Part shown: positions 1 to 64,000 of the stretch, piece by piece
Position numbering within the stretch: position 1 is the stretch's first letter
Layout: every line of letters begins with the position of its first letter
Assembly: GCA_041917755.1 (NCBI GenBank)
Contig: JAYRWY010000003.1
Location: 8,563 to 72,562, forward strand
Reading direction: 5' to 3'
DNA length: 64,000 nt
DNA from: Alphaproteobacteria bacterium
GTDB taxonomy: Bacteria; Pseudomonadota; Alphaproteobacteria; UBA9219; RGZA01
Program-made: the position numbers and the translations under genes
The notes under the pieces: model-generated
Databases searched by the model: none
What the model saw: only the letters and a program-made list of their open reading frames with translations
Told to the model about the DNA's origin: nothing

Positions 1-579
1 GAGGCAACGGTTCTGTGCTGCTTTAATCAAACCTATAAAATCACCCCAGCGGTGTTTGATGTGTGGATGCGGCTATTGCAAGACGATGCATCCTTGGTTC
101 TGTGGTTGTTTGCGCCGCATAAAGTGGTGCAGGACAATATACGTGGCGAAGCCCAAAAACGTGGTATTGACCCGGAGCGTATTATTTTTGCTGACCGCTT
201 GCCGCAAGCAGAACACATTGCGCGTTATCGTCATGCTGATGTGGTGCTTGATACAGCGCCATATGGCGGCCATACCACTACCAGTGATGCCTTATGGGTG
301 GGTGTGCCCGTCATAGGATTATCTGGCAAAAGCTTTGCCTCACGCGTATCAGCAAGCTTATTGAAAGCAGCAGGCTTACCTGAATTGGTAGCGCCATCAC
401 TTGATATTTATGAAACCAAAATCCGTGAGTTATTAAAGGATGAGGAACGTCGTTCTTCGATCCGGCAACACCTTCAACAAGGCCGCGAAAGCCTGCCATT
501 ATTTGACAGCAAGACGTTTGTTAAAAATCTTGAAGCAGCATATCAAACTGCATGGAATGAAAGTGGACAAAGCAAATGA
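1..579 (+). CDS. GT41 family glycosyltransferase (O-GlcNAc transferase-like), C-terminal part; 5' end lies outside the window
   Basis: The frame is open from base 1. The translation (NQTYKITPAVFDVWMRLL..., DTAPYGGHTTTSDALWVGVP, ASRVSASLL) aligns with the conserved catalytic C-terminus of OGT/SPINDLY enzymes. Confidence 0.75.
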   Translation, partial: EATVLCCFNQTYKITPAVFDVWMRLLQDDASLVLWLFAPHKVVQDNIRGEAQKRGIDPERIIFADRLPQAEHIARYRHADVVLDTAPYGGHTTTSDALWVGVPVIGLSGKSFASRVSASLLKAAGLPELVAPSLDIYETKIRELLKDEERRSSIRQHLQQGRESLPLFDSKTFVKNLEAAYQTAWNESGQSK

Positions 580-1778
580 ACTTACCCATTGAGCTGATTG
601 CATGTGGTCTAGGCGGTGTTGTTGTTGGATTTATTATTTCGCGAATTTTTGAAGGTTTAAATCGCAAACGATTGGCCGAGCAATTTAAGGCACTGTCCAA
701 TGAAGCCTTAACAGCCAACCTTGATGTACTTTTAAATCTTGCGAAGAATGAATTATCGCATGAGCGCGAAAATGCCCGTCATGATTGGGAAAAACGCACG
801 CATAATGTTGCTGAGATGTTAAAGCCATTGGAGCTGCGATTAACCCAATTGCAAACCCAAACTGGCGAAATGGAAAAAGCGCGTATTGGTGCCTATGAAG
901 GCCTTAAGCAGCATCTTGCTCAAATGGCTGAAACACAGACGCAACTACGCAGTGAAACTACCCAATTAAAGCAAGCATTGCGTAAACCGGAGGGGCGTGG
1001 CCGTTGGGGTGAAATGCAATTGAAGCGCGTGCTTGAAATGTCGGGCATGATTGCGCATTGTGATTTTACCGAACAAACCAATACCACCACGCAGGATAAT
1101 CAACGCCTTCGCCCAGATGTGATTGTGCATTTGCCCGGTGACCGTCAAATTGTGATCGATTGTAAAACGCCGCTAGATGCCTTGCTGGATATTACAAATG
1201 CAGAACCAGACCAAATCGCGCTCACCCATCAACGTCATGCACGGCATTTGCGTGAGCATGTAAAAAGCCTTAGCCAAAAAGCCTATTGGGATCAATTCAA
1301 GCAATCACCTGACTTTGTGGTGATGTTTGTTCCCGGCGAACATTTTTTATCAATTGCCTTACAAAACGATCCAGAATTATTCGATTTTGCATTTAAAAGC
1401 CGGGTAATTATGGCCACGCCAATCAATCTGATTGGTCTTTTAAAAACAGTTGCCCATGCATGGCGTCAAGAAAAATTGGCCGAACAAGCGCAGAAGATTG
1501 CAAGTTTAGGCAAAGATTTATACGAGGCTATGGCATCATTTGCAGGGCATTTTGAGAACATTGGCGATAGCCTTCGCAAAACGATTGATCATTATAATAA
1601 ATCTGTCGGATCGTTTGAGGGGCGCGTTCTATCCCGCGCGCGTCGCTTAGCTGACGAGTACAGCATTGAAAGTGATAAGAAAATTGCTGTGTTAGAGACC
1701 GTGGATGTTGCCCCGCGTCAGCTGGCTTCAGCTGCAGATGACGATAAAGTCATCGAAAAAAAGCAAGAAGTGGCTTGA
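576..1778 (+). CDS. rmuC: DNA recombination protein RmuC
   Basis: 400 aa with an N-terminal TM helix, a coiled coil and an RmuC-type C-terminal nuclease-like domain. It overlaps the upstream gene by 4 nt. Confidence 0.8.
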   Translation: MNLPIELIACGLGGVVVGFIISRIFEGLNRKRLAEQFKALSNEALTANLDVLLNLAKNELSHERENARHDWEKRTHNVAEMLKPLELRLTQLQTQTGEMEKARIGAYEGLKQHLAQMAETQTQLRSETTQLKQALRKPEGRGRWGEMQLKRVLEMSGMIAHCDFTEQTNTTTQDNQRLRPDVIVHLPGDRQIVIDCKTPLDALLDITNAEPDQIALTHQRHARHLREHVKSLSQKAYWDQFKQSPDFVVMFVPGEHFLSIALQNDPELFDFAFKSRVIMATPINLIGLLKTVAHAWRQEKLAEQAQKIASLGKDLYEAMASFAGHFENIGDSLRKTIDHYNKSVGSFEGRVLSRARRLADEYSIESDKKIAVLETVDVAPRQLASAADDDKVIEKKQEVA

Positions 1779-1833
1779 AATCAATAGGTTGAAGCACATA
1801 TATTTCTTTAAATCTTTTATGTGAAAATAGACC

Positions 1834-2376
1834 ATGGTTTTAAAACTAAGAATTGTACCAGACCCCGTATTACGCAAGATGGCCGATCCTGTAAAAACAG
1901 TCGATCGCGAAGTAAGCCGTTTTATGCATGAAATGCTTGAAACCATGTACAAAAGTGCAGGGGTGGGTCTGGCTGCACCACAGGTTGGTGAATTGAAACG
2001 AGTGATTGTGGTGGATGTTGCCGAAGAGCAAAACGCTGAGCATGCCTTCATGATGGCAGATCCTGAAATCACATGGCGTTCGGAGGAATTATTCACCTAC
2101 CGCGAAGGCTGCCTTTCCATACCCGGCCAATATGCCGAAGTAACCCGCCCAAAACGTATTCGCCTGAATTACACAGATGTTAACAATAAGCGGGTTGAGA
2201 TGGAGGCCGAAGATTTGCTTTCCACCTGTATCCAGCATGAAATTGACCATTTAAATGGCGTTTTATTCGTGGATTATGTTTCAAAGCTTAAGCGCGATAT
2301 GATGCTTAAGCGCGTTGAAAAAGCCCAACGTTTAGCCGCAGAAGATAGTGAAAAGCTGGGTGGTAAGTCCCTCTAG
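1834..2376 (+). CDS. def: peptide deformylase
   Basis: Carries the [18 protein letters not shown] and HEIDHLNG metal-binding motifs. Confidence 0.95.
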
Positions 2377-2396
2377 TTTTGTCTATCTTGCTGGGC

Positions 2397-3332
2397 ATGA
2401 ATTCAACCTTAAAGCCATTACGTATCATTTTTATGGGCACGCCGGAATTTTCCGTTGCGGCGCTCAATGCCTTGCTTGATGCAGGGTATCAGGTGGTTTG
2501 TGTGTATAGTCAACCGCCGCGTCCAGCTGGCCGTGGCCATGCTATTCAAAAATCAGCCGTGCATCTTGCTGCTGAAGCGCGCGCAATTCCTGTGCGCACC
2601 CCAACCAGCCTTAAGCAGGTGGATGAACAGCAGGCTTTTGCCGACTTAAATGCGGATGTGGCCGTTGTGGTGGCCTATGGTCTATTGTTACCAAAGCCAA
2701 TTCTTGATGCGCCAAGATTGGGGTGTATCAATATTCATGCATCTTTGTTGCCGCGCTGGCGTGGGGCCGCGCCCATTCAGCGCGCAATCCTTGCCGGTGA
2801 TGCAGATAGCGGCGTCACGATTATGCAGATGGATGTGGGGCTTGATACCGGTGCGATGTGGCTCAAGCGTAGTGTTCCCATCACGACGCATACGACAGCG
2901 GGTTTATTGCACGATGAATTATCTAGGTTAGGCGCGCTAATGATTGTGGAGGCATTGCCACAAATCGATGCAGGAACACTGCAAGCAACTCAGCAGCCAG
3001 AGCAGGGCGTAACTTATGCTGCGAAGCTCACAAAAGATGAAGGTCGCATAAATTGGCAAGACAGTGCGGCGGAAATTGAACGCAAGCTGCGTGGTTTGTC
3101 GCCATGGCCGGGTGTATATTTTGAAAGCCGCGGTGAACGTATCAAAGTTATCGAAGCCAGTGTTGTGTTCGGTATGCATGGGCCAAGCGGCACTTTACTG
3201 AATGATGACTTTACAATTGCATGTGGTGAAGATGCGATTGCTTTAACAAAAGTGCAGCGCCAAGGACGCGCTATAACCGATGGTGCATCATTTCTTCGCG
3301 GTTTTTCAGTCAAGATTGGCGAGCAGTTATAA
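2397..3332 (+). CDS. fmt: methionyl-tRNA formyltransferase
   Basis: The [13 protein letters not shown]-terminus is conserved in Fmt. The gene lies directly downstream of def, as in the def-fmt operon. An alternative TTG start exists at 2379. Confidence 0.9.
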
Positions 3333-4072
3333 TGCAGCGCTGGAAGCTCACAGTTGAATATGATGGTGCAGGCTTTTCTGGCTGGCAAATGCAGAAAGAC
3401 GCGCGATCTGTTCAATCAACCATCGAAGAAGCTATCAAAAAATTTTGTAATGAAGATGTTCGCATCCACGTAGCAGGTCGCACCGATGCAGGTGTGCATG
3501 CATTGGCACAAGTGTGCCATGCAGATATTGAACGCGAAACCGACGCTGAAACCGTTCGTGATGCCATTAATTATTATATGCGTCATCACCCGGTGATTGT
3601 GCTGGATGTGGAGCCGGTAACAACTGATTTTCATGCGCGTTTTTCTGCGCTATCGCGTCATTACATGTACCGCGTGATTAACCGTCCGCGTCCATTGACG
3701 ATTGAACGTGGTTTTGCAACACATTTCTATAAGCCTTTATCATTGGAGCCAATGCAACATGCAGCGGCACTTCTGGTCGGCCATCATGACTTCTCATCCT
3801 TTCGCGCTATCAATTGCCAGTCGCCTTCACCTGTCAAAACGATGTTAGAAGCGCAGGTTGAACAGACCGGTAATGAATTCCATTTTAAATTTGGCGCCAA
3901 ATCATTCTTATACCATCAGGTGCGCAATATGGTGGGTAGCTTGTTCTTCGTAGGTACCGGCCAATGGAGTGTAGATGATTTTAAACAGGCTTTTGAGGCT
4001 AGAGACCGCACCAAGGCGGGGCCTACTGCACCGCCACAAGGCCTATATTTTACAGGCGTCCGCTACGAATAG
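3332..4072 (+). CDS. truA: tRNA pseudouridine(38-40) synthase TruA
   Basis: Contains the TruA motifs WKLTVEYDGAGFSGWQ and GRTDAGVHA. Its ATG overlaps the fmt stop by 1 nt. Confidence 0.9.
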   Translation: MQRWKLTVEYDGAGFSGWQMQKDARSVQSTIEEAIKKFCNEDVRIHVAGRTDAGVHALAQVCHADIERETDAETVRDAINYYMRHHPVIVLDVEPVTTDFHARFSALSRHYMYRVINRPRPLTIERGFATHFYKPLSLEPMQHAAALLVGHHDFSSFRAINCQSPSPVKTMLEAQVEQTGNEFHFKFGAKSFLYHQVRNMVGSLFFVGTGQWSVDDFKQAFEARDRTKAGPTAPPQGLYFTGVRYE

Positions 4073-4170
4073 GCCTATAACCTGCATATTCCTACTTTCA
4101 GTTATTGGCCTGCCGCGCTAAAACAGATCCCATAAAAATAAAGAAAAACGATAATATAAAAGGGATAGTT

Positions 4171-6108
4171 ATGCGCTTTTGGGTCCTCCTTATATTGCTC
4201 TTATTGCCCGTATCAGCTTGTCAGGATGTACAGCTGGATAAAATTGATCCTGTGATGGATTTAAATCGTGATGATTACCGCGATTTACGCAAAGAACGTG
4301 ACAGCAATGAAGGCCCACCCATTCCGCGTGTACCATTCAAGGCAAGTGCGAATTCAAAAAACAAAATTGCCAACGATAAAATTATTTCAATTTCTATAAC
4401 CGAAAAAGTTCCGGTTAAAGATGTCTTGCAGGAATTAGCCAGCAAGGCAGAAGTCAATCTTGAACTTGATCCGCGGATTTCAGGCGGCGTGATTTTTACT
4501 GCCATTCGTCAGCCATTTTCCAAGGTACTTGATCGCTTGTGCAATATGGCTGGTTTGCGGTATAAGGTTGAAGATAATTTTTTGCGAATTGAATTGGATG
4601 AGCCGTTTATCAAAAGCTACCCGATTGATTACCTGACATTGATACGTAAATCACAAAGTGAAATCGGGATTGCCACCAATGTATTCTCCAGCATTCAGGG
4701 TAATGGCCGCAGCAATAACTCCAATAATGGCAGCGATGTAGCCAGTGGTAATAACTCAACCACCAAGGTCGAAACGCAAGCTATTGCCGATTTTTGGGGA
4801 GAAATTGAAGCCAATGTGGAATCCATCCTCACTAATACAAAAAGCAGCCGCAACATGCGGGTAGATGGTGAAACGCTTAAAGAGCTTAAACAGGAAGGGA
4901 TTTCACCTACCAAAGCTTTCTCAATCAATAAGCAAGCCGGGCTCGTCAGCGTATTTGGCACAGACCGCCAACAGCAAGCTATAGAAGCATATCTCGTAAA
5001 AATCAGACGCAACGTCAGTTCCCAAGTTTTGATTGAAGCGCGTATCATCGAAGTAGAGTTAGATGAAAATTATAAGAGCGGCATCAATTGGCGTTCACTT
5101 TTCAATAGTGGCGTCAACGCTGCGGCACGCTTTGGTACGGCAGCGGCGGGCGCACCATTCGCGTCTGCGGCTACAGCAACAGATGGCGTAGTTACGCTAT
5201 CCCTTAAAGATAACGATTTCGCAGGAGTGCTAAATTTTGTTCGCAGCTTTGGTACGTCGCGCACCCTATCTAGCCCCCGCTTAACAGTGCTTAATAACCA
5301 ACCTGCAGTGCTTAAAGTCGCACGAAACGAGGTTTATTTTACCTCCACCATTGAAACCACACCAATTATTGGAACCAACGGAGGTAGTCCGGTGGGTGTG
5401 CAACGCACGGTCAACAGCACCCCAAATACAGTGCCAGTTGGCTTTTTAATGACAGTCCAGCCATCTATTAATCAAGAGCGTGATGAAGTGACGCTTAATC
5501 TGCGTCCGACTGTATCTTTTATTGTCGACCGTGTGGAAGACCCTGGTGTGAAGATTGCCGCTGCTGACGCTAACGTACCGGAGGTGTCGTCCTCCATACC
5601 CGTGGTGGCCGTGCGTGAAATGGATAGCGTCCTTACGCTAAAATCAGGTGCCGTCGCAGTGATGGGTGGTTTGATGCAAGATGCATCAGGTAACCTTGAG
5701 AAAGGTGTGCCATTTGCAGACGAAGTCCCTGTATTCGGTAACCTTGCGAAATCACGCAGTAACGATTCCAAGCTAACTGAACTTGTTATCCTGCTGCGTG
5801 CAACCGTCATGAATAACGATGCACCAAAGCCAGATGATGCAGATATAGAGCTATATAAGAAATTTAATCGCGATCGCAGACCATTACCTGTTTCATCCAA
5901 ATCAAATGACATTCAAGCATCAGATGAAGAACTGGATGGTGAATATGTAGATGATGGTCAGATATTGCCTGCGGTTTCTTCAGCCAAGGCAGCAAGCCGA
6001 GTGAACGATACCAGAACATCTGTGAATAACGGGGATAAGTCGCATAAGAAAAAAGCGACCAAGCATAAAAAGCATAAATCCAAAAAGAAAAAACACCACA
6101 GGCATTAA
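4171..6108 (+). CDS. secretin (GspD/PilQ family) of a type IV pilus / T2SS-like system; predicted lipoprotein with a polybasic C-terminal tail
   Basis: Signal peptide with lipobox LPVSAC. An N0/N1-like domain is followed by the conserved secretin C-domain (LSSPRLTVLNNQPAVLKV, VPFADEVPVFGNL, ELVILLRATV). The C-terminus is KSHKKKATKHKKHKSKKKKHHRH. Start chosen at the ATG with a GGGA RBS (ORF track begins at 4105). Confidence 0.85.
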   Translation: MRFWVLLILLLLPVSACQDVQLDKIDPVMDLNRDDYRDLRKERDSNEGPPIPRVPFKASANSKNKIANDKIISISITEKVPVKDVLQELASKAEVNLELDPRISGGVIFTAIRQPFSKVLDRLCNMAGLRYKVEDNFLRIELDEPFIKSYPIDYLTLIRKSQSEIGIATNVFSSIQGNGRSNNSNNGSDVASGNNSTTKVETQAIADFWGEIEANVESILTNTKSSRNMRVDGETLKELKQEGISPTKAFSINKQAGLVSVFGTDRQQQAIEAYLVKIRRNVSSQVLIEARIIEVELDENYKSGINWRSLFNSGVNAAARFGTAAAGAPFASAATATDGVVTLSLKDNDFAGVLNFVRSFGTSRTLSSPRLTVLNNQPAVLKVARNEVYFTSTIETTPIIGTNGGSPVGVQRTVNSTPNTVPVGFLMTVQPSINQERDEVTLNLRPTVSFIVDRVEDPGVKIAAADANVPEVSSSIPVVAVREMDSVLTLKSGAVAVMGGLMQDASGNLEKGVPFADEVPVFGNLAKSRSNDSKLTELVILLRATVMNNDAPKPDDADIELYKKFNRDRRPLPVSSKSNDIQASDEELDGEYVDDGQILPAVSSAKAASRVNDTRTSVNNGDKSHKKKATKHKKHKSKKKKHHRH

Positions 6109-6173
6109 AAGCAGTTTCAACCACTAGTTGTATGGTTTAAAAATGCATACACGGCTATTCATTACATAATTCT

Positions 6174-6842
6174 ATGGGGTCACGAATGCGCGCGCGTCAC
6201 AATACTCACCACCATGCTGGTTTTACCCTTGTTGAAGTATCGATTGTGCTGGTTGTTATTGGCTTGTTGATTGGCAGTATTCTGGTAGCGGTAAACATTC
6301 TACAGAACGCTCGTATCACCGGCACGATAAGTACGTTGCAAAGCATCCAATCCGCTATCTCTACCTATAATCAAAATTATGGTGCTGTACCAGGTGATGA
6401 TGCACAAGCAACCTCGCGTTTTAGCATTGTCACAAACAGTGGTGGTGGCGACGGTATCGTTGGTACCAGCACAAGCTATAATTCCACCGCGGCGCTTGCA
6501 AATGGGAATGGTGCACCTGAAAGCCGTATGATCTGGGCAGATCTTCGCGCCGCTGGCCTCATTAAAGGGCAGGGTAGTGATGCCACGCAGCCCGGCAATT
6601 CATTTGGAGGCATATTCGGGGTTCAAAATGGTGCTTTTACCACCAATGGTTTTGCCGACAAGACGAATGTGTTGTGTCTAGACAAGGTTCCTGGCTCTGC
6701 AGCAACAATTATTGATCAACGTCAGGATGACGGTAACCCGCAAACAGGAAATATCCGTGCAGGTGTTGCAATTGATGGTGCAGCAGCTACCAATCCATAT
6801 GTAGAAACAAGCGTCTACATACTATGCACCCGCGCACTGTAA
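6174..6842 (+). CDS. type IV prepilin / pseudopilin (class III signal peptide)
   Basis: Leader MRARHNTHHHAG followed by FTLVEVSIVLVVIGLLIGSIL (G-1, F+1, E+5, hydrophobic helix). Start could be 6174 or 6186. Confidence 0.8.
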   Translation: MGSRMRARHNTHHHAGFTLVEVSIVLVVIGLLIGSILVAVNILQNARITGTISTLQSIQSAISTYNQNYGAVPGDDAQATSRFSIVTNSGGGDGIVGTSTSYNSTAALANGNGAPESRMIWADLRAAGLIKGQGSDATQPGNSFGGIFGVQNGAFTTNGFADKTNVLCLDKVPGSAATIIDQRQDDGNPQTGNIRAGVAIDGAAATNPYVETSVYILCTRAL

Positions 6843-7624
6843 TCTTGAATTCTGAACAAGGTTTTACATTGGCTGAAACCGCAATGGTATTGGCAATATT
6901 GGCGGTTGTGATTGGCACGCTGGTGCCTAGCTTTCTATCCATCCGCGTATCAGAGCAAGCCAGAACAACTTCTCAAAATTTGCAGACTGTTATGCGCTCC
7001 ATCGCGGCATTTGTTCAGTCATCAGGCTGCCTGCCTTGTCCCACGCCGGCCAGCGCCGCTTTCAGTAATGGCCATGGCTATGTGGCGGGCGGGAATGGCA
7101 CCGCCTGTGGTACGTGTTCTAACCCAACTGGGTTGCTGCCTTTCCGTTCGCTTGGTTTACAGGAGGCTTTGGCCAAGGATGCCTATGGCCATTGGCTTAC
7201 CTATGCCGTTGATACACGGCTAGCCAGTTATGTGGCCAGCGCACCAAATACCCAATTGCCAGTATCGGGCACTAATGGTTTGTGCAGTGTGACCATGGCT
7301 ACCGCTGCTCCGCTGGATATCCAGCTTAGTAACGGGGCACATCAATCGAATATAGCTGCAATGGTATTAAGCCATGGTGCAAATGGCTATGGCGCGTACA
7401 GGAATAATCCAAATGACGGCCGTCTGGCGTTTCCAAATGCCACTCCGGCATGTTCAGGCACAACAGGGGCTGAGCGATGCAATGCACGGGATAATAATCG
7501 GAACTTTATAACGCCCATCGCAGCTGCAGGTAATGATCCATTCGATGATAACTATCTGTATCTGGATCGCAATTCATTGGTGAGTTATCTGGGCAATCCT
7601 GCTTGTACAACAGGGTGGCCATAA
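6824..7624 (+). CDS. type IV prepilin-like protein (minor pilin or pseudopilin), Cys-rich
   Basis: Leader MHPRTVILNSEQG followed by FTLAETAMVLAILAVVIG. The mature part contains 8 Cys. It overlaps the previous pilin gene. Confidence 0.75.
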   Translation: MHPRTVILNSEQGFTLAETAMVLAILAVVIGTLVPSFLSIRVSEQARTTSQNLQTVMRSIAAFVQSSGCLPCPTPASAAFSNGHGYVAGGNGTACGTCSNPTGLLPFRSLGLQEALAKDAYGHWLTYAVDTRLASYVASAPNTQLPVSGTNGLCSVTMATAAPLDIQLSNGAHQSNIAAMVLSHGANGYGAYRNNPNDGRLAFPNATPACSGTTGAERCNARDNNRNFITPIAAAGNDPFDDNYLYLDRNSLVSYLGNPACTTGWP

Positions 7625-9336
7625 TGAAAAACGTTCTGAGCTTTCCAGAAATAAACCCAAAACGTCAAATGATCGGGGAATGGTTGTGTGCTCAAGGTAT
7701 CTTGAATGACGACCAGCTTCGTCTTGCCTTGCATGAACAAAAACAGCATCCGGATTTATTGGGACGGATACTTGTAAAGCTGCGCTTTATACAAGAAGAA
7801 CATGTCATTGAGGCGATTAGTGCGCAAACAGGTTTTTTAACTGTAAACCTTGCACATACCTCAATTGATGAAGATGCGGGGCGTTTTTGGGATAAAGACA
7901 TAGCCCAGCGTTATAAAGCCGTGGGCATTATGCTCGAAGACAATACTTTGTCTGTTGCGATGGCCGACCCATTGGATATCCGTGCCACCGATGCTATCAA
8001 GCGACAAATTCCTATGGATTTTGGATTGCGCTTTTTCATCGCAACCGAACAAGACATTCAGCAGTATATTGCCCGTGCCTATGGCCGTGCCGAGAATTTC
8101 AAATACCACTTAAGTGAAATGGAGCAGGGGCTGATCTCCCCAGTGCTCGATACAGTTGAAAATCACCCTGTCATTGCCACTGTCGAAGCTTTGCTGGCTG
8201 AAAGTGTAGCCAGTGGCGCCTCCGATATTCACTTGGAGCCGGAAGAAAAAACGGTGCGCATTCGTTTACGTATCGATGGCCAACTTAAAACTATCAGCCT
8301 GCTGCATCGTGCCTCTTGGCCGCGCTTGGCACAGCGTATCAAGGTTTTGGCAGGCATGGATATTGTTGACAGTCGTAACATTCAAGATGGCCGATTTCAT
8401 TTACAAATAGCCGGTAAGAATGTGGATTTTCGCGTATCTATTTTGCCCACCCAGCACGGCGAGAATATTGTCATTCGTATCCTTGATCAGGCGAGGGCCT
8501 TGTTACCCTTAGAACAGCTAGGCTTTAGCCAGCAGCAGGAATATTTATTACGTCGCTTGTGTTTGCGCCCAAACGGCATGGTTGTGCTCACGGGCCCAGT
8601 GGGTTCGGGTAAAACCACTACGCTTTACGCACTTCTGCAATTATTAGACAAGGATACGCGTAGTATTCGTACGCTTGAAGACCCGATTGAGTATCAATTA
8701 GAAGGTATTCGCCAAACACAAATCCGTGAAGGCTTCGGTCTCAGTTTTGCGGAAGGTGTACGTGCGGTTCTTCGCCAAGACCCCAACGTGCTCCTTATTG
8801 GTGAAATCCGTGATGCAGATACAGCACAAATGGCGTTGCGTGCTGCCATGACGGGCAGCCAAATTTTCACAACACTGCATACACAGGATAGTTTCGGGGT
8901 GTTCCCGCGTCTGCGTGAATTTGGTTTATCTCCGGGGTTAATGTCCGGGAATATTACCGCTACAGTAGCCCAGCGCCTGGTACGACTATTGTGTCAGGAT
9001 TGTAAGACAATGCGTGCGCCCGATGCCCATCTCAAATCGTTATTGTCCAGCAGCATCGAATTGCCACATAAGGTAGGACACCCTGTGGGCTGCCCGGCAT
9101 GTGATGATACAGGATATAAGGGACGTATCGTTATTTCAGAAGTATTACCCATCGATGCTGAATTGGACGAATTGATTGTCAGCAGTGCATCGCGCGCGCA
9201 ATTACTGCATGCCGCCAAGTCCAAAGGTTTTATCAGCATGGCCCAAGATGGCCTGAGTAAACTTGCCGAAGGCTTGATTAGTTTAGAAAGCCTCATGGCT
9301 GAGGTGGATCTCATCCATGCATCTGGCGGGAGCTAG
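7624..9336 (+). CDS. type II/IV secretion assembly ATPase (GspE/PilB family)
   Basis: GspE-type N-terminal domain, Walker A GPVGSGKTT, and the tetracysteine motif CQDC...CPAC that is typical of extension ATPases. Its ATG overlaps the pilin stop by 1 nt. Confidence 0.9.
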   Translation: MKNVLSFPEINPKRQMIGEWLCAQGILNDDQLRLALHEQKQHPDLLGRILVKLRFIQEEHVIEAISAQTGFLTVNLAHTSIDEDAGRFWDKDIAQRYKAVGIMLEDNTLSVAMADPLDIRATDAIKRQIPMDFGLRFFIATEQDIQQYIARAYGRAENFKYHLSEMEQGLISPVLDTVENHPVIATVEALLAESVASGASDIHLEPEEKTVRIRLRIDGQLKTISLLHRASWPRLAQRIKVLAGMDIVDSRNIQDGRFHLQIAGKNVDFRVSILPTQHGENIVIRILDQARALLPLEQLGFSQQQEYLLRRLCLRPNGMVVLTGPVGSGKTTTLYALLQLLDKDTRSIRTLEDPIEYQLEGIRQTQIREGFGLSFAEGVRAVLRQDPNVLLIGEIRDADTAQMALRAAMTGSQIFTTLHTQDSFGVFPRLREFGLSPGLMSGNITATVAQRLVRLLCQDCKTMRAPDAHLKSLLSSSIELPHKVGHPVGCPACDDTGYKGRIVISEVLPIDAELDELIVSSASRAQLLHAAKSKGFISMAQDGLSKLAEGLISLESLMAEVDLIHASGGS

Positions 9337-9338
9337 CC

Positions 9339-10541
9339 ATGCCTCATTACGCGTATCGTGCGGTAAATGAACAAGGCATGGTCAATAAAGGCGAGGCCCT
9401 TGCTGCCAACGAGAACGAGCTGTATGCCAAACTTCAGCAGCAGGGTTTAAATCTGATTGATTGCCACGATCGGCATGATGGTCAAAAATTATTTCAAAAA
9501 AAAATGAAACTAGCAGAACAGGTACTGCTATGTCGCCATCTAGTCATGCTCACCAAGGCAGGGGTTCCCGTCCATACAGCACTTGAAGATGTCTTACCAG
9601 CTCTGCCTGGCAATATCCGGCATAATGTCAGTTTAATTCTAGGCAATATAACAAGTGGTCAAAGCTTATCGTCATGCTTTGCTGAATCCAGTATGAAATT
9701 TGATCCGTTATTTTCCTTATTGCTAAGCGCCGGTGAAAAAACAGGAAAAATTACACAGGCACTGGAATATCTCTACGAAACTTTGAATTGGAAGCAGGAT
9801 TTTACCCAAAAATTGCAGCGCGCCTTATCATATCCATTATTACAAACAGCCATTGCCGGTACCGCAGTGGTTGTGCTGATGACAATCGCGGTTCCGCAAA
9901 TCATCCAGTTACTTGAAGTGATCGGCGAGCACTTACCCATTGCATCGGTTGCATTATTGTGGGGTATGAAACTTTTGGGTGCGGCAATTATTGTATTGGC
10001 CGTTTGCTCACTTGCAGCGGTAGTGTTTTTGCCATTTATCAAAAAAATGCATAATGACATCGCTGAATATATCGACCGTCTATGTCTTTCATTGCCTGTC
10101 ATTGGGCCCTTATTTAAAAAGGTTGAATTGGCACAAATAACCCATGTGTTCTCTGCAATGCTTGGTAGCGGGGTTCAGATGATGGAGGCATTGCAGTTGC
10201 TTCCCACTTTGACAAATAATACCGCCATGGCCGCATCATTGCGCCAAGCAGCTGAGCAGGTAAGAGGCGGGCAGGGCTTAAGTGCCGTATTAACCAAACA
10301 ATTGCTGATTCCCCCTTATGTCATTCGCATCCTAAAAATAGGCGAAGACAGCGGCAAAATGAGCGAAAGCCTTCGCCATATTTCACATGTTTATCAGGAA
10401 GAAAGCCGACAGGCCCTCGATCAGCTACTTAAAATTAGTAGTCTGTTCATCACTGTTGCGGTAGGCTTAATCCTTATATTGATGGTTAGCGGTGTCATGG
10501 TGCCGCTGTACCGTGGCATTAGTCATATGGTGGCTACATGA
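9339..10541 (+). CDS. inner-membrane platform protein (GspF/PilC family)
   Basis: 400 aa with two repeats of the GspF domain and TM helices. Starts 2 nt after the ATPase gene stop. Confidence 0.9.
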   Translation: MPHYAYRAVNEQGMVNKGEALAANENELYAKLQQQGLNLIDCHDRHDGQKLFQKKMKLAEQVLLCRHLVMLTKAGVPVHTALEDVLPALPGNIRHNVSLILGNITSGQSLSSCFAESSMKFDPLFSLLLSAGEKTGKITQALEYLYETLNWKQDFTQKLQRALSYPLLQTAIAGTAVVVLMTIAVPQIIQLLEVIGEHLPIASVALLWGMKLLGAAIIVLAVCSLAAVVFLPFIKKMHNDIAEYIDRLCLSLPVIGPLFKKVELAQITHVFSAMLGSGVQMMEALQLLPTLTNNTAMAASLRQAAEQVRGGQGLSAVLTKQLLIPPYVIRILKIGEDSGKMSESLRHISHVYQEESRQALDQLLKISSLFITVAVGLILILMVSGVMVPLYRGISHMVAT

Positions 10542-11839
10542 TTTTCTGTGGCGTAACGCGTTATACTCTTTTGCTTGGTGCGCGTGCGGCTGTGCTAATG
10601 CTGACGAATGGCAAAGACATCGAGACCAGTTGGATACTTCCATACAACAGCGATACATTTTATGAAACACTGTTAAATGCCATCAAACGCCATCCATTTT
10701 ATCCGTTAAAAATTGTGGTGGATTCAGCTCAGTTAGACGTACGCCTGGAATCTCTTCCTCCAACCAGTCCTTGGGCACGTCATAAACTGATTGAACGTCA
10801 ACGCGCCCATTTATTTCCGAAAGCCCAGCTCGAAACATCGTCTACCTACCGAGATGCCAATGGCAAGTGGATGGTATTGCATGCCGCCACCCCAGAAGAA
10901 GCTTGGCTGCAGCCGATCTTTGACAAACTCCAACAGATAGCTAATCCCATCGAACCGTTGTCATTTCTGGCAACCGAATGGTTCGATTTTGCTGGCCAGG
11001 TTTCAGTCATGCCTAAAAAAGGATGGGCATTTATCAATGTGCTAGGCGAAAGCTTTGGGTTGCGCCAATTGGTACTTAATGATGGTAAGCTGGTCTTTAC
11101 ACGTAGCCATCCAGACTGCGTTCCTAGTCTTCCTAAAGATGAATTGGCTCAGCGCATAGCGGCTCATATTCGATCAACGCAGGATTATCTGCCGCGCATT
11201 GATGCGTCATTGTTAAATGGTGTTATACCGCGCCTGTATGTGACCGAGCATCATAAGGAACTTACCGAAATTCCCGCACTCACCGCGCTGAATATTCAGC
11301 TCATCGCGATTGCTTCGCCAAAAACAGCGCACATACCTGCAGAATGGGCGGCTGACGTTGCATGGCTGCAGGTTGCGGCACAGGAAAAGCATGCAGCAAT
11401 GCCGATTGATACCAGCTGGCTCAAGCAAATGCGCGATGGCAGCATGAAGAAGCAGATTGCCCTATGGGTATTGATTTTCTTTGGCAGCGCAGGAATTTTT
11501 AGCGGTATGTCGATACTGACCAATGTTGATAGCGGACAACAGGTGCATCCCGCATCTGCGCCATCATTAGCCATGGAACCGGTTAAGCCCGTATCGGTTG
11601 TTGAACCCCCTTTGCCCACGCCGCCAGAGCTTAAACTTAACGCCGTGATTTATAATAATCCGCAGGATTGGGTTGTCTGGATTAATGGCGTAAAACATCT
11701 ACCGGGCGAGGACAAACAACATCTAACCATGTTGGATGTGTCGCCACAAACGGTGCTGGTTCATTGGCAAGATGGAAAAGCTGAACAACGCATCACCTTA
11801 AATTTGGTGCCGTCTATTCATACGGTTCAGCAGCCTTAG
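10538..11839 (+). CDS. bitopic pilus/secretion assembly protein: cytoplasmic domain + TM + periplasmic PilP/GspC-like HR domain (putative GspL/PilM-PilP fusion)
   Basis: Its start overlaps the platform gene stop (ATGA). There is a single TM helix (ALWVLIFFGSAGIFSGMSIL). The C-terminal segment LKLNAVIYNNPQDWVVWINGVKHLPGEDKQHLTMLDVSPQTVLVHWQDGKAEQRITLNL fits the PilP/GspC HR-domain pattern. Confidence 0.55.
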   Translation: MIFCGVTRYTLLLGARAAVLMLTNGKDIETSWILPYNSDTFYETLLNAIKRHPFYPLKIVVDSAQLDVRLESLPPTSPWARHKLIERQRAHLFPKAQLETSSTYRDANGKWMVLHAATPEEAWLQPIFDKLQQIANPIEPLSFLATEWFDFAGQVSVMPKKGWAFINVLGESFGLRQLVLNDGKLVFTRSHPDCVPSLPKDELAQRIAAHIRSTQDYLPRIDASLLNGVIPRLYVTEHHKELTEIPALTALNIQLIAIASPKTAHIPAEWAADVAWLQVAAQEKHAAMPIDTSWLKQMRDGSMKKQIALWVLIFFGSAGIFSGMSILTNVDSGQQVHPASAPSLAMEPVKPVSVVEPPLPTPPELKLNAVIYNNPQDWVVWINGVKHLPGEDKQHLTMLDVSPQTVLVHWQDGKAEQRITLNLVPSIHTVQQP

Positions 11840-12621
11840 TTATTTTCTAAAAATTGAATTCGTGCCTTGATGGCTTTGGCGGTTTGCGCATCCCCGCGCC
11901 AAAGGTTTTGTGCCTTTTTATATGCCGATATTGCGGGTTGATATTCGCCTTGTTCATCAAAGGCTCTGGCTTGTTCCAACAGCAAAGCAACACAATTGCT
12001 TCGTAATTGTAAATCATTCGGGGCTGATTTTATCGCGCTCATATATAATTCGATTGCTTTATTGATGTGACCAGTGGCGATGGCTTCATCAGCTTGTTGC
12101 TGCAATCGTTCAGATTTGGTCTGACTACGCGACGTCTCAACTTCAATGTAGCTTTTCGTCGTTAATGATGGTTTAGGCGACTGTGCAACAGGAAGGCGTT
12201 CTAACATGGGAACTAAATCCAGTTTTTCAGGCCCTTTAGATTTCTGGAAGTCTTTGCCCAATATAAATGCTTTGCTCGGTAATGGCGGAATAGCAGTGGC
12301 AGGAAACGCTGCTTCGGGTTCGTCATTATTTTTTATGTTCTGCACGGCGCTGGCCTGTATGCTTTGCGCGCTTATATGCTGTGCTTCGCGCCACATGTGA
12401 TTGAGTTGATCCCCTAACATGAACAGTGCAACAACGCTTGTTATAAAAAACGATATAATGGCGCCAAGCAGCGCATACAAAATATTCGGAGATGGCTGCC
12501 ATAGCCGTTGTTTGGAAAAATCAATCACCATAGGCTGCGCGGGCATGGGCGCGGCTTGCTCAGGCGTTAGCTTTGCCAGAGTAGGGGTGGTTTTAATTGT
12601 TTTCAAAATGATATGCGCCAT
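11836..12621 (-). CDS. membrane-anchored TPR-repeat protein
   Basis: One TM helix, a Pro-rich linker and TPR-like C-terminal helices (AIELYMSAIKSAPNDLQLRSNCVALLLEQARAFDEQGEY...). It lies downstream of atpF and is convergent with the pilus operon. Confidence 0.6.
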   Translation of the reverse strand: MAHIILKTIKTTPTLAKLTPEQAAPMPAQPMVIDFSKQRLWQPSPNILYALLGAIISFFITSVVALFMLGDQLNHMWREAQHISAQSIQASAVQNIKNNDEPEAAFPATAIPPLPSKAFILGKDFQKSKGPEKLDLVPMLERLPVAQSPKPSLTTKSYIEVETSRSQTKSERLQQQADEAIATGHINKAIELYMSAIKSAPNDLQLRSNCVALLLEQARAFDEQGEYQPAISAYKKAQNLWRGDAQTAKAIKARIQFLENN

Positions 12622-12668
12622 ACAATGGCAACCATATCACAGCTTATGCAGCAAGAAAAGTAGGGGGG

Positions 12669-13169
12669 TTAGGCTACGTTTTTAAGGGCTTTTGCCATAT
12701 CCGCAGTTTGCTGCTCGATAAGTTTCTTATCATGCTCAGTGCCCAGATGCGTGCGTAGGATAGCTTCTGCAGCCTTTAAAGCCACATCAACAGCCTGCGC
12801 GCGGATTTCTGTAGCGGCTTGTTCTTGAAGCAATTGAATGCGATCCAGTGCCTGTTGCTCGCGGCGCTTGAGTGTGACTTCTAACTCTTTTGCTGCTTGC
12901 GACTGAAGTAATCGTGCTTGTTCTTCTGCACGCGCAATAATCGCATCGGATTCTTTGAAAGCATTGTTGTGCTTGGCTTGGGTGTCTGCAAGCAACTGGG
13001 CTGCTTCCGCATGCAAGGCAGCTGCCTGATCTAATTCCTGCTTTACCTTCACGCCGTAATTATCAAGAGCGCTGGCAATAGCTTTGCCGCCGGCTTTCCA
13101 TGCAATCACAATGAAAATGATAAAGGAAAGTGCAAACCACGCAGTTGGGTCATTGAGTAATTCTTGCAT
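12669..13169 (-). CDS. atpF: F0F1 ATP synthase subunit b
   Basis: An N-terminal TM helix is followed by a long Ala/Gln/Glu-rich helix. The gene sits in the atpI-B-E-F'-F operon context. Confidence 0.85.
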   Translation of the reverse strand: MQELLNDPTAWFALSFIIFIVIAWKAGGKAIASALDNYGVKVKQELDQAAALHAEAAQLLADTQAKHNNAFKESDAIIARAEEQARLLQSQAAKELEVTLKRREQQALDRIQLLQEQAATEIRAQAVDVALKAAEAILRTHLGTEHDKKLIEQQTADMAKALKNVA

Positions 13170-13170
13170 G

Positions 13171-13875
13171 TTATGCCTTCCTTACTTTTTGAAGTGCAGC
13201 TTCAATATCTGATGCAGAAGGGGATATGCCAGCTACGCTTTTTACCAATGCGCCAACAACACTGACCACTTCTTTATCCAAGGTGGCAATGGCTTTATTC
13301 TTTTGCTCAAGAATACGCGCATCCGCAGCTTTGATATCGCTGTTTACTTTGGCCGTTTGTACGCTTAGCGCTTCGTTGGCTTTTTTGGCGCTTTCTTCAG
13401 TCACGGTTCGGGTTGCTGTTTGTGCATCCGAACGTGCTTTGGTCAGCCGTGTTTCATATTCAGCCATCAAATGTTTAGCAGCCTCGTTCTTGGCCTTAGA
13501 TCCACCAATATCTGTCGATATACGTTTTTCACGTGTTTCCAATGTTTTTTCAACGCTTGGCAAGGCCACGTGCTTCATCAGTACATAGGTCAACAAGAAG
13601 GTAATCGCTAGCCAAAATAACTGGCCAGGAAAACGGCTAATATCCATTTGTGGCAAGCCGCCAGAACCTTCACCATGCGAAGCATCACCATGCCCAGTTT
13701 CATGACCAGCTTCAGCACCATGCCCACCCGCAGTGGCAGGCGCAGCTTCTGGTTGTGCAACAGTTGCTTGCGCAGGGACTGGTGCATTTTTATGCGAACG
13801 GGCTGCGCTGGCTGGCGAAGCCAGACCAAACGACAGCACAATCATTGCACAAAAGAGAACAGCATGCTTCAGCAT
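13171..13875 (-). CDS. atpG: F0F1 ATP synthase subunit b' with an N-terminal extension
   Basis: The alphaproteobacterial b' signature LPQMDISRFPGQLFWLAITFLLTYVLM is preceded by a signal-peptide-like segment and a His/Gly-rich stretch. The ORF track extends to 13974. Confidence 0.8.
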   Translation of the reverse strand: MLKHAVLFCAMIVLSFGLASPASAARSHKNAPVPAQATVAQPEAAPATAGGHGAEAGHETGHGDASHGEGSGGLPQMDISRFPGQLFWLAITFLLTYVLMKHVALPSVEKTLETREKRISTDIGGSKAKNEAAKHLMAEYETRLTKARSDAQTATRTVTEESAKKANEALSVQTAKVNSDIKAADARILEQKNKAIATLDKEVVSVVGALVKSVAGISPSASDIEAALQKVRKA

Positions 13876-13903
13876 CGTGACCCTAATACGTCTGAGGTAT
13901 TGC

Positions 13904-14134
13904 TTACTTAGCAACGAACAGCAACAGCATGGATACAACGAAACCGAGCAACAGCACGAGTTCGGTAGCAGCAAAGCCGATGAAGCCAGTGGTGCTCATT
14001 TGCTTAGCAGCCGCTGGGTTGCGTGCGATACCTGAAAGCCATGCGGCAAAGATATTGCCAAGGCCGATACCGGCGCCAAGTGTACCAATCATGGCAATAC
14101 CGGCGGCGAGAAGTTTCATTGCAGCTGCATCCAT
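13904..14134 (-). CDS. atpE: F0F1 ATP synthase subunit c
   Basis: A 76-aa c-subunit hairpin that ends with a conserved acidic residue in helix 2 (ATELVLLLGFVV). Confidence 0.9.
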   Translation of the reverse strand: MDAAAMKLLAAGIAMIGTLGAGIGLGNIFAAWLSGIARNPAAAKQMSTTGFIGFAATELVLLLGFVVSMLLLFVAK

Positions 14135-14173
14135 TTGAGTCTCCTTTGTGATGCGTTTAAAAAAAATAGTAGG

Positions 14174-14953
14174 TTAGTGAAGTTCCAGCGCGTCGTGCAG
14201 ATACACAGCGGCCAAAATTGAGAAAATGTAAGCTTGTAATCCGGCTACAAAAAATTCAAATCCAGTCAGGGCGACGTTAAGCAAAACTGGAAGGGGTAAC
14301 AATATCATGGTAGCGCCGCCTGCGGTCATCAGCATCACGGCCATACCTGCGAACACTTTCAACATAATGTGTCCTGCCATCATGTTGGCGAACAGACGAA
14401 TGGAAAGGCTGAAAGGACGCACACAGAAGGACATCACTTCAAGCACAAACATTAACGGTACCATAACCAACGGTGTGCCATGCGGTACAAACAGGCTGAA
14501 GAAATGCAGGCCATGCTTGGCAAAGCCTGTGATAGTGACCGCCAAAAACACAATAAGTGCAAGGCAGAAGGTAACCAGAATATGTGATGTAACCGTAAAA
14601 CTGTACGGCACCATACCCAATAAATTGCAGAACAAAATAAAAATGAATATGGAGAAGATAAGCGGAAAGTAAGGCTTTGAATTTTCGCCAGCGGTATCGC
14701 TCACAATATTGGCAACGCTGTTATGCAGCATTTCGGCTGCAGCCTGAAAACGACCCGGAATAAGTGACTTTTTCTGCATGCCCAGTACAAAAAACACAGT
14801 AGAGCAAATCACTGCCAGAAACATAAACAGCGACGAATTAGTCAATGAAACGTCATAGCCTGCAACGTTCAGTGGCAAGATGGTGTTAATTTCAAATTGA
14901 TGGAGTGGTGAACTCATTGAAGGGGCAGGGTAAGTCGTGAAAATGTGAATCAA
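14174..14953 (-). CDS. atpB: F0F1 ATP synthase subunit a
   Basis: A polytopic protein that carries the conserved SLSIRLFANMMAGH motif. Confidence 0.9.
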   Translation of the reverse strand: MIHIFTTYPAPSMSSPLHQFEINTILPLNVAGYDVSLTNSSLFMFLAVICSTVFFVLGMQKKSLIPGRFQAAAEMLHNSVANIVSDTAGENSKPYFPLIFSIFIFILFCNLLGMVPYSFTVTSHILVTFCLALIVFLAVTITGFAKHGLHFFSLFVPHGTPLVMVPLMFVLEVMSFCVRPFSLSIRLFANMMAGHIMLKVFAGMAVMLMTAGGATMILLPLPVLLNVALTGFEFFVAGLQAYIFSILAAVYLHDALELH

Positions 14954-15065
14954 AAACCGCGCTTCTTATCGGAAAGAACGGGAAAAATGTCAAATAGAAA
15001 AGGGTGGTTAAAAAACCACCCGTTTTTATTGGGGTATTTTCGTGGTTTTGAACCGCATCAGCGGA

Positions 15066-15434
15066 TTAAGAATGCGGATTTTCTTGGTTATTGGCTTTTT
15101 TTGCGCGGGGCAAATCAATATCGTGACTTCCAAGCTCAGACTTGGGTGCCGCTTTATACTTCAATCCTACTTTTTCGGTATCCACATTCATCACGCGCCA
15201 TGCGTTATAAACGCCAGTTATAAAGCCAACAAAGAACAGAATAAGGGTTATCCAGGGGGTGGTGCCAAGCTGGGAATCAATCGCAAATCCGATACCGGCA
15301 AAAAACAAGGTCGCAATCAGGAATTCATATCCAATCCGTCCTGCGCTAGCACTGGATTTTTGGAAGCCAGTTTTTTTACCATCTGCGCGATCTTTTTCGA
15401 ACGCACGGATTTTTTTATCCAAATCGGTTTTCAC
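15066..15434 (-). CDS. atpI: ATP synthase protein I / AtpI-like small membrane protein
   Basis: 122 aa with two TM helices, located immediately upstream of atpB as in alphaproteobacterial F0 operons. Confidence 0.7.
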   Translation of the reverse strand: MKTDLDKKIRAFEKDRADGKKTGFQKSSASAGRIGYEFLIATLFFAGIGFAIDSQLGTTPWITLILFFVGFITGVYNAWRVMNVDTEKVGLKYKAAPKSELGSHDIDLPRAKKANNQENPHS

Positions 15435-15477
15435 GTGATGGACCCTTTTAGTCTGGGAAGTAAGTACCTATCCCAGC

Positions 15478-16227
15478 CTATATCCTTGTCAGCATGCTTG
15501 CAACCAGAGGATGGCGAACAACGTCGGTGACCTCTAATTCGACCACTGCGATGCCTTTAACCCCATCCAGTTTTTTGGCGATATCTTTATAGCCTGACAT
15601 GCCCGGCAGCAAATCGCTCTGATCAGGATCACCCGTCAAGACCATGGTGGAATGCCAGCCAAGCCGCGTGAGCAACATTTTGATTTGTGCGTAGGTGCAG
15701 TTCTGCACTTCATCAATAACCACAAAGGCATTGTTGAGCGTGCGTCCGCGCATATATCCGATAGGCGCAATTTCAATCGCCCCATCAGCTAAGTGCTGTT
15801 TTAAACGCTTGCCGCCAATACGGTCATTTAGTGCGTCATAGAGCGGACGAAGGTATGGGGCCATCTTTTCCTGCAAATCACCGGGCAAGAACCCGATGCT
15901 TTCACCTGCTTCAATGGCAGGGCGGGAGAGAATAATCCGATCAACGGTTCCTGCTTCAAGCGCTTCAACAGCTGCACTAATAGCAAGATAGGTTTTACCA
16001 GTACCCGCAGGGCCTACAGCAAGCGTAAGGTTATGCGTAGACAGCGCTTCCATCAGTCGCGCTTGGTTATTGTTTTGCGGCTTTATCTTGCGGATGTAGC
16101 TCTGATCACGGCGATCTTCCTCATCTTTTATCGGAGACCACTTTTGATTAAACAGAACTTCCACATTGGACTTTCTGTTCTCAGCACCACGTTTATTACT
16201 CTGGAACTTATCCGAGCGTTTACCCAT
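15478..16227 (-). CDS. phoH: PhoH family ATPase
   Basis: Walker A LAVGPAGTGKTYLA in a PhoH-like fold. An ATG with a GGAGAA RBS lies at 16227 (ORF track extends to 16287). Confidence 0.85.
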   Translation of the reverse strand: MGKRSDKFQSNKRGAENRKSNVEVLFNQKWSPIKDEEDRRDQSYIRKIKPQNNNQARLMEALSTHNLTLAVGPAGTGKTYLAISAAVEALEAGTVDRIILSRPAIEAGESIGFLPGDLQEKMAPYLRPLYDALNDRIGGKRLKQHLADGAIEIAPIGYMRGRTLNNAFVVIDEVQNCTYAQIKMLLTRLGWHSTMVLTGDPDQSDLLPGMSGYKDIAKKLDGVKGIAVVELEVTDVVRHPLVASMLTRI

Positions 16228-16759
16228 ATACTTTTCTCCATGCTGTGAGGGTGAGGGTGGTTGCTTCAGACACAGCATGAGCCGCACTCATACTGGATAT
16301 GAACTGGTGAATTGAATTTTGTATGATTTTTGAATTTTCAGATTTTAGGACAAAAGATTGCCCGGCGCGTTGCGCTAGTTCTTGTGCAGTGTTGAGATCA
16401 AAGCGATTACTTATCGCCGTTCTCCTTCCGGATGTAGGACTTGAAGTCCTGTTACCCTAATGTGGCGTTCAACGTTCTGATAAGTTAACGTTTTTAGCCC
16501 CACTTATCCACAGTTTAGGCCAAAAAGGTTAATCTAACGTTTAACCATTATTACCGTACCGCAGCATAATCCGGATTGTTATCGATTCCTTCGATTCCAA
16601 GGGTGAATAGGGCAGATTGTTACTATTTGGGCACTATCGGCTTGGCTGGCCATGCGAATAATAATCCAGCACTTTTCCTTGACTTTGGCCTTGGCTATCG
16701 CCTAGTTTCCTGCCTTCCATTACGGTATTTCGGTAAGTTGTTGGACTAAGGAACATAGT

Positions 16760-16885
16760 ATGAAAATCGCTAATTCATTAAAAGGCCTGCGCAAGCGCGA
16801 TGCAAATTGCATCTTGGTGCGTCGTAAAGGTCGCGTATACATCATTAATAAGCTCAAGAAGCGTTATAAAGCACGCCAAGGTTAA
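16760..16885 (+). CDS. rpmJ: 50S ribosomal protein L36
   Basis: A 41-aa ORF translating to [41 protein letters not shown]. It is absent from the ORF track because it is under 60 aa. Confidence 0.85.
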
Positions 16886-17027
16886 GTAACTAACTTTAGT
16901 TACTGGGGTTAATAAATTACCTCAGAGTTTGGCGCTATTACTTTCAAATTTTCGGCTTTTTTTGTGATACAGTTTGGTCAGTAGATAGAACGTAATCAAA
17001 AAGTTTTGAATTTGGTGGACAAGAAGT

Positions 17028-17348
17028 ATGGCTAACTCGCTCGAAGACATTCTAAAAAGCCGTTTCGGTCGTTTCGACCGTTTTGACGTTATGCGCTGGC
17101 TGTTGCGCGGCCATAAAACCATCAATAAAGCCGAGCAAATGTCGTTGTTAAGCCTATTGGCCTACACGGCACTTGAAACGGATAGCTCTGTTGAAGAATT
17201 ACAAAAGACGTTTCTAGATTCGTTCAACATTACACGCGTTGAAGACCTCAAAAGCGATGACTACAACGAAGCTGTACATTTCCTTATGGAATGGAAGGCA
17301 CGCCAAGACGAACTGATTGAACAGCCTGCTGAGCAAAAAGCTGGCTAG
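17028..17348 (+). CDS. hypothetical protein
   Basis: A 106-aa acidic ORF with no recognizable family. Confidence 0.4.
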   Translation: MANSLEDILKSRFGRFDRFDVMRWLLRGHKTINKAEQMSLLSLLAYTALETDSSVEELQKTFLDSFNITRVEDLKSDDYNEAVHFLMEWKARQDELIEQPAEQKAG

Positions 17349-17435
17349 ACGTTCTGATTCATCGCTGAATCGCTAACATCCCATCCAATACAGGTTTATA
17401 GTTTGCTTCCTGATTAAATTTACGGGAGGCAAGCC

Positions 17436-17720
17436 ATGTCAAACTCTGTTTCAAGCTCTATTTCAAAATTTGTTCCTTATATCCTGTGCGCTGTTGTGGG
17501 CGCGATCATCGCAATCGCTACGGTGCTTGTGAATGATGCAAACGCATCTACCTCAACGGGTGCTGGACGGGTCATGGGCGCGTACCTGCTTATGCAGCAC
17601 AGCAATCCAACCGCATCTGCCGGCGTATTTCGTGTGAACGTCAATACGGGATATGTCAGTTATTGCTATATCGACCAAACCAGTAAGCCTGGCGTGACCT
17701 GCACAGCGGAAACTCCTTGA
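17436..17720 (+). CDS. hypothetical small membrane/secreted protein
   Basis: Has a GGAGG RBS. An N-terminal hydrophobic helix (FVPYILCAVVGAIIAIATVLV) is present. Confidence 0.45.
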   Translation: MSNSVSSSISKFVPYILCAVVGAIIAIATVLVNDANASTSTGAGRVMGAYLLMQHSNPTASAGVFRVNVNTGYVSYCYIDQTSKPGVTCTAETP

Positions 17721-17800
17721 GCGCACAAAAATACAAAATTGATTCGGAACAATGGGTTATGGCCCGTTGTTAAACCGCTAATCACTGTCAATTCAACTGC

Positions 17801-18343
17801 TTGGACGGAAAAGCCACACTTGCCAAAATCATTAACAGCCCCTCTTGCAGTTTTAACAAATGCAAAGCACACTATCCAATACCAACTGATTCAGACATTT
17901 TTACCGGAGTTGCTAACGTGAATTTAGATGTTCGTGCGCTCAATGTGTGGCGTAAAGTCTTAGTAACTGGCGTACGCAGCAAGGGCCCAGACCTTTCCGC
18001 CCGCCAAATGGCCCTTATGCTGACAGTATATTTGGAAGAGGGGCCGCACACTGTTCGTGGCCTTGCAAGTTACCTTAACATTTCCAAGCCTGCCATCAGC
18101 CGCGCCCTCGACAGATTGGGCGAGCTTGATTTCGTGAAACGTCGCCGTGATGAAAAAGATAAGCGCAACGTATTGGTTCAACGTACCGTAAAGGGTTCGG
18201 CGTTCCTGGTTGAGTTTGTTCAAAGCATTCAGGAAGCAAACCGTACCGCTGATGAATCACTGAAACCTTCCATCTTCCTTGAGCTTGCAGAAATGGCCAA
18301 AGAAGACGAAACGTCAGAAAACAGCGAAGCCCAAGCCGCTTAA
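17801..18343 (+). CDS. MarR family transcriptional regulator
   Basis: Winged-helix region SARQMALMLTVYLEEGPHTVRGLASYLNISKPAISRALDRLGELDFV. The likely true start is the GTG at 17918. Confidence 0.7.
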   Translation: MDGKATLAKIINSPSCSFNKCKAHYPIPTDSDIFTGVANVNLDVRALNVWRKVLVTGVRSKGPDLSARQMALMLTVYLEEGPHTVRGLASYLNISKPAISRALDRLGELDFVKRRRDEKDKRNVLVQRTVKGSAFLVEFVQSIQEANRTADESLKPSIFLELAEMAKEDETSENSEAQAA

Positions 18344-18352
18344 GAGTAACCC

Positions 18353-19198
18353 ATGGTTAAACATGGGGCTGCACTTGATCCACGTATCCATCCATATCGC
18401 AGCGATATCGCAGCTGAGAAGCTTCGCGACAGCGTAACGGCGTCTCGTTTTGTTGAAGGCGAGTTATTGACCGTCACCTCAGGTATTATGCCCCTGCGTA
18501 AATCCCCCGACACGACTGCAGAGCAGATCAGTGAAATGCGTTACGGAGACAGCTTCACCTCCTATGAATCCAAGGATGGCTGGTATTGGGGGCAATGTGA
18601 ACGGGATGGTTATGTGGGGTATGTCTACAATACTGGTTTATCCAGCGCGTCATCAAATCCAACCCATCGTATAAAAAAACAAACCTCATTTTTGTTTTCG
18701 GAACCATCCATTAAATCACCACCTATTGATACCCTGACTTTTTTCAGTGCGGTTGAAGTAATTGGCGGCGACCAAAAATTCTTAGAATTGAAAAACGGCG
18801 GGTTTATTCATGCCCATCATTTAACCTCCATCATAGATTGGCGGGAGCGGGACGTGGTCTTTAACGCGGGCCGCATGCTGGGTGTCCCTTATTTGTGGGG
18901 TGGTAATACGCCCATGGGACTTGATTGCTCTGGTTTAATCCAATTGGCCTGCGAGGCATCAGGTCTATATTGCCCGCGTGATAGTGATATGCAGGCCGCC
19001 GGCTTGGGTATTGAAACGCCTGACCCATCCAATCTGCATCGAGGCGATATCGTCTTTTTCCCGGGCCATGTCGGTATCATGACCGACCAAAGCGCATTAT
19101 TGCATGCCAATGCCTATCATGGCTGCGTAGTAGTTGAACCACTACAGGACGTGGTAGCACGGGGCAGCAAGATAACTGCAGTCCGTCGTCTAGCTTAA
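18353..19198 (+). CDS. NlpC/P60 (C40) family peptidase with N-terminal SH3b-like domains
   Basis: Catalytic segment GLDCSGLIQLA ... HVGIM ... H. No signal peptide is present. Confidence 0.8.
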   Translation: MVKHGAALDPRIHPYRSDIAAEKLRDSVTASRFVEGELLTVTSGIMPLRKSPDTTAEQISEMRYGDSFTSYESKDGWYWGQCERDGYVGYVYNTGLSSASSNPTHRIKKQTSFLFSEPSIKSPPIDTLTFFSAVEVIGGDQKFLELKNGGFIHAHHLTSIIDWRERDVVFNAGRMLGVPYLWGGNTPMGLDCSGLIQLACEASGLYCPRDSDMQAAGLGIETPDPSNLHRGDIVFFPGHVGIMTDQSALLHANAYHGCVVVEPLQDVVARGSKITAVRRLA

Positions 19199-20785
19199 TG
19201 CCGCTGCCAGCAACTTCTTTGTGTATTCTTGCTTCGGTTTGTTGAACACATCTTCGGCTGTACCGGTTTCTACCATTTTACCATGCTGCATAACCAATAC
19301 GTTATGTGACATCGCGCGGATAACACGCAAGTCATGGCTGATGAAGATATAGCTTAGCTGATGCTTGGTTTGTAAATCACGTAGTAGTGCAATAATCTGC
19401 GACTGTACGGAGCGGTCAAGCGCAGAGGTTGGTTCATCCAGCACAATCAATCGTGGTTTCAAGATAAGCGCGCGCGCAATAGCGATGCGTTGGCGTTGGC
19501 CTCCAGAAAATTCATGCGGGAAGCGGTGGCGCATCTCTGGTTGCAGGCCAACTTCATGCAGAATATCGGCTACTGCCTTATCGCGTTCATCCTGTGTCCC
19601 GATATTATGAATGCTTAGACCTTCACCAATAATCGCGCCAATGGTCTGGCGTGGCGACAAGCTGCCATAGGGGTCTTGAAATACCAGCTGCATGCGCTGG
19701 CGCAGGGGACGTAATTCCTTATGGTTCATGGTTAGCACATTCTGCCCCATGAATACCGTTGTTCCGGTGGCCTTAGTAAGGCGCAACACACCCATGCCCA
19801 ATGTAGTTTTACCAGAGCCAGACTCGCCAACTACGCCCAGCGTCTCCCCCTCACGTAGGGTGAAGCTGATGTCATCAACTGCGCGCACATAATCAACAAT
19901 GCGCTTTAATATTCCTTTGCGGATGGGGTAGTGAACCTTGATGTGTTCAACTTTTAAAATTTCTTTTGTGTCTTTGGCAACCGGCGCGGCATGGCCTTTG
20001 GGTTCGCTGTCCAGTAAATGTTTGGTATAGGGATGTTGCGGGCTAGCAAATAAGTTGGCTGCATCGCCTTGCTCCACCAACACGCCATGTTGCATTACGC
20101 AAACGCGCTGCGCCATATGGCGAACAATGCCTAAATCATGCGTAATGAGCAGCACGGCCATGCCAAGTTTTTTTTGTAGCTCTTTTAATAACTGCAAAAT
20201 TTGTGCCTGAATGGTGACGTCTAAAGCGGTGGTCGGTTCATCGGCAATCAGTAAATCGGGGTCATTGGCCAAGGCAGCAGCAATCATTATGCGTTGGCGT
20301 TGCCCGCCCGATAGTTCATGGGGAAAACGCGGCAACCATTGCGCTGGGTTGGGCAAGCCAACCAACTCTAACAGCTCCATCACTCGCGGGCGTGCTTGTT
20401 CCATCGTCACGCCTTTATGTTGCATGACAACTTCGGCAATCTGCTTTTCAACAATGTGCAGTGGGTTAAGCGCACTCATTGGTTCTTGAAAAATCATTGA
20501 AATATCATTGCCACGAAGCTTTTGGATTTCTTCTTCGTTCTTACCCAGCAATTCACTCCCATTAAATGTGATGCTGCCGCTCACAATATTCGCGGCAGAG
20601 GGCAGTAATTGCATGATTGATAGGGCCGTAACCGATTTACCCGAGCCAGACTCCCCAACCAAGGCAACCACTTCGCCCTTTTTGATAGAGAATGAAACGC
20701 CGCGCACGGCATCCACGGCGTTTTTACCGCTATTAAAGCGGATGTTTAGGTCTTTGATTTCTAATAAGCTATTCATAGGTTTCAT
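19190..20785 (-). CDS. yejF: peptide ABC transporter ATP-binding protein with duplicated ATPase domains (YejF-like)
   Basis: Contains two Walker A sites, two LSGGQRQR signature motifs and two Walker B sites. Confidence 0.9.
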   Translation of the reverse strand: MKPMNSLLEIKDLNIRFNSGKNAVDAVRGVSFSIKKGEVVALVGESGSGKSVTALSIMQLLPSAANIVSGSITFNGSELLGKNEEEIQKLRGNDISMIFQEPMSALNPLHIVEKQIAEVVMQHKGVTMEQARPRVMELLELVGLPNPAQWLPRFPHELSGGQRQRIMIAAALANDPDLLIADEPTTALDVTIQAQILQLLKELQKKLGMAVLLITHDLGIVRHMAQRVCVMQHGVLVEQGDAANLFASPQHPYTKHLLDSEPKGHAAPVAKDTKEILKVEHIKVHYPIRKGILKRIVDYVRAVDDISFTLREGETLGVVGESGSGKTTLGMGVLRLTKATGTTVFMGQNVLTMNHKELRPLRQRMQLVFQDPYGSLSPRQTIGAIIGEGLSIHNIGTQDERDKAVADILHEVGLQPEMRHRFPHEFSGGQRQRIAIARALILKPRLIVLDEPTSALDRSVQSQIIALLRDLQTKHQLSYIFISHDLRVIRAMSHNVLVMQHGKMVETGTAEDVFNKPKQEYTKKLLAAALS

Positions 20786-21819
20786 TACGCGCCCACCTTG
20801 TTCTTGCGTGGGTCAAATGCATCGCGCACGGCTTCACCGATGAAGATCAGCAGGCTAAGCAATAGCGATAGAATGATAAACGCCGTAATACCCAGCCATG
20901 GCGCTTGCAGGTTATTCTTGCCTTGGTTCAGCAATTCTCCAAGGGATGGCGAGCCAGGCGGCAAGCCAAATCCAAGAAAATCAAGGGCAGTAAGGGTGGT
21001 AATCGCCCCATTAAGAATAAAGGGTAGGTAGGTAATGGTAGCAACCAGGGCATTTGGCAGCATATGGCGTACCATAATAGTAAGGTTGGTTGCTCCAAGT
21101 GCGCGTGCAGCCTTCACATAATCAAAGTTACGTGCGCGAAGGAATTCAGCGCGCACGACGCCAACCAAGTGCATCCAGCTAAACAATAACAATAAGCTTA
21201 ACAGCCACCAGAAATTCGGCTGCACCAAGGATGACATGATGATCAGCAAGAACAGCGTTGGCATACCTGACCAGATTTCAATAAAACGCTGCAGCACGAG
21301 GTCTAATGTGCCGCCGAAATAACCCTGTATCGCGCCAGCGGCAATTCCCACAATGGATGAAAAGAAGGTTAGCGTTAGGCCGAATAGCACCGAAATGCGA
21401 AAGCCGTGGATAAGACGTGCAAACACATCCCGCCCTTGATCATCGGTGCCAAGCCAGTTTTCAAAAGATGGCGGCGATGGCGCAGGAACGGTCAGATTAT
21501 AATTGATGGTATTATAGGAGTAGGGAATAAGTGGCCAAACAGCCCAACCTTTTTCTTTTATCTTTTGTGCCACAAACGGATCGCGGTAATCGGCTTCGGT
21601 TTTAAATTCCCCGCCAAAAGTGGTCTCCGGATAGGCATTCACTATCGGGAAGTATAATCCGCCATCATAGGAAATGATGATGGGTTTATCATTTGCAATC
21701 ACATCCGCAAACAAGCTGAACACCAATAAAACAAGGAATATCCATAGGGAATAAAATCCACGTTTATTAGCTTTAAAATTCTGCCAGCGACGCTGACCAA
21801 GGGGCGATAGTACAATCAT
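20785..21819 (-). CDS. yejE: peptide ABC transporter permease (YejE-like)
   Basis: DppC/OppC-family permease of 344 aa. Confidence 0.85.
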   Translation of the reverse strand: MIVLSPLGQRRWQNFKANKRGFYSLWIFLVLLVFSLFADVIANDKPIIISYDGGLYFPIVNAYPETTFGGEFKTEADYRDPFVAQKIKEKGWAVWPLIPYSYNTINYNLTVPAPSPPSFENWLGTDDQGRDVFARLIHGFRISVLFGLTLTFFSSIVGIAAGAIQGYFGGTLDLVLQRFIEIWSGMPTLFLLIIMSSLVQPNFWWLLSLLLLFSWMHLVGVVRAEFLRARNFDYVKAARALGATNLTIMVRHMLPNALVATITYLPFILNGAITTLTALDFLGFGLPPGSPSLGELLNQGKNNLQAPWLGITAFIILSLLLSLLIFIGEAVRDAFDPRKNKVGA

Positions 21820-21821
21820 GG

Positions 21822-22940
21822 CTAGGTATCCCGCTTTTCAAAATCAATGCGCGGGTCAACAGCAGTATAGGTCAAATCACCAATGATATTCAGGATAAGC
21901 CCAAGCAGCGTAAAGAAGTACAGCGTTGCAAACATTACCGGATAATCCCGGCTTATGGCGGATTCAAAACCCAATAAACCAAGCCCATCAAGTGAGAATA
22001 TGACTTCAATCAATAATGAACCTGTAAACAGGATTGAAATAAATGCGTGCGGAAAACCTGCTATCACAATCAACATCGCGTTACGGAACACATGACCATA
22101 TAGTACTTGTTTTTCAGATAAACCTTTAGCGCGCGCAGCCGTTACATACAGTTTGCTGATTTCATCCATAAATGAGTTTTTTGTCAGCATCGTCAGGCTG
22201 GCAAAGCCACTAATCACCATGGCGGTGACCGGCAAGGTGATATGCCACAAATAATCAAGAATACGTTGCGGCCAACTTAAATCCGCCCAGTTATCCGAAA
22301 CAAGACCGCGCAGCGGAAACCAATCCAACACACGTCCGCCTGCAAATACCACCACCAGTAATACGGCAAATAAGAAGCTGGGTATGGCGTATCAGATTAT
22401 GATGACGGTGCTGGTCCAAATGTCAAAATTACTGCCGTCTTTTACCGCTTTACGAATGCCAAGCGGAATTGAAATCAGATAAATAAGTAATGTGGTCCAC
22501 AGCCCAAGTGAAATCGACACCGGCATTTTTTCTAAAACCAGGTCGATTACTTTTTGGTCACGGAAATAGCTTTTGCCAAAATCAAATTTTATATAATGCC
22601 CAATCATCAATAAAAAACGTTCATGCATTGGCTTATCAAATCCAAACTGGACCTCCAGTTCTTTGATAAACTCAGGATCAAGCCCTTGCGCTCCTTTATA
22701 ACGCGATGACGTATTGGTATTGGTCATAAGTTTTTCACCGGGCTGGGTCATGGCTTGCATGTTTTCGCTGCCTGACCCATTGACACGGGAAGTCGCATCT
22801 GTGGAATGCCCTTGTAACTTAGCAATGACCTGTTCAACTGGGCCGCCTGGTGCCGCCTGAACAATCAAAAAGTTCAGCACCATAATCCCGAACAAAGTTG
22901 GGATAATCAAAAATAAGCGGCGGATGATATAATTTAGCAT
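21822..22940 (-). pseudogene. yejB: peptide ABC transporter permease YejB-like, interrupted by an in-frame TGA
   Basis: The ORF track splits it into 22392-22940 (N-terminal half) and 21822-22355 (C-terminal half). Both halves are in the same frame. A single TGA at 22392-22394 sits where DppB/OppB-family permeases have a conserved Gly (...[18 protein letters not shown]...). Confidence 0.7.
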
Positions 22941-22946
22941 GTGGGG

Positions 22947-24764
22947 CTATTTCGCGCGTTTGCCGGTGGCGTTGATTTTCGCAAGTTTTGCCTCATCAAT
23001 CCACCATGTTTCAGTAACAGGTAGGCCATAAGGAGGATTAATGGCTGGTCGGCCAAAAATATCCCAATAGGCAACACGGTAACTCTTGGTATGCCATTGT
23101 GGAATGACATTAAAGTTCCACAATAACACGCGGTCGAGTGCCTTGGTAATGGTCACCAGTTCTTTGCGGTCTTTAGCTCTGATCAGTTTATCTGTCAGCT
23201 CATCAACCACTTTGTCTTTGATACCACAAATATTACGGCTACCAGGAACATCAGCCTTGGCTGATCCCCAATTATCGAGTTGTTCGTTACCCGGTGAGAG
23301 AGACTGTGGAAACACATGAATAATCATATCAAAGGCAAAATCATTCATCCGGTTTTGGTATTGCGCACTATCTGCTAAACGCAAATCTGCCTTGATGCCA
23401 AGTTTCTCGAGGTTGCGGATGAAGGGTTGTATCCAGCGCTCAAACATCGGGCTTTCAATCAGTATCTCGAATTTGAATGGTTCACCTTTTGCGTTGACTA
23501 ACTCTGCACCTTTAAGAGTCCAGCCGGCGCTGGCCAATAATTCTTGAGCCTTACGCATATTTGCACGATTATTACCGCTGCCATCGGTCTTGGGCGGCTC
23601 ATAGCTTTCTGTAAATACGCGGTCAGGAATTTTGCCGCGATAGGGTTCAAGAATTTTAAGTTCATCAGCGCTTGGCAAACCATGTCCTGCAAGCTCCGAG
23701 TTTTCATAATAGCTTGATGTGCGATGGTATGCGCCAAATGCCAATGATTTGTTGGACCATTCAAAATCAAATGCATAAGCAAGCGCTTCACGCACCTTTA
23801 TGTCCTGAAAAATCGGGCGGCGTAGGTTGTATACAAACGCCTGCATACCTTGCGGTAATTGATTGGCAATTTCTTCTTTCTTTACAAGCCCGTCTTTTAC
23901 AACTGGGGCGTTATAAGCAGTCGCCCAATTTTTGGCCACGTTCTCAAGCTTGAAATCCCATTTACCGGCAAGGAACGCTTCGTGCGCCACCGTTTGATCG
24001 CGGTAATAGTCGTAGCGAATTCGATCAAAATTATAGCGCCCTACATTGATCGGCAGGTTTGCGCCCCACCAATTTTTCACGCGTGTATAAACAATACTTC
24101 GACCAGCCTCAAAGCTTTCAATTTGGTATGGCCCACTGCCAATTGGCTTTTCCAGAGTGGTTTCTTCAAATTTGCGCTTAACCCAATCATGCTCGGGCAA
24201 AATCGGTAACTGTCCCATAATCATAGGCAATTCGGTATTGCCGGGTTTGCTGAACGTGAACTTAACTTCGTGTTCGCCAATTTTTTCAACCTTGGCAACT
24301 TCGCGATAATAACTGCGATAAAATGGATGGCCTTTGGTTTTAAGGGTATTAAAGCTCCAGATTACGTCCTGAACCGTTACAGGAGTTCCGTCATTAAATT
24401 TTGCTTCTTTGCGCAATTTGAACGACACGTAAGAACGGTCTTCTGGGTAACTGATGCTCTCGGCCAATAAACCATAAGCACTATTAGGTTCGTCATTGGT
24501 GCTTTCCATCAGTGTTTCATAGATAGAGCTTAGCCCTGCTGCCTGTTCACCTTTTAAAATATAAGCATTCAGTGTATCAAAGCCCCCAATCACAGCCATG
24601 CGGATTTCACCGCCTTTTGGCGCACCCGGTGTTATGTAATCAAGGTGTTTGAAATCTACCGGATATTTTGGAGTGCCATGGAGTGCAACGCCATGAGCGT
24701 TTTGCACATCTGCAAAGGCAAAATTGCTAAACAAAGCAAAGACTAAAATTAGAATAATTGGCAT
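22947..24764 (-). CDS. yejA: peptide ABC transporter substrate-binding protein (YejA-like, SBP family 5)
   Basis: Has a signal peptide and is 605 aa, the size of Opp/Dpp-type substrate-binding proteins. Confidence 0.85.
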   Translation of the reverse strand: MPIILILVFALFSNFAFADVQNAHGVALHGTPKYPVDFKHLDYITPGAPKGGEIRMAVIGGFDTLNAYILKGEQAAGLSSIYETLMESTNDEPNSAYGLLAESISYPEDRSYVSFKLRKEAKFNDGTPVTVQDVIWSFNTLKTKGHPFYRSYYREVAKVEKIGEHEVKFTFSKPGNTELPMIMGQLPILPEHDWVKRKFEETTLEKPIGSGPYQIESFEAGRSIVYTRVKNWWGANLPINVGRYNFDRIRYDYYRDQTVAHEAFLAGKWDFKLENVAKNWATAYNAPVVKDGLVKKEEIANQLPQGMQAFVYNLRRPIFQDIKVREALAYAFDFEWSNKSLAFGAYHRTSSYYENSELAGHGLPSADELKILEPYRGKIPDRVFTESYEPPKTDGSGNNRANMRKAQELLASAGWTLKGAELVNAKGEPFKFEILIESPMFERWIQPFIRNLEKLGIKADLRLADSAQYQNRMNDFAFDMIIHVFPQSLSPGNEQLDNWGSAKADVPGSRNICGIKDKVVDELTDKLIRAKDRKELVTITKALDRVLLWNFNVIPQWHTKSYRVAYWDIFGRPAINPPYGLPVTETWWIDEAKLAKINATGKRAK

Positions 24765-24859
24765 GGGTTACCTGCAGGAAGGATGACCACACCAGACTAT
24801 TCACTTTTTTAGATAAAGGGGAGGGGTTTCTAGAGGTCTAAATAACCAGAATCAGAATT

Positions 24860-25312
24860 CTAAGAAGCTGATACGGCGGGCTCATGAGGCAGATGTTTCA
24901 TATTATCAAGCATATTATGCTTTAGCTGCTCCAGCTCGTTCTTAATTTTGGCGTAATCCAAGGCAACCTTAACCGTTGCATTAAGGCGCGCGGATGGAAA
25001 TGGCTTCATAATAAAATCAAATGCGCCAAATTTCATGGCGTCTGCAGCAGCACCAATTGATCCATAGGCAGTTACAACCACCACAGGAATGGATGGGTAG
25101 GTGGTATGAAGATGTTTTAATATCTCAATTCCATCCATGTCCGGGAGGTTTAAGTCCAAAACAATGGCGGAGTATTGGCTTTGTTTTATCATGGCAAGGC
25201 CCGCTTGCCCCGTATTAGCAATATCGGCGGATCTTCCTTCTGTAGAAAGATACTTTGCATAGAGCTCTGCCATAGTCCTTGTATCTTCAATAATGAGGAT
25301 TTTATCGGCCAT
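24860..25312 (-). CDS. single-domain response regulator (NtrC-type receiver)
   Basis: Contains the phospho-acceptor Asp region (AIVLDLNLPDMDG) and FDFIMKPF. There is no output domain. Confidence 0.8.
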   Translation of the reverse strand: MADKILIIEDTRTMAELYAKYLSTEGRSADIANTGQAGLAMIKQSQYSAIVLDLNLPDMDGIEILKHLHTTYPSIPVVVVTAYGSIGAAADAMKFGAFDFIMKPFPSARLNATVKVALDYAKIKNELEQLKHNMLDNMKHLPHEPAVSAS

Positions 25313-25452
25313 GGAACGTTTCCTGATATGAGTAGTCCCAAATTCTATGATGTCGCCGTTAATATTGGCTATATGCCTTGTATACTCCCATATGCAAAAA
25401 GGCCTCAGATATTGCTATCCAAGGCCTTTAAGAGGATTAAATCCAAACAATC

Positions 25453-25800
25453 TTATCGATGATGATTTGCCTTTACGTCATGACGACGCTCTTTGCGTTG
25501 TTGATGACGTGTCTTCTTAAGATCACGGATTTCTTTTGTTGTTTCCTTCACGGCATCTTTGTTGCCTGCCTTAAGTTCATGGCGACGTTCTTTTTTAAGA
25601 TCATGAATTTCTTTTGTAGTTTCATGAATGGCTTGGGTGTCCTGCTTGACTTCTTCGCTAACCGCTGGCGCAACTGGCGGTGTTCCAGCTGGCATCATGG
25701 CAGGGGGAGGTGGTGCGGGAGGGGTTACTGGCGCAGCTTCTTGTGCAAAGGCGGGAGCCGCCATCAGCATCACGGCAAATGCAAGTGCTAGGGATTTCAT
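25453..25800 (-). CDS. secreted Pro-rich protein with tandem basic repeats
   Basis: Signal peptide ending AFAQE, then a PAPPPPAMMPAGTPP stretch. Two repeats follow, TTKEIHDLKKERRHELKA and TTKEIRDLKKTRHQQRKERRHDVKA. The ATG at 25800 has a GGAG RBS. Confidence 0.6.
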   Translation of the reverse strand: MKSLALAFAVMLMAAPAFAQEAAPVTPPAPPPPAMMPAGTPPVAPAVSEEVKQDTQAIHETTKEIHDLKKERRHELKAGNKDAVKETTKEIRDLKKTRHQQRKERRHDVKANHHR

Positions 25801-25894
25801 TGATCTATTCTCCAATGGTTAGATTAAGGTGTCGTGAGACAGGAATAAGTTAGCCTTTGAATTATGGCAAGGCTATGTCCCATTACAAGCACTG

Positions 25895-27394
25895 TTATTT
25901 GGTGGCCGGTGCAGGCGGAATAATTACCCAATATATCCGGGTGGGCGGCATATTTGTGACCGTTTGCCATGGCAATTCAGTGCTTTCAACTGCCCCCTTA
26001 TAGTCAGCGAGATAAGATGGCCGTGCATCTTTATTACGCCAAATAACTACAGCTCCTTTGCGTGCCACCTCGTCCTTATTTATCCAAGGACTGTGGGTAA
26101 TATCTCCATCAATAAAGACATGCGGGCGGTTTTGAAGGTCTGGAGCATACAGAGCCACATTCCCGCCAAGCCAAGAATCACTAATGATGTATGATAATGG
26201 TTCCCCGCTTGGGCCTACTTTTTCTACCCATTTGTCATGAATGAGTTTGGATAAAGCTGCACCCGGGAAATGCCCGCGCATGGGCTTAAATCCCAGCGCA
26301 GGGCCATGCGCCATGCTAATATAAAATGCAACCAGTGACAGACAGAATACTATACCCCAACCGATGGCAAATCGTTGCAACCGTTTGTCTGAAAAATCCA
26401 ACGGCACATTCATAACAATCCAAAGGGGAATGAAGCTCAGATAGGGCATGCCCCACATATCAAGCGCACGATGCCCTGTGATCAGTGAAATAATGAAATT
26501 TAAGACCAATGGCGCAAAGGCAAGAAACGCCAAAAGCCTTCTACGTAAATTGGCCTGTTGGGGCGGTGGCGTTTGGCCATTGAACAACGTTGCAACAAGC
26601 AACAGCATCGGCATCATATCCAGAAGCTGTGTTGCGGTAAACTTTATTGGAAAAAACAACCGTTCAAATATATCTTTTGCGGCCTCACTGCGGCTCATCG
26701 CATAGGTAAACGGGATGTATTGATGGTCATGCAGCCAGAAGATATGTGGCAATAAAACAGTACAAAATACGGCCAGCGCGATATACGGCTTATGCGTGGT
26801 CAGGACATGCCGTGCATCTTTATATATCAGTATAAAAAGACCAAAGCCGATGCCCAATAACGCAATAGAATATTTTGCGTAAAATCCAAGGCCAAACATC
26901 GCGCCAAATAATACCCAGTATTTAAGTTTGTCGCGCAGTATCGCGTTGGAAAATGCATAGCCACACAGTGCCCATTTCATCAATTGCAGGACATTCGGGT
27001 TAAATTCGGTGGACAGAAAATTAAAGTATACAATTCCTTCGCATAACAACGTCGCAATCAGTGCCTTTGTTCTCGTTGTGAAGAGGCGGGCTGTTCGATA
27101 AATTGCCCATAACGCAATACTGGTAGTTAGTGCGGAAAGCCCGAAATAACCAAGGCCGGAATTGCCAAATATATAGGTGACAAATTGCAACAACCATGCC
27201 TGCATGGGTGGGTGCTTGTAATAGCCCCACTGCATTTCATTCCCCCATACAAATCCCTCAACCGTATCCAGCGGGGCGTTGGGCTGTATTAGCGTGGGAA
27301 GAATGGTCCAGCACAAAAAATGTAAAAGGATAAACCACCAAAACAGTTTCGATGCATTTTTGTCAGTGATGGCAGATGTTTGGGTAAGAAGCAT
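25895..27394 (-). CDS. ArnT/PMT-like integral membrane glycosyltransferase (GT39/GT83 family)
   Basis: 499 aa, polytopic, with the N-terminal loop motif of undecaprenyl-phosphate-sugar-dependent transferases. Confidence 0.75.
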   Translation of the reverse strand: MLLTQTSAITDKNASKLFWWFILLHFLCWTILPTLIQPNAPLDTVEGFVWGNEMQWGYYKHPPMQAWLLQFVTYIFGNSGLGYFGLSALTTSIALWAIYRTARLFTTRTKALIATLLCEGIVYFNFLSTEFNPNVLQLMKWALCGYAFSNAILRDKLKYWVLFGAMFGLGFYAKYSIALLGIGFGLFILIYKDARHVLTTHKPYIALAVFCTVLLPHIFWLHDHQYIPFTYAMSRSEAAKDIFERLFFPIKFTATQLLDMMPMLLLVATLFNGQTPPPQQANLRRRLLAFLAFAPLVLNFIISLITGHRALDMWGMPYLSFIPLWIVMNVPLDFSDKRLQRFAIGWGIVFCLSLVAFYISMAHGPALGFKPMRGHFPGAALSKLIHDKWVEKVGPSGEPLSYIISDSWLGGNVALYAPDLQNRPHVFIDGDITHSPWINKDEVARKGAVVIWRNKDARPSYLADYKGAVESTELPWQTVTNMPPTRIYWVIIPPAPATK

Positions 27395-28389
27395 TACTTA
27401 TCATCTTCAATGCCGCGTTTGTCGGCAATGAAATAAAGTGGGCGACGCTTAACTTCAACGAAAATACGCGCGATATACTCGGCCAGTACCCCCAGCCCAA
27501 TCAGCTGAATTCCGCCCAGCATCAAGACACTGACCATAATAGTAGCAAAGCCTGGCACATCAATTCCAAACATGGTGGTCTGAATAATCAGGACTATCAT
27601 ATAAAGGAAGGCAAACATCGAAATGATGCAGCCAATTGCCGTCCACATTCTAAGCGGGATGCTGCTAAAGGATAAAAGTCCGTCAAATGCAAATTGTACT
27701 AATCCAATGGGCGACCAACTGGATTGCCCTTTATGGCGTGGTGCTACATCAAATTCTACACTTGCAGTTGAAAAACCAACCCAGCTCATCAGGCCTTTCA
27801 TAAACCGGCTGCGTTCGGGCAGGGCATTCACTGCATCTATCACGCGGCGGTCGAGTAGGCGGAAATCACCAGCGCCTTCAGGTAATTTGATGTCACCAAT
27901 TTTGTCGAACAGCCAATAATACACATGGCTGAATTGGCGGCGCATTACGCCGTCCGTTTCACGATTGCGGCGCAGGGCATAAACCATCTGTGCACCGTCC
28001 TGCCACTTTTTATAAAGGTCAGGAATAACCTCGGGTGGATGTTGTAAATCACTATCCATAATAATGGCTGCTGATCCGCGCGCATGGGCAAGGCCACAGC
28101 TTACCGTGTTTTCTTTGCCAAAATTACGGGCCAGACGTATGGTTACAATTCGGGGGTTGCGTTGGTGGTGGGCGACTAGGCGCGCATAGGTATCATCGGT
28201 ACTACCGTCATCCACAGCAATCAGTTCATAGGGGACGGCCATTTTTTCAAAAACGGCTTCCAGACGGATAAACAACAGATTAAGGTTTTCCGCCTCGTTA
28301 TGACAAGGCAGGATAACACTCAGGATTGGGTTTTGGGAATTACTAGACTGCTGCATGGATGGACCTGACATTACAGAACCTTCCCGCAA
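27394..28389 (-). CDS. GT2 family polyprenyl-phosphate sugar synthase (ArnC/DPM1/RgtE-like)
   Basis: ILSVILPCHNEAENL...IAVDDGSTDDT catalytic core plus two C-terminal TM helices. It overlaps the downstream ArnT-like gene by 1 nt. Confidence 0.8.
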   Translation of the reverse strand: MREGSVMSGPSMQQSSNSQNPILSVILPCHNEAENLNLLFIRLEAVFEKMAVPYELIAVDDGSTDDTYARLVAHHQRNPRIVTIRLARNFGKENTVSCGLAHARGSAAIIMDSDLQHPPEVIPDLYKKWQDGAQMVYALRRNRETDGVMRRQFSHVYYWLFDKIGDIKLPEGAGDFRLLDRRVIDAVNALPERSRFMKGLMSWVGFSTASVEFDVAPRHKGQSSWSPIGLVQFAFDGLLSFSSIPLRMWTAIGCIISMFAFLYMIVLIIQTTMFGIDVPGFATIMVSVLMLGGIQLIGLGVLAEYIARIFVEVKRRPLYFIADKRGIEDDK

Positions 28390-28403
28390 AAAATAACAGA
28401 TTA

Positions 28404-28607
28404 CTAGAAGCCTTCGCGTTCGCGGCGCTTGCGTTCAACCTTGCGCAGACGGCGCACAGCTTCAGAACCTTCGCGTGCCTTCTTTTCAGATGGCTTTTCG
28501 TAGTAGCGGCGCAGCTTCATTTCACGAAATACACCTTCGCGTTGTAATTTCTTTTTTAACGCGCGAAGCGCTTGATCTACATTGTTGTCACGTACGCTAA
28601 CTTGCAA
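28404..28607 (-). CDS. rpsU: 30S ribosomal protein S21
   Basis: [47 protein letters not shown]. Confidence 0.9.
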
Positions 28608-28778
28608 AGCCGTCTCCTGATTTAAATTCTACAAACGCAAAAAAAACTTATTCGGTTTTAGAGCCGAACCTCTTGAAGCGGGCAAAGTAATGAACCTGCT
28701 TTAAAAAAGCAAGCTGGCTTTAAGGTTCTTATTTTGTTCTTATTTGGCAATGGTTTAGCAACATGGTATGGATAGGGC

Positions 28779-29381
28779 ATGGAAGAACTATCCAAAGAAA
28801 TGCTGATTATTGCTGCCCTTCGCCAAGTCCCGTTTGAGGGCTGGACCAAGCTGGCATTCGAAAAAGCCGAGGAATCTGAAGGCTTACCCGCGGGTACCTA
28901 TGCTGCGTATTTCCCCGGCGGCGTTCAAGACCTTATCCGCTCCATGCATGAATGGGTGGATAACGATATGCAACGCAGAATTGCCGCCCAGCCAGATTTC
29001 CAAGAACAGAAAATCCGTGAAAAAATATTCCGCTGCGTGATGGCACGTATCCATACACTAACACCATACCGCGAAGCCATTCGCCGCCTTGCTGGCCACC
29101 AATTATTGCCGTGGAACAAACCATGGGGGCTGCGTGATTTGGGTTTGGCAGCCGATGCCATGTGGAAACTAGCTGGCGATCGTTCGGTGGATTATAATTT
29201 TTATACCAAACGCATCTTGTTGTCCGGAGTATACGCCGCAACGCTCAATCATTGGTTTGATGATGTGAGTGATGAGTTTGAAAGTACGCAAAATTTCCTT
29301 CGCGCCCGCATCGAAAACGTACTTCAATTCGGTAAATTTGTGGGCGGCATCAAAGACAAGTTTGCCAAGAAGGCGGCTTAA
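28779..29381 (+). CDS. COQ9 family protein (the alphaproteobacterial protein transcribed divergently from rpsU)
   Basis: 200 aa, helical, with a COQ9-like C-terminal region. It is divergent from rpsU. Confidence 0.65.
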   Translation: MEELSKEMLIIAALRQVPFEGWTKLAFEKAEESEGLPAGTYAAYFPGGVQDLIRSMHEWVDNDMQRRIAAQPDFQEQKIREKIFRCVMARIHTLTPYREAIRRLAGHQLLPWNKPWGLRDLGLAADAMWKLAGDRSVDYNFYTKRILLSGVYAATLNHWFDDVSDEFESTQNFLRARIENVLQFGKFVGGIKDKFAKKAA

Positions 29382-29888
29382 CTACTCTTTGGTTTCCGTG
29401 GTGGCATTCTTTTTACGGAATTGATCAAGGCTAATCACTACGCCTTTTTCACCATCATCCTTGGGGGATGCAGCTTTCTTGGTTTCCTGATTGGCACTGT
29501 CATCGTCAAAGGCATCATCCTCATCATCACCTTCCATGGTCTGGAATTGCAGTGCGAAGTTAACAGATGGGTCGGCAAAGGTTGTAATTGCGCCAAACGG
29601 AACGGTTAGGCGTTCCTTGATGTTATTGAAGCTGAGGGTAACGCTGAATCCTGTTTCGGTTACCACCAGGCCATAATACTGGTACTGCAACACGATGGTC
29701 ATTTCTTTTGGGTACTGCTCATGCAGGTGTGGCGGAATTTGAACGCCAGAAAATTCTGTCAAAAATGAAATATAGAAATGATGACTTCCAGGCAGCCCAC
29801 GTTCTGCCACCATTTTAAGGGTGTCAGATACAACACGGCGCAACGCACCTTCGACCATCAAGTCATAACGTAAATCTTCATCAGACAT
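29382..29888 (-). CDS. sspB: ClpXP adaptor SspB-like protein
   Basis: The N-terminal domain resembles SspB (GSHHFYISFLTEFSGVQIP...). It is followed by an acidic disordered tail, as in SspB. Confidence 0.65.
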   Translation of the reverse strand: MSDEDLRYDLMVEGALRRVVSDTLKMVAERGLPGSHHFYISFLTEFSGVQIPPHLHEQYPKEMTIVLQYQYYGLVVTETGFSVTLSFNNIKERLTVPFGAITTFADPSVNFALQFQTMEGDDEDDAFDDDSANQETKKAASPKDDGEKGVVISLDQFRKKNATTETKE

Positions 29889-30123
29889 TTTGAAAAACGA
29901 TATTAGGAGTTGTTAATTAAAAGCCACATATTCTTCTTCGCTTGTTAACAAGTGTAAGTCAAGAAAGGTTTCTGACCGATGCGGCGTTTTGGGCAAACTA
30001 TCCCATTAAAGCTGCACTTTTGGCCGTTTTGTCTGGCTGATGCAGAAAATATGGGCATTGATTAGGGCAAATCATTTCCTATATCCTGCTGACTATATAT
30101 GAAATGATTTTTAAGGCATCTAA

Positions 30124-30729
30124 ATGGCCAAGGCACCCAGTCGCTCACCCTACAGCCCAGACACCATCGTAGATAACAAACGCATATGGGAAACACCACG
30201 TGAGATTGTAATTTGGCCAAGCTGGGCACTCTATCAAAAATACAAAGCATTTCATGACGCAAGGCCGGAAAGCCATGTATGGCGCTCCCTTACATCATTT
30301 GACCCGCATGCACTAACCCAGCCAATAACGCAGGCAAATTTTGATGCATGGCGTGAAAGCAAAATTCAGGAACTGGTTGAAGGCCCGTGCCAGCCATTGG
30401 TGCGCCGTATATTGGATGCAGGTCACTTCACGCTATACAGCAATGCCTTTGGCGGTGGTGATAAGGGTGTTGAATTCACCCGTGATTTATTCAGATACCA
30501 TATTGATAAAAGCGGCCGTTTCTTTTGCTATCTCGAAAACTGGTATACTGCCCCGCAAATTGTGAATGCTGATAAGGTGGTTACATCTAGCTATCCAAAA
30601 CCGGATGCCGAGCAAAGCAAAGCGTTAGCCAAAAAATTGAATTTAGAACCCAAGCCTTCCGCATCACCATCACCGGAGCGCCCCGCAAAACGCAAGCGCA
30701 CCCAGCGGCCAAGACGCGATCATAGCTAA
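30124..30729 (+). CDS. hypothetical protein with a C-terminal polybasic NLS-like tail
   Basis: 201 aa. The C-terminus is PSASPSPERPAKRKRTQRPRRDHS. Confidence 0.5.
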   Translation: MAKAPSRSPYSPDTIVDNKRIWETPREIVIWPSWALYQKYKAFHDARPESHVWRSLTSFDPHALTQPITQANFDAWRESKIQELVEGPCQPLVRRILDAGHFTLYSNAFGGGDKGVEFTRDLFRYHIDKSGRFFCYLENWYTAPQIVNADKVVTSSYPKPDAEQSKALAKKLNLEPKPSASPSPERPAKRKRTQRPRRDHS

Positions 30730-30734
30730 AAGAA

Positions 30735-31095
30735 AGTGGGGGGCTTCTGTTGCCCGGTGCCCCCCGGACCGCTAAGCTTTTCGCTTAACTACCGAATCCC
30801 AAAGGATTAAGCAGCTAGAGCTACGCGAGCTTCAGGAGCAACGTTGTCGTTGGCATCCGTAGTTGTTAGCCCGATAACGGCGGAACCATGCCGAGCAAAA
30901 ACTGTACTTTTACTACATACGTCGATCCTAGTTCGCCCCCACATATTGGCTCTTTGCGACTGCTCTGCGCTTTACGCAACCGCGACTGCAAAAGTAATCT
31001 CTTCCTGAGCCAATATGGTGGAGGCGCCGGGTACCGCCCCCGGGTCCGTCCTGCTTATTCTGTACAGCGTTTATCACCATAGTCGGCGAACCGAC
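30735..31095 (-). ncRNA. ssrA: tmRNA (ssrA), circularly permuted two-piece type; gene boundaries approximate
   Basis: Minus strand: T-arm (CCGGG/CCCGG stem) plus CGCCTCC-A-CCA, with the 3' end at 31016. The 5' strand GGGGGCG begins at 30940 and gives a G3:U70 wobble. The tag ORF GCC AAC GAC AAC GTT GCT CCT GAA GCT CGC GTA GCT CTA GCT GCT TAA at 30854-30807 encodes ANDNVAPEARVALAA. The CCA end precedes the tag ORF in gene orientation. Confidence 0.8.
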
Positions 31096-31298
31096 GGTTC
31101 TGTTTATATCACAAAACCTTTACAATTCGATTGCTTATTTTGGACTGCCTGTATTTTAGCCAATTCTTTCAAGCAATTATGCGACTTTTTTCATGTGAAT
31201 TGTGCCGTGAATGTGTTTGACGGGGGGATGCATTCTAAAAGAAACTATGACCCATCAACGTTCCGTTTTGATTCTTCCTTTCTGGCCCTCATTGGATA

Positions 31299-32252
31299 TT
31301 GCCCATGCCCGTTTCTGCTGAACAACGCTCCGAAATTGACCAAATCCGCGCCGAAACAAAGCCAACGCGCCGCGCGACCGTTCCTGCACTTGAAGAAATC
31401 CTTTATGAACCGCTTCCGGTTCTCGACCACGGCTTTGTCCGTGTTATTGATTATATGGGCGATGATAATGCGGTGGTGCAAGCAGCCCGCGTATCTTATG
31501 GCAAGGGCACCAAGAAAGTTTCAGAAGATGCAGGCCTCATCCGCTATCTGATGCGTCACTGGCATTCCACCCCATTTGAAATGTGCGAAATCAAATTCCA
31601 CGTAAAGTTACCAATTTTTGTTGCGCGCCAATGGATACGTCATCGTACCGCCAACGTGAATGAATATTCCGCCCGTTATTCAATTATGGATAAGGAATTT
31701 TATATCCCACCGCGTGAACAGCTTGCCGTGCAGTCAACCCAAAACCATCAAGGCCGTGGCGCAACGCTCAATGACAAGGAAGCCGTGCAGGTCATGGACT
31801 TGTTGAAGAAAGATTCCGAAAGCGTCTATGCCCATTATCAACAAATGTTGAATGAAGATGAAAAAGGAAATGTAATTGATGCTGGCCGCGAAGGCTTGGC
31901 TCGTGAGCTTGCACGTATGAACCTAACCCTCAATTACTATACGCAATGGTATTGGAAGGTCGATTTGCATAACCTCATGCACTTTTTGCGCCTACGCGCA
32001 GATAGCCATGCCCAATATGAAATCCGCGTTTATGCCGATGCCATGTTGAATGTACTGGAACGGTGGTGTCCCCACACCTTCAGCGCGTTTAAAGAATACC
32101 GTATGGGTGGCGCCAATATTTCAACGACGGGCCTAAGCATCGTTCAGCGTATGTTAAAAGGCGAAAAAGTACAGCATGCGGATAGTGGTCTTTCCAAACG
32201 TGAATGGAACGAACTGATGGGTGATTTGGGCCTAGAACAATTGAAGGCGTAG
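31299..32252 (+). CDS. thyX: FAD-dependent thymidylate synthase
   Basis: Carries the ThyX motif [14 protein letters not shown]. Confidence 0.9.
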
Positions 32253-32254
32253 GA

Positions 32255-33454
32255 ATGCCATTAAGGTTCATCAACAAATTTCTCCACGGCCAGTATTCAA
32301 GTAGCATTGTTCTTATCTTTGCAACGGCATTGGCCATGTTTATTGCCAACTCGCCTTTGGCTTCAAGCTATCAGGATATTCTGCATTCGCAGGTTGGATT
32401 TACCACAGACTGGATAACCCTTAATTTATCAGTATCACACTGGGTCAATGATGGCCTGATGGTGTTGTTCTTTTTGTTGGTTGGGCTTGAAATTAAGCGT
32501 GAATTTTTGCGTGGTGAACTTGGCACGCTGAGCAAAGCAGCTTTCCCGATTATATGTGCCGTGGGCGGGGTTATTGCTCCTGCGCTCATATTTATGTTTA
32601 TCAATAAATCACATCACGAATATTGGTCGGGCTGGGCTATTCCCACGGCCACCGATATTGCCTTTGCCTTGGGACTTCTTGCATTGGGCGGAAAAAATGT
32701 TCCGATATCTCTAAAGGTATTTCTAACCGCCTTGGCGATTATTGATGACCTTATTGCCATTATCATCATCGCCTTATTTTATGGTGAACCGCTCAACATC
32801 GATGCATTTTTCCTGAGTATTCTGGTGATGTTTGCGCTATTCACTTTGAATGTCATGCGCGTAAAGCATATCTGGCCTTATATTGCGCTTGGCTTTTTCC
32901 TATGGATTGGCGTTTTACAATCGGGCCTTCATCCGACTATCGCAGGTGTATTATTGGCGTTGATGATCCCCATAGATGAAAATAAAGACAAGTCGCCATT
33001 GCATCGTCTGGAAGGAGCTTTACATCCATTATCAGCGTTCGTCATCATGCCTGTATTTGCGCTGGCAAATGCCGGGTTATCGTTTGCCGGTGTCAATCCA
33101 TCCGACTTACTGAATAAGCTGCCGCTGGGCATCATGATGGGCCTGTTCTTTGGCAAACAAATCGGAATTATTCTAGCAGGCAAGGTTGCTATCCGTATGG
33201 GCTGGGCGCAATTGCCGGTGGATGTTACTCCGCGCCAGTTTTATGCCGCCTCCGTCTTAGCCGGCATTGGCTTTACCATGAGTTTGTTTATTGGTTCGCT
33301 CGCATTCAAATCGGATGAGCTGGATAATCTGGTGCGTCTTGGAGTGATGGCGGGATCGCTACTATCTGCGGTAGTTGGTATTTTGTTGTTGCGCAGTGGC
33401 CCCGGCAAAAAAGCGGCCGATTTTGTTCCCGACGATCCGGAAGAAAATATTTAG
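32255..33454 (+). CDS. nhaA: Na+/H+ antiporter NhaA
   Basis: 399 aa and polytopic. The VGLEIKREF and TDIAFALG motifs are present. Confidence 0.9.
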   Translation: MPLRFINKFLHGQYSSSIVLIFATALAMFIANSPLASSYQDILHSQVGFTTDWITLNLSVSHWVNDGLMVLFFLLVGLEIKREFLRGELGTLSKAAFPIICAVGGVIAPALIFMFINKSHHEYWSGWAIPTATDIAFALGLLALGGKNVPISLKVFLTALAIIDDLIAIIIIALFYGEPLNIDAFFLSILVMFALFTLNVMRVKHIWPYIALGFFLWIGVLQSGLHPTIAGVLLALMIPIDENKDKSPLHRLEGALHPLSAFVIMPVFALANAGLSFAGVNPSDLLNKLPLGIMMGLFFGKQIGIILAGKVAIRMGWAQLPVDVTPRQFYAASVLAGIGFTMSLFIGSLAFKSDELDNLVRLGVMAGSLLSAVVGILLLRSGPGKKAADFVPDDPEENI

Positions 33455-35055
33455 GCCGCCGCCTTATTCATTTCCCGCGTTTTGGAGAAGACCAAATCGG
33501 GGTTTTCTTCCTTGGTCCGTTCCAGATGCCAAGCATTGCGCGCAAGGAATACCAAGGCACCGTCATGGTCTTCAGCAAGGCTCATCCGGTATTTATCGGT
33601 GAATAGCTTGATTTTGATCGCATCACCTTCTACCCAACGGGCGTATTCAACGCCTGCGCCTTCAAACTTGGCGGGCAGGCCATATTCGGCCTCAATCCGT
33701 GCGCTCAGTACTTCAAATTGCAATGGGCCAACGACACCAACAATCCAGTCCGACCCACTCAGCGGCTTAAATACCTGACTGGCGCCTTCTTCGGCAAAGT
33801 GTTCCAGCGCTTTGCGCAAATGTTTGACCTTCATCGGGTCATCCAGATGCACACGTTGCAATACTTCAGGCGCAAAACTGGGTACGCCGACATAACGCAG
33901 GATTTCAGTTTCACTAAGGGTATCGCCGATGCGCAAGGTCCCATGGTTAGGAATACCCATAATATCGCCGGCATAGGCGTCTTCGGCCAATTCGCGTTCA
34001 CGTGCCAAGAATAGTACGGCGTTATTAACAGCCATCGTCTTCTCACTGCGGATATGTTTCAGCTTCATGCCGCGTTTAAAGTGGCCCGAGCATAAGCGCA
34101 CAAAGGCAATGCGGTCGCGGTGGTTGGGGTCCATATTTGCCTGAACCTTAAACACAAATCCGGTCACTTTTTCTTCTTGCGGGTTAACAATACGCTCAGC
34201 GGCAGGTTGCGGGCGAGGGGACGGTGCAAAATCAGCCAGACCTTGTAGCAATTCACGTACACCAAAGTTGTTTACGGCGCTGCCAAAGAAAATAGGGGTC
34301 ATATGCCCTTCGCGGTAGCTTTGCATGTCAAATGGCTTACAAAGGCCGCGCACCATCGTCACGTCATCTCGCAGCTTGGCAAGGGCGTCTTCTGGCAAAT
34401 GCTCGGCCAGTTGCGGGTCATCAAGGCCAGTGCACTTGATGCCTTCATCAACCTTGGCGGCAAAGCCTTTGCGGTTCATGAGGAACAAACGGTCGCGAAT
34501 TACGTCATAACACCCAAGAAAATCGCGGCCAGACCCAATTGGCCAGCTGGCAGGCGTGACATCCAGCGCGAGGGTCTTTTCAATCTCATCCATCAAATCA
34601 AATGGGTCACGGGCTTCGCGGTCCATTTTGTTGATGAAGGTAATGATAGGAATATCGCGCATGCGGCAAACTTCGAATAGTTTACGCGTTTGCGTTTCAA
34701 TACCTTTGGCACCGTCAATTACCATCACCGCGCTATCAACAGCGGTTAGGGTGCGATAAGTGTCCTCAGAAAAATCTTCATGGCCTGGCGTATCAAGCAG
34801 GTTGAAGGCTTTTTCATCATATTCAAAGCTCATCACCGATGCGGAAACCGAAATACCGCGTTCGCGTTCAACCTTCATCCAGTCGGAACGTGCGCGTCGC
34901 GCATCGCCGCGTGCCTTGACAGCACCTGCAAGCAAAATAGCGCCACCGAATAGCAATAGCTTTTCGGTGAGTGTGGTTTTACCAGCGTCAGGGTGGGCGA
35001 TAATCGCAAAGGTACGACGACGCTCTACTTCTTTGATTTGTTCGGCTTGTGACAT
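33451..35055 (-). CDS. prfC: peptide chain release factor 3
   Basis: G1 motif AIIAHPDAGKTT in a GTPase of 534 aa. Confidence 0.9.
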   Translation of the reverse strand: MSQAEQIKEVERRRTFAIIAHPDAGKTTLTEKLLLFGGAILLAGAVKARGDARRARSDWMKVERERGISVSASVMSFEYDEKAFNLLDTPGHEDFSEDTYRTLTAVDSAVMVIDGAKGIETQTRKLFEVCRMRDIPIITFINKMDREARDPFDLMDEIEKTLALDVTPASWPIGSGRDFLGCYDVIRDRLFLMNRKGFAAKVDEGIKCTGLDDPQLAEHLPEDALAKLRDDVTMVRGLCKPFDMQSYREGHMTPIFFGSAVNNFGVRELLQGLADFAPSPRPQPAAERIVNPQEEKVTGFVFKVQANMDPNHRDRIAFVRLCSGHFKRGMKLKHIRSEKTMAVNNAVLFLARERELAEDAYAGDIMGIPNHGTLRIGDTLSETEILRYVGVPSFAPEVLQRVHLDDPMKVKHLRKALEHFAEEGASQVFKPLSGSDWIVGVVGPLQFEVLSARIEAEYGLPAKFEGAGVEYARWVEGDAIKIKLFTDKYRMSLAEDHDGALVFLARNAWHLERTKEENPDLVFSKTREMNKAAA

Positions 35056-35098
35056 GGCAGTTGGAATAAAGGCAGACGGCTAAAGAAGCAAGATATCT

Positions 35099-36460
35099 TT
35101 ATACTTCTTTATCGCCAACGACCTTATTACGGCCTGTTTCCTTGGCTTTATAAAGGGCGGCATCGGCCTTACGCAGGAGGGTATCGGCCGTTTCCTGACC
35201 TTCATCGGAGCCTGCAACGCCAACGCTCATGGTGACATTCAGCTCTAATTTGGGATCGTTAATAACAAAGGGGCTATTAGCAACGGCGGCACGTAAACGC
35301 TCTCCGGCATTCATGGCGGCGGCATAGGGTGTTTCCGGCATGATAAGGGAGAATTCCTCACCGCCCATGCGAATGACCATATCGAAAAAGCGCATACTGG
35401 CGTTCAAGCGGCGCACAAGTTCCTGAAGTACCTGGTCGCCCACATGGTGGCCATAGCTATCATTAATTTTTTTGAAAAAATCGATGTCCAGCATCACCAC
35501 CGATATCGGCTTCTTGTTCGCTTTGCTGCGTTCAAACAAACGGGGTAGATTTTTTTCAAGATAATGGCGGTTGTAAACACCTGTCAGGGAGTCGGTTACC
35601 GCCATCGCCATGTTTTTTTCATACGATAAACGCAAACGGTCGTAAGTGCGTTTATGTTTAATTTGGGTGCGCAGACGTGCCTGCAATTCATGCGGATCTA
35701 CCGGTTTGAAGATGTAGTCGTTGGCGCCGATATCCAATGCCTTGGCGATTTTACCCAATTCGCTTTCATCGGCATACACAACGATTGGTACATATCGTGT
35801 CGCTTCATTGGCCTTAAGGTTGGCGCATACACGCAAGCCATCCTCACCAGCAAGATTAAGATTGACCATAATCACATGAATGCGTTCGCGCTCCAAAAGC
35901 GGCTCTATCTCATCAACCTTGCTGATGGAGTGACAAATCATCCCTGCATGGTGGATGTGTTTTTGAACAATGTCCTGATCATGCGGATTATCATCAAGCA
36001 GAATAATTTGTCCCGAGCGCAAGCTTTCTTCGTCGATATCAGCATTCATCGTGCTGTGGCCTTCACGCATGCGCCATTCATCCATTAACGCCTTAAGGCG
36101 CAAGCAAGAACGCACCCTTGCCATCAATGCAATATCATTGATGGGTTTGGTTAGAAAATCATCCGCCCCTGCATCAAGGCCGCGAACGCGGTCCTGTACA
36201 TCGGATAACGCTGTCACCATCACCACCGGTATTCCTTGCGTGGCGGGGTTGGCTTTGATTTGGCGGCATGCCTCAAATCCGTCCATTTCTGGCATCATCA
36301 CATCCAGAAGGATTAAATCAGGCTTTTCAGAAGCGGCCTTTTCAACGGCCTGCACGCCATTTTCTGCTGTAACAACGGAATAGTATTCCCTTGCTAGCTT
36401 CGCGCTCAGTAATTTGACATTAAGCGGATTGTCATCGGTAACGAGAATGCGGGCTGACAT
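35099..36460 (-). CDS. pleD: response regulator diguanylate cyclase PleD (REC-REC-GGDEF)
   Basis: Two receiver domains are followed by a GGDEF domain carrying RMGGEEF. Confidence 0.9.
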   Translation of the reverse strand: MSARILVTDDNPLNVKLLSAKLAREYYSVVTAENGVQAVEKAASEKPDLILLDVMMPEMDGFEACRQIKANPATQGIPVVMVTALSDVQDRVRGLDAGADDFLTKPINDIALMARVRSCLRLKALMDEWRMREGHSTMNADIDEESLRSGQIILLDDNPHDQDIVQKHIHHAGMICHSISKVDEIEPLLERERIHVIMVNLNLAGEDGLRVCANLKANEATRYVPIVVYADESELGKIAKALDIGANDYIFKPVDPHELQARLRTQIKHKRTYDRLRLSYEKNMAMAVTDSLTGVYNRHYLEKNLPRLFERSKANKKPISVVMLDIDFFKKINDSYGHHVGDQVLQELVRRLNASMRFFDMVIRMGGEEFSLIMPETPYAAAMNAGERLRAAVANSPFVINDPKLELNVTMSVGVAGSDEGQETADTLLRKADAALYKAKETGRNKVVGDKEV

Positions 36461-36837
36461 TATTTATCCAGATACTTGTGAACTGTTTCAAAAAATTTTC
36501 CAACAGAAATTGGCTTGGAAAGATAATCATCGCAACCGCTTTGGCGAATTTTTTCTTCATCGCCCTTCATGGCAAAGGCTGTAATGGCAATGATGGGAAT
36601 GGATGCCAAGGTGCTATCATCCTTCATCATGCGGATAAGGTCATAGCCAGAAATTTCTGGCAGCTGGATATCCATCAATACCAAATCCGGATTTTCTGTT
36701 TTTGCAATCCGAATGGCTTCCTTGCCTTCGCGGGTTTCTAAAATGCGATGTCCTTTTGATGTTAACAAATCACGGAACAGTTTAGCGTTCAGCTCATTGT
36801 CTTCGACAATCAGAATGGTCTTTCCGTTTGCGGTCAT
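36460..36837 (-). CDS. divK: single-domain response regulator DivK
   Basis: A 125-aa receiver protein that overlaps the pleD start, as in the divK-pleD operon. Confidence 0.85.
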   Translation of the reverse strand: MTANGKTILIVEDNELNAKLFRDLLTSKGHRILETREGKEAIRIAKTENPDLVLMDIQLPEISGYDLIRMMKDDSTLASIPIIAITAFAMKGDEEKIRQSGCDDYLSKPISVGKFFETVHKYLDK

Positions 36838-36941
36838 CGTAAGGCTTTGGTAGAGGGGTGAAGTGGGTGTTTCCTTGAGCTAATAGGATGTCAGCAGAAG
36901 GTTAACAAACCCCTGACGACATCAGCTCATTATTTGAAGTA

Positions 36942-37940
36942 TTACGAATGCGGAATAAGGCTTTCAGCCGTACATTTGGCAGGGGATATAGCCTTAACTT
37001 CTACCAAATCCGCTGTCATGGAATATTCACCATAGTCGATAGTCATGCTTTTGATGATTCCATTATCCAAAAGCACCATATCCATTTCGTATTCAGGGGA
37101 GCCTGTTTCGCTGTTGGGAGCGAAAAATGCCATACGAATGGGCCATGCTTTGACACTGGTAAGCTTATCTTCTTTGCCCGAACTTGCCTTTTCAATCACA
37201 GGCTTGGCTTCAATTGCTGAACTGATAAAGGAGCTAATCTCGCTAAACCCTTTTTCATCTGCACCATCAAAGACATTTACGTTAAAGAACTTGTCGCCCT
37301 TACGTGCATGTTCCAGCAACTGCATGGTGTGATGCGCGGGAAACAATGTATTCGAAAGCGTAATACGCTTTTCACTATCTCCTGAGTAAACAGCTTCGCC
37401 CGATCCAGTACCATCCTTCAGGTTCAGATTGGCATAGCCACGATAGACATCTGTTTTTTCTGCGCCATCTTCGCTGTGGCGGGTATGGAAGTTAAACGTT
37501 GAGCCATCTTTGGCCTCTCGGCTTATCAAATCGCTCACTGTATCGCTTACTTCGCCTTCGCTATAAAAAAAGCGCAACTGCATTTTTTGTTCAACATTCC
37601 ATGCATGGCAATCATCGGCCCATGAAAACAGCATGCGGCCAGAAATATCGCTTACTCGGCTACCATTACGGGTGCCCGCAAGCTTCATGGTATAAAGCGC
37701 GCGATGTGGAACAATCGCCATCGGCGATGATTCTTGTGATGGCTTGGTGGCGGCCTTGGCGTCTTGGGGTGGAACGGGCACCGAATGAGCAGGAGATGTA
37801 GTTCCGCTGGAAAGTACGGCTGCATTCAACACACCAAAACACATCACACCAAATACAGCTGCTAAACACGTTCCTGCTGCAAGGCTAGAGATGGTTTTTA
37901 ATGGTTGTTTCAAAATCCGCATAAATCTATGCACTCCCAA
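36942..37940 (-). CDS. hypothetical periplasmic protein
   Basis: Has an N-terminal signal/TM segment. No family is recognized. It lies upstream of divK. Confidence 0.5.
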   Translation of the reverse strand: MGVHRFMRILKQPLKTISSLAAGTCLAAVFGVMCFGVLNAAVLSSGTTSPAHSVPVPPQDAKAATKPSQESSPMAIVPHRALYTMKLAGTRNGSRVSDISGRMLFSWADDCHAWNVEQKMQLRFFYSEGEVSDTVSDLISREAKDGSTFNFHTRHSEDGAEKTDVYRGYANLNLKDGTGSGEAVYSGDSEKRITLSNTLFPAHHTMQLLEHARKGDKFFNVNVFDGADEKGFSEISSFISSAIEAKPVIEKASSGKEDKLTSVKAWPIRMAFFAPNSETGSPEYEMDMVLLDNGIIKSMTIDYGEYSMTADLVEVKAISPAKCTAESLIPHS

Positions 37941-38217
37941 TAACTGCTATTGTGTCATCAAATGGTTAAGCAAGGTTTACGTGAGGCTCTGTTTTTCATA
38001 AAAAACCTATGTTTTTTCGCTGGTTAGGTGGCATTTCGATTAGGCAATTTTTTCCATAAAAAGATGATTTTTTCATGACGCAATGCAGTGTGCGACCAGC
38101 TGTATTTGAAATTATCAGGTTTTTCAGTGTCTTGCGGCTGGCATGGTCCTTGCAATTTTGTCTCTGGTTATAAAACGTGCCCGGCAAATCAACGTCATGG
38201 GCGGATGAGGAGATGAA

Positions 38218-38913
38218 ATGTCACGCTACACTACTTCAACTAAGCTTATGGCGGCCAGTATCAAGCATAGTGACATTGATTATTCAGTTCCGCTCAAAGA
38301 TAGTATCATTGATCACACCCTTGATCGTGCCCGCATCAGTGATATGGATGCTGCATTGGCCGCAATTAGTGAAGCGCAGCATCTAATTCAAGCGCAACGT
38401 CGCCGCATTGCCTATCTTGAAACTCTTTCCCTAAGTGATGAAGTAACCGGCCTGGTCAATCGCCGTGGCTTTATGTCGGCATTTCACCGTGAATTAGCTG
38501 CAGCAAAGCGTGACCCGCAGGCTCACGGTATCGTGATGATGTTCGATTTAGATGATTTCAAATTGGTCAATGATGGCCATGGTCATGCCGCAGGCGATGC
38601 CTACCTTTCATCGTTTGCTGCGGTATTAAGTAATGAAGTTCGCCCAACGGATATTGTTGCCCGTATTGGCGGAGACGAGTTTGCGGTCATTTTAACAAGA
38701 GCTGCTGCAAAACCAGGACTTGCACGCGCCGCCGCTATCATTAAAACCATCAATAGCAAGGTAATGACCTGGCGTCAGCATACCATCCAGCTTAAAGCCA
38801 GCTGCGGCCTTGCCACTTATACTGGCCGTGATATTGCCGAGGCAGTTATGGTCTCGGCTGATCTTAAACTCTATGCCGACAAGCAGAAGCGTAAGAAAAA
38901 CAGCGTCAAATAA
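38218..38913 (+). CDS. GGDEF domain diguanylate cyclase with N-terminal coiled coil
   Basis: GGDEF-domain sequence LVNRRGF...FDLDDFKLVNDGHGHAAGD...RIGGDEFAVIL. Confidence 0.85.
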   Translation: MSRYTTSTKLMAASIKHSDIDYSVPLKDSIIDHTLDRARISDMDAALAAISEAQHLIQAQRRRIAYLETLSLSDEVTGLVNRRGFMSAFHRELAAAKRDPQAHGIVMMFDLDDFKLVNDGHGHAAGDAYLSSFAAVLSNEVRPTDIVARIGGDEFAVILTRAAAKPGLARAAAIIKTINSKVMTWRQHTIQLKASCGLATYTGRDIAEAVMVSADLKLYADKQKRKKNSVK

Positions 38914-39015
38914 CCCCAAGCATCGTAATGTGATGCCGTTAACTATGTACGCAATCAATTCCACAGAAAATAAGGGCTAAATCTTTGTTATCATATATCC
39001 ATAAGGGGTATATGC

Positions 39016-39699
39016 ATGCCGGTGCGCTTTATAATTAATAGCCGCGAGAATTTCATTCTATTTGGAAAAATAGTTGCACAAACGTTGCGCGAGCACGATC
39101 CCAATCGGCAATGGATCATCAGCTTGCAAGGCGATACCAATGGCGGAAAATCACTAATCCCGCTTGCCGCAGATTTACAACTCAATCCACATCGTTATTC
39201 ATCTGAAGGCATTACAGACCATTTTGTCCATGAAATGGCCGCGCATCATCATCCGGAGTATTATCAAGGCATATATGATGAAGATGAATTCGCTAAAATA
39301 GGGGCGCCACAACCCCATGAACAAAAAATCTATTTTAATGATGGCTTGGCGCAAATCAGATTCCATGAGGGTGAATATCGCGCACCATGGGAAGCCATGT
39401 TGGCAACCATGCCTGAAACCAAGCTGGTATATTTATCCAATATTTGGAATTGGGCACAGCTGAGAACCAGGAGCAATGCAGCGCAAGGAAAAAAAATTCT
39501 TATCGATATGCGTATGGCTATATTGGTTGCCGAAGATGAAGGGTTCGTACGCCTTGTAAATTACAACACGGGCGACAATACACTGGACAAGAAAATCAAA
39601 TCCGCATATGACGCCGCAATCAAGGCCAATCAACCAATCCCTCCAGTGCCTGCATCAAAACGCAGGCGCCGATCACCGCCAAGAAACGAACAGCAATAA
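39016..39699 (+). CDS. hypothetical protein with a C-terminal polybasic NLS-like tail
   Basis: 227 aa. The C-terminus is PIPPVPASKRRRRSPPRNEQQ. Confidence 0.5.
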   Translation: MPVRFIINSRENFILFGKIVAQTLREHDPNRQWIISLQGDTNGGKSLIPLAADLQLNPHRYSSEGITDHFVHEMAAHHHPEYYQGIYDEDEFAKIGAPQPHEQKIYFNDGLAQIRFHEGEYRAPWEAMLATMPETKLVYLSNIWNWAQLRTRSNAAQGKKILIDMRMAILVAEDEGFVRLVNYNTGDNTLDKKIKSAYDAAIKANQPIPPVPASKRRRRSPPRNEQQ

Positions 39700-39702
39700 A
39701 AG

Positions 39703-41508
39703 CTAAGCTGTTTTCTTAACCGGCACATCCACCTTGATATGCAGTTCCTTCAGCTGAATGGGCTGAACAAAGTTGGGGGCTTGCATCATCAAATCTTCCG
39801 CGCGTTGATTGAGCGGGAAGGCGATAACCTCGCGGATATTGGGTTCTTCCGCCAGCAGCATCACAATACGATCAATGCCAGGTGCAGAGCCACCGTGCGG
39901 TGGTGCGCCTAGCTTAAGTGCAGATAGCATACCGCCAAAGCGCGTTTCCAAATCTTCCTTGGAATATCCGGCAATACCGAATGCCTTATACATCACTTCG
40001 GGCAAGTGGTTACGAATTGCGCCTGATGAAAGTTCAATGCCATTGCAGACGATATCATATTGGAATGCTTTGATATCCAACGGGTTCATCTTTTCCAATG
40101 CCTCTAGGCCACCTTGTGGCATGGAGAATGGGTTATGCGAGAAGTCAATTTTACCAGTTACTTCATCCGCTTCAAACATCGGGAAGTCAACAATCCAGCA
40201 GAAGCGGAATGCGTTCTTTTCAATGATATCTAGTTCCTGGGCAATCTTGGTTCGTGCTTGGCCGGCCATCTTTGCGGCTGTGGCTGGCTTATCGCAAACA
40301 AAGAACACGGCGTCGCCATCTTCTGCGCCGGCTAGCTTGCGCAATACAACCTGTGCCTCTGCGGGAATGAACTTGGCAATCGGGCCTTTACCTTCGCCGG
40401 CTTCAAACAACACATAACCCAAACCCGGTGCGCCAATTTCTTTGGCCCAGTCATTTAACTTATCAAAGAAGCTACGAGGTCTATCCGAAACCTTTGGCGC
40501 ACGAATGGCGCGAACCACACCGCCTGCATCAATCGTGGAGCGGAAGGCACGGAACGATACATCATCGCGCTTAAATACTTCAGTTACGTCACAGATAATA
40601 AGCGGGTTACGCAAATCCGGTTTGTCATTACCGTATTTCAGCATGCTGTCTGCATACGTAATACGGCGGAACGGGAAGCCATCAATCGACGGTTTGGTTT
40701 CACGGCGGAAGCTACCGAATTTATCAAAGGTGGAATGCAATACCGGTTCAATGGCAGCGAAGACATCTTCTTGCGTTACAAACGACATTTCAAAATCGAG
40801 CTGATAGAATTCGCCGGGACTGCGATCTGCACGGCTATCTTCATCGCGGAAGCACGGTGCAATTTGGAAATAGCGGTCAAAGCCAGCAATCATCAACAAT
40901 TGCTTGAATTGCTGTGGTGCTTGGGGAAGGGCATAGAACTTGCCTGGATGTAAGCGCGAAGGCACCAAAAAGTCGCGTGCGCCTTCGGGGCTGGAGCTGG
41001 TTAAAATCGGGGTTTGGAATTCATGAAAGCCTTGATCAATCATCTTGGCGCGGATATGCGAGATCACTTCCGAACGCATGATGATGTTCTCTTGCATCTT
41101 CTTGCGGCGTAGATCGAGGAAGCGATAACGCAAGCGAGCATCTTCGCCCGCATCTTCATCTGAGTTAACTTGGATAGGTAGTGGGTCTGCCGCACCAAGG
41201 ATACTGATTTCCTTAATATCCAGTTCGATTTCACCAGTCGGCAATTTAGTGTTGATGGTTTCATCGGGGCGACGAACCACAGCGCCGGTAAAGCAAACCA
41301 CAGATTCGTTTTTCAATGCTTCAACTTGCGGGAAGATGGGACTGGATTGGTCGATCACACATTGGGTAATCCCATAATGGTCGCGTACGTCAATGAACAA
41401 CAGGCTGCCATGGTCACGCTTACGGTGAACCCAGCCAGAAATGCGTGCTGTTTTGCCAATATCGGTGCCGCGCAATGCGCCGCAGGTATGTGAACGGTAA
41501 ATATGCAT
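39703..41508 (-). CDS. aspS: aspartate--tRNA ligase
   Basis: 601 aa with class II aaRS motifs and an N-terminal OB fold. Confidence 0.95.
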
Positions 41509-41567
41509 AATTTGTCTTTGCTTTAGTGGTGAATGGTTTATGAATAGACTTTTTAAGGGTTTTCCTA

Positions 41568-42725
41568 TTGGTTATCAACATGCTTATCAGCACAAATGAT
41601 GAATTAAAGCAGTTTTGCGAACAATTGCGCAGCAGTCGGTTTCTGGCAATTGATACAGAGTTTATCCGCGACCGCACCTATTGGCCGCGCTTATGCCTCA
41701 TACAGGTGGCTGGCGAAACGGATGCCCGAGCAATAGACCCACTGGTCCAAGGGCTGGATTTGGCCCCCTTGTTGGAACTGCTCTATGACGAGAAGATTTT
41801 GAAGGTTTTTCATGCTGCCCGTCAGGATCTGGAAATCTTTTTCCATATGACTGGCAAAGTGCCCAGCCCAATTGCCGATACCCAAGTGATGGGCATGGTG
41901 TGTGGGTTCGGTGAGTCGGTAAGCTATGAAAACATCGTCGCCAAACTTGCCAAAGGCACCATTGATAAATCATCTCGCTTTACCGATTGGGCGTTGCGAC
42001 CACTTTCCGAGAAGCAATTGAATTATGCGCTCGATGATGTGCGTTATCTGCGTCCTGTCTTCGAAAAGCTGGAGGCAAAGCTCAATCAGCTTGGCCGCGC
42101 AGACTGGATTGCCGAAGAAATGCAAATCCTGCGGGAGCCATCCACCTACCGGTTAGAGCCGGATCAAGCGTGGAAGCGCCTAAAAATCAAAATGGACAAA
42201 CCAAAGTTTTTTACATTGGTCAAAGATTTGTGCGCCTGGCGTGAGCGTGAAGCGCAAAGCATCGATATCCCGCGTAACCGGGTTATCCGGGATGAGGCAT
42301 TGATGGAAATCGTTCATCATGTTCCGCGTGATGCAAATGAACTTGCCCGTGTGCGTGGTTTATCTGCGGAGTTTGCTAAAAACCGTTTGGGCACAGGCAT
42401 CCTTGAGGTTATCAAAGCATCACAAAGCCGCACGCCGGATGCGTTACCAGATGAACTGCGTAAAAACCATTTACCATCCAATCTTGGCGCAGTGGTAGAT
42501 ATGCTAAAGGTTCTATTGCGTTTGGTTGCTGAAGAAAACGATGTTGCAGCCAAACTGATTTCGAATTCATCAGACTTGGACATCCTGGCAGAAAAAGACG
42601 ATGCCGATGTGCTGGCGATGAAAGGCTGGCGTTATGAATTATTTGGTAAGAAGGCAATCGCCCTCAAGCGGGGTAAGCTTGCACTAAAACTTAACAATAA
42701 TAAAATCCAGTTCATTGATGTGTGA
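41568..42725 (+). CDS. rnd: ribonuclease D
   Basis: DEDDy 3'-5' exonuclease region (LAIDTEF...) plus HRDC domains. Confidence 0.9.
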
Positions 42726-43201
42726 CATTTTTGAATCAAAACACGGTTAATGTTTGCTTAAAAAAGGCCAATTTAGAATTTGTTAGGGGCTTGGGAGCAT
42801 AATGCCTCCAGAACAAATTAGGCGGCAATACATGGCTTTTGGGTACCGTTTCACAAAAACAACTGCATTCACGGATAGCGCTCGTCGCTTTAATCCAAAG
42901 TTGTTTGCGTCATTACAAACCCAATGCTCACCGCTAGTTTTGGTTGAAACGCCCAAAACATTTATCGAACAATTCGCAACTAACTTTGAACACATCCTTG
43001 GTGATGTAGATGGTGCACGTCAACCAATGCGCACCAATGCAACGCTTCCTGTATTGGAAGAGTTGACCCAGTCTTCTGCTGCCTAATCGCGGCGCTATTC
43101 CATAAAATTTGAACTATCATTCAGTGACGGTTAACTGTTTTTTGTTACGGTTCGTCTCCCAGTGGTGTTTTTTATAAAATACAATAGTTGGAGAGTATCT
43201 C

Positions 43202-43462
43202 ATGGCCGATCAAATTTTCTTATTTGCCAAACGTCTGATGAAACAGGCAATGAGCAAGACCTATGCTGCACCACTTCCGCATGATTTATGTGAAATGGGC
43301 GACCGTAACTACGTACGCTCCAGCGGCGAATTGAACAACAATCGCAAGCTTGCACGCAAAACCATTAAAATGACGATGTGCCAGGAACAAGGCTACGCAT
43401 GGCCTAAATCCATGTCGCATCGCTCGGAAATTTTTGCACCAGAAAAAATTCTGTCTGCTTAA
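43202..43462 (+). CDS. hypothetical small protein
   Basis: An 86-aa ORF with a GGAG RBS. It overlaps the ppk1 3' end by 4 nt. Confidence 0.35.
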   Translation: MADQIFLFAKRLMKQAMSKTYAAPLPHDLCEMGDRNYVRSSGELNNNRKLARKTIKMTMCQEQGYAWPKSMSHRSEIFAPEKILSA

Positions 43463-45633
43463 ATTTCTCTGAGTTTCAATTCAGGCGGCTTGCTGCCTTC
43501 CAGAATTGCAGAACCCCGGCCCGAAAGGCTGGGGTTTTTCATGAAGTAATGGTGTGCGCTAAATGGTTCGTCGCCTTGCTCGGGCTGCAGACGGCGATAA
43601 TTACCATCCATATCCATTTCCCAGCTTTGGGTGTTGTCTTTAATACAGGCTACCATGATCTGGTTCAGCACCTGTTGGTGCACGGTTGGGTTTTCAATGG
43701 GTGCCATGATTTCAATGCGGCGGTCTAGATTGCGCTGCATCCAATCTGCTGAGGTGATAAATACTTTTGCTTGTTCATTTGGTAATCCGCCGCCATTGCC
43801 GAAGCAGATGATGCGGCTGTGTTCTAGAAAGCGTCCCACAAGACTGCGCACCGTAATGCGCTCCGAAAGGCCAGGGATATTTGGCTTAAGGCAGCATATG
43901 CCGCGCACAATCAGCATGATGTCAACGCCTGCCGTGGCCGCATCGTAAAGCTTATCAATCATCTCTGGATCAACAAGGGAATTAAGTTTTGCCCAAATGG
44001 CGGCGGGCTTACCTTCCTTTGCAAATGCAATTTCTGCATCAATCAGCTCATATAATTTTTTACGCAAGGTAAGTGGCGCATAGGATAGCTTTTCCATTGC
44101 ACGCGGTTCTGCATAACCTGTCATGTAATTAAACAATGCGCCAGCATCGCGCGCTATCGCGGCATCTGACGTAAAAAAAGAAAGGTCAGTGTATATCTTT
44201 GCAGTATGTGGATGATAATTGCCTGTTCCAATATGGACATAGGACTTCAGTTCCGTGCCTTCGCGGCGCACGACCATGGAGAGTTTTGCGTGGGTTTTTA
44301 AATCAGTAAAGCCATAGACGACTTGCGCACCTGCGCTTTCTAATGCGCGGCTAATGCTAATGTTTGCTTCTTCATCAAATCGTGCTTTTAATTCCACCAT
44401 GACGGTGACTGATTTGCCACTCGATGCCGCTTCAACTAATGCCTGTACAATAGGGCTTTGACTGCTGGTACGGTACAGTGTCTGCTTGATTGCCATGACA
44501 TGCGGGTCTTTAGCCGCTTGGCGCAAAAAGTGTACGACTGCATCAAAGCTTTCATACGGATGATGGATAATCAGATCCTTCTTTTTGATGGCGGCAAATA
44601 CATCACCATTAAAATCATTGATGCGTTCGCTTTGGCGCGGCGTATATGGCGTGAACCGCAAATCCGAGCGTCCGCAATTTACAATTTCACGTAAATCCGA
44701 AAGCCCATTAAGTCCTTTTACAATATGCGTGAACTTTTCTTCAAACTTGATGTGTTCACGCAAAAATTTACGCAACGCCTCCGATGTGTCAGTATGAATA
44801 CCAAGACGAATAACTTCACCAGAGCGTCGCTTCTTCAATGCATCTTCATAGTTGTGTAACAAGTCTTCTGCGCGCTCATCAAATTGCAGTTCGGTATTGC
44901 GTACCACGCGGAACACGCCTGATGAAACAAGTGTAAACCCGGGTATAATCTTTTCAACAAACAGCAATATAATCCGTTCTAATTGAATAAAACGCAGACC
45001 TTCTTGCTTGCTTTGCGGGTTCAATATTTTTACAAACCGTTCAATGCTCGATGGAATGCCAATAAGATGCACCATGGTCTCGCCGGTTGTCTGCGATTGC
45101 ATTTCAAGAGCAAGCGCAATGCCTTTATTGGGAATAAGCGGGAAGGGGTGGGCAAGGTCAACCGCAACAGGAGTAAGGAGCGGTAAAACCATGGTTTGGA
45201 AAAATTCTTCAAGCCATGCAATGTCACTCTGGCTTAATTCGCGCGTCCGGCAAATATGGACATTCACTGTTTCCAATTCTTTGCGGATTTCCTGCCACGC
45301 TTTTTGCTGGCGGCTTATCATCTTGGTGGTTTTTAAATTAACCAGCTCCAACTGTTGTTCCGGGGTCAAGCCATCATCGCTGACGATGTCTAGCTGGTTA
45401 TAAATTTGTCCACGCAGGCCGCCAATGCGTACCATATAAAATTCATCAAGATTTGCAGCCGAGATAGCCAGAAAGTTTAATCGTTCCAGAAGTGGATGCG
45501 CTTTGTTGAATGCTTCATCCAAGACGCGGTCATTAAACGCCAGCCACGATAACTCTCGGTTATTGAAGCGGGAGGCGCTATTTTTTTCGGGATTTTTTTC
45601 TGAATCTGCAATCGTATGGGGCATAAAGGGCAT
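43459..45633 (-). CDS. ppk: polyphosphate kinase 1
   Basis: 724 aa with PPK1 N, H, C1 and C2 domains. Confidence 0.95.
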   Translation of the reverse strand: MPFMPHTIADSEKNPEKNSASRFNNRELSWLAFNDRVLDEAFNKAHPLLERLNFLAISAANLDEFYMVRIGGLRGQIYNQLDIVSDDGLTPEQQLELVNLKTTKMISRQQKAWQEIRKELETVNVHICRTRELSQSDIAWLEEFFQTMVLPLLTPVAVDLAHPFPLIPNKGIALALEMQSQTTGETMVHLIGIPSSIERFVKILNPQSKQEGLRFIQLERIILLFVEKIIPGFTLVSSGVFRVVRNTELQFDERAEDLLHNYEDALKKRRSGEVIRLGIHTDTSEALRKFLREHIKFEEKFTHIVKGLNGLSDLREIVNCGRSDLRFTPYTPRQSERINDFNGDVFAAIKKKDLIIHHPYESFDAVVHFLRQAAKDPHVMAIKQTLYRTSSQSPIVQALVEAASSGKSVTVMVELKARFDEEANISISRALESAGAQVVYGFTDLKTHAKLSMVVRREGTELKSYVHIGTGNYHPHTAKIYTDLSFFTSDAAIARDAGALFNYMTGYAEPRAMEKLSYAPLTLRKKLYELIDAEIAFAKEGKPAAIWAKLNSLVDPEMIDKLYDAATAGVDIMLIVRGICCLKPNIPGLSERITVRSLVGRFLEHSRIICFGNGGGLPNEQAKVFITSADWMQRNLDRRIEIMAPIENPTVHQQVLNQIMVACIKDNTQSWEMDMDGNYRRLQPEQGDEPFSAHHYFMKNPSLSGRGSAILEGSKPPELKLREI

Positions 45634-45677
45634 GTATTTGGCTGTAGACCTATCTTAAGGAGTCAGGTATTAAAAAG

Positions 45678-46214
45678 GTGTTTCTATATGGATTAACCAT
45701 GAAAACCTTGATTCTTCTACGCCATGCCGAGGCAGCCGAATTACAATCCGGCCAGGACGCTCAGCGGCCATTAACGCAAAAGGGCCGTGAGATGGCTGTG
45801 TGGGTTGGTAATGAACTCACCAAAAAAGGTTTATGGCCCGATTTTATTTTATCTTCGTCCGTCCAGCGCACGAAGGAAACCTGCGGTTTATTGCAAGAAG
45901 CATGGACCCCGGATGTGTATCCGCAAGTTTTTTTTGATCCTGCCATCTACCGCGCAGATGCGCATGAATGCCTTGAGATGATTGCCATGCAGGACGAAAT
46001 GCACAGCACCTTGATGATGGTTGGCCACAACCCCAGCATCCATCAACTAGCATTGTTGTTATGCGGGGCAGGGCAAATTGGCAAAAAGCCAGAACTCGCA
46101 AGTAATTTTCCTCCCGCATCCTGCGTGGTTCTAACATTCCCGCAGGAACAATGGGTGCGCATCCATAAGGGCAGCGGTACCCTCGTCGATTTCTTTCATC
46201 CCGCAGGATTATAA
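45678..46214 (+). CDS. sixA: histidine phosphatase family protein (SixA-like)
   Basis: Contains the RHAEA catalytic motif. Confidence 0.8.
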   Translation: MFLYGLTMKTLILLRHAEAAELQSGQDAQRPLTQKGREMAVWVGNELTKKGLWPDFILSSSVQRTKETCGLLQEAWTPDVYPQVFFDPAIYRADAHECLEMIAMQDEMHSTLMMVGHNPSIHQLALLLCGAGQIGKKPELASNFPPASCVVLTFPQEQWVRIHKGSGTLVDFFHPAGL

Positions 46215-47254
46215 TGGCAAATTTAGCAGCCGATGACCGCCCCTATGCGGGTGCGGAATGGCAAGAAAACGCATTTATTGTTGATGCCCAGGCTTTGGAA
46301 GCCTTTGGTTGCATGGCCATTGGCCTTGCTGACGGTCATGTCAGCTTGCGGTTGCTTGGTAAGCCAGAAACCGAACTATGTCCGACCATTGCCGCGCATA
46401 AAAATGGTCTGTCTGGTTTGGTGGTTGCCCCAAATGGCAAGGCGTTTATTTCCATGGGCGAAGATGGTCGCGTGGTGCGCATACTGCCCGATGGAACAAC
46501 CCAGCAAATACTGCATATCGAAAAAGCATGGTTTGAGCAAATCGCTGTGCATGCAGATGCAGGCTTAATTGCTGTGAGCTATAAAAAAACAGTCATCGTA
46601 TTTGATGAGCAGGGTAAGGTGCGCGCAGAGTTCGCCAATCACCCAAGCACAGTTCAAGGCATTTCATTTGATACAAAGGGAAAACGGATTGCCGCCAGCC
46701 ATTATGGCGGGGTCAGTTTATGGTGGGTAAATGGCGAAGTAGGGCAGGTTCCGCAACGCTTGAATTGGAAAGGCTCGCACCTTTCCATCGCATGGTCGCC
46801 CAATGGCAAATATCTTCTCACTTCCATGCAGGAAAACACCCTGCATGGCTGGCGTACGCCAGATTTTGCTGATTTTCAAATGAGTGGCTATGCCATAAAA
46901 CCCAAATCATTCGGCTGGTCACAGGATAACCGTTGGCTTGCCAGCTCAGGCTCGCCAGGTATTGTATGTTGGGACTGCGGCGGTAAAGGCCCTATGGGTA
47001 AGCCTGCAACTGTCCTTGCCCAAGACTGCGAGGATATTACCACGCGTGTGGCGTGCCATCCTTCACTTGATTTGGTCGCGGCGGGAACACTGGGCGGCGA
47101 TGTATACATGGCGCGGTTTCAAGATGACCGCATCGTGCGTTTAAAAACCAACAGCAAGAGCGAGATAACAACCTTGCGTTGGAGTGATAACGGCCAGACA
47201 TTATTAGGCGGCTGCGAAGATGGCTCTGCCTATGCGTGGGTCTTTTCAGATTAA
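46214..47254 (+). CDS. WD40 / beta-propeller repeat protein
   Basis: Shows repeated WD-like blades. Confidence 0.7.
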   Translation: MANLAADDRPYAGAEWQENAFIVDAQALEAFGCMAIGLADGHVSLRLLGKPETELCPTIAAHKNGLSGLVVAPNGKAFISMGEDGRVVRILPDGTTQQILHIEKAWFEQIAVHADAGLIAVSYKKTVIVFDEQGKVRAEFANHPSTVQGISFDTKGKRIAASHYGGVSLWWVNGEVGQVPQRLNWKGSHLSIAWSPNGKYLLTSMQENTLHGWRTPDFADFQMSGYAIKPKSFGWSQDNRWLASSGSPGIVCWDCGGKGPMGKPATVLAQDCEDITTRVACHPSLDLVAAGTLGGDVYMARFQDDRIVRLKTNSKSEITTLRWSDNGQTLLGGCEDGSAYAWVFSD

Positions 47255-48123
47255 GCTGCCGGCTCAAAAATCTTTTGCTTCACATAATCAGGAACGCGTA
47301 CATCAAAGGTCGTGCCATGGTGTACCACCATCCGCTTTTCTTCGATGAAGGGTTTGATTTTTTCCAATTGAAATAATCCAAGCCCGTAATCCTTGCCAAT
47401 CGCCATGACGCGGCCAACACTATAGCCTTCATGCAAAATATCATGATGCCGCTCTGGCGGTAATCCTTCGAATTTAAAGGGTAAATAGCGTTTTTTGATA
47501 AGGCCACGGTAGCGGGTGCGGGCAGTTAATTCCTGCCCCATATAGCAACCCTTGCTCCAGCTGATTGCGTTCAGAGTATCAAAATTCAACTCAAGCAATG
47601 TGGCGATACCGTTTTCAATTTCAAACGAACCCTCGGCAACGCCATGCTTATATCGATGTTCTTTATAATCATCTTCTTCACGGTTGGTGGGGATCCTAGC
47701 CGCATTATCTTTTCTGATGATTATCCGCTCGCCTAGTTCCGGTAAGCGTGGATCTGCATATGCAATTGCCTCGTTGCTTGGAGCGCCCCAACATGCAAAG
47801 ACTGAGAAGTGGCTGCGAGGATCCTCAATATTGATTTGAGAACGCATTTTATAAAACAGCAAACGGCGGATTAATTCGTTGGCTTGCGCTGCATCGCAAT
47901 CCAGCAATAAATAATCGTCTTGCGGCACGACAAAAAAATCGAACAGGTACTTTCCCTGCGGCGTAAGGAAGGCGGTATAGAGCGGTTTGCCATCTACCGC
48001 TAGTTGAATGTCCTGGCTAATTAGCCCCTGAAGGAAGGTGAATCTGTCCGGTCCCACGATACGCAGGACGTTACGATTGCTTAAAAGGGCGGTTTTTGTG
48101 GCACCATTCATGGCTTTTGACAT
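47251..48123 (-). CDS. ygfZ: folate-binding YgfZ/GcvT-like protein
   Basis: Aminomethyltransferase folate-binding fold with a C-terminal KGCYxGQE-like motif. Confidence 0.75.
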   Translation of the reverse strand: MSKAMNGATKTALLSNRNVLRIVGPDRFTFLQGLISQDIQLAVDGKPLYTAFLTPQGKYLFDFFVVPQDDYLLLDCDAAQANELIRRLLFYKMRSQINIEDPRSHFSVFACWGAPSNEAIAYADPRLPELGERIIIRKDNAARIPTNREEDDYKEHRYKHGVAEGSFEIENGIATLLELNFDTLNAISWSKGCYMGQELTARTRYRGLIKKRYLPFKFEGLPPERHHDILHEGYSVGRVMAIGKDYGLGLFQLEKIKPFIEEKRMVVHHGTTFDVRVPDYVKQKIFEPAA

Positions 48124-48152
48124 AGCGCAGTTTTGTCGTCTATCAAAGGGGT

Positions 48153-49070
48153 ATGGTTTACAGGCCTAAAAAATTATTGTTCATAACATCCAATCGTTTG
48201 GGCGATGCTGTCTTATCGACAGGCATCCTTGCCAAAGCAATTGAGCATTATGAACCAACAGAAGTCACGATTGCGTGTGGCCCAATCCCTGCGCCTCTGT
48301 TTGCTGCGGTTCCCAAGCTTAAACGCATTATCATTCTGGATAAGCAAGAAGGTGGCTTGCATTGGGTAAAGTTATGGCAGCAAGTGTTCCCCCAATTATG
48401 GAACGTAGCCATTGATCTGCGTAATTCCATTGTTTCCTATTTGATATTCAGTAAAAAGACATTCCGCTTTACTCAAGGCGATGAGTATAAGCATAAATCG
48501 GTTCAGCTTGCCGACATGATGCAACTCAATGATGCTCCCTATAATAAAATTTGGCTGAACAAAGAAGCCCAAGAACTTGCACAAACCACACTATATGAAG
48601 GTGATCCGGTATTGGCATTGTGCCCAACGGCAAATTGGCAACCTAAAACATGGCCTGCCGACAGATTTATCGAGGTTGCGTTGCGCTTACCATTCCAGCG
48701 TATTGCTGTATTCGGTGCAGAGCATGAACGCCCACAGGCCATGCCAATAATTGAAACATTACGCAAAACATTTGATGTCATTGATCTGGTTGGTAAGACC
48801 GACCCGCTAGAGGCCGCCGCCTGTCTGGCGCGTTGCCAATTATGCATTGCCAATGACTCAGGCCTGATGCATATCGCGGCCGCGATGGGCACTCCTACGC
48901 TAGGTTTATTTGGCCCCAGCAGTGATACGGAATACGCGCCGCATGGCCCGCGTACGGCATTAGTTCGCGGCGCTGATTTCGACAGTCTGGAAAACCTTGA
49001 TGAGCCCTTTGATTTGATGAAGGCCATTACGATTGATGCCGTCGTTAATGCTGCTAAAAAGCTGATATAA
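48153..49070 (+). CDS. GT9 family glycosyltransferase (LPS heptosyltransferase-like)
   Basis: Contains the GT9 C-terminal motif IANDSGLMHIAAAMGTPTLGLFGPS. Confidence 0.8.
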   Translation: MVYRPKKLLFITSNRLGDAVLSTGILAKAIEHYEPTEVTIACGPIPAPLFAAVPKLKRIIILDKQEGGLHWVKLWQQVFPQLWNVAIDLRNSIVSYLIFSKKTFRFTQGDEYKHKSVQLADMMQLNDAPYNKIWLNKEAQELAQTTLYEGDPVLALCPTANWQPKTWPADRFIEVALRLPFQRIAVFGAEHERPQAMPIIETLRKTFDVIDLVGKTDPLEAAACLARCQLCIANDSGLMHIAAAMGTPTLGLFGPSSDTEYAPHGPRTALVRGADFDSLENLDEPFDLMKAITIDAVVNAAKKLI

Positions 49071-49124
49071 ATCGGGCTTTGGCCTATTTCCTTTGACAAA
49101 AAACCTCATTCAACGCATCTTCTA

Positions 49125-51068
<1,944 letters not shown>

Positions 51069-51080
51069 TAGCAACGCGCC

Positions 51081-52865
51081 ATGACTTTTATCCTTCTTGA
51101 TAACACCAAAGATGAAGGTGAAGGCTCATGGTTGTTCGAAAATCCAATTGAGATTATAAAAGCAGACAATCCTGTTGAGGTCGCCGCGGCACTCGGAAAG
51201 CTAGAAGCTGCTGATAAGAACGGCCTGTTTGCAGCCGGTTTTTTTGCATTTGAACTGGCATATGTGATGGAGCCATCGCTTGCATCTTTATTGCCGGAAC
51301 AACGTGAAACGCCATTAATCTGGTTTGGCGTATTCAAATCACGAAAGAAACTATCTTCAGCTGAAGCAAATGCATTTCTTAGTCAAAAAGCAACAAGTGA
51401 TGCGCAAGTTTCTCTGCTCAAGCCACAATGGTCACTGGATGATTATACAGAGCGATTTAATAAAGCCCGTGATGCTATCCTGTCTGGTGAAGTATATCAG
51501 CTAAACCTTACCTTTAAAACGTCGTTTGATTGTATTGGTGATGCAATCAGTCTTTATCTCAAGCTTCGCTTGCAACAAGCTGTATCTTTTGGTGCGTATA
51601 TTGATGCTCCAGAATTCAAAGTACTGTCACTGTCGCCCGAATTATTCATCAGACAAAATGGGCTGGAGATTGAAACGCGCCCAATGAAAGGGACTGCTCC
51701 TCGCGCATATCTTCCCCAAGACGACAGGCAGGTTGCACTGGCTTTGGCAGCTGATGTGAAATCACAAGCCGAAAACCTCATGATTGTTGATTTAATGCGC
51801 AATGACATCGGACGCATTGCCGAACATCATAGCGTTAAGGTGCATAATTTATTCGAGGTTGAAACCTATAAAACACTCCATCAAATGATATCTACGGTAC
51901 GTGCAACCTTAAAACCAAATATCCGTTTGCATGACTTGCTAAAGGCATTGTTCGCACCCGGCTCTGTAGTGGGGGCGCCAAAAATTCAGGCGATGAAACT
52001 TATCCGTCAATTGGAGCAATCTCCGCGAGGCGTATATTGTGGCGCAATTGGTATGATGGGGCAGGGACAAAAAGTATTTAATGTCGCAATCCGTACAGCC
52101 GTATTATATCCTAGCGATAATAAATATCGTGGCGAGATGGGTGTGGGCAGTGGTGTTGTCTATGACTCTATTGCCAATCATGAATACGAGGAATGCCTAC
52201 TCAAAACAAAGTTTTTTACACAAGATGCCGAACCTTTTGGTCTTATCGAAACGCTACGGTTTGATAAGGGCAGGGGATATTACCTTCTTGATCGGCATTT
52301 GGAGCGGCTGGCAGGATCTGCTGCTTATTTCAATATACCCTTTGATATCAATGTTATTCGTGATGCTTTATTGGCTCATAGTGCTGCATGTGATGTCCTG
52401 CACTTGCGCGTTCGCGTATGTCTATCGGCAAATGGGATGCTTGATATTCAATCTACACCATTAGCAAATGACGCTTTAAGCCAAACCGTTAAATTCATTA
52501 TCTCTGATCAACCTATCCATAGTGCAAATATCCATTTGTATCATAAAACAACTGCGCGGCAGTTTTTAGATGAGCCATGTCAACGATATAAAGAAACAAC
52601 TGGCTGCGATGAAGTTGTATATATCAATCAACGGGGCGAGCTTACACAAGGTAGCTATATGAACCTGTTCCTGGAACAACATGATGGTACTTATCTAACG
52701 CCGCCTCTGACTTCTGGTTTATTGCCCGGAACTTTTAGGGCGGAGTTTATGTCTACTCACTGTGTAATTGAAAAAATACTCTACCCATCCGACATTGCTT
52801 CCGCAAAAGCGGTATATCTGGGTAATTCCGTTCGCGGCTTACTGAAAGCAATCCATATTCAATAG
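51081..52865 (+). CDS. pabBC: bifunctional aminodeoxychorismate synthase component I / aminodeoxychorismate lyase (PabB-PabC fusion)
   Basis: The N-terminal ~380 aa is a chorismate-binding enzyme (GAIGMMGQGQKVFNVAIRT). The C-terminal ~200 aa has a class IV aminotransferase/ADC-lyase fold. Confidence 0.8.
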   Translation: MTFILLDNTKDEGEGSWLFENPIEIIKADNPVEVAAALGKLEAADKNGLFAAGFFAFELAYVMEPSLASLLPEQRETPLIWFGVFKSRKKLSSAEANAFLSQKATSDAQVSLLKPQWSLDDYTERFNKARDAILSGEVYQLNLTFKTSFDCIGDAISLYLKLRLQQAVSFGAYIDAPEFKVLSLSPELFIRQNGLEIETRPMKGTAPRAYLPQDDRQVALALAADVKSQAENLMIVDLMRNDIGRIAEHHSVKVHNLFEVETYKTLHQMISTVRATLKPNIRLHDLLKALFAPGSVVGAPKIQAMKLIRQLEQSPRGVYCGAIGMMGQGQKVFNVAIRTAVLYPSDNKYRGEMGVGSGVVYDSIANHEYEECLLKTKFFTQDAEPFGLIETLRFDKGRGYYLLDRHLERLAGSAAYFNIPFDINVIRDALLAHSAACDVLHLRVRVCLSANGMLDIQSTPLANDALSQTVKFIISDQPIHSANIHLYHKTTARQFLDEPCQRYKETTGCDEVVYINQRGELTQGSYMNLFLEQHDGTYLTPPLTSGLLPGTFRAEFMSTHCVIEKILYPSDIASAKAVYLGNSVRGLLKAIHIQ

Positions 52866-52930
52866 GTCAGCTTTTTCAAAAAATGCCAGTATTTATTGCA
52901 TGAATCATATATAATACAATTCCTATCAAT

Positions 52931-52990
52931 GCACTTGACAATATAAAGCGGCTTTTTCTATACTCAGCGCATTGATTACTTACAGCGTAA
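52931..52990 (+). promoter_or_regulatory. predicted sigma70-type promoter with a downstream palindromic operator
   Basis: TTGACA, 18 nt, TATACT; then the perfect inverted repeat ATTGATTAC-(7 nt)-GTAATCAAT. Confidence 0.45.
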
Positions 52991-53271
52991 TCAATCGTGG
53001 GATTTGAGGGTCAGCTTGCAACCACGTTAAAAATTGCTAAAGCGCTATGGCTAGGGGGCAAGTGAACCCCGATTGGTAAAAGCGTACCGCTTTTCCCGCT
53101 GCTGTAGTCCCTACAGATTGCAAAGTTTCATCAGCCAAGCATTCTGCATTCTAGGACAACAGCACGGCGTTTTGAACATTTCAAAAATCCGTTTTGTTAA
53201 ATGCGTAGCCTAACGCGGCCTATTGGCTTGCGTGTGGTCATAGTGATTACAACCATGCAACGGAATAAGAT

Positions 53272-53553
53272 ATGTCAGAACCGAATTATACTTACCGCCC
53301 AACCTTAAGCGAAGTATTAAACATCGCATTTTCAGCCGAGCGCATAGTCATCGATCCGATTGTGCCAGATGATCTACCCAGCCCTCCAAAGCCAAGCACA
53401 ATAGGCCTAATTGTGCGTGGTATTGCGCGTTATGCAGGGTTTTATGAGGCATTAAAACCCCCCGCTGTGGATCCAATTGCGGCGGCTTTGTCTGATCCAA
53501 GTCGTCCGCTAACGTTAAGCCAAGCTGTTCAACTGGGGCTTCGTCAGGGGTAA
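53272..53553 (+). CDS. hypothetical protein
   Basis: 93 aa and Pro-rich, with no recognized family. Confidence 0.45.
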   Translation: MSEPNYTYRPTLSEVLNIAFSAERIVIDPIVPDDLPSPPKPSTIGLIVRGIARYAGFYEALKPPAVDPIAAALSDPSRPLTLSQAVQLGLRQG

Positions 53554-53559
53554 CACATT

Positions 53560-54123
53560 ATGGTACAGCAATCGACAGTGTTACGTGTTCAAACAGCTAG
53601 CAGTACGCGTCCATCCATTAGCCCTGTTGAACAGGCCGTTCGGCTGGTCGTGTTGGATTTCAATCCGCGTTGGACCATTTCTACAATCGACATATACGGC
53701 GAAGTGGGCCCAGGTTGGATTAAAGGCCCTGAATGTGACTACCCGGCAATTTTCCAAGAATATGCTGGGCGATATCGCATAGAGCGTTTCCGTGAGGAAA
53801 TCGAAGCACTTGGTGGTAAGTTCTTCCTAAAGCCTGACTTGGATGAATGTGAGGATAATCCACTTATCTGGAGTGAAGCAGGGCTATCTGTGCCTGTAGC
53901 AAATGGTATCGATGACGCTGACCATGTTGCTTCTGTTGTGCAAAGCATCAGCTTGGCAGCGGAGCAATCAGAGCTATTTACAATCGGCAGCATCCCTAGC
54001 ATCCGCAATCCGCAAGCCAAGATTGAAACCGTAAAGCGTGAGAATACCAAAGCCATATGGCGCCAAAAATGGCGCGGTAGCTGGCGTGGAGGCGAGTTAT
54101 TGCCATCCAACAAATATGGCTAA
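53560..54123 (+). CDS. hypothetical protein
   Basis: 187 aa. It starts 6 nt after the upstream ORF and is probably co-transcribed with it. Confidence 0.5.
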   Translation: MVQQSTVLRVQTASSTRPSISPVEQAVRLVVLDFNPRWTISTIDIYGEVGPGWIKGPECDYPAIFQEYAGRYRIERFREEIEALGGKFFLKPDLDECEDNPLIWSEAGLSVPVANGIDDADHVASVVQSISLAAEQSELFTIGSIPSIRNPQAKIETVKRENTKAIWRQKWRGSWRGGELLPSNKYG

Positions 54124-54127
54124 AAAT

Positions 54128-54502
54128 TTATAGTGAATTAGTTCTTGGCTTGAAGCGGGCATCAAACACGCCACGCACAGCATCATGAGCAACCTGTTTT
54201 GGATTGCCTACATGGTTGTAGCTGTAGGGGGTGTTTTTTACATTCAATACGATATCAAAGCTTCCTGCTTTATCTGCACTGTGAACAGAAATCTCCAGAT
54301 TATCGGAATTGTGCAATTGTCTAAAAGACTTGCTGGCTTTTAGTTTTTCTAACAACTCAGGATATAGGCCATAGATCGCATCCTGCGTTACTTCTTGTCC
54401 AGCGACCTGAAAGCTCATCTTGATAGACGCAATTCTGGTATGGGTTGGATTATCCCATTTAATGTCTTCACGAATTTCACTCATCGAATAATCGACAGCC
54501 AT
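54128..54502 (-). CDS. hypothetical protein
   Basis: 124 aa with no recognized family. Confidence 0.45.
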   Translation of the reverse strand: MAVDYSMSEIREDIKWDNPTHTRIASIKMSFQVAGQEVTQDAIYGLYPELLEKLKASKSFRQLHNSDNLEISVHSADKAGSFDIVLNVKNTPYSYNHVGNPKQVAHDAVRGVFDARFKPRTNSL

Positions 54503-54552
54503 ACAAGCTCCTGTTTGGTGATTTCGCTAAATTACCCCATAATATTGAAACT

Positions 54553-54580
54553 AAAAAACCCCGCGAAAAGCGGGGTTTTT
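54553..54580. terminator. bidirectional rho-independent terminator
   Basis: CCCCGC-GAAAA-GCGGGG hairpin flanked by an A-tract and a T-tract. Confidence 0.8.
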
Positions 54581-54605
54581 GAATGGGTTAGACGTAGTTT
54601 TTAAA

Positions 54606-56024
54606 CTAGCGAATGTATAGATGAACTTCAGGTGACTGGGCTACGTCACTGCTGATGCTGCTCATGGAAAGGCGGTTTGGTTGAAGACCAAGCTGAATTA
54701 GGGAGCTTTTCACATTTTCAGCATTCCGGTCTGCACGTTCGATATCGCCGCCAACAGCCGCAGGATCATTGCTCTTCGGGCTCACGGCAACGATGGTGAA
54801 ATTTGCATCTGGCTTGCGGTCTAATGCAGTGCTGACCGCTTGATACATCTGATCTTCGTAATCAACTTGTGGTTCGTTAAAGCGGACTAGAACCAATAAT
54901 TGGCCAAGTGTCCCCGCATCATTGGAGTAACCGCCAACGGGCGTCGCTTGGCTGCTCTTGCGGCTGATGGGGGCAGATTGTACTGGGTCAACAGGTACAG
55001 CTGGCGGATTATAAACACCATCATTGGATGGAGCCAGGCTTGTAGGCTGGCTGATGCTTGGAAAGCCGCTAACATCCATTCGTGTATTCGGCAAACTGCC
55101 ATAGCTTGGCTCGTTACCAACGATAACGGTTTGTCCAGCCAGGCTGTTACGAATAAGTTCGCCGCGGCTGATAGCCAGTGCAAGCACCTGCAGGTTTTGG
55201 CGCTCTGTCGCAAGATATGTATTTTGGCGGCGGATGTCGTCATTGATTTCGCCGCGAATACGGTCAACGTTCACTGTATTTTTAGCAACTTCATCGCGGA
55301 TCATCGCAAGCTGGTCATGATCTTCATCCAATGCGCCCGACAGCTCGAAGGCAGCTTTCACAGCTTGCAGTAAATATGCTGCCTGTGATGATGAACCAGA
55401 CAGAGATGTTGAAAGCATATTGAGCTTCGAGATGGAGTAGTTTACCTCGGTCAAGCTTTGTTCGGCTTCGCTCCACTGGCGCTGCAAAATAGGGTTACCA
55501 CGTGTGGTGCCGGCTTCAAGACGTGCAGTAATAGCTGCTACAGTTGAATGGAATTGAATAGCGCCGGCTGCACCGCGGCCGCGTAACTGATTGAATTCGT
55601 CAATATCGCGGTCAACCGCTTGGCGCAAACCAATAGCTTCATCGCGAAGTTGAAATACACGGTCAGAAACAACCGAACCACTTGGCGGGCCAAAATCAGC
55701 AAACATATTTTGTCCAACAGGCACACGCACTGGTGTACGTGATCCGGGTGCCGGGTTTGCGGAATTTACATCAATTTGGCTTGGAGCTGGTGGTGGCGGA
55801 AGACGAAGTCTTGAATCGGTGGCCGCTGCTGCACTGGTGCTAACAGGCTCAATCATATTGCTGGAAGCAGCAGCAGTTGAACCATCTGTGGGTCGGACAA
55901 TCAGCGGGCGTAGCGCATCATCATTCACATCCGCTGTCTGGGCAAATGCGTCGGTGGCTACAAACTGCGCGCTGGCCAAAGCCAACACAGCAGCTAACTG
56001 ATATACATGCTTGGTCAAGTTCAT
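54606..56024 (-). CDS. hypothetical secreted coiled-coil protein (possible OmpA-like C-terminal region)
   Basis: Signal peptide ending AFAQT, then a Ser/Pro-rich segment and a long coiled coil. The C-terminal ...ERADRNAENVKSSLIQLGLQPNRLSMS resembles the OmpA-type peptidoglycan-binding motif only weakly. Confidence 0.5.
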   Translation of the reverse strand: MNLTKHVYQLAAVLALASAQFVATDAFAQTADVNDDALRPLIVRPTDGSTAAASSNMIEPVSTSAAAATDSRLRLPPPPAPSQIDVNSANPAPGSRTPVRVPVGQNMFADFGPPSGSVVSDRVFQLRDEAIGLRQAVDRDIDEFNQLRGRGAAGAIQFHSTVAAITARLEAGTTRGNPILQRQWSEAEQSLTEVNYSISKLNMLSTSLSGSSSQAAYLLQAVKAAFELSGALDEDHDQLAMIRDEVAKNTVNVDRIRGEINDDIRRQNTYLATERQNLQVLALAISRGELIRNSLAGQTVIVGNEPSYGSLPNTRMDVSGFPSISQPTSLAPSNDGVYNPPAVPVDPVQSAPISRKSSQATPVGGYSNDAGTLGQLLVLVRFNEPQVDYEDQMYQAVSTALDRKPDANFTIVAVSPKSNDPAAVGGDIERADRNAENVKSSLIQLGLQPNRLSMSSISSDVAQSPEVHLYIR

Positions 56025-56237
56025 TACCGAAACCTCTTTGACTTAAATATGGCGCACTTGCAGTCTCGCGACCAAAACCTTAAAAACCTATGAAAGATTA
56101 ATACGTTAGAAGCTTATTTCCTAGCTAAGTTCGCAGTTCTTGGCAATCTTAAGCTAACTCATGCGTGGCTGTTGCCAGTGGGACACACAGATTCTGCATG
56201 ATTCGCAGGGACTTTTGTGCATTCGCGAAGCGGCAAT

Positions 56238-58550
56238 TTATCGTCTACGGCGGCCTTTTTTAAAGCTCCGCTTGCCCGAAAACGGGTGTTTGCCACCTTT
56301 TTCACCATCACGGTTCTTGCCCCGATGCTCTGCAAAGCGGGGGCCTCCACTAGCCCTGCCAACCACCCCTACGATACTGAATCGCAGACCGCCCACCACA
56401 GGGTCGGCTTCAACTAACTTTACCCGCAGGGTATCGGCAAGCCGGAAGACTTTTCCATGCTTGGATCCAATCAAACGCTGGTTTTGTTCATCGTGATTAT
56501 AATAATCGTCCGGCAACTGGCTCATGGGAATAAATCCATCCGCCCCGGTTTCAGTTAACCGTACGAACAGACCGGCGCGGGTTACGCCACTAATCCGACC
56601 ATCAAATTCTGCGCCAACATTATCGGCAAGATAGAGGGATGTGTATCTATCGCTTGCATCACGTTCGGCGTCAATTGCGCGGCGTTCGGTTTTGGATATG
56701 TGTTCGCCTATATCATCAAGGCGTGAAAGTTCATCATCAGTTATGCCGTCATTGCCCAATTTGAACAGACGTATAAGTGCGCGGTGTACAATCAAATCCG
56801 CGTAGCGCCTAATGGGCGAAGTGAAATGCGCGTAATGTGACAATGCAAGACCAAAATGCCCGATATTGTCAGGGCTATATATCGCTTGTGCAAGGCTACG
56901 CAGCATCACTTCATTGATAACCTGGCTGTGTGCGGTGTCTACAAATTGTTCCAAAATCGCTGCTAAATCAGCCGGACGAAGGGCTTTGCCCGGGGACAGC
57001 GTCACCCCAAACCCTTTTAGAAAATCGCGCAGATTGGCAATTTTTTCAACGCTGGGTAAATCGTGTACGCGGTACAATGCACCCATATTGCCATCCTGCA
57101 ATGCACGTGCTGCCGCTACGTTTGCCAATACCATGAATTCTTCAATCAACTTATGGCTTTCAAGGCGTGCGCGATTGCCGATGGACGTAATTTTTCCATC
57201 CTCGCTGACCTTAATCTGCCGTTCAGCAATATTCAGTTCTAAAGTGCCGCGTTGTTTACGTGCCTCCAATAATACGGCGTAGGCGCCATAAAGCGGCTTA
57301 ATGACACTTTCTAAAATCGGCTTGGTGATTTCATTTGGATTTCCATCCATCGCTTCTTGCACCTGTTCATAGGTGGTGCGTGCAACGGATTTCATAAGCG
57401 CGCGGCTGAATTTGAAATGTTTCAGCTCGCCTTTTTTATCGATGGTCATATGCGCAACCATACATGCACGATCGACCAATGGTTTAAGGGAGCATAATTC
57501 ATTGCTTAATGCCTCGGGAAGCATGGGCACAACGCGGTCTGGAAAGTAAACCGAATTGCCACGCTTATAGGCTTCGCGGTCGATAATCGAATTCGATGTG
57601 ACATAGTGTGATACGTCGGCAATCGCGACGGTCAGCTTCCAGCCGCCTTTATTTGACGGGCTGTCATCCATTTCTGCATGAACGGCGTCATCGAAGTCGC
57701 GGGCATCCGCACCATCAATAGTGATAAGGGGGAGGGAACGTAAATCAGTACGTCCCTTTAAATCCGCCGCCTCAAGTTTTTCGGATGCAGCCACCACACC
57801 ATCTGGGAATACCCACGGAATGCTATGCTGTGCAATAGCAATTAAGCTAACGGCGCGCGGCGCATTCAATGGCCCGAGGTTTTCGGTGAGGCGAACCAGT
57901 TTTTTACCAAATTTGCTTTGTGATAAAACTTCGGCTGTAACAATGTCGCCTTTCTTGGCTTCAATCGTCTGTGCCTTGGTATCTAGGATATATTCATCGC
58001 GGTTTTTACGGTCCGTTGGCCGTAAAACCAATCCCTGGCCACTTTCTTCAAGCACGCCAACCAGTTTGTTTACGGCGCGTGGTAGGCGTTTAATAGGACG
58101 GGCTGTATATTGCCCGCGTCCTTGGTGCTCTAGGCGAACGAGCACCCTGTCGCCTTTAGCCAGACTTTCCAGCTTAAGTGTTTTTGCCTGATGATGGGAG
58201 ATATGCAAATGGATCTGCGCGTTGGGGTCTTTCTGTTCTTCCAACGGACGAACCGAAATGTTATCGCCATCAATCTGGGTAATTTCAACGCCCAAGACAT
58301 CAGGCAGTGCGCCTGGACGGCTTATTTTTTTACCGAATGTTTTTTCAACGACACCTGTGATTTTTAAATCTTGGAGTAGTCGTTTAAGCTGAATGCGCTG
58401 ATCATCATGGATTTTAAAGTGCCGCGCGATTTCGCGCTTTCCTACCGGGACAGGACTTTCTTTGATGAATTTCAGAATTTCTTCCCGCGTAGGGAAGGGG
58501 TAGGATTTTTTTGGTTTAAGTGGTTTGTTCTTTTTCAATATAGTCTTCAA
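56238..58550 (-). CDS. rnr: ribonuclease R
   Basis: 770 aa with HTH, cold-shock, RNB and S1 domains and a basic tail. Confidence 0.9.
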   Translation of the reverse strand: MKTILKKNKPLKPKKSYPFPTREEILKFIKESPVPVGKREIARHFKIHDDQRIQLKRLLQDLKITGVVEKTFGKKISRPGALPDVLGVEITQIDGDNISVRPLEEQKDPNAQIHLHISHHQAKTLKLESLAKGDRVLVRLEHQGRGQYTARPIKRLPRAVNKLVGVLEESGQGLVLRPTDRKNRDEYILDTKAQTIEAKKGDIVTAEVLSQSKFGKKLVRLTENLGPLNAPRAVSLIAIAQHSIPWVFPDGVVAASEKLEAADLKGRTDLRSLPLITIDGADARDFDDAVHAEMDDSPSNKGGWKLTVAIADVSHYVTSNSIIDREAYKRGNSVYFPDRVVPMLPEALSNELCSLKPLVDRACMVAHMTIDKKGELKHFKFSRALMKSVARTTYEQVQEAMDGNPNEITKPILESVIKPLYGAYAVLLEARKQRGTLELNIAERQIKVSEDGKITSIGNRARLESHKLIEEFMVLANVAAARALQDGNMGALYRVHDLPSVEKIANLRDFLKGFGVTLSPGKALRPADLAAILEQFVDTAHSQVINEVMLRSLAQAIYSPDNIGHFGLALSHYAHFTSPIRRYADLIVHRALIRLFKLGNDGITDDELSRLDDIGEHISKTERRAIDAERDASDRYTSLYLADNVGAEFDGRISGVTRAGLFVRLTETGADGFIPMSQLPDDYYNHDEQNQRLIGSKHGKVFRLADTLRVKLVEADPVVGGLRFSIVGVVGRASGGPRFAEHRGKNRDGEKGGKHPFSGKRSFKKGRRRR

Positions 58551-59113
58551 TGCTTGGTTGTGTTTTTCTTGTTGGTATAGGCGGTCATCGCTTCTTTAAA
58601 CTCTTTGGACGCCTTGATTGTCTTAGTGTAACTAATTTTGCGTTTTGCGGCTATATCAAAGATAACGTTGTTGAATCCGCCGCGTGCGCCGCAATAGTAG
58701 TGGCAGCTTTGTTCTGCGCCCTGCGGAGTTATGTCATTGGATATAAGCTGTTTCCCTCTGGTTTCAATGGATAAGACGCAGGACGTATCTTTATTCGGGT
58801 CACGAAAGATCAGTTTGTCCTGCTCAAGCTCGGCAATGCCCCACAGGGCACAAGTATGCCCATTATAAAAATTCAGGTCATAGCGAATATAGGCTGTTTC
58901 CTGCGTGACTTTCATAATTTCCAGAATATCTTCCGATAAATAGCTTTCGCCACTCACTAATCCATTCTGAAAATGGTGTTTATAAACGCCTTCAACGGTA
59001 TCTATGTAATTGGGCGGCGCTGCGGGTGAGGGTTGGGTTTTGGTTTTTGCAAACGCATCACTGCCCGAAAGCAGTGATAGAATGCAAGCCAGTACTAAAA
59101 TGCCGTGTTTCAT
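58547..59113 (-). CDS. hypothetical secreted/lipoprotein-like protein
   Basis: Has a signal peptide and 4 Cys. Its 3' end overlaps the rnr start by 4 nt. Confidence 0.5.
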   Translation of the reverse strand: MKHGILVLACILSLLSGSDAFAKTKTQPSPAAPPNYIDTVEGVYKHHFQNGLVSGESYLSEDILEIMKVTQETAYIRYDLNFYNGHTCALWGIAELEQDKLIFRDPNKDTSCVLSIETRGKQLISNDITPQGAEQSCHYYCGARGGFNNVIFDIAAKRKISYTKTIKASKEFKEAMTAYTNKKNTTKH

Positions 59114-61855
59114 TTAGGCTGCTTTTTTCTTCTTCGCAGGTTTCTTTTTGGCGGCAGGTTTGGCTTTTGCTTTTGGCGCGGCTTTCTTTACTTCGCCTGC
59201 GTCATCATCATTGGCTGACTTGCCTTTTTTCGGTGCGCCTTTGGCAGCTTTCTTTGCTAAAATTTCAACTGCCTCTTCAAGCGTCAACGTATCCATATTG
59301 GTGCCCTTGGGCAGGGTGGCCATGGCTTTACCGTGCTTTACAAATGCGCCGAAACGGCCCTGTTGCACGGTAATCATCTTCTTATCTGCAGGATGTTCGC
59401 CCACATCTCTGCCTTGCATGGCTTTGCGCTTTTCCAGCGCTTCAGCCATCAAGACGGTTGCGCGGTTTAAGCCGATGGTGAGTACATCTTCATCCTTTGG
59501 AATGGATTTATAAACACTGCCCAGTTTGAGGTACGGGCCAAAACGTCCCACGCCTGCCTGAATAACTTCGCCTGTTTCAGGGAATGGCCCGACATCGCGC
59601 GGCAATGCAAGTAACTTCAGTGCAATATCCAGATCGATGGTGGCGGGATCAAGGCCTTTAGGCAGCGAGCTGCGTTTGGGTTGCGGTCCTTTTTCCTTTT
59701 TGGCTTTTTTCTTTTTCTTCTTTTTGCCTTTAGCGTCGACCTCATCTTCCGCAGGTTCTTCTTTTGGCGGAGGTGGCGCGGCACTTTCCGGGCGGTCAAG
59801 CTGCACATACATACCGTATGGGCCATTGCGCAAGGTGACGGGCATATTGGTCACTGGGTCATTGCCCAATAATTTCGGCTCTGCACTTCCGGCATTGGCG
59901 GCTTCACCTGCCACTAATGGCGCAGTGTATTTGCATTCAGGATAGTTGGAACAACCAACAAATGCGCCATTCTTGCCAAGGCGCAGGCCCAAACGACCTG
60001 TATTACATGATTTGCATAGACGTGGGTCAACGCCATCACCCTTATCAGGGAAGAAGTGTGGTCCAAGATTTTCATCAAGCGCATCGATCACGTCGCGGAT
60101 TTTCAGTTCTTTGGTGCCATCAATCGCGGCAGAAAAATCTTTCCAGAAATCGCGCAATAAACCCTTCCAGTTCAGCTTGCCTTCAGAAACCTTATCAAGT
60201 TGTTCTTCCAGTGACGCTGTAAAATTATATTCGACATAACGTTCAAAAAAATGATTGAGGAAGGTGGTCACAATGCGACCACGGTCTTCGGGTACAAAAC
60301 GCTTTTTATCCAGCGTAACGTAATCGCGGTCCTGCAATACCTGAATAATGCTGGTATAGGTTGATGGACGGCCAATGCCCAATTCTTCCAGCTTTTTAAT
60401 CAGGCTGGCTTCACTATAGCGTGGTGGGGGCTCGGTGAAATGCTGGTTTGGCGTAACAGAATTTTTCTTCAATCCTTCGCCGGTTTTTACATTGGGTAGG
60501 CGTGATTGCTTATCGTCGTCTGCGGCGCTGGCCGTATCATCCTTTTCTTCTTCATAAACTTTCAAGAAGCCGTCAAACAATACAACCGAACCATTGGCAC
60601 GGAAGCTAAAGCGCTTATCCGACCCAACAATATCAATGGCTACTTGATCCAAAATGGCGCTTTCCATCTGGCTGGCGACGGTTCGTTGCCAAATCAGGGT
60701 ATAAAGGCGCAGCGCATCGGGCTCCAAATAACGCGCAACCTGTGATGGCAAGCGGGAAAGGTCGGTGGGGCGTACAGCTTCGTGGGCTTCCTGCGCGTTC
60801 TTCACCACACTCTTATATATGCGTGGTTCACCCGGCAAATATTTGTCGCCATATTCTTTGGTAATGATACTGCGTGCGCCGGCAATCGCTTCATTTGACA
60901 AGTAAATGCCATCGGTACGCATATAGGTGATAAGACCAATCGTCTCGCCGCCTAAATCCACACCTTCATAAAGTTGCTGCGCCATACGCATGGTGCGTGA
61001 TGCGCCCATGCCCAATTTGCGCGATGCTTCTTGTTGCAAGGTTGATGTGGTGAATGGCGCATACGGATTGCGCTTGGTTTGTTTGCGTTCAATATCGCCA
61101 ACTGAATAATTGAGTGCGTTCAGTTTATCAAAGGCGGCCTTGGCATCTTTTTCGTTGGTAAAGGTGAACTTTTCAACTTTTTTGCCATCAAACTGCGATA
61201 GGCGTGCGGGTATTTGTGCCCCTGTATCGGTCGTAAATACAGCTTCAATGCTCCAGTACTCTTGTGGAACAAATTTTTCGATTTCATCTTCGCGTTGGCA
61301 AATTAAACGCAGCGCAACCGATTGCACACGGCCAGCCGAACGCGCCCCAGGCAGCTTGCGCCACAATACAGGGGAGAGTGAAAAGCCCACAAGATAGTCA
61401 AGCGCGCGGCGCGCCATATAGGCATCAATCAATGGCTGGTCGAGCGCGCGCGGATTGGCGATCGCTTCATTCACTGCGCTCTTGGTAATTTCATTAAACG
61501 TAATACGGTGGACCTTTTTGCCTTTCAGCAAATTTTTATTCTGTAAAACTTCCTGTACGTGCCATGCAATGGCTTCCCCTTCACGATCAGGGTCAGTCGC
61601 AAGGTATAGGGTGCTTGCATCTTTAAGGGCTTTGGTAATATCACCCACAGGGCGTGCAGCACGATCGCCCAATTCCCATGACATGGTAAAATCTTCGTCC
61701 GGCTTAACCGAGCCATCTTTGGGCGGCAAGTCGCGGATGTGACCAAATGATGCCAAAACGGTATAATCTGAGCCCAGATACTTATTGATAGTTTTGGCCT
61801 TGGCGGGCGATTCAACGATAACGAGTTTATGTTCGGACATTTTATATATGGTCAC
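59114..61855 (-). CDS. topA: DNA topoisomerase I
   Basis: 913 aa with TOPRIM and Topo IA domains, Zn ribbons and a Lys/Ala-rich C-terminal tail. Confidence 0.95.
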   Translation of the reverse strand: MTIYKMSEHKLVIVESPAKAKTINKYLGSDYTVLASFGHIRDLPPKDGSVKPDEDFTMSWELGDRAARPVGDITKALKDASTLYLATDPDREGEAIAWHVQEVLQNKNLLKGKKVHRITFNEITKSAVNEAIANPRALDQPLIDAYMARRALDYLVGFSLSPVLWRKLPGARSAGRVQSVALRLICQREDEIEKFVPQEYWSIEAVFTTDTGAQIPARLSQFDGKKVEKFTFTNEKDAKAAFDKLNALNYSVGDIERKQTKRNPYAPFTTSTLQQEASRKLGMGASRTMRMAQQLYEGVDLGGETIGLITYMRTDGIYLSNEAIAGARSIITKEYGDKYLPGEPRIYKSVVKNAQEAHEAVRPTDLSRLPSQVARYLEPDALRLYTLIWQRTVASQMESAILDQVAIDIVGSDKRFSFRANGSVVLFDGFLKVYEEEKDDTASAADDDKQSRLPNVKTGEGLKKNSVTPNQHFTEPPPRYSEASLIKKLEELGIGRPSTYTSIIQVLQDRDYVTLDKKRFVPEDRGRIVTTFLNHFFERYVEYNFTASLEEQLDKVSEGKLNWKGLLRDFWKDFSAAIDGTKELKIRDVIDALDENLGPHFFPDKGDGVDPRLCKSCNTGRLGLRLGKNGAFVGCSNYPECKYTAPLVAGEAANAGSAEPKLLGNDPVTNMPVTLRNGPYGMYVQLDRPESAAPPPPKEEPAEDEVDAKGKKKKKKKAKKEKGPQPKRSSLPKGLDPATIDLDIALKLLALPRDVGPFPETGEVIQAGVGRFGPYLKLGSVYKSIPKDEDVLTIGLNRATVLMAEALEKRKAMQGRDVGEHPADKKMITVQQGRFGAFVKHGKAMATLPKGTNMDTLTLEEAVEILAKKAAKGAPKKGKSANDDDAGEVKKAAPKAKAKPAAKKKPAKKKKAA

Positions 61856-61916
61856 AAAAGGGGCAAAATTTCTTAATTCGCCGTTTACCTATAGGGTGTG
61901 ACCCGTAAACAATTTA

Positions 61917-63041
61917 TTAGCTTACGTCAACCAGCGCCACATTTTGTCCTGGGCTTCGCATGGCTTTTCCGGCCAGTTCAAGCTCCAAAAGTGCAGCTAA
62001 AACAATGGCTGCTGGCAATTCGACATCCCTGATTAAATCGTCAATCCGTACCGCCACCGGACCGATACTTTGGAGGATTTTTTGGCGGGCGAGGGCAATT
62101 TGGTCCTCGGAAAGGGATTCGTTTCGGTTAGTAAAGTTTGAGGATGGCTCTGCCATTTGATGCAACGGATGGCGCGAAAGCCCCCCGATTATATCCTGAA
62201 CATTCTCAACCAAGACTGCGCCCTGACGCAAAAGGTTGTTATTGCCCTTGCTGCGTGGGTCTAGGGGCGAGCCAGGCACAGCCATAACCTCGCGGCCTTG
62301 CTCCAAAGCCATCCGCGCCGTAATAAGCGAGCCAGAATGTTCAACCGCTTCAATGATTAAGACACCTTCGCTTACACCGGAGATGATGCGGTTACGTTTT
62401 GGAAAATGCCGGTTGGTCGGTGGTACGCCGAATTGGCTTTCGGCAATGACCGCACCTTTTTCGCATATGGCGTGATATAACTTTTCATTCTCTTCGGGAT
62501 AAATCACATCAATCCCGCCCGCAACCACAGCAATGGTTCCCGTTTTCAATGCGCCTTGATGGGCAGCGGTATCAATTCCGCGCGCAAGACCGGACACCAC
62601 CATCATATCCGCCTGTCCGCAATCGCGTGCGATGCGTTCGGCAAATTGCCGTCCATTTAATGACGCGTTACGTGACCCCACCATCGCGATCATACGCTTT
62701 CCATTCAACGCGCTGCGCTGACCTTTAACGCTGATGATGGGCGGCGCATCTTCAATGGTACGAAGATAGGCGGGATAGTCCGGCTCACAAGCTGCCAGCA
62801 TAAATCCACCAACTTTAGTAAGCGCGTTGATTTCTTTCTCTGCACTGTCCTGTGGCGCAATGACCAATTGCTTTTTACCGCCTGCGCGCTTTGCCAATTC
62901 TGGCGCATTGCGAATGGCGCTTTCCGCGCTCCCAAATCGTTCCATCAATTTATAAAACGTGATGGGACCAATGTTTTCACTGCGAATGAGCCTCAGCCAG
63001 TCAATTCGTTCGTGATCACTGAGAGGCTTTATCTGGTTCAT
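61917..63041 (-). CDS. dprA: DNA processing protein DprA
   Basis: Rossmann-like DprA core of 374 aa. Confidence 0.9.
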   Translation of the reverse strand: MNQIKPLSDHERIDWLRLIRSENIGPITFYKLMERFGSAESAIRNAPELAKRAGGKKQLVIAPQDSAEKEINALTKVGGFMLAACEPDYPAYLRTIEDAPPIISVKGQRSALNGKRMIAMVGSRNASLNGRQFAERIARDCGQADMMVVSGLARGIDTAAHQGALKTGTIAVVAGGIDVIYPEENEKLYHAICEKGAVIAESQFGVPPTNRHFPKRNRIISGVSEGVLIIEAVEHSGSLITARMALEQGREVMAVPGSPLDPRSKGNNNLLRQGAVLVENVQDIIGGLSRHPLHQMAEPSSNFTNRNESLSEDQIALARQKILQSIGPVAVRIDDLIRDVELPAAIVLAALLELELAGKAMRSPGQNVALVDVS

Positions 63042-63049
63042 GGGCTGGG

Positions 63050-63673
63050 CTATTTTTTGCCGATATTTGGCTCGGTACCTTTTAAAAGCCGCTCAATATT
63101 GGAGCGATGCTTGTAAACAATCAGGGCGGATAATGCCAGTAAATGAAACGTGTATTGGGGCATGTCAATAAACCACGCAAAGAATGGCGCTGCGCCAATT
63201 GCCGCAATCGCCGCAGCTGATGATTTACGCAATACAAACGCAATAAGTAGCCACATGCAAATTACCATCAGGCCCAATTGCCATGACAGCATTAAATAAA
63301 ATCCAATCGCAGTGGCAACGCCTTTGCCGCCTTTGAATTTTAAAAATAGCGGATAAATATGGCCAATTACGGCGCAGATACCCATCAGCATGCCAAGAAA
63401 TTCATTTTGCGTGAGCATCACGCCCACATACATGGCCAAAGCGCCTTTGCCGCCATCTAAAAATAAAGTGAGTACTGCAAGTTGTTTGTTGCCAGTGCGC
63501 AGTACATTGGTTGCGCCAATATTGCCAGAACCAATGTTGCGAATATCGCCAAGCCCGGCAAGCTTGGTCAGCAATAATCCGAATGGAATTGAGCCAAGCA
63601 AATAGGCTGCTGCAAACAGCACATAAACATAGGCCTGATAGGCAAATAGGGATTGAATAAACGTGGGCAGCAT
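63050..63673 (-). CDS. plsY: glycerol-3-phosphate acyltransferase PlsY
   Basis: Contains the PlsY motifs GSGNIGATNVLR and HIYPLFLKFKGGKGVAT. Confidence 0.9.
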   Translation of the reverse strand: MLPTFIQSLFAYQAYVYVLFAAAYLLGSIPFGLLLTKLAGLGDIRNIGSGNIGATNVLRTGNKQLAVLTLFLDGGKGALAMYVGVMLTQNEFLGMLMGICAVIGHIYPLFLKFKGGKGVATAIGFYLMLSWQLGLMVICMWLLIAFVLRKSSAAAIAAIGAAPFFAWFIDMPQYTFHLLALSALIVYKHRSNIERLLKGTEPNIGKK

Positions 63674-63693
63674 AAGAACCGAAAAAATATAAG

Positions 63694-64000
63694 TTACGCG
63701 GCGTTGGCCATCTTGGATCCATCATACACATGACGGCCATCCAGAATAGTGTGTTTCACGCGCCCTTGAACAGGCAGTGTCTCATAAGGTGAGTTCTTGG
63801 ATTTAGAGTGAAGATGGTCATTGCTGATACGCCATGGCTCATCCAGATCAAATATTACCATGTCAGCAGCATGGCCTTTGGCAAGGCGACCAATCGGCAG
63901 GCGTAAAATTTCAGCAGGATTGCAGGTCATTTTTGCAAGGACATCCAAAAGGCTTATCTTGTTTTCATGATGCAGCTTGAGGCTCAGGGCTAATAGGGTT
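63694..64000 (-). CDS. pyrC: dihydroorotase, C-terminal part (5' end outside the window)
   Basis: The C-terminal sequence and the pyrC-plsY-dprA synteny both fit dihydroorotase. Confidence 0.6.
   Translation of the reverse strand, partial: TLLALSLKLHHENKISLLDVLAKMTCNPAEILRLPIGRLAKGHAADMVIFDLDEPWRISNDHLHSKSKNSPYETLPVQGRVKHTILDGRHVYDGSKMANAA

Follow-up and report, generated by a model that had tools for sequence, protein, structure and literature searches.

Six open reading frames on the + strand, met from the other side by a convergent gene on the - strand, make up the locus described here, which lies in a window of 64,000 nucleotides (by which we mean the whole stretch of alphaproteobacterial DNA that was analysed). 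The six span positions 4171-11839, each of them found where a preliminary description of the sequence had placed it, and constitute a module of 7.7 kb with the following parts:

4171-6108, + strand: secretin, 645 aa
6174-6842, + strand: prepilin 1, 222 aa
6824-7624, + strand: prepilin 2, 266 aa
7624-9336, + strand: extension ATPase, 570 aa, with an MshEN domain and a PilB/GspE-type core
9339-10541, + strand: inner-membrane platform protein of the PilC/GspF family, 400 aa
10538-11839, + strand: bitopic protein p6, 433 aa
10538-11461, + strand: p6 residues 1-308, cytoplasmic actin-like (PilM-like) domain and juxtamembrane helix
11462-11632, + strand: p6 residues 309-365, TM helix (309-327) and Pro-rich periplasmic linker, placed by hydropathy, sequence and low model pLDDT
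11633-11839, + strand: p6 residues 366-433, HR domain, short tail and stop codon
11836-12621, - strand: bitopic TPR protein, 261 aa, convergent to the operon, with a TM helix and, on the periplasmic side, C-terminal TPRs recognised by sub-cutoff Pfam TPR matches

The junctions given in the preliminary description, namely a 1-nt overlap at 7624 (reading TAATG), a 4-nt overlap at 10538 (ATGA, 10538-10541) and a 2-nt gap at 9337-9338, are all borne out; in addition, 19 nt (6824-6842) belong to both pilin genes, and the - strand gene shares 4 nt with the end of the operon. The reading frame of the secretin begins with TTG at 4105, and its ATG at 4171 leads into a signal peptide with the lipobox VSAC. 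Profile searches with Pfam and NCBIfam recovered the domains previously called in the secretin, the two prepilins, the ATPase and the platform, and left the sixth protein without a family match; frames and domains alike thus agree with a compact six-gene type IV filament operon, far smaller than T4aP or T2SS loci. Scans for promoters and terminators around the operon gave site counts not above those of shuffled sequence, an Rfam scan near the operon revealed no riboswitch, whether for c-di-GMP or otherwise, and a search for tRNA genes found none.

The secretin matches the Pfam families Secretin (92.6 bits) and Secretin_N_2 (40.4 bits), and its best NCBIfam model is that of MshL (TIGR02519), at 213 bits and thus below the cutoff of 250, with GspD (105 bits, cutoff 351) and PilQ (68 bits, cutoff 284) trailing behind. 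An N0 domain likely occupies about residues 70-140, followed by Secretin_N_2 and the secretin core, and the N-terminal stretch resembles the N-terminus of HofQ and residues 155-227 of V. cholerae PilQ (6w6m); the protein ends in a Lys/His-rich tail. Judged from its lipobox, the Cys of which is kept in every related locus, the secretin is probably a lipoprotein.

Both prepilins carry class III signal peptides (G|FTLVE and G|FTLAE), each followed by a 16-residue hydrophobic stretch. Prepilin 1 has a 16-aa leader ending in G, a mature N-terminus FTLVE and a C-terminal Cys pair (C168/C218), and is recognised by Pfam N_methyl (25.7 bits) and NCBIfam TIGR02532; its orthologs in four compact loci (L022, L025, L028, L029) measure 216-228 aa and preserve the same Cys pair, and it is our candidate for the major pilin. 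Prepilin 2, with a 13-aa leader, the mature N-terminus FTLAE and eight Cys including two CxxC pairs, scores slightly below the N_methyl cutoff (20.1 bits) and just above that of TIGR02532 (16.7 versus 16.3); Cys-rich orthologs of 233-309 aa occupy the same position in all compact loci, and it may be a minor or tip pilin. A six-frame motif scan found only these two signatures of the type G|FTL[VA]E plus hydrophobic helix in the 64 kb, in keeping with the earlier statement that the window holds no second set of minor pilins. To our knowledge, two pilins are fewer than in any characterised T4a or MSH system.

The ATPase and the platform, i.e. the PilB/GspE-family and PilC/GspF components of the type IV filament core set, are both present. 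In Pfam, the former matches T2SSE (374 bits) and MshEN (57 bits), and in NCBIfam PilB (464 bits, cutoff 676) and GspE (444 bits), both under their equivalog cutoffs; among PDB entries it scores highest with PilF (374 bits), PilB (356) and GspE (340), well ahead of BfpD (113) and PilT (107). Its core carries a CxxC...CxxC arrangement. The MshE-related c-di-GMP motif domain NF053729 is detected above threshold (50.6, cutoff 38), and the motif itself is degenerate in this clade, the Arg of motif 1 being replaced by Met or Leu, that of motif 2 by Leu and the turn Gly by Arg. The platform protein contains two T2SSF domains (126.7 bits in Pfam) and matches GspF (220 bits), HofC (151) and PilC (150) in NCBIfam, all under cutoff.

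What, then, is the sixth protein? Neither p6 nor its relatives match any Pfam or NCBIfam family, sequence profiles of the PDB return only spurious FN3/titin matches to the whole protein and to its C-domain, and structure comparison was the only informative approach to its identity. The C-domain has the fold of an HR domain, a six-strand beta-sandwich with an invariant DWxVWING motif, and its top structural matches are the HR domain of GspC and then that of GspB. The N-domain has an actin-like (ASKHA) fold and sits at the inner membrane, its gene next to those of the platform and the ATPase; the cytoplasmic domain of GspL is among the marginal Foldseek matches of p6. Because the full-length model is of moderate quality (pLDDT 60.8, TM-scores about 0.2), the assignment to PilM rests on 3Di and sequence similarity together with gene position and not on tight superposition. 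Residues are invariant in both domains. The preliminary description had called p6 a bitopic accessory protein, which structure comparison and hhalign refine to a fusion of a PilM-like domain with an HR domain of the PilP/GspC/GspB type. In GspC, GspB and PilP, it is this HR fold that binds the N0 domain of the secretin, and the likely N0 domain of the secretin in this locus would give p6 a partner. PilP is established as the protein that connects PilQ to PilMNO (PMC10191384). The alignment function is probably not missing from this locus but condensed into one chain. What is new here is that p6 is no orphan, as known connector parts are fused in one protein, whose family numbers about 1000 cluster representatives and is not covered by any model in Pfam or NCBIfam. 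The earlier account had left room for a well-studied ortholog of the cluster, and there is none: the relatives of p6 are all 'hypothetical proteins' from MAGs, with no sequence match in Pfam, NCBIfam or the PDB. Nor did we find in the literature any description of a PilM-PilP or GspL-GspC fusion, or of an alphaproteobacterial MSH-like system.

Several genes of larger machines are absent. Prepilin peptidase, PilT and PilN/O were found neither in the window, nor in the rest of the contig (about 81 kb), nor within 10 kb of related compact loci. Specifically, tblastn and an HMM of 120 PilD sequences, which did find its positive controls, detected no PilD in the window, the contig extensions or the compact loci; among the 120 matches listed for the PilD query from a fuller locus (L008, see below), none fell on contigs of the compact clade; with PilT and PilU as queries, the PilB-like gene was the sole match across the window, the contig extensions and every compact locus; and the PilO-like query from L008 had no match in the compact loci. 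Beyond both ends of the window, near-identical Logan contigs show housekeeping genes only. These searches uphold the earlier statement that PilD, PilT and separate PilM/N/O/P or GspC/L/M are lacking, and the complementary genes that, according to the same description, might lie just outside the window are not there; the idea of a fragment of a larger locus was rejected once both contig ends had been read. Taken alone, the absence of PilD from the locus is not unusual, since MSH-type loci normally lack it (PMC6668835). The action of a prepilin peptidase in trans is assumed, since searches of the window, the contig extensions and the compact loci turned up no gene for such an enzyme.

The neighbourhood comparison proposed in the preliminary description shows that the module is kept as a unit in related genomes. 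The six-gene order recurs in L001-L003, L022, L024 and L025, which share a def-fmt-truA / atp neighbourhood, and also in L028 and L029, where the surroundings are different; the six frames are thus retained in at least eight further lineages and three genomic contexts (with an in-frame stop in the ATPase gene of L003), and identity across compact loci drops to 23-27% for p6 and 42-46% for the ATPase. Such gene-for-gene conservation, down to 23% identity in p6 and across three contexts, argues that the six genes are a functional unit and not a fragment. The convergent TPR protein largely travels along: its homologs sit at the corresponding place, again convergent, in L001-L003 (49-55% identity) and, with 27-32%, in L022, L024 and L025; a TPR gene lies downstream of the p6-like gene in L027 and also within the fuller clusters, and none adjoins the modules of L028 and L029. 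It is a probable seventh, accessory component, comparable to MshN/TadD/PilW.

Fuller, split loci (L004, L005, L007, L008, L010), from alphaproteobacteria that are related more remotely, have the gene order ATPase, platform, 548-aa protein, 217-aa protein, C-domain protein. The 548-aa protein consists of the p6 N-domain, a TM helix and a long periplasmic part; the 217-aa protein, whose gene sits between those of the two p6 halves, is bitopic and PilO-like; and the last, periplasmic and about 170-320 aa long (226 aa in L008), has the p6 C-domain at its end. The equivalence of the two C-domains is supported by hhalign (99.1%, E 4e-19). An ABC ATPase gene follows that of the C-domain protein in these loci, and each of the five has, besides, a PilT-like ATPase gene pair or else a pilin gene; L008 and L010 additionally encode, in this order, a TPR protein, PilD, PilT, PilU and the secretin.

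How might these parts work together? With a probability of about 0.68, they represent a self-contained, vertically inherited pilus assembly module of the T4a/MSH lineage, reduced, with a single-chain PilM-HR connector and with its peptidase supplied in trans. The MshL-best secretin, the MshEN-bearing ATPase and the large pilin 1 with its C-terminal Cys pair point to a T4a/MSH-like pilus rather than to a T2SS. A prepilin peptidase with its gene at another site of the genome would cleave and N-methylate the two prepilins, whereupon a hexameric PilB-like ATPase docked on the PilC-like platform would polymerise pilin 1 into a fibre, probably primed or capped by the Cys-rich pilin 2, that may leave the cell through the MshL-type lipoprotein secretin. 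In place of the PilM-PilN-PilO-PilP (MshI-J-K, GspL-M-C) alignment complex, p6 would hold the ATPase and the platform by its PilM-like domain, span the inner membrane and part of the periplasm by its TM helix and roughly 38-residue Pro-rich linker, and clasp the N0 ring of the secretin by its HR domain, thus keeping motor and pore aligned; the convergent TPR protein probably aids assembly or anchoring of the secretin. With p6 seemingly doing the work of four proteins, the machine would be among the simplest of its kind in bacteria with two membranes. Proteins of the PilN/O type, additional minor pilins or a PilT from other parts of the genome may, however, cooperate with the module. The biological role would most likely be adhesion or attachment.

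The same components could instead be read as a reduced T2SS, in which a short periplasmic pseudopilus pushes folded proteins through the secretin and p6 is a fused GspL-GspC. The near-equal GspE and PilB scores of the ATPase, GspF as the best NCBIfam match of the platform, the GspG match of the pilin N-termini, the GspC-like HR domain and the marginal match to GspL all fit this proposal, and Chlamydiae do have reduced T2SSs without GspLM and minor pseudopilins (PMC6668835). Nevertheless, we regard it as unlikely: the secretin scores far better with MshL than with GspD, the GspG match (28.7, cutoff 88.9) covers only the generic N-terminal helix, pilin 1 with its 222 aa and Cys pair contrasts with the 134 positions of the GspG NCBIfam model, neither GspH-K nor GspM nor a PDZ-bearing GspC is present, the module is not accompanied by any obvious gene for an exoprotein, and the fuller homologous clusters contain PilT and PilU, marks of retractile pili and not of T2SSs.

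Somewhat less probable still is a pilus for DNA uptake, the minimal counterpart of the T4aP-like transformation pili of diderms. It would agree with the small pilin sets typical of Com systems (PMC10191384), with the HofQ- and PilQ-like N-terminus of the secretin and with a dprA gene in the window (61917-63041, - strand); yet dprA is near-universal in bacteria and lies about 50 kb away, neither the window nor the contig extensions show comEA, comEC or comF, matches to HofQ are weak and do not go beyond generic secretin domains, and scores with ComGA and ComGB/C are far under their cutoffs and below those with PilB and GspF; membership in the Com class was rejected on ATPase and pilin scores. 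Least probable of all, the locus would be a decaying or incomplete remnant, or a piece dependent on a larger canonical system elsewhere, and its compactness would have no mechanistic meaning: PilD and PilT are missing from the locus, the gene searches covered, for this genome, the contig of about 81 kb, the L003 ATPase gene is interrupted and the c-di-GMP motif has drifted, but the six window frames are intact and translationally coupled, p6 keeps invariant residues in both fused domains, and a decaying locus would not hold six frames and their order over the divergence described above.

The reading as a reduced T4a/MSH-lineage pilus invites a stronger claim, namely that no simpler type IV pilus machine spanning the envelope of a diderm occurs in nature, with six dedicated genes, a shared peptidase and p6 tethering the motor directly to the secretin. 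Such a machine could dispense with PilN and PilO, with PilP as a separate protein, with the four core minor pilins and perhaps with a retraction ATPase. We put this forward tentatively, as possible rather than probable. If true, the periplasmic PilN/O cage would not be mechanistically required for fibre assembly or pore alignment. What PilMNOP and GspCLM contribute is debated: they could be mechanically essential, or serve chiefly to stabilise the platform and the ATPase (PMC10191384). A lineage that keeps only the two ends of the complex, a PilM-like clamp and an HR domain expected to bind the secretin, joined by a flexible linker, lets this question be tested directly; it suggests that the indispensable task is to link motor and pore, rather than to erect a cage in the periplasm. 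With its six genes in 7.7 kb, the module could be made synthetically and expressed in E. coli along with a PilD, as a manageable minimal system for structural studies and for the engineering of filaments that depend on a secretin.

Among characterised systems, the MSHA pilus of Vibrio (MSH class) shares several features: an MshL-best secretin with Secretin_N_2, an ATPase with an N-terminal MshEN domain, a single locus without prepilin peptidase or retraction ATPase, and a TPR protein, as with MshN. By contrast, the secretin here stays below the MshL cutoff, gene order differs, two pilins replace about seven (MshA-D, O, P, Q), and one fused protein replaces MshI, MshJ and MshK. The MSH model treats the ExeA-like AAA+ protein MshM as mandatory, along with MshI, J, K, N and F (PMC6668835), whereas no frame for these lies in or beside the operon, where only the TPR protein may correspond to MshN. 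The host, too, is different: MSH systems were formerly known from Gammaproteobacteria only, and the survey that added Chrysiogenetes and Epsilonproteobacteria makes no mention of Alphaproteobacteria (PMC6668835), into the uncultured members of which MSH-like secretin and ATPase components are extended here.

With the PilM-PilN-PilO-PilP complex of Pseudomonas, Neisseria and Myxococcus, p6 has in common a cytoplasmic PilM-like actin fold, a periplasmic PilP-type HR beta-sandwich, which should bind secretin N0, and the same position in the machine; unlike that complex, it joins both ends in 433 aa via a single TM helix and a Pro-rich linker, has no ferredoxin-like periplasmic domains of PilN or PilO, and tethers its HR domain by the TM helix, while PilP is a lipoprotein. 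Separate PilM/N/O/P, PilT, a PilQ-type secretin and an equivalog-level PilB, as expected of T4aP, were not found at the locus. In T2SSs, GspL likewise combines a cytoplasmic actin-like domain with a TM helix, and GspC and GspB carry, behind a TM helix and a linker, an HR domain as the binding partner of GspD N0 (PMC9239104); p6, however, has no PDZ, coiled-coil or GspL periplasmic domain, and the remainder of the locus is not T2SS-like (no GspM, GspD-level secretin, GspG-H-I-J-K set or separate GspC/L/M). GspB-GspA fusions are also known, but the cytoplasmic partner fused in p6 is PilM-like and not AAA+ GspA. The T4bP of the TCP and CFA/III type are similarly simplified, with one major and one larger minor pilin, and replace PilMNOP with fewer proteins, TcpR/TcpD (PMC10191384). 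This likeness is convergent and does not indicate membership, which was rejected on the low BfpD score (113 bits against about 356-374 for PilB/PilF), Phe at +1 and short leaders of 13-16 residues; the secretin, moreover, is of the MshL type, and p6 has no sequence kin among solved proteins. Tad/Flp membership was likewise rejected, on pilins of 222 and 266 aa and a TadA-family score of 54.5 bits against a cutoff of 373.

The fuller clusters of Micavibrio-like and 'Rickettsiales' MAGs (the five split loci) match the window in their ATPase (42-44% identity), platform (26-30%), secretin (about 32-34%) and both halves of p6. They differ in that each half has its own gene and a PilO-like gene keeps the two apart, in including the ABC ATPase, a long TPR protein, PilD, PilT and PilU, and in placing the secretin last and the pilins elsewhere or downstream. 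It is from such clusters that the parts of the compact module evolved.

The six plus-strand ORFs of the operon lie exactly where the preliminary description had placed them, with the tight gene junctions it had claimed (TAATG at 7624, ATGA at 10538 and a 2-nt gap at 9337-9338); beyond that description, the two prepilin genes share 19 nt. The operon and its surroundings are arranged as follows:

576-4072, plus strand, rmuC-def-fmt-truA, housekeeping flank
4171-6108, plus strand, ORF, secretin
6174-6842, plus strand, ORF, prepilin 1
6824-7624, plus strand, ORF, prepilin 2
7624-9336, plus strand, ORF, ATPase
9339-10541, plus strand, ORF, platform
10538-11839, plus strand, ORF, p6 (433-aa bitopic protein)
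11836-12621, minus strand, convergent gene for a TM and TPR protein, overlapping the operon 3' end by 4 nt
12669-14953, minus strand, F0 ATP synthase genes, the other housekeeping flank

The window belongs to a contig of ~81 kb from an uncultured alphaproteobacterium and carries a two-piece tmRNA of the alpha type and a SAM_alpha riboswitch; in AspRS it shares 75-78% identity with Azospirillaceae, the nearer relatives all being MAGs. Three structured RNAs score above their Rfam gathering thresholds:

30735-31134, minus strand, alphaproteobacterial two-piece tmRNA
49124-49216, plus strand, TPP riboswitch, ahead of a thiC-like gene at 49260
52987-53060, plus strand, SAM_alpha riboswitch

Elsewhere, a 472-aa ORF (54606-56024, minus strand) encodes a protein that has a signal peptide and is rich in Ser, Ala and Pro in its N-terminal half, and the Pfam record of the identical gene of locus L019 holds no match. 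A dprA gene (61917-63041, minus strand) lies ~50 kb from the pilus operon, too far away, and is too widespread, to serve as an argument for competence.

The secretin carries the Pfam domains Secretin and Secretin_N_2, a VSAC lipobox and, likely, an N0 domain, and among NCBIfam models MshL fits it best, at 213 bits (cutoff 250), with GspD at 105 and PilQ at 68. Its C-terminus (about 5980-6105) forms a strongly basic, Lys/His-rich tail (…KSHKKKATKHKKHKSKKKKHHRH); Lys-rich tails also occur at three related compact loci (L003, L022 and L025), not at L029, nor in the secretin of the fuller-cluster locus L008. The platform has two T2SSF domains, and both pilins bear the prepilin methylation motif. 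Cysteines number 8-14 in pilin 2 (6824-7624) and its orthologs in L022, L024, L025, L028 and L029, and two CxxC pairs (GCLPCP and ACGxC) are conserved among them. Type IV pilins are not usually so rich in Cys, which points to several disulfide bonds, or else a metal site, in what would be a tip or minor pilin.

The ATPase matches T2SSE at 374 bits, together with MshEN, and scores 464 against PilB and 444 against GspE, each under its equivalog cutoff; among solved structures PilF, PilB and GspE are near (340-374 bits), BfpD (113) and PilT (about 100) far. Might the pilus be controlled by c-di-GMP? Such control is possible, because the ATPase passes an MshE-related motif model (50.6 bits, cutoff 38) and because the window encodes GGDEF proteins, which imply c-di-GMP signalling in this organism, with MshEN as a conceivable target; it is also uncertain, because three highly conserved residues of the motif are substituted in this clade. 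The two proteins, whose translations were read by eye, are:

35099-36460, minus strand, PleD-like response regulator with two receiver domains and a GGEEF domain
38218-38913, plus strand, second GGDEF-type protein

A six-frame motif scan of the 64 kb returned just the two prepilins. A PilD protein query from a related locus found no match in the window, and a profile of 120 PilD homologs, which recovers positive controls in L008 and L010, scored no match at E < 1, whether in the window, the contig extensions or the compact-module loci. Over the same three sets, a PilO-like query drew no match, and PilT and PilU queries from a related locus hit nothing but the PilB-like gene. The contig beyond both window ends, covered through near-identical Logan contigs, carries dxs, mlaC and glycosyltransferases on one side and pyrB, pyrC, rluD, asmA, mlaA and an MMPL protein on the other. 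The preliminary description had allowed that the cluster might be an ordinary fragment whose complementary pilus genes lay just outside; that reading does not apply, since the extensions carry none of them, and their absence holds across the ~81 kb contig.

The protein p6 itself matched nothing in Pfam, NCBIfam or PDB sequences. A word-indexed database yielded only 16 close relatives, all hypothetical proteins of alphaproteobacterial MAGs, and a profile of these relatives retrieved 1003 proteins at E <= 1e-3 among 1.84 billion cluster representatives. Most of the 1003 are 480-600 aa long and align only to p6 from residue 1 to about 260-350; end-to-end matches number about 25 (420-447 aa). Of nine relatives scanned against Pfam, none shows a credible match; weak but recurrent T2SSB matches (E 0.014-0.06) fall in one common segment of three sequences. 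A single TM helix (residues 309-327) is followed by a Pro-rich linker of ~38 residues. The connector evidently evolves much faster than housekeeping genes. On a relative's 376,213-bp contig (P0009 and P0286, apparently one contig), AspRS is 95% identical to that of the window and p6 ~71%.

Searching the p6 alignment against species-representative genomes revealed two kinds of locus. In the close relatives L001-L003, layout and flanks are those of the window. By contrast, five loci from more remote MAGs, alphaproteobacterial or labelled 'Rickettsiales' (L004, L005, L007, L008 and L010) have a fuller cluster, in which the two halves of p6 occupy separate genes. In L008, whose PilD has Micavibrio sp. 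as its nearest named relative among the matches listed, this comprises:

1, ATPase
2, platform
3, 548-aa protein: p6 N-domain, TM helix and long periplasmic part
4, bitopic protein (217 aa), PilO/GspM-like judging from its position; faint match to T2SSM
5, 226-aa periplasmic protein with the p6 C-domain at its end and an invariant DWxVWING motif
6, ABC-type ATPase (12971-13750, plus strand), directly after the HR-domain protein
7, 601-aa TM and TPR protein
8, PilD
9, PilT
10, PilU
11, secretin, MshL-like lipoprotein

Profile-profile comparison matches the p6 C-domain to the stand-alone proteins of the fuller clusters with 99.1% probability (E 4e-19). Thus p6 corresponds to the 548-aa protein through its TM helix, joined to the HR domain of the 226-aa protein, the HR domain being the module that binds GspC, GspB and PilP to the secretin N0 (PMC9239104; PMC10191384). 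Relative to the fuller, ancestral-type cluster, p6 is a fusion, and the PilN-like periplasmic part and the entire PilO-like gene have been lost. The ABC-type ATPase has homologs in L004, L005, L007, L009 and L010 (43-50% identity between loci) and no counterpart in the compact module.

Is the compact module, then, a remnant? The neighbourhood conservation that the preliminary description had proposed to check is borne out in L001-L003, L022, L024, L025, L028 and L029, and the more divergent fused-protein loci keep the fixed order secretin, pilin, pilin, ATPase, platform, p6. In L022, L024 and L025 the module sits, as in the window, in a def-fmt-truA/atp context (p6 44-49% identical) with a convergent TPR homolog (27-32% identity); the contexts of L028 and L029 are unrelated, purD and flagellar genes being the neighbours on either side in L029, and in neither locus does a TPR gene adjoin the module. 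Besides the same-context clade, L027 too has a TPR protein gene next to p6, and the fuller clusters contain one as well.

Identity of L028 and L029 proteins to those of the window
Secretin, 48-49%
Pilin 1, 44%
Pilin 2, 35-38%
ATPase, 42-46%
Platform, 30%
p6, 23-27%

Across the compact loci the length of pilin 1 (216-228 aa) and its C-terminal Cys pair are preserved, as are the CxxC pairs of pilin 2 and the lipobox of the secretin. Intact ORFs and constant order over this divergence, in three contexts, argue strongly for a functional module rather than a remnant. In L003, a single MAG, the ATPase gene has an in-frame stop (about 7250-7260, '...LLEA*SAQTG...'), which may reflect misassembly or else a local loss or inactivation.

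With parts list and domain identities in hand, the most likely working scheme follows from knowledge of T4P and T2SS machines (PMC10191384, PMC9239104). Both prepilins would be matured by a PilD encoded elsewhere, the arrangement of MSH systems, none of whose loci includes the peptidase (PMC6668835). Seated on the PilC-like platform, the PilB-like hexamer would polymerise pilin 1, and pilin 2, larger and Cys-rich, would probably prime or cap the fibre like the single T4b minor pilin; the fibre would leave through the liposecretin. By means of a flexible linker between its domains, p6 would tie the two membranes, its PilM-like domain directed towards ATPase and platform and its HR domain towards the secretin N0 ring; the TPR protein may act in secretin assembly like MshN, TadD or PilW. 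The default guess for the role of such an MSH-like pilus would be attachment to surfaces or other cells.

How does the module compare with known systems? GspA-GspB fusions are already known; in our literature search we met neither a fusion of the PilM-HR or GspL-GspC type nor this module, which is relevant to workers on type IV filament assembly. Membership of the T4b, Tad or Com classes is ruled out by the ATPase and pilin evidence. By its components the module is nearest to the MSH and T4a classes, yet it falls short of the defining features of each: it lacks MshM and the separate MshI, J and K of MSH systems, the separate PilM, N, O and P of T4aP and, from the T2SS, GspD, GspH-K and GspM, and it has only two pilins. 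A published classification scheme would probably score it as 'generic' or as an atypical MSH. T4b systems have TcpR and TcpD in place of PilMNOP (PMC10191384), a simplification that is functionally parallel, whereas the module is made instead of T4a/MSH-type parts.

Follow-up and report, generated by a model that had tools for sequence, protein, structure and literature searches.

The analysed stretch of DNA (the window, 64,000 nucleotides) carries a six-gene cluster that encodes, in order, a secretin, a pilin, a pilin-like protein, an ATPase, a platform protein and, as its last gene, a 433-aa protein. A convergent gene follows. The genes lie as listed here.

4105..6108, + strand: lipoprotein secretin, MshL-like (Pfam Secretin and Secretin_N_2; lipobox LLPVSAC; likely true start at ATG 4171)
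6174..6842, + strand: type IV pilin/pseudopilin, 222 aa (N_methyl, E = 7.8e-6)
6824..7624, + strand: second pilin-like protein, Cys-rich, 266 aa (N_methyl, E = 4.4e-4, just under the cut-off)
7603..9336, + strand: extension ATPase with an MshEN c-di-GMP-binding N-domain (T2SSE, E = 7e-112; MshEN, E = 1.5e-15)
9339..10541, + strand: platform protein, GspF/PilC family (Pfam T2SSF, E = 6.7e-37; TIGR02120, E = 4e-65, below cut-off)
10538..11839, + strand: 433-aa bitopic inner-membrane protein (ORF and translation; PilM-like domain, transmembrane (TM) helix, Pro-rich linker, HR-like domain)
11836..12621, − strand: 261-aa protein with a TM segment and TPR-like repeats, convergent (TPR matches just under cut-offs)

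The best NCBIfam match of the secretin is MshL (TIGR02519), at 213 bits and thus under the cut-off of 250. A segment of this protein (aa 90–163, nt 4372–4593) is N0-like and aligns with VcPilQ 155–227 (E = 0.018), the N0 domain of that secretin (PMC7545093). The GFTLVE of the 222-aa pilin is the only such motif across the window, and the ATPase scores 50.6 bits against NF053729, for which the cut-off is 38. The ATG of the 433-aa gene overlaps the TGA of the platform gene as ATGA. This confirms the coupling of the two genes claimed in a preliminary description of this DNA, and the identical 4-nt overlap recurs in six relatives (L001, L003, L005 and L009–L011). The 261-aa TPR-like gene likewise stays beside the 433-aa gene in close relatives; its product is a possible accessory protein, although it is uncertain whether it belongs to the system.

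The 64-kb window holds no PilN-like or PilO/GspM-like ORF and no second ORF with the C-terminal domain of the 433-aa protein. No gene for a GspA ATPase or a GspS pilotin adjoins the cluster. A prepilin peptidase gene is also absent from the window, which indicates that other loci supply some components of the system.

An actin-like domain joined to a TM helix and linker

The preliminary description had divided the 433-aa protein into a cytoplasmic GspL/PilM-like region of about 300 residues, one TM helix, a Pro-rich linker and a C-terminal HR-type domain of about 60 residues. The sequence strings that it quoted are all present in the translation, and each part is borne out by the analyses below, the last of them with weak scores.

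10538..11437, + strand: cytoplasmic actin-like (PilM/GspL-cyto-like) domain, aa 1–300 (Foldseek on the AF2 model)
11456..11518, + strand: single TM helix, aa 307–327 (hydropathy scan)
11519..11629, + strand: Pro-rich periplasmic linker, aa 328–364, about 37 residues (alignment A1)
11630..11806, + strand: periplasmic six-strand beta domain, HR-like (GspB/PilP type), aa 365–423 (AF2, Foldseek, Pfam, hhalign)

When the predicted structure of the N-terminal domain was compared with the PDB by using Foldseek, all seven matches at E ≤ 0.001 were PilM (E = 2e-7 to 2e-4, with 3jc8_Ma at 2e-7 and 5eou_A at 1e-5). Next after PilM came GspL-cyto (4pht_Y, E = 0.02), MreB and sugar/acetate kinases. These alignments are to be read with the mediocre quality of the full-length AF2 model (pLDDT 60.8) and the low TM-scores of the PilM alignments (0.2–0.27). 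Sequence profiles gave no link between the protein and PilM or GspL, either in Pfam and NCBIfam or among PDB sequences searched with the whole-protein profile A1, which returned no match, and with profile A3 of the unfused relatives described below. Profile A3 itself aligns to aa 12–345 of the 433-aa protein (E = 8e-46). Its consensus carries an N-terminal IGDxGA motif where the query clade has LLLxxRAA, and nucleotide binding by the query clade is therefore doubtful. A signal peptide at the hydrophobic N terminus was considered and rejected, as this segment lines up with IGDxGA, the first beta-hairpin motif in the relatives.

The hydropathy scan finds one TM segment. Residues 308–327 read ALWVLIFFGSAGIFSGMSIL, in which glycines G316, G319 and G323 are invariant in alignment A1. 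Basic residues flank the helix on its N-terminal side (KQMRDGSMKKQ), and an N-in/C-out topology thus fits. In the linker that follows, P342 (within PSLAMEP) and P363 are conserved in the same alignment, and pLDDT falls below 50 in the full-length model; VEPPLPTPPELK occupies aa 355–366.

A small periplasmic domain resembling HR domains

The C-terminal block LKLNAV...ITLNL (aa 365–423) is modelled by AF2 as six strands with a pLDDT of 88. Two lines of evidence point to the HR type. First, the best two Foldseek matches among 350,542 PDB chains are both PilP, albeit weak ones (E = 0.06 and 0.34). Second, T2SSB (PF16537) is the sole Pfam family found at E ≤ 0.01 for this domain, being matched by 8 of 25 members (best E = 7.8e-5) and also by three of nine stand-alone proteins that carry the C-domain. 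The query domain itself covers 52 of the 60 T2SSB profile positions with E = 0.0058, scoring 16.7 bits against a gathering cut-off of 28.4. Of GspB, PilP and GspC, the first is the closest to the domain. In characterized systems, the HR domain of GspB binds the secretin N0 domain and anchors the secretin at the inner membrane (PMC9239104), and PilP connects PilQ with PilMNO (PMC10191384).

Other searches with this domain were negative or pointed elsewhere. Alignment by hhalign with Pseudomonas aeruginosa PilP (a sequence verified against PDB 2LC4) and with a 12-sequence PilP alignment gave a probability of 0.5%. The Pfam families PilP and T2SSC were not matched, and sequence-profile searches of the PDB did not find PilP, GspC or OutB. 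In PDB sequences the C-domain profiles (A2 and A5) yielded nothing beyond short, local similarity to fibronectin-III repeats, through a shared motif L-x-V-x-DVT-x-x-SV-x-V-x-W (titin, E = 2e-5 summed over repeats). A search of a 5.8-billion-protein collection returned 11 unnamed proteins that carry no Pfam domains. A fibronectin-III fold was rejected for the domain, because only about 20 residues are matched and a six-strand domain of about 59 aa is too small for it.

These results bear on an alternative in which the protein is a PilM/GspL-like anchor whose C-domain does not bind a secretin N0 domain. The domain might instead be a generic small beta-sandwich of the fibronectin-III or another type, with peptidoglycan, pilins or a second copy of itself as its target. 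It would then take the place not of PilP but of the dimerizing ferredoxin-like domain found in PilN/GspL. The fibronectin-III matches, the negative hhalign comparison and the lack of significance of the Foldseek E-values for PilP all fit such a protein. The extent of the fibronectin-III match and the size of the domain speak against it, as do the identity of the two best structural matches and the fact that T2SSB is the only recurrent Pfam match. Furthermore, the stand-alone homologue of the domain in related operons sits at the PilP position, after PilM+PilN-like and PilO-like genes. We therefore regard this alternative as unlikely, although it is the strongest of those considered here, and favour an HR-like domain directed at the secretin.

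Split and fused forms of the locus

Relatives of the N-terminal domain fall into 1,003 clusters at 50% identity and are PilM+PilN-like, most of them 450–600 aa long. The region after the TM helix in these unfused proteins has M. xanthus PilN as its top PDB match (E = 0.0047, with profile A3 hitting PilN only). In related operons, the N-domain is carried by a PilM+PilN-like protein of 475–594 aa. Nine such loci (L006, L007 and L012–L018) share a split layout, in which a gene for the N-domain, TM helix and PilN-like region is followed by a gene for a protein of about 200 aa with a TM helix and coiled coil, and then by a gene for a C-domain protein with a signal peptide. The ATPase and platform genes lie upstream of this trio in seven of the nine, whereas the sequence available for L014 and L017 contains the trio alone. 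Because the middle gene matches nothing in the PDB or Pfam, its assignment as PilO/GspM-like follows from architecture and position only. The third gene encodes a homologue of the C-domain: hhalign pairs the query C-domain with the stand-alone 137-aa protein of L006 at a probability of 98.9% (E = 1.7e-17). An AAA_22 GspA/MshM-like gene adjoins the stand-alone C-domain gene in L006. The split operons thus carry separately the same parts that the 433-aa protein holds in one chain, and this comparison is the decisive support for the single-chain PilM/GspL-like and HR-domain architecture given in the preliminary description. Five actinobacterial loci (L019–L023) gave weak partial matches (aa 243–331) and were treated as spurious.

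In the fused loci (the window, L001–3, L005, L009–11 and L024), both downstream genes are missing. One fused protein, P0024, is closest in both halves to the two separate genes of L006 (43% and 42% identity), and its N-domain shares no more than 24% identity with that of the query clade. From these sequence relationships, the two genes were apparently joined on at least two occasions, and such recurrence supports a functional link between the two halves by the Rosetta-stone argument.

It is possible in principle that the fusion is real and that PilN/PilO-like or GspM-like partners encoded elsewhere are still needed, so that the protein is an M–P fusion working inside an ordinary subcomplex. 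The gene content examined is that of 64 kb of the genome, the missing prepilin peptidase places parts of the system outside the window, and type IVa pilus (T4aP) genes are typically scattered across several loci (PMC6668835). However, all split relatives have the O-like and P-like genes directly downstream of the M+N-like gene, and this position is empty in every fused locus. Moreover, the periplasmic PilN domain that would pair with PilO is absent, since the match to A3 ends near aa 345. We judge such dependence on distant partners to be improbable, and slightly more so than a C-domain with some other target.

Close homologues of the 433-aa protein (n = 16; 420–442 aa) are 43–83% identical to it across the full length. 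Intact single ORFs of 420–447 aa, with identities down to roughly 21–25%, occur in at least 25 sequences from independent NCBI, JGI, ENA and Logan assemblies. Given that the ORF is found at full length in these homologues, with the TM helix and linker kept, no stop codon interrupting the frame and no trace of a former boundary between genes, the frameshift or assembly artefact joining two genes that the preliminary description had named as a possible refutation is excluded for practical purposes. Distant full-length relatives have an identical architecture. The names in the databases all read ‘hypothetical protein’, and Pfam and NCBIfam searches with the 433-aa protein and 10 distant relatives gave no family match at E ≤ 0.1. 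The members that were traced to a named genome, a minority of the family, all belong to metagenome-assembled genomes of uncultured Alphaproteobacteria, Rhodospirillales or Rickettsiales.

A model for a single-chain coupler

With its architecture, folds, gene context, conservation and homology to split relatives established, the 433-aa protein is probably the bitopic inner-membrane coupler of a type IV filament machine that is minimal and MSH/T2SS-like. In the evolutionary model that we propose, the first and last genes of a PilM+N / PilO / PilP-like trio would have been joined, with loss of the periplasmic PilN domain and of the PilO-like gene as the fused protein arose. The cytoplasmic domain would then dock on the MshE-type ATPase, the platform protein or both, the linker would span the periplasm, and the HR-like domain would bind the lipoprotein secretin at its N0-like domain. 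If this model is correct, one polypeptide brings the motor in the inner membrane into line with the pore in the outer membrane, and PilN and PilO would be dispensable. To judge from the gene content of the 64 kb, the single chain may stand in for the whole subcomplex. It may also be the simplest natural link between an inner-membrane motor and an outer-membrane pore, because it unites PilM-like and periplasmic domains that are elsewhere distributed over three or four proteins. A stronger version of the model, to which we give somewhat less than even weight, is that one polypeptide suffices to link ATPase and platform to the secretin in a functional machine of six genes, that PilN, PilO and GspM are missing genome-wide, and that this arrangement evolved independently from the trio at least twice.

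Comparison with known systems

The T4aP subcomplex PilM–PilN–PilO–PilP of P. aeruginosa, M. xanthus and N. meningitidis supplies the best structural matches for both the N-domain (PilM) and the periplasmic beta domain (PilP). Its pilMNOP gene order is paralleled by the M(N)–O–P order of the split relatives, and the presumed link from ATPase and platform to the secretin N0 domain is the same. It differs in using four polypeptides rather than one and in having the PilN/PilO ferredoxin-like domain that is lacking here, and none of Pfam PilM_2, PilN, PilO or PilP matches the 433-aa protein. PilM is soluble and PilN, a separate protein, is bound to it through its N-terminal peptide, whereas here the domain runs covalently into a TM helix, as in GspL. 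PilP is an inner-membrane lipoprotein with a PilN/PilO-binding N-terminal segment, whereas here the beta domain has its own TM tether and no lipobox.

Type II secretion systems (T2SS) have a counterpart in GspL, a PilM+PilN fusion whose chain likewise runs from a cytoplasmic actin-like domain through one TM helix into a periplasmic domain. The M+N fusions of the split relatives are of this GspL-like kind, GspF is the best NCBIfam match of the platform gene, and the gene order ATPase–platform–L-like resembles that of a T2SS. In place of the linker and six-strand HR-like domain of the 433-aa protein, GspL has a ferredoxin-like domain in the periplasm, which forms a pair with GspM. There is no GspM or separate GspC here, and no match to T2SSL, GspL_C or T2SSC. 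GspC also continues beyond its HR domain with a PDZ domain or coiled coil, whereas the 433-aa protein stops 10 residues past the beta domain.

GspB/OutB resembles the membrane and periplasmic part of the protein in that one TM helix leads through a linker to an HR domain in the periplasm. The HR domain of these proteins consists of two three-stranded sheets (PMC9239104), and the six strands of the modelled C-domain agree with the number described for OutB. GspAB fusions show, too, that an HR domain can be linked via a TM helix with another type of cytoplasmic domain (PMC9239104). However, a 300-aa PilM-like cytoplasmic part lies outside the seven described GspB archetypes (PMC9239104), the conserved R144–E155 salt bridge of OutB has no obvious counterpart in the C-domain, and described GspB proteins are gamma- or betaproteobacterial whereas the host here is alphaproteobacterial.

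The cluster also resembles the MSHA pilus system (MshI/J/K/L/M/N/E/G), with MshL as the best secretin match, an MshEN-containing ATPase, a single locus and a TPR protein nearby. In that system, O-like MshJ and P-like MshK come after MshI, in which M-like and N-like parts are fused. Here, the MshL score stays below its equivalog cut-off, and no genes recognized as MshM, MshJ or MshK are present in the window. MSHA itself is poorly characterized (PMC10191384). In type IVb pili (T4bP), reduced subcomplexes such as TcpR/TcpD and BfpC show that fewer proteins can replace PilMNOP, and they include a bitopic protein whose cytoplasmic domain touches the ATPase (PMC10191384). At least two proteins are still used there, no HR-like fusion is described, and the 433-aa protein matches neither Pfam PAP_PilO nor any other T4bP family. 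Literature searches turned up no relevant account of an M–P fusion or of this alphaproteobacterial system.

Implications for motor–pore coupling

The role of PilMNOP/GspLMC is an open question in the field, and one review argues that nothing more than stabilization of the ATPase and platform may be required of these proteins (PMC10191384). A natural system with a PilM-like domain wired straight to an HR-like domain would offer a clean test case that is free of the PilN/PilO module, and the 433-aa protein is a small target for structure determination or for rebuilding a minimal system. If the single-chain reading holds, the PilN/PilO heterodimer would be dispensable for filament assembly and for alignment of motor and pore. 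The analysis also exposes a large unannotated family, the PilM+N-like clusters together with their partner at the PilP position, for which Pfam and NCBIfam hold no model. Profiles built for both would improve the annotation of type IV filaments in uncultured Alphaproteobacteria, Rhodospirillales and Rickettsiales.

The 433-aa gene and its cluster

The + strand open reading frame at window 10538–11839 encodes a 433-aa protein as the preliminary description reported, and the segments quoted there were located at aa 308–327 (TM helix), 355–366 (Pro-rich segment) and 365–423 (C-terminal block). It is the final gene of a six-gene + strand cluster, with rmuC-def-fmt-truA upstream and, on the opposite strand downstream, a 261-aa TM+TPR-like gene and ATP synthase F0 genes.

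Genes of the cluster, in order, and the adjoining 261-aa gene
4105–6108, +, lipoprotein secretin (best match MshL, with Secretin_N_2)
+, type IV pilin
+, Cys-rich pilin-like protein
7603–9336, +, ATPase (T2SSE and MshEN c-di-GMP-binding domain)
+, GspF/PilC platform protein
10538–11839, +, 433-aa query protein
11836–12621, −, 261-aa protein (a single TM helix; weakly matched TPR region, with scores just below Pfam cut-offs)

The same gene order is preserved at 44% identity in loci L001–L003, and at about 25% identity (L005) just the order of the six-gene operon persists. The query ATG overlaps the platform TGA as ATGA, and this 4-nt overlap occurs again in relatives L001, L003, L005 and L009–L011. 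A hydropathy scan reveals one TM segment (aa 307–327) preceded by basic residues, which fits an N-in/C-out topology with a cytoplasmic N-domain (aa 1–300), a linker (aa 328–364) and a periplasmic C-domain (aa 365–423).

A search of 5.8 billion proteins recovered 16 homologues of 420–442 aa, 43–83% identical over their full length, from NCBI, JGI, ENA and Logan assemblies. Further full-length proteins of the same architecture (roughly 21–37% identity; P0017–20, P0024, P0025, P0037 and P0162) emerged from an exhaustive profile search. Because independent assemblies and distant relatives share this architecture, the possibility that a frameshift or assembly artefact joined two genes is excluded.

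The stop codons of the 433-aa and 261-aa genes overlap convergently. The 261-aa gene also closes the atpB-E-F′-F series on the − strand, and accompanies the query homologue in L001–3 and L009–11 as well; its product could be an MshN/PilF-like accessory protein, or unrelated.

Folds of the two domains

For the N-domain, sequence models from Pfam, NCBIfam and the PDB gave no match. An AlphaFold2 model based on 16 aligned sequences reached moderate quality (pLDDT 60.8); its second half runs beta-beta-beta-alpha-beta-alpha-beta-alpha, as an RNase-H-like subdomain does. When the model was compared with 350,542 PDB chains using Foldseek, all seven matches at E ≤ 0.001 were PilM (M. xanthus 3jc8_Ma, E = 2e-7; P. 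aeruginosa 5eou/5eoy/5eox/5eq6), followed by the cytoplasmic domain of GspL (4pht, 5tkw), MreB, and sugar or acetate kinases. TM-scores are low (0.2–0.27), owing to the loose packing of the multi-domain model. From this predicted structure, we take the N-domain to be actin-like in fold, of PilM/GspL type, as had been proposed, rather than a member of the PilM sequence family.

At aa 8–21 (window 10538–10620), the query clade carries LLLxxRAA where split relatives keep IGDxGA at the first beta-hairpin, a sequence that resembles the phosphate-1 motif of actin-fold ATPases. This replacement hints that the query clade lost nucleotide binding, as in GspL.

The C-domain, modelled by itself with 22 diverse sequences, forms six strands (pLDDT 88), in agreement with the published OutB HR domain, which comprises two three-stranded up-down-up sheets (PMC9239104). 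Foldseek returned no significant PDB match for this model; PilP structures took the first two places (3jc8_Pa, E = 0.06, probability 0.98; 2y4y_D, E = 0.34, probability 0.91, TM-score 0.51, r.m.s.d. 3.5 Å). The one recurrent Pfam family in scans of individual C-domains is T2SSB (PF16537, the C-terminal domain of GspB), matched by 12 of 22 members at E ≤ 10 and, as the sole family, by 8 of 25 at E ≤ 0.01 (best E = 7.8e-5). The query itself aligns to 52 of the 60 T2SSB profile positions (E = 0.0058; 16.7 bits versus a 28.4-bit cut-off). Two results speak against a close relationship to PilP: hhalign gave 0.5% probability both for P. aeruginosa PilP (a sequence checked with 2LC4) and for a PilP alignment, and PDB sequence searches found a 20-residue Fn3-like motif match alone. 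Judged by the model and the weak PilP and T2SSB matches, the domain is HR-like, with its likeness to PilP/GspC refined: it lies nearest the GspB type, although membership of a named family could not be demonstrated.

Split and fused forms of the subcomplex

The strongest result of the analysis is comparative. In nine unfused loci (L006, L007, L012–L018), a PilM+PilN-like gene is followed by two more genes, with ATPase and platform genes upstream in seven of the nine (in L014 and L017, the trio alone is visible on the DNA examined). The first encodes a protein of about 195–229 aa with a TM helix, coiled coil and alpha/beta domain; it has no database match, and is PilO/GspM-like on architecture and position only. 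The second encodes a 137–363-aa protein with a signal peptide and the same C-domain (hhalign of the C-domain alignment to the 137-aa L006 protein: 98.9% probability, E = 1.7e-17). By this match, the query C-domain is the homologue of the PilP-position protein in a pilMNOP-like gene order. Both downstream genes are absent from every fused locus with visible downstream flank, and the 64-kb window contains no PilN-, PilO- or second C-domain open reading frame.

Fused forms do not make up one group in a rough neighbour-joining tree built on N-domains. The fused protein P0024 has the closest relatives of both its halves in L006: its N-domain shares 43% identity with the PilM+PilN-like protein there (versus 24% with the query), and its C-domain 42% with the stand-alone protein. 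The simplest reading of these sequence relationships is at least two independent fusions, and such repetition argues that the two parts function together.

The otherwise variable linker holds a conserved P-S-L-A-M-E-P at aa 340–346 (window 11555–11575), with P342 invariant. Stand-alone C-domain proteins of L006, L012 and L014–L018 share an N-terminal ‘SLMF/SLFF..E’ motif that may be a PilN/PilO-binding segment, and the linker motif could be what is left of it. In L006 (12531–14350, −), the stand-alone gene adjoins a TPR protein and an AAA_22 ATPase (GspA/ExeA/MshM-like, 296 aa, without a periplasmic region), echoing the GspA–GspB pairing.

Searching 1.84 billion representatives with a profile yielded 1,003 relatives at E ≤ 0.001 (252 at E ≤ 1e-10), most of 450–600 aa, in which the N-domain and TM helix are followed by a coiled coil and a globular domain. 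Since the N-domain and TM helix are shared with the query, and the top PDB match of a 69-relative profile is M. xanthus PilN (E = 0.0047, over TM helix and coiled coil), these are PilM+PilN-like fusions, as PulL/GspL is (PMC10191384). They match nothing in Pfam or NCBIfam, and the few with a source name are ‘hypothetical protein’. More than 1,000 clusters at 50% identity (P0024–P0164; L006, L007, L012–L018) lack a model, as do their PilO- and PilP-position partners, likewise named only ‘hypothetical protein’. Every identified host is an uncultured Alphaproteobacteria, Rhodospirillales or Rickettsiales MAG. Five actinobacterial loci from a genome scan (L019–L023; open reading frames of 404–406 aa in L020–L023) match aa 243–331 alone at 32–38% identity, and are probably spurious matches to the pattern EWxAD[IV][AT]WL.

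A proposed single-chain model

Reviews count PilM, PilN, PilO and PilP as four separate proteins; in PulL they see PilM and PilN fused, and in TcpR/TcpD a smaller set, whereas the query unites PilM-like and HR-like parts in one. None of the seven published GspB archetypes, which include GspAB fusions, has a PilM-like domain such as the query carries (PMC9239104). Literature searches found no description of the fusion, in keeping with the preliminary description, or of the alphaproteobacterial system that carries it. The single-chain interpretation is supported, with the GspB-type refinement.

In known systems, the cytoplasmic domain of GspL binds GspE, PilM binds PilB or PilC, HR domains of GspB, GspC and PilP bind the secretin N0 domain, and GspB anchors the secretin at the inner membrane (PMC9239104, PMC10191384). 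By analogy, the function of the query can be pictured as follows: the N-domain would dock onto the ATPase or the platform protein; the linker, some 37 residues long and able to stretch to at most about 11 nm, would reach the N-terminal ring of the secretin; and the C-domain would bind a putative N0-like segment there. This segment (secretin aa 90–163) aligns to VcPilQ N0 residues 155–227 (E = 0.018; PMC7545093) and to HofQ 23–91.

No prepilin peptidase lies within or beside the cluster, and the 64-kb window contains no second pilin motif or PilT-like ATPase. Two PilT-like ATPase genes adjoin the operon in several split-type relatives (L007, L012, L013, L016 and L018), so the fused-type machine may be non-retractile. 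The extension ATPase carries an MshEN domain and scores above the threshold of NF053729, the NCBIfam model for the c-di-GMP-binding motif (50.6 bits; cut-off 38), which suggests that the machine is under c-di-GMP control. The secretin open reading frame (4105–6108, +) begins at TTG; an internal ATG at 4171 yields the lipoprotein signal MRFWVLLILLLLPVSAC, and its C terminus is an unusual Lys/His-rich tail, KSHKKKATKHKKHKSKKKKHHRH.

Follow-up and report, generated by a model that had tools for sequence, protein, structure and literature searches.

A putative SAM-II riboswitch precedes an operon of two orphan, sulfur-poor proteins in an uncultured alphaproteobacterial lineage

Analysis of a 64,000-nucleotide stretch of DNA (the window) revealed a bicistronic operon, ORF93-ORF187, whose gene families are confined to one uncultured alphaproteobacterial lineage. 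The operon is probably gated by a riboswitch and acts, again probably, in sulfur, methionine or SAM homeostasis. ORF93 (53272-53553, 93 aa) and ORF187 (53560-54123, 187 aa) lie on the plus strand, and ORF124 (54128-54502, 124 aa) lies on the minus strand; purifying selection acts on all three, which are genuine genes. The element ahead of the pair is assigned, from its sequence, to the SAM-II riboswitches, and control by such an element would point to a methionine/SAM context. ORF93 and ORF187 are depleted of sulfur-containing residues, as are the FAD-binding/rhodanese proteins encoded in the same slot of several sister genomes.

The ORF93-ORF187 operon and its neighbours

The three ORFs are present at the positions given by an earlier, sequence-only reading of this DNA, which had also described the 6-nt gap between ORF93 and ORF187, the convergent ORF124 and a location between thiC-pabBC and rnr; these points are borne out, and the co-transcription it proposed for ORF93 and ORF187 is supported. 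The genes, which it called uncharacterised, found no match in Pfam, NCBIfam, PHROGs, PADLOC or PDB sequences, and no toxin-antitoxin, defence or metabolic motif is recognisable in them. Pfam, NCBIfam, PHROGs and PADLOC scans of ORF93, ORF187, ORF124 and the neighbouring ORF472 gave noise only, and no PDB sequence profile matched the small proteins. PADLOC returned nothing for ORF93 or ORF187, and its Cas6b match to ORF124 (E 0.02) is noise.

Gene order in this region, thiC-pabBC-[leader]-small ORF-ORF187-...-rnr-topA, is common to about 10 related lineages, while the content of the slot varies between them: an FAD/rhodanese gene and an ORF124-like gene come and go. The suggestion that the pair is a recent accessory insertion is contradicted by this conserved order and by a GC content of 0.49 for the pair against a window mean of 0.47; mobile-element genes were absent near the pair. 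A first scan of genome contigs with single-sequence peptides found nothing, and a second scan with the alignment found two MAGs. Metagenome contigs, scanned with the RNA pattern and with the protein alignment, yielded nothing in either case.

ORF187 is the more conserved member of the pair, with dN/dS values of 0.04-0.15. A word-index search of 5.8e9 proteins recovered 10 close homologues, and an exhaustive profile search of 1.84e9 representatives gave three matches: P0020, P0021 and the spurious repeat protein P0022. A Pfam scan of all members of the ORF187 alignment revealed no consistent weak match, the protein has no catalytic motif, and its AF2 model was unusable (pLDDT 39.9). ORF187 has no internal Met and ends in an invariant C-terminal tail, WRQKWRGSWRGGELLPSNKYG, rich in Trp and Arg (WRxx three times, followed by GGELLPSNKYG); the tail is constant at the amino-acid level despite synonymous variation, and a basic tail is also found in the distant homologues P0020 and P0021. 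We considered ORF187 as the missing PabA and rejected this assignment, as it has no GATase domain and no conserved Cys.

ORF93 evolves fast, is rich in Pro and lacks both Cys and internal Met. Most sister loci carry an ORF of 65-93 aa in the same slot, only 16-32% identical to ORF93 of the window, with dN/dS values of 0.14-0.33 among close pairs. A role as a ThiS/MoaD-like sulfur carrier was rejected in the absence of a C-terminal Gly-Gly; the small ORFs end in ...LRQG, ...LGL, ...LRI, ...LSL and ...LVP. A terminator-like hairpin inside ORF93 (53462-53485) was set aside because the number of such sites equals the chance expectation.

The sequence-only reading had described all three genes as a cluster. 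They are not one module. ORF124 is a separate, fast-evolving orphan gene outside the riboswitch operon: it is a convergent unit with its own strong Shine-Dalgarno (SD) sequence (AGGAG) and a normal Met content, and it is missing from some sister genomes that retain the ORF93-ORF187 pair (L003, L011). ORF124 has three homologues in the database; it is 41-55% identical to the same-slot proteins of L006 and L007 and remotely similar to those of L009 and L016. Against the closest homologue, pN is 0.29 and pS 0.78 (saturated), giving a pN/pS of 0.37. Its AF2 model (pLDDT 72.5) predicts an alpha/beta fold, for which Foldseek returned weak matches only (TM 0.36-0.40).

ORF124 had further been described as followed by a strong bidirectional terminator. 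Such a hairpin exists, AAAAAACCCCGC-GAAAA-GCGGGGTTTTT (A5-CCCCGC-GAAAA-GCGGGG-T5, 54554-54580), with a folding energy of about -22 kcal/mol (plus strand) or -21 kcal/mol (minus strand); its position was misjudged, since its coordinates exceed the ORF124 start codon (54502) and it therefore lies upstream of ORF124 on that gene's own strand. On the minus strand the hairpin is downstream of the ORF472 stop (54606) and ends ORF472. A plus-strand ORF93-ORF187 transcript can end here only if it has first run antisense across ORF124. Just 4 nt separate the ORF187 stop from that of ORF124, and this gap holds no terminator. A Trp_leader match at 54510-54583 (24.5 bits, gathering score 41) is just this terminator hairpin.

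The SAM-II aptamer and its leader extension

A sigma-70-like promoter, TTGACA-18-TATACT (52935-52964, plus strand), matches the consensus at 11 of 12 positions, and CTTGACAAT...TATA(T/G)T is kept upstream of every leader copy in related loci. What the sequence-only reading called the regulated promoter is, by its sequence, a SAM-II riboswitch leader, an element which that reading missed. The region 52987-53060 (plus strand) matches the SAM-II aptamer (SAM_alpha, RF00521) at 40.3 bits, exceeding the gathering score (36), with a whole-window E of 1.3e-5. Its core, GAUUUGA...GCUUGCAA...UGCUAAAGC, of which UGCUAAAGC is the 3' tail (53035-53043), is identical in all leader copies compared, L014 included. 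In the P1 stem, 100% of cells are paired and one CG pair has become UA through a change on each side; from the sequence, the pseudoknot can be read as GCUU:AAGC. Leaders of the relatives score 25-29 bits, under the gathering score despite near-identical cores. These features identify 52987-53060 at the sequence level as a SAM-II riboswitch, and the leader would putatively bind SAM and repress downstream expression.

Wherever a locus extended far enough upstream, nhmmer located the leader ahead of the small ORF/ORF187 pair, L010 and L013 excepted. In these two the ORF187 homologue directly follows pabC, with neither leader nor small ORF, so riboswitch control is not universal. The leader also precedes the 29%-identical homologue P0021 in L014. 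The genes behind it are the orphans ORF93 and ORF187 or, in relatives, an FAD/rhodanese protein; no known met gene is among them.

The aptamer continues into an extension, or expression platform, of ~115 nt (53044-53173, plus strand) that is covered by no Rfam family and is as conserved as the aptamer itself: it is 77-87% identical to its relatives, where the aptamer reaches 81-90% and the TPP leader 59-69%, and its loops are conserved like the aptamer. It comprises the 5' strand of helix H1 (53044-53051), a GGGG/CCCC hairpin (53054-53070), a variable covarying hairpin (53075-53096), a predicted long hairpin, T (53096-53167), and a short U-tract (UUUU, 53170-53173). Between the T hairpin and ORF93 lies a spacer (53174-53271) with the palindrome UUUUGAACAUUUCAAAA and a weak SD sequence (GGAA). 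A 10-codon uORF starting at 53048 (MARGQVNPDW) was rejected, as neither its frame nor its AUG is conserved (frameshifted in L001a, AUA in L011 and L016, no AUG in L014); its sequence is H1/H2 RNA structure.

The T hairpin was predicted independently in all 12 leaders, and its base covaries as CCG:CGG, UUCCU:AGGAA (the SD sequence itself), ACCCCGC:GCGGGGU and CGCGCUGU:ACAGCGCG. In four leaders a run of U4-6 comes after the hairpin (UUUU in the window, U5-U6 in L006, L001b and L003), and in seven the hairpin overlaps the SD sequence. With its following U-tract, T looks like a terminator in the window; a consensus terminator scan did not list it, and the U-tract of the window is short. The counterpart of T in sister genomes lies over the ribosome-binding site instead. 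Long leader variants with the spacer occur only in the window, L006, L001b and L003; in the short variants the spacer is missing, and the SD sequence, which is strong in front of their small ORFs, directly follows T.

Helices H1 and T are mutually exclusive. For nine of 10 leaders the predicted fold of the nascent RNA contains H1, and that of the full RNA has T in place of H1; in the window leader the minimum-energy fold of the nascent RNA is without H1. MAFFT alignments of the T domain (A7, A9) had slipped register on the 3' side, so the helix tables are based on folds of the individual sequences. Leader cells are paired in 97.5% of cases, against 31-48% in slid controls, and the structure of the leader is conserved. 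Covariation within the close clade is modest, with two pairs changed on both sides; in L014, stems H4 and H1 differ in sequence yet stay paired.

We propose that ORF93 and ORF187 would be transcribed from the promoter at 52935-52964 under the control of the SAM-II riboswitch. When SAM is plentiful, the aptamer would capture its own 3' tail, allowing the T hairpin (53096-53167) to form; together with the U-tract, T would halt transcription before ORF93, and in sister genomes it would pair with the SD sequence instead of terminating. When SAM is low, helix H1 (GCUAUGGC:GCUGUAGU) would hold the 5' strand of T, RNA polymerase would read through, and ORF93 and ORF187 would be made. In sister genomes the two proteins may act jointly with the same-slot FAD-binding/rhodanese protein. 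We infer this OFF logic and the role of H1 as an antiterminator, together with the biochemical theme of the operon.

Sulfur-poor composition and possible functions

Internal Met makes up 0.59% of the ORF187 family, 0.41% of the small ORFs and 0.28% of the FAD/rhodanese proteins, against a background of 2.41%; values for the orphan neighbours ORF124 and ORF472 are 1.64% and 2.27%. ORF187 of the window has a Met+Cys content of 1.07%, and the lowest value among the 32 large ORFs of the window is 1.45%. The binomial probability is 1.1e-3 for the two window proteins jointly, in statistics whose sequences are phylogenetically non-independent, and 1.7e-18 for the FAD/rhodanese set, whose members are likewise non-independent. 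Being nearly free of Met and Cys, ORF93 and ORF187 can be made when methionine is scarce. Proteins made while sulfur or methionine is short would be expected to show just such a depletion, and here induction by starvation is suggested only by the SAM riboswitch.

The FAD/rhodanese gene occupies the same slot in L001, L003, L016 and L017; tblastn found no such gene elsewhere in the window. Its product bears a catalytic-type CxGGxRS loop. In L001 and L003 the gene sits directly behind a leader copy, and in L016 and L017 it has its own promoter and no riboswitch. The L001 and L003 proteins share only 30% identity, so the association with the operon may stem from a common variable slot and not from a common function. 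We advance tentatively, as a rather doubtful extension of the homeostasis reading, that in an uncultured lineage resembling Rhodospirillales, ORF93, ORF187 and the sister FAD/rhodanese protein form a new pathway or factor, repressed by SAM, that serves sulfur/methionine acquisition or SAM homeostasis, and that the leader extension is more than a passive platform and could be a released trans-acting sRNA or a binding site for the invariant Trp/Arg tail of ORF187.

Among other readings, ORF187 might be a regulatory or nucleic-acid-binding factor, for example RNA- or ribosome-associated, that is made on SAM starvation, is not a metabolic enzyme and possibly feeds back on its own leader. The Trp/Arg tail held invariant by selection at the amino-acid level, the basic tails of P0020 and P0021, the missing catalytic motif and extension loops as conserved as the aptamer are consistent with this, and stable sRNAs are released from S. 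meliloti SAM-II leaders (PMC9373788); the extension could then be an ORF187 binding site or a trans-acting sRNA freed by termination. ORF187 has no homology to any RNA-binding domain, however, its tail might as well contact a membrane or a partner protein, and the neighbouring FAD/rhodanese gene is left unexplained, so that we regard such a role as unlikely. Less likely still is a part for ORF187, with the adjacent pabBC/thiC, in folate or thiamine cofactor synthesis tied to one-carbon/SAM supply, the riboswitch merely coordinating it with the methyl cycle. ORF187 does lie directly downstream of pabBC in all close relatives, and it lies 68-150 nt after pabC in L010 and L013, where it has no riboswitch of its own, but this synteny may simply be inherited because the relatives are closely related. 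The distant homologue of L014 is away from pabBC/thiC yet has the leader, the operon has its own promoter, and ORF187 contains no glutamine amidotransferase (PabA-like) or other cofactor-pathway domain.

That the pair is a toxin-antitoxin-like or defence/accessory module seems very improbable. A small, fast-evolving gene 6 nt upstream of a conserved one, a narrow distribution and a variable neighbouring slot would fit it, but neither PADLOC nor PHROGs gave a match, synteny is stable amid chromosomal housekeeping genes in about 10 lineages without GC anomaly or nearby mobile-element genes, and riboswitch control and sulfur depletion are unexpected for such genes. It is scarcely credible that the ORFs are spurious and the RNA leader alone is functional: the low identity of ORF93 across lineages and the missing family matches are outweighed by dN/dS (for ORF124, pN/pS) well below 1 for all three genes with saturated synonymous sites, by the strong SD sequences of short-variant small ORFs and by retention of the ORFs in the same slot in about 10 lineages. 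The homeostasis reading is the one we favour. Few pointers to genes of methionine/sulfur metabolism are as reliable as SAM riboswitch regulons, and the riboswitch here marks protein families described in no database. The extreme Met/Cys depletion independently backs this link, and a rhodanese flavoprotein stands alongside in some genomes. If the homeostasis reading holds, ORF93 and ORF187 would be candidates for a new step in the scavenging of sulfur or in SAM homeostasis, within a narrow clade whose lineage is seen only in metagenomes. Judged by its predicted folds, the leader would also be a clear natural case of one SAM-II platform that either terminates transcription or sequesters the SD sequence, according to the genome.

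Comparison with known systems

Strong depletion of Met and Cys links ORF93 and ORF187 to sulfur-spared proteins. Cyanobacterial phycobiliprotein isoforms, reportedly described by Mazel & Marliere in 1989, are said to be sulfur-spared and induced by sulfur starvation, and the sulfur-assimilation enzymes of E. coli and yeast are reportedly sulfur-spared as well (Baudouin-Cornu et al. in 2001). Those proteins are of known function, whereas for ORF93 and ORF187 the main hint at function is the depletion itself, and starvation induction would be expected from the riboswitch. Type II toxin-antitoxin operons share the arrangement of a small, faster-evolving upstream gene and a larger gene a few nt downstream; in contrast to them, the ORF93-ORF187 pair has no homology to toxin or antitoxin families, a putative riboswitch in place of autorepression, a fixed chromosomal synteny and a sulfur-depleted composition.

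In 'Ca. Pelagibacter ubique', the SAM-V/SAM-II-controlled bhmT-osmC-ordL locus belongs to a SAM regulon that extends beyond the canonical met genes, as would the regulon here; the operons behind its SAM riboswitches respond to sulfur limitation by induction and include non-canonical oxidoreductases (PMC5069961). These genes are members of known families and have no sequence relationship to ORF93 or ORF187.

There is a likeness, too, to the SAM-II leaders of metA/metZ/metX/metY in Alphaproteobacteria such as Sinorhizobium meliloti, which carry the same aptamer class in the 5' leader (PMC9373788). The S. meliloti metZ and metA riboswitches have downstream terminators, and high SAM gives more of the terminated sRNA (PMC9373788). 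As in these leaders, the regulated start codon is far from the aptamer, and the hairpin and U-tract after the aptamer would free a transcript of ~200 nt at high SAM. Unlike the metA/metZ leaders, the present one belongs to a Rhodospirillales-like uncultured lineage, precedes orphan proteins and not methionine-biosynthesis enzymes, and carries a ~115-nt platform as conserved as its aptamer, which would act as a terminator or as an SD sequestrator depending on the genome.

Gene Layout and Conservation of the Cluster

The fused pabBC gene (51081-52865, plus strand) follows thiC (49260-51068, plus strand), which lies behind a TPP riboswitch located directly 5' of it (49124-49216, plus strand, 75.7 bits). 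The TPP elements of two related contigs, L001 and L003, score 47-48 bits, under the gathering score. pabBC is fused in the window and other loci (594-595 aa), while in L010 (449-2231) pabB and pabC are separate and overlapping. An intergenic stretch of 406 nt separates pabBC from two plus-strand genes, ORF93 (53272-53553) and ORF187 (53560-54123), the latter starting 6 nt 3' of the former. The convergent ORF124 (54128-54502, minus strand) has a strong Shine-Dalgarno (SD) sequence (AGGAG, 7 nt 5' of the ATG), and its stop is 4 nt from that of ORF187; ORF472 (54606-56024) and rnr (56238-58550) lie beyond it on the minus strand. An earlier sequence-only reading had the coordinates and geometry of the three small ORFs right, except that it placed a terminator after ORF124. 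The hairpin in question, A5-CCCCGC-GAAAA-GCGGGG-T5 (54554-54580; folding energy about -22 kcal/mol for the plus and -21 for the minus strand), separates the ORF472 stop from the ORF124 start and is therefore upstream of ORF124 on its coding strand. The 3' ends of ORF187 and ORF124 have no terminator in between, and a plus-strand operon transcript would have to cross ORF124 antisense before reaching the hairpin.

Searches with ORF93, ORF187, ORF124, and ORF472 against Pfam, NCBIfam, PHROGs, and PADLOC revealed nothing above noise, and PDB sequence profiles gave no match, in agreement with the earlier view that the three small proteins belong to no recognised family; the same four databases gave no support for membership in toxin-antitoxin or defence systems. 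Among 5.8 billion proteins ORF187 has only 10 relatives (67-99% identity). When 1.84 billion cluster representatives were searched exhaustively by profile, just two distant homologues were added, P0020 at 49% identity and P0021 at 29% (E 2.5e-5); the remaining match, a repeat protein, was discarded as spurious. ORF124 has three relatives, and in most sister loci the position of ORF93 is filled by an ORF of 65-93 aa only 16-32% identical to it. The possibility that the ORFs are spurious is countered by dN/dS values of 0.04-0.15 for ORF187 (synonymous sites saturated) and 0.14-0.33 for close pairs of small ORFs, and by a pN of 0.29 against a pS of 0.78 between ORF124 and its closest homologue; all three are genuine genes. 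AlphaFold2 yielded an unusable model for ORF187 (pLDDT 39.9) and a moderate alpha/beta model for ORF124 (pLDDT 72.5), whose best PDB structure matches were weak (Rpb11, ACT-like, S6, and LuxS; E about 5e-3, TM 0.36-0.40), and no assignment was drawn. ORF472 represents an orphan family with conserved synteny beside rnr, and displays a signal-peptide-like N-terminal segment and a Pro-rich region; its L003 homologue has a weak OmpA-like match at the C-terminus (E 0.017).

The order thiC, pabBC, promoter and leader, small ORF, ORF187, in some cases an ORF124-like gene, ORF472-like gene, rnr, topA was found on contigs of about ten distinct lineages, two of which are GTDB species representatives ('Alphaproteobacteria bacterium' and 'uncultured Rhodospirillales bacterium'). 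This recurrence marks the cluster as inherited within the lineage rather than recently inserted, and its GC content of 0.49 matches the window mean of 0.47; both observations speak against the proposed accessory insertion between thiC-pabBC and rnr-topA. A two-piece (permuted) alpha-type tmRNA gene (30735-31134, minus strand, 242.6 bits) supports an alphaproteobacterial origin of the window.

A SAM-II Leader with a Conserved Extension

A near-consensus promoter, TTGACA-18-TATACT (52935-52964, plus strand), precedes a SAM-II/SAM_alpha riboswitch aptamer (52987-53060, plus strand) that reaches 40.3 bits, where the gathering score is 36; its E value, computed over the whole 64-kb window, is 1.3e-5. 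Aptamer identity to the related contigs compared is 81-90%, and a further ~115 nt beyond it (to about 53173) are 77-87% identical, compared with only 59-69% for the TPP leader of the same genomes. Rfam holds no family for this extension. Its elements are a GGGG/CCCC hairpin whose loop carries a conserved GUG, a second hairpin of variable sequence in which pairing is always kept, and a long composite hairpin, T (53096-53167), in which an outer stem and GUCC:GGAC are combined with the stems H4 (7 bp) and H5 (4 bp, loop UCAUC).

RNAfold, applied to each leader separately, predicted T in all 12. Covariation is seen at the base of T (CCG:CGG, CCGC:GCGG, UUCCU:AGGAA, ACCCCGC:GCGGGGU, and CGCGCUGU:ACAGCGCG), and H4 in the distant L014 copy is wholly rewritten yet paired, from CAGAUUG:CAAUCUG to CGCUGAUG:CAUCAGCG. 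In alignment A5, 97.5% of cells pair, compared with 31-48% in slid controls; covariation within the close clade is modest. T is followed by U4-U6 in the window, L006, L003, and L001b, one of two leader copies of L001, so it appears terminator-like there. In L001a, L007, L009, L011, L012, L016, and L017 its 3' strand enters or pairs with the SD just 5' of the start codon. An alternative helix, H1, combines GCUAUGGC, directly 3' of the aptamer tail, with GCUGUAGU, within the T 5' strand. In 9 of 10 leaders the nascent RNA adopts H1 at minimum energy, and in all 10 this helix is gone when the T 3' strand is included; the two are thus predicted to be competing conformers. The L014 H1 retains 8 of 8 pairs with three substitutions in its 5' strand.

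Bound SAM would favour T, leading to termination or SD occlusion, while low SAM would favour H1. We infer this direction, that of a classical OFF switch, from the composition of the regulated proteins and from the precedent of the S. meliloti SAM-II leaders, which carry terminators downstream and whose terminated sRNA rises at high SAM (PMC9373788). In every locus ORF187 and the next gene are convergent with a 0-8 nt gap and no terminator between them (window 54123-54128; L003 10567-10569; L009 947-948), so the SAM-controlled transcript must run antisense into the neighbouring gene. With this layout, ORF124 or ORF472 could be subject to antisense interference that depends on SAM.

The most telling association is the leader located by nhmmer (leader alignment) 5' of P0021 in L014, in a wholly different gene neighbourhood. 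L010 and L013 run counter to this association: there, pabC is directly followed by the ORF187 homologue, with neither leader nor small ORF. Between the L014 leader and the P0021 start codon (SD GAGGAAAAG) lie two copies of a CU-rich direct repeat, AGCTTCCTTCACACTTCCTC (9905-9950), which is a candidate anti-SD; the genes downstream encode two orphan paralogues without a family match (217/221 and 261 aa, 32% identical). Immediately 3' of T, only the long leader variants (window, L006, the second L001 copy, and L003) conserve a palindrome, UUUUGAA(N3)UUCAAAA, followed by AUCCGUUUUGUU (window 53166-53200), possibly serving as a second terminator or as an operator.

A Variable Slot and Sulfur-Poor Proteins

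In L001, L003, L016, and L017 a gene between pabBC and the small ORF encodes a protein of 613-665 aa that combines an FAD/NAD(P)-binding domain at the N-terminus (PF13454) with a rhodanese domain at the C-terminus, the latter bearing a CxGGxRS loop; just 4 members of this family occur among the 5.8e9 proteins of the collection. The sole leader of L003 stands 5' of this gene, with the small ORF 11 nt after it, whereas L001 has one leader copy 5' of the FAD/rhodanese gene and another 5' of the small ORF. The L016 and L017 copies of the gene share the promoter motif but lack the riboswitch. That motif, AATTCCTAC(A/C)AA..ACTTGACAAT, includes the -35 box and is common to leader and FAD/rhodanese promoters (window 52915-52945; L016 7925-7955 and 9915-9945; L017 990-1020), which suggests that a promoter cassette was duplicated or that both promoters share a site for a transcription factor. 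The gene is missing from the window locus and L006, and tblastn found no copy elsewhere in the window, an arrangement that could have arisen through loss of the segment between two promoter-leader copies such as L001 has. The proteins of L001 (7270-9267) and L003 (7888-9756) occupy the same slot and share only 30% identity, compared with 72-79% between the flanking ORF187 genes and that of the window, a contrast that suggests replacement or very rapid evolution. The ORF124-like gene is missing in L003 and L011 and highly diverged in L009, L016, and L001.

Internal Met and Cys, respectively, make up 2.41% and 0.87% of the background set (the 32 window ORFs with a length of 250 aa or more), 0.59% and 0.23% of the ORF187 family, 0.41% and 0.14% of the small ORFs, and 0.28% and 0.36% of the FAD/rhodanese proteins. 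Not one internal Met occurs among the 278 residues of window ORF93 and ORF187 together (binomial P = 1.1e-3), and the Met+Cys content of ORF187 (1.07%) is lower than that of any large window ORF (minimum 1.45%). Across the 2516 residues of the FAD/rhodanese set there are 7 internal Met (P about 2e-18, a statistic that ignores relatedness). Met content is ordinary in the ORF124 (1.64%; Cys 0.00%) and ORF472 (2.27%; Cys 0.14%) families, and Met depletion is therefore not a general trait of orphan genes at the locus. A low content of sulfur amino acids is a recognised mark of proteins produced during sulfur shortage. The depletion fits a SAM-repressed operon as a second, independent clue, and would tie the FAD/rhodanese gene functionally to ORF93 and ORF187 even where it has its own promoter.

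Proposed Role and Relation to Known Systems

ORF187 consists of a variable N-terminus of about 25 residues, a conserved core (...LGG.F.LKPDL....NPL.W..AGL..PV.....D.V...QSISLAAEQSG.FT.GS...IRNP), and a C-terminal tail, WRQKWRGSWRGGELLPSNKYG, invariant in all ten close members while its codons vary freely; selection thus acts on the tail as a peptide. Its sequence lacks a signal peptide, a transmembrane segment, and a catalytic signature. ORF93 is Pro-rich and fast-evolving, and the only recurring parts of the small-ORF family, found in part of its members, are a short N-terminal TLSxxV motif and a hydrophobic LxLGL-type C-terminal end. A sulfur-carrier role for ORF93 was considered and rejected, as the GG terminus is absent.

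That ORF93-ORF187 is a SAM-repressed, sulfur-spared pair is well supported in its regulatory and compositional parts. The favoured, though weakly supported, reading of its biochemistry is that the pair serves the homeostasis of sulfur, methionine, or SAM, partnered by the rhodanese flavoprotein where this is present. The main rival to such a role is that ORF187 is a regulatory or RNA-binding factor acting via its Trp/Arg tail, the basic character of which is kept in the distant homologues. Of the novel three-gene module proposed from sequence, ORF93-ORF187 stands as a genuine uncharacterised unit with a clear regulatory context, and ORF124 is a bystander.

The aptamer belongs to the SAM-II/SAM_alpha class and departs from it only in context, as its targets are not the known met genes; the lineage and targets of SAM-II control seen here are new. 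Here the SAM-riboswitch regulon reaches orphan, sulfur-poor proteins, through an expression platform that is unusually conserved and dual-use. The S. meliloti SAM-II leaders offer a precedent for terminators and long-distance control 3' of the aptamer (PMC9373788), and the SAM-riboswitch operons of Pelagibacter, which contain non-canonical oxidoreductases and are induced by sulfur limitation, offer one for targets outside the canonical met genes (PMC5069961).
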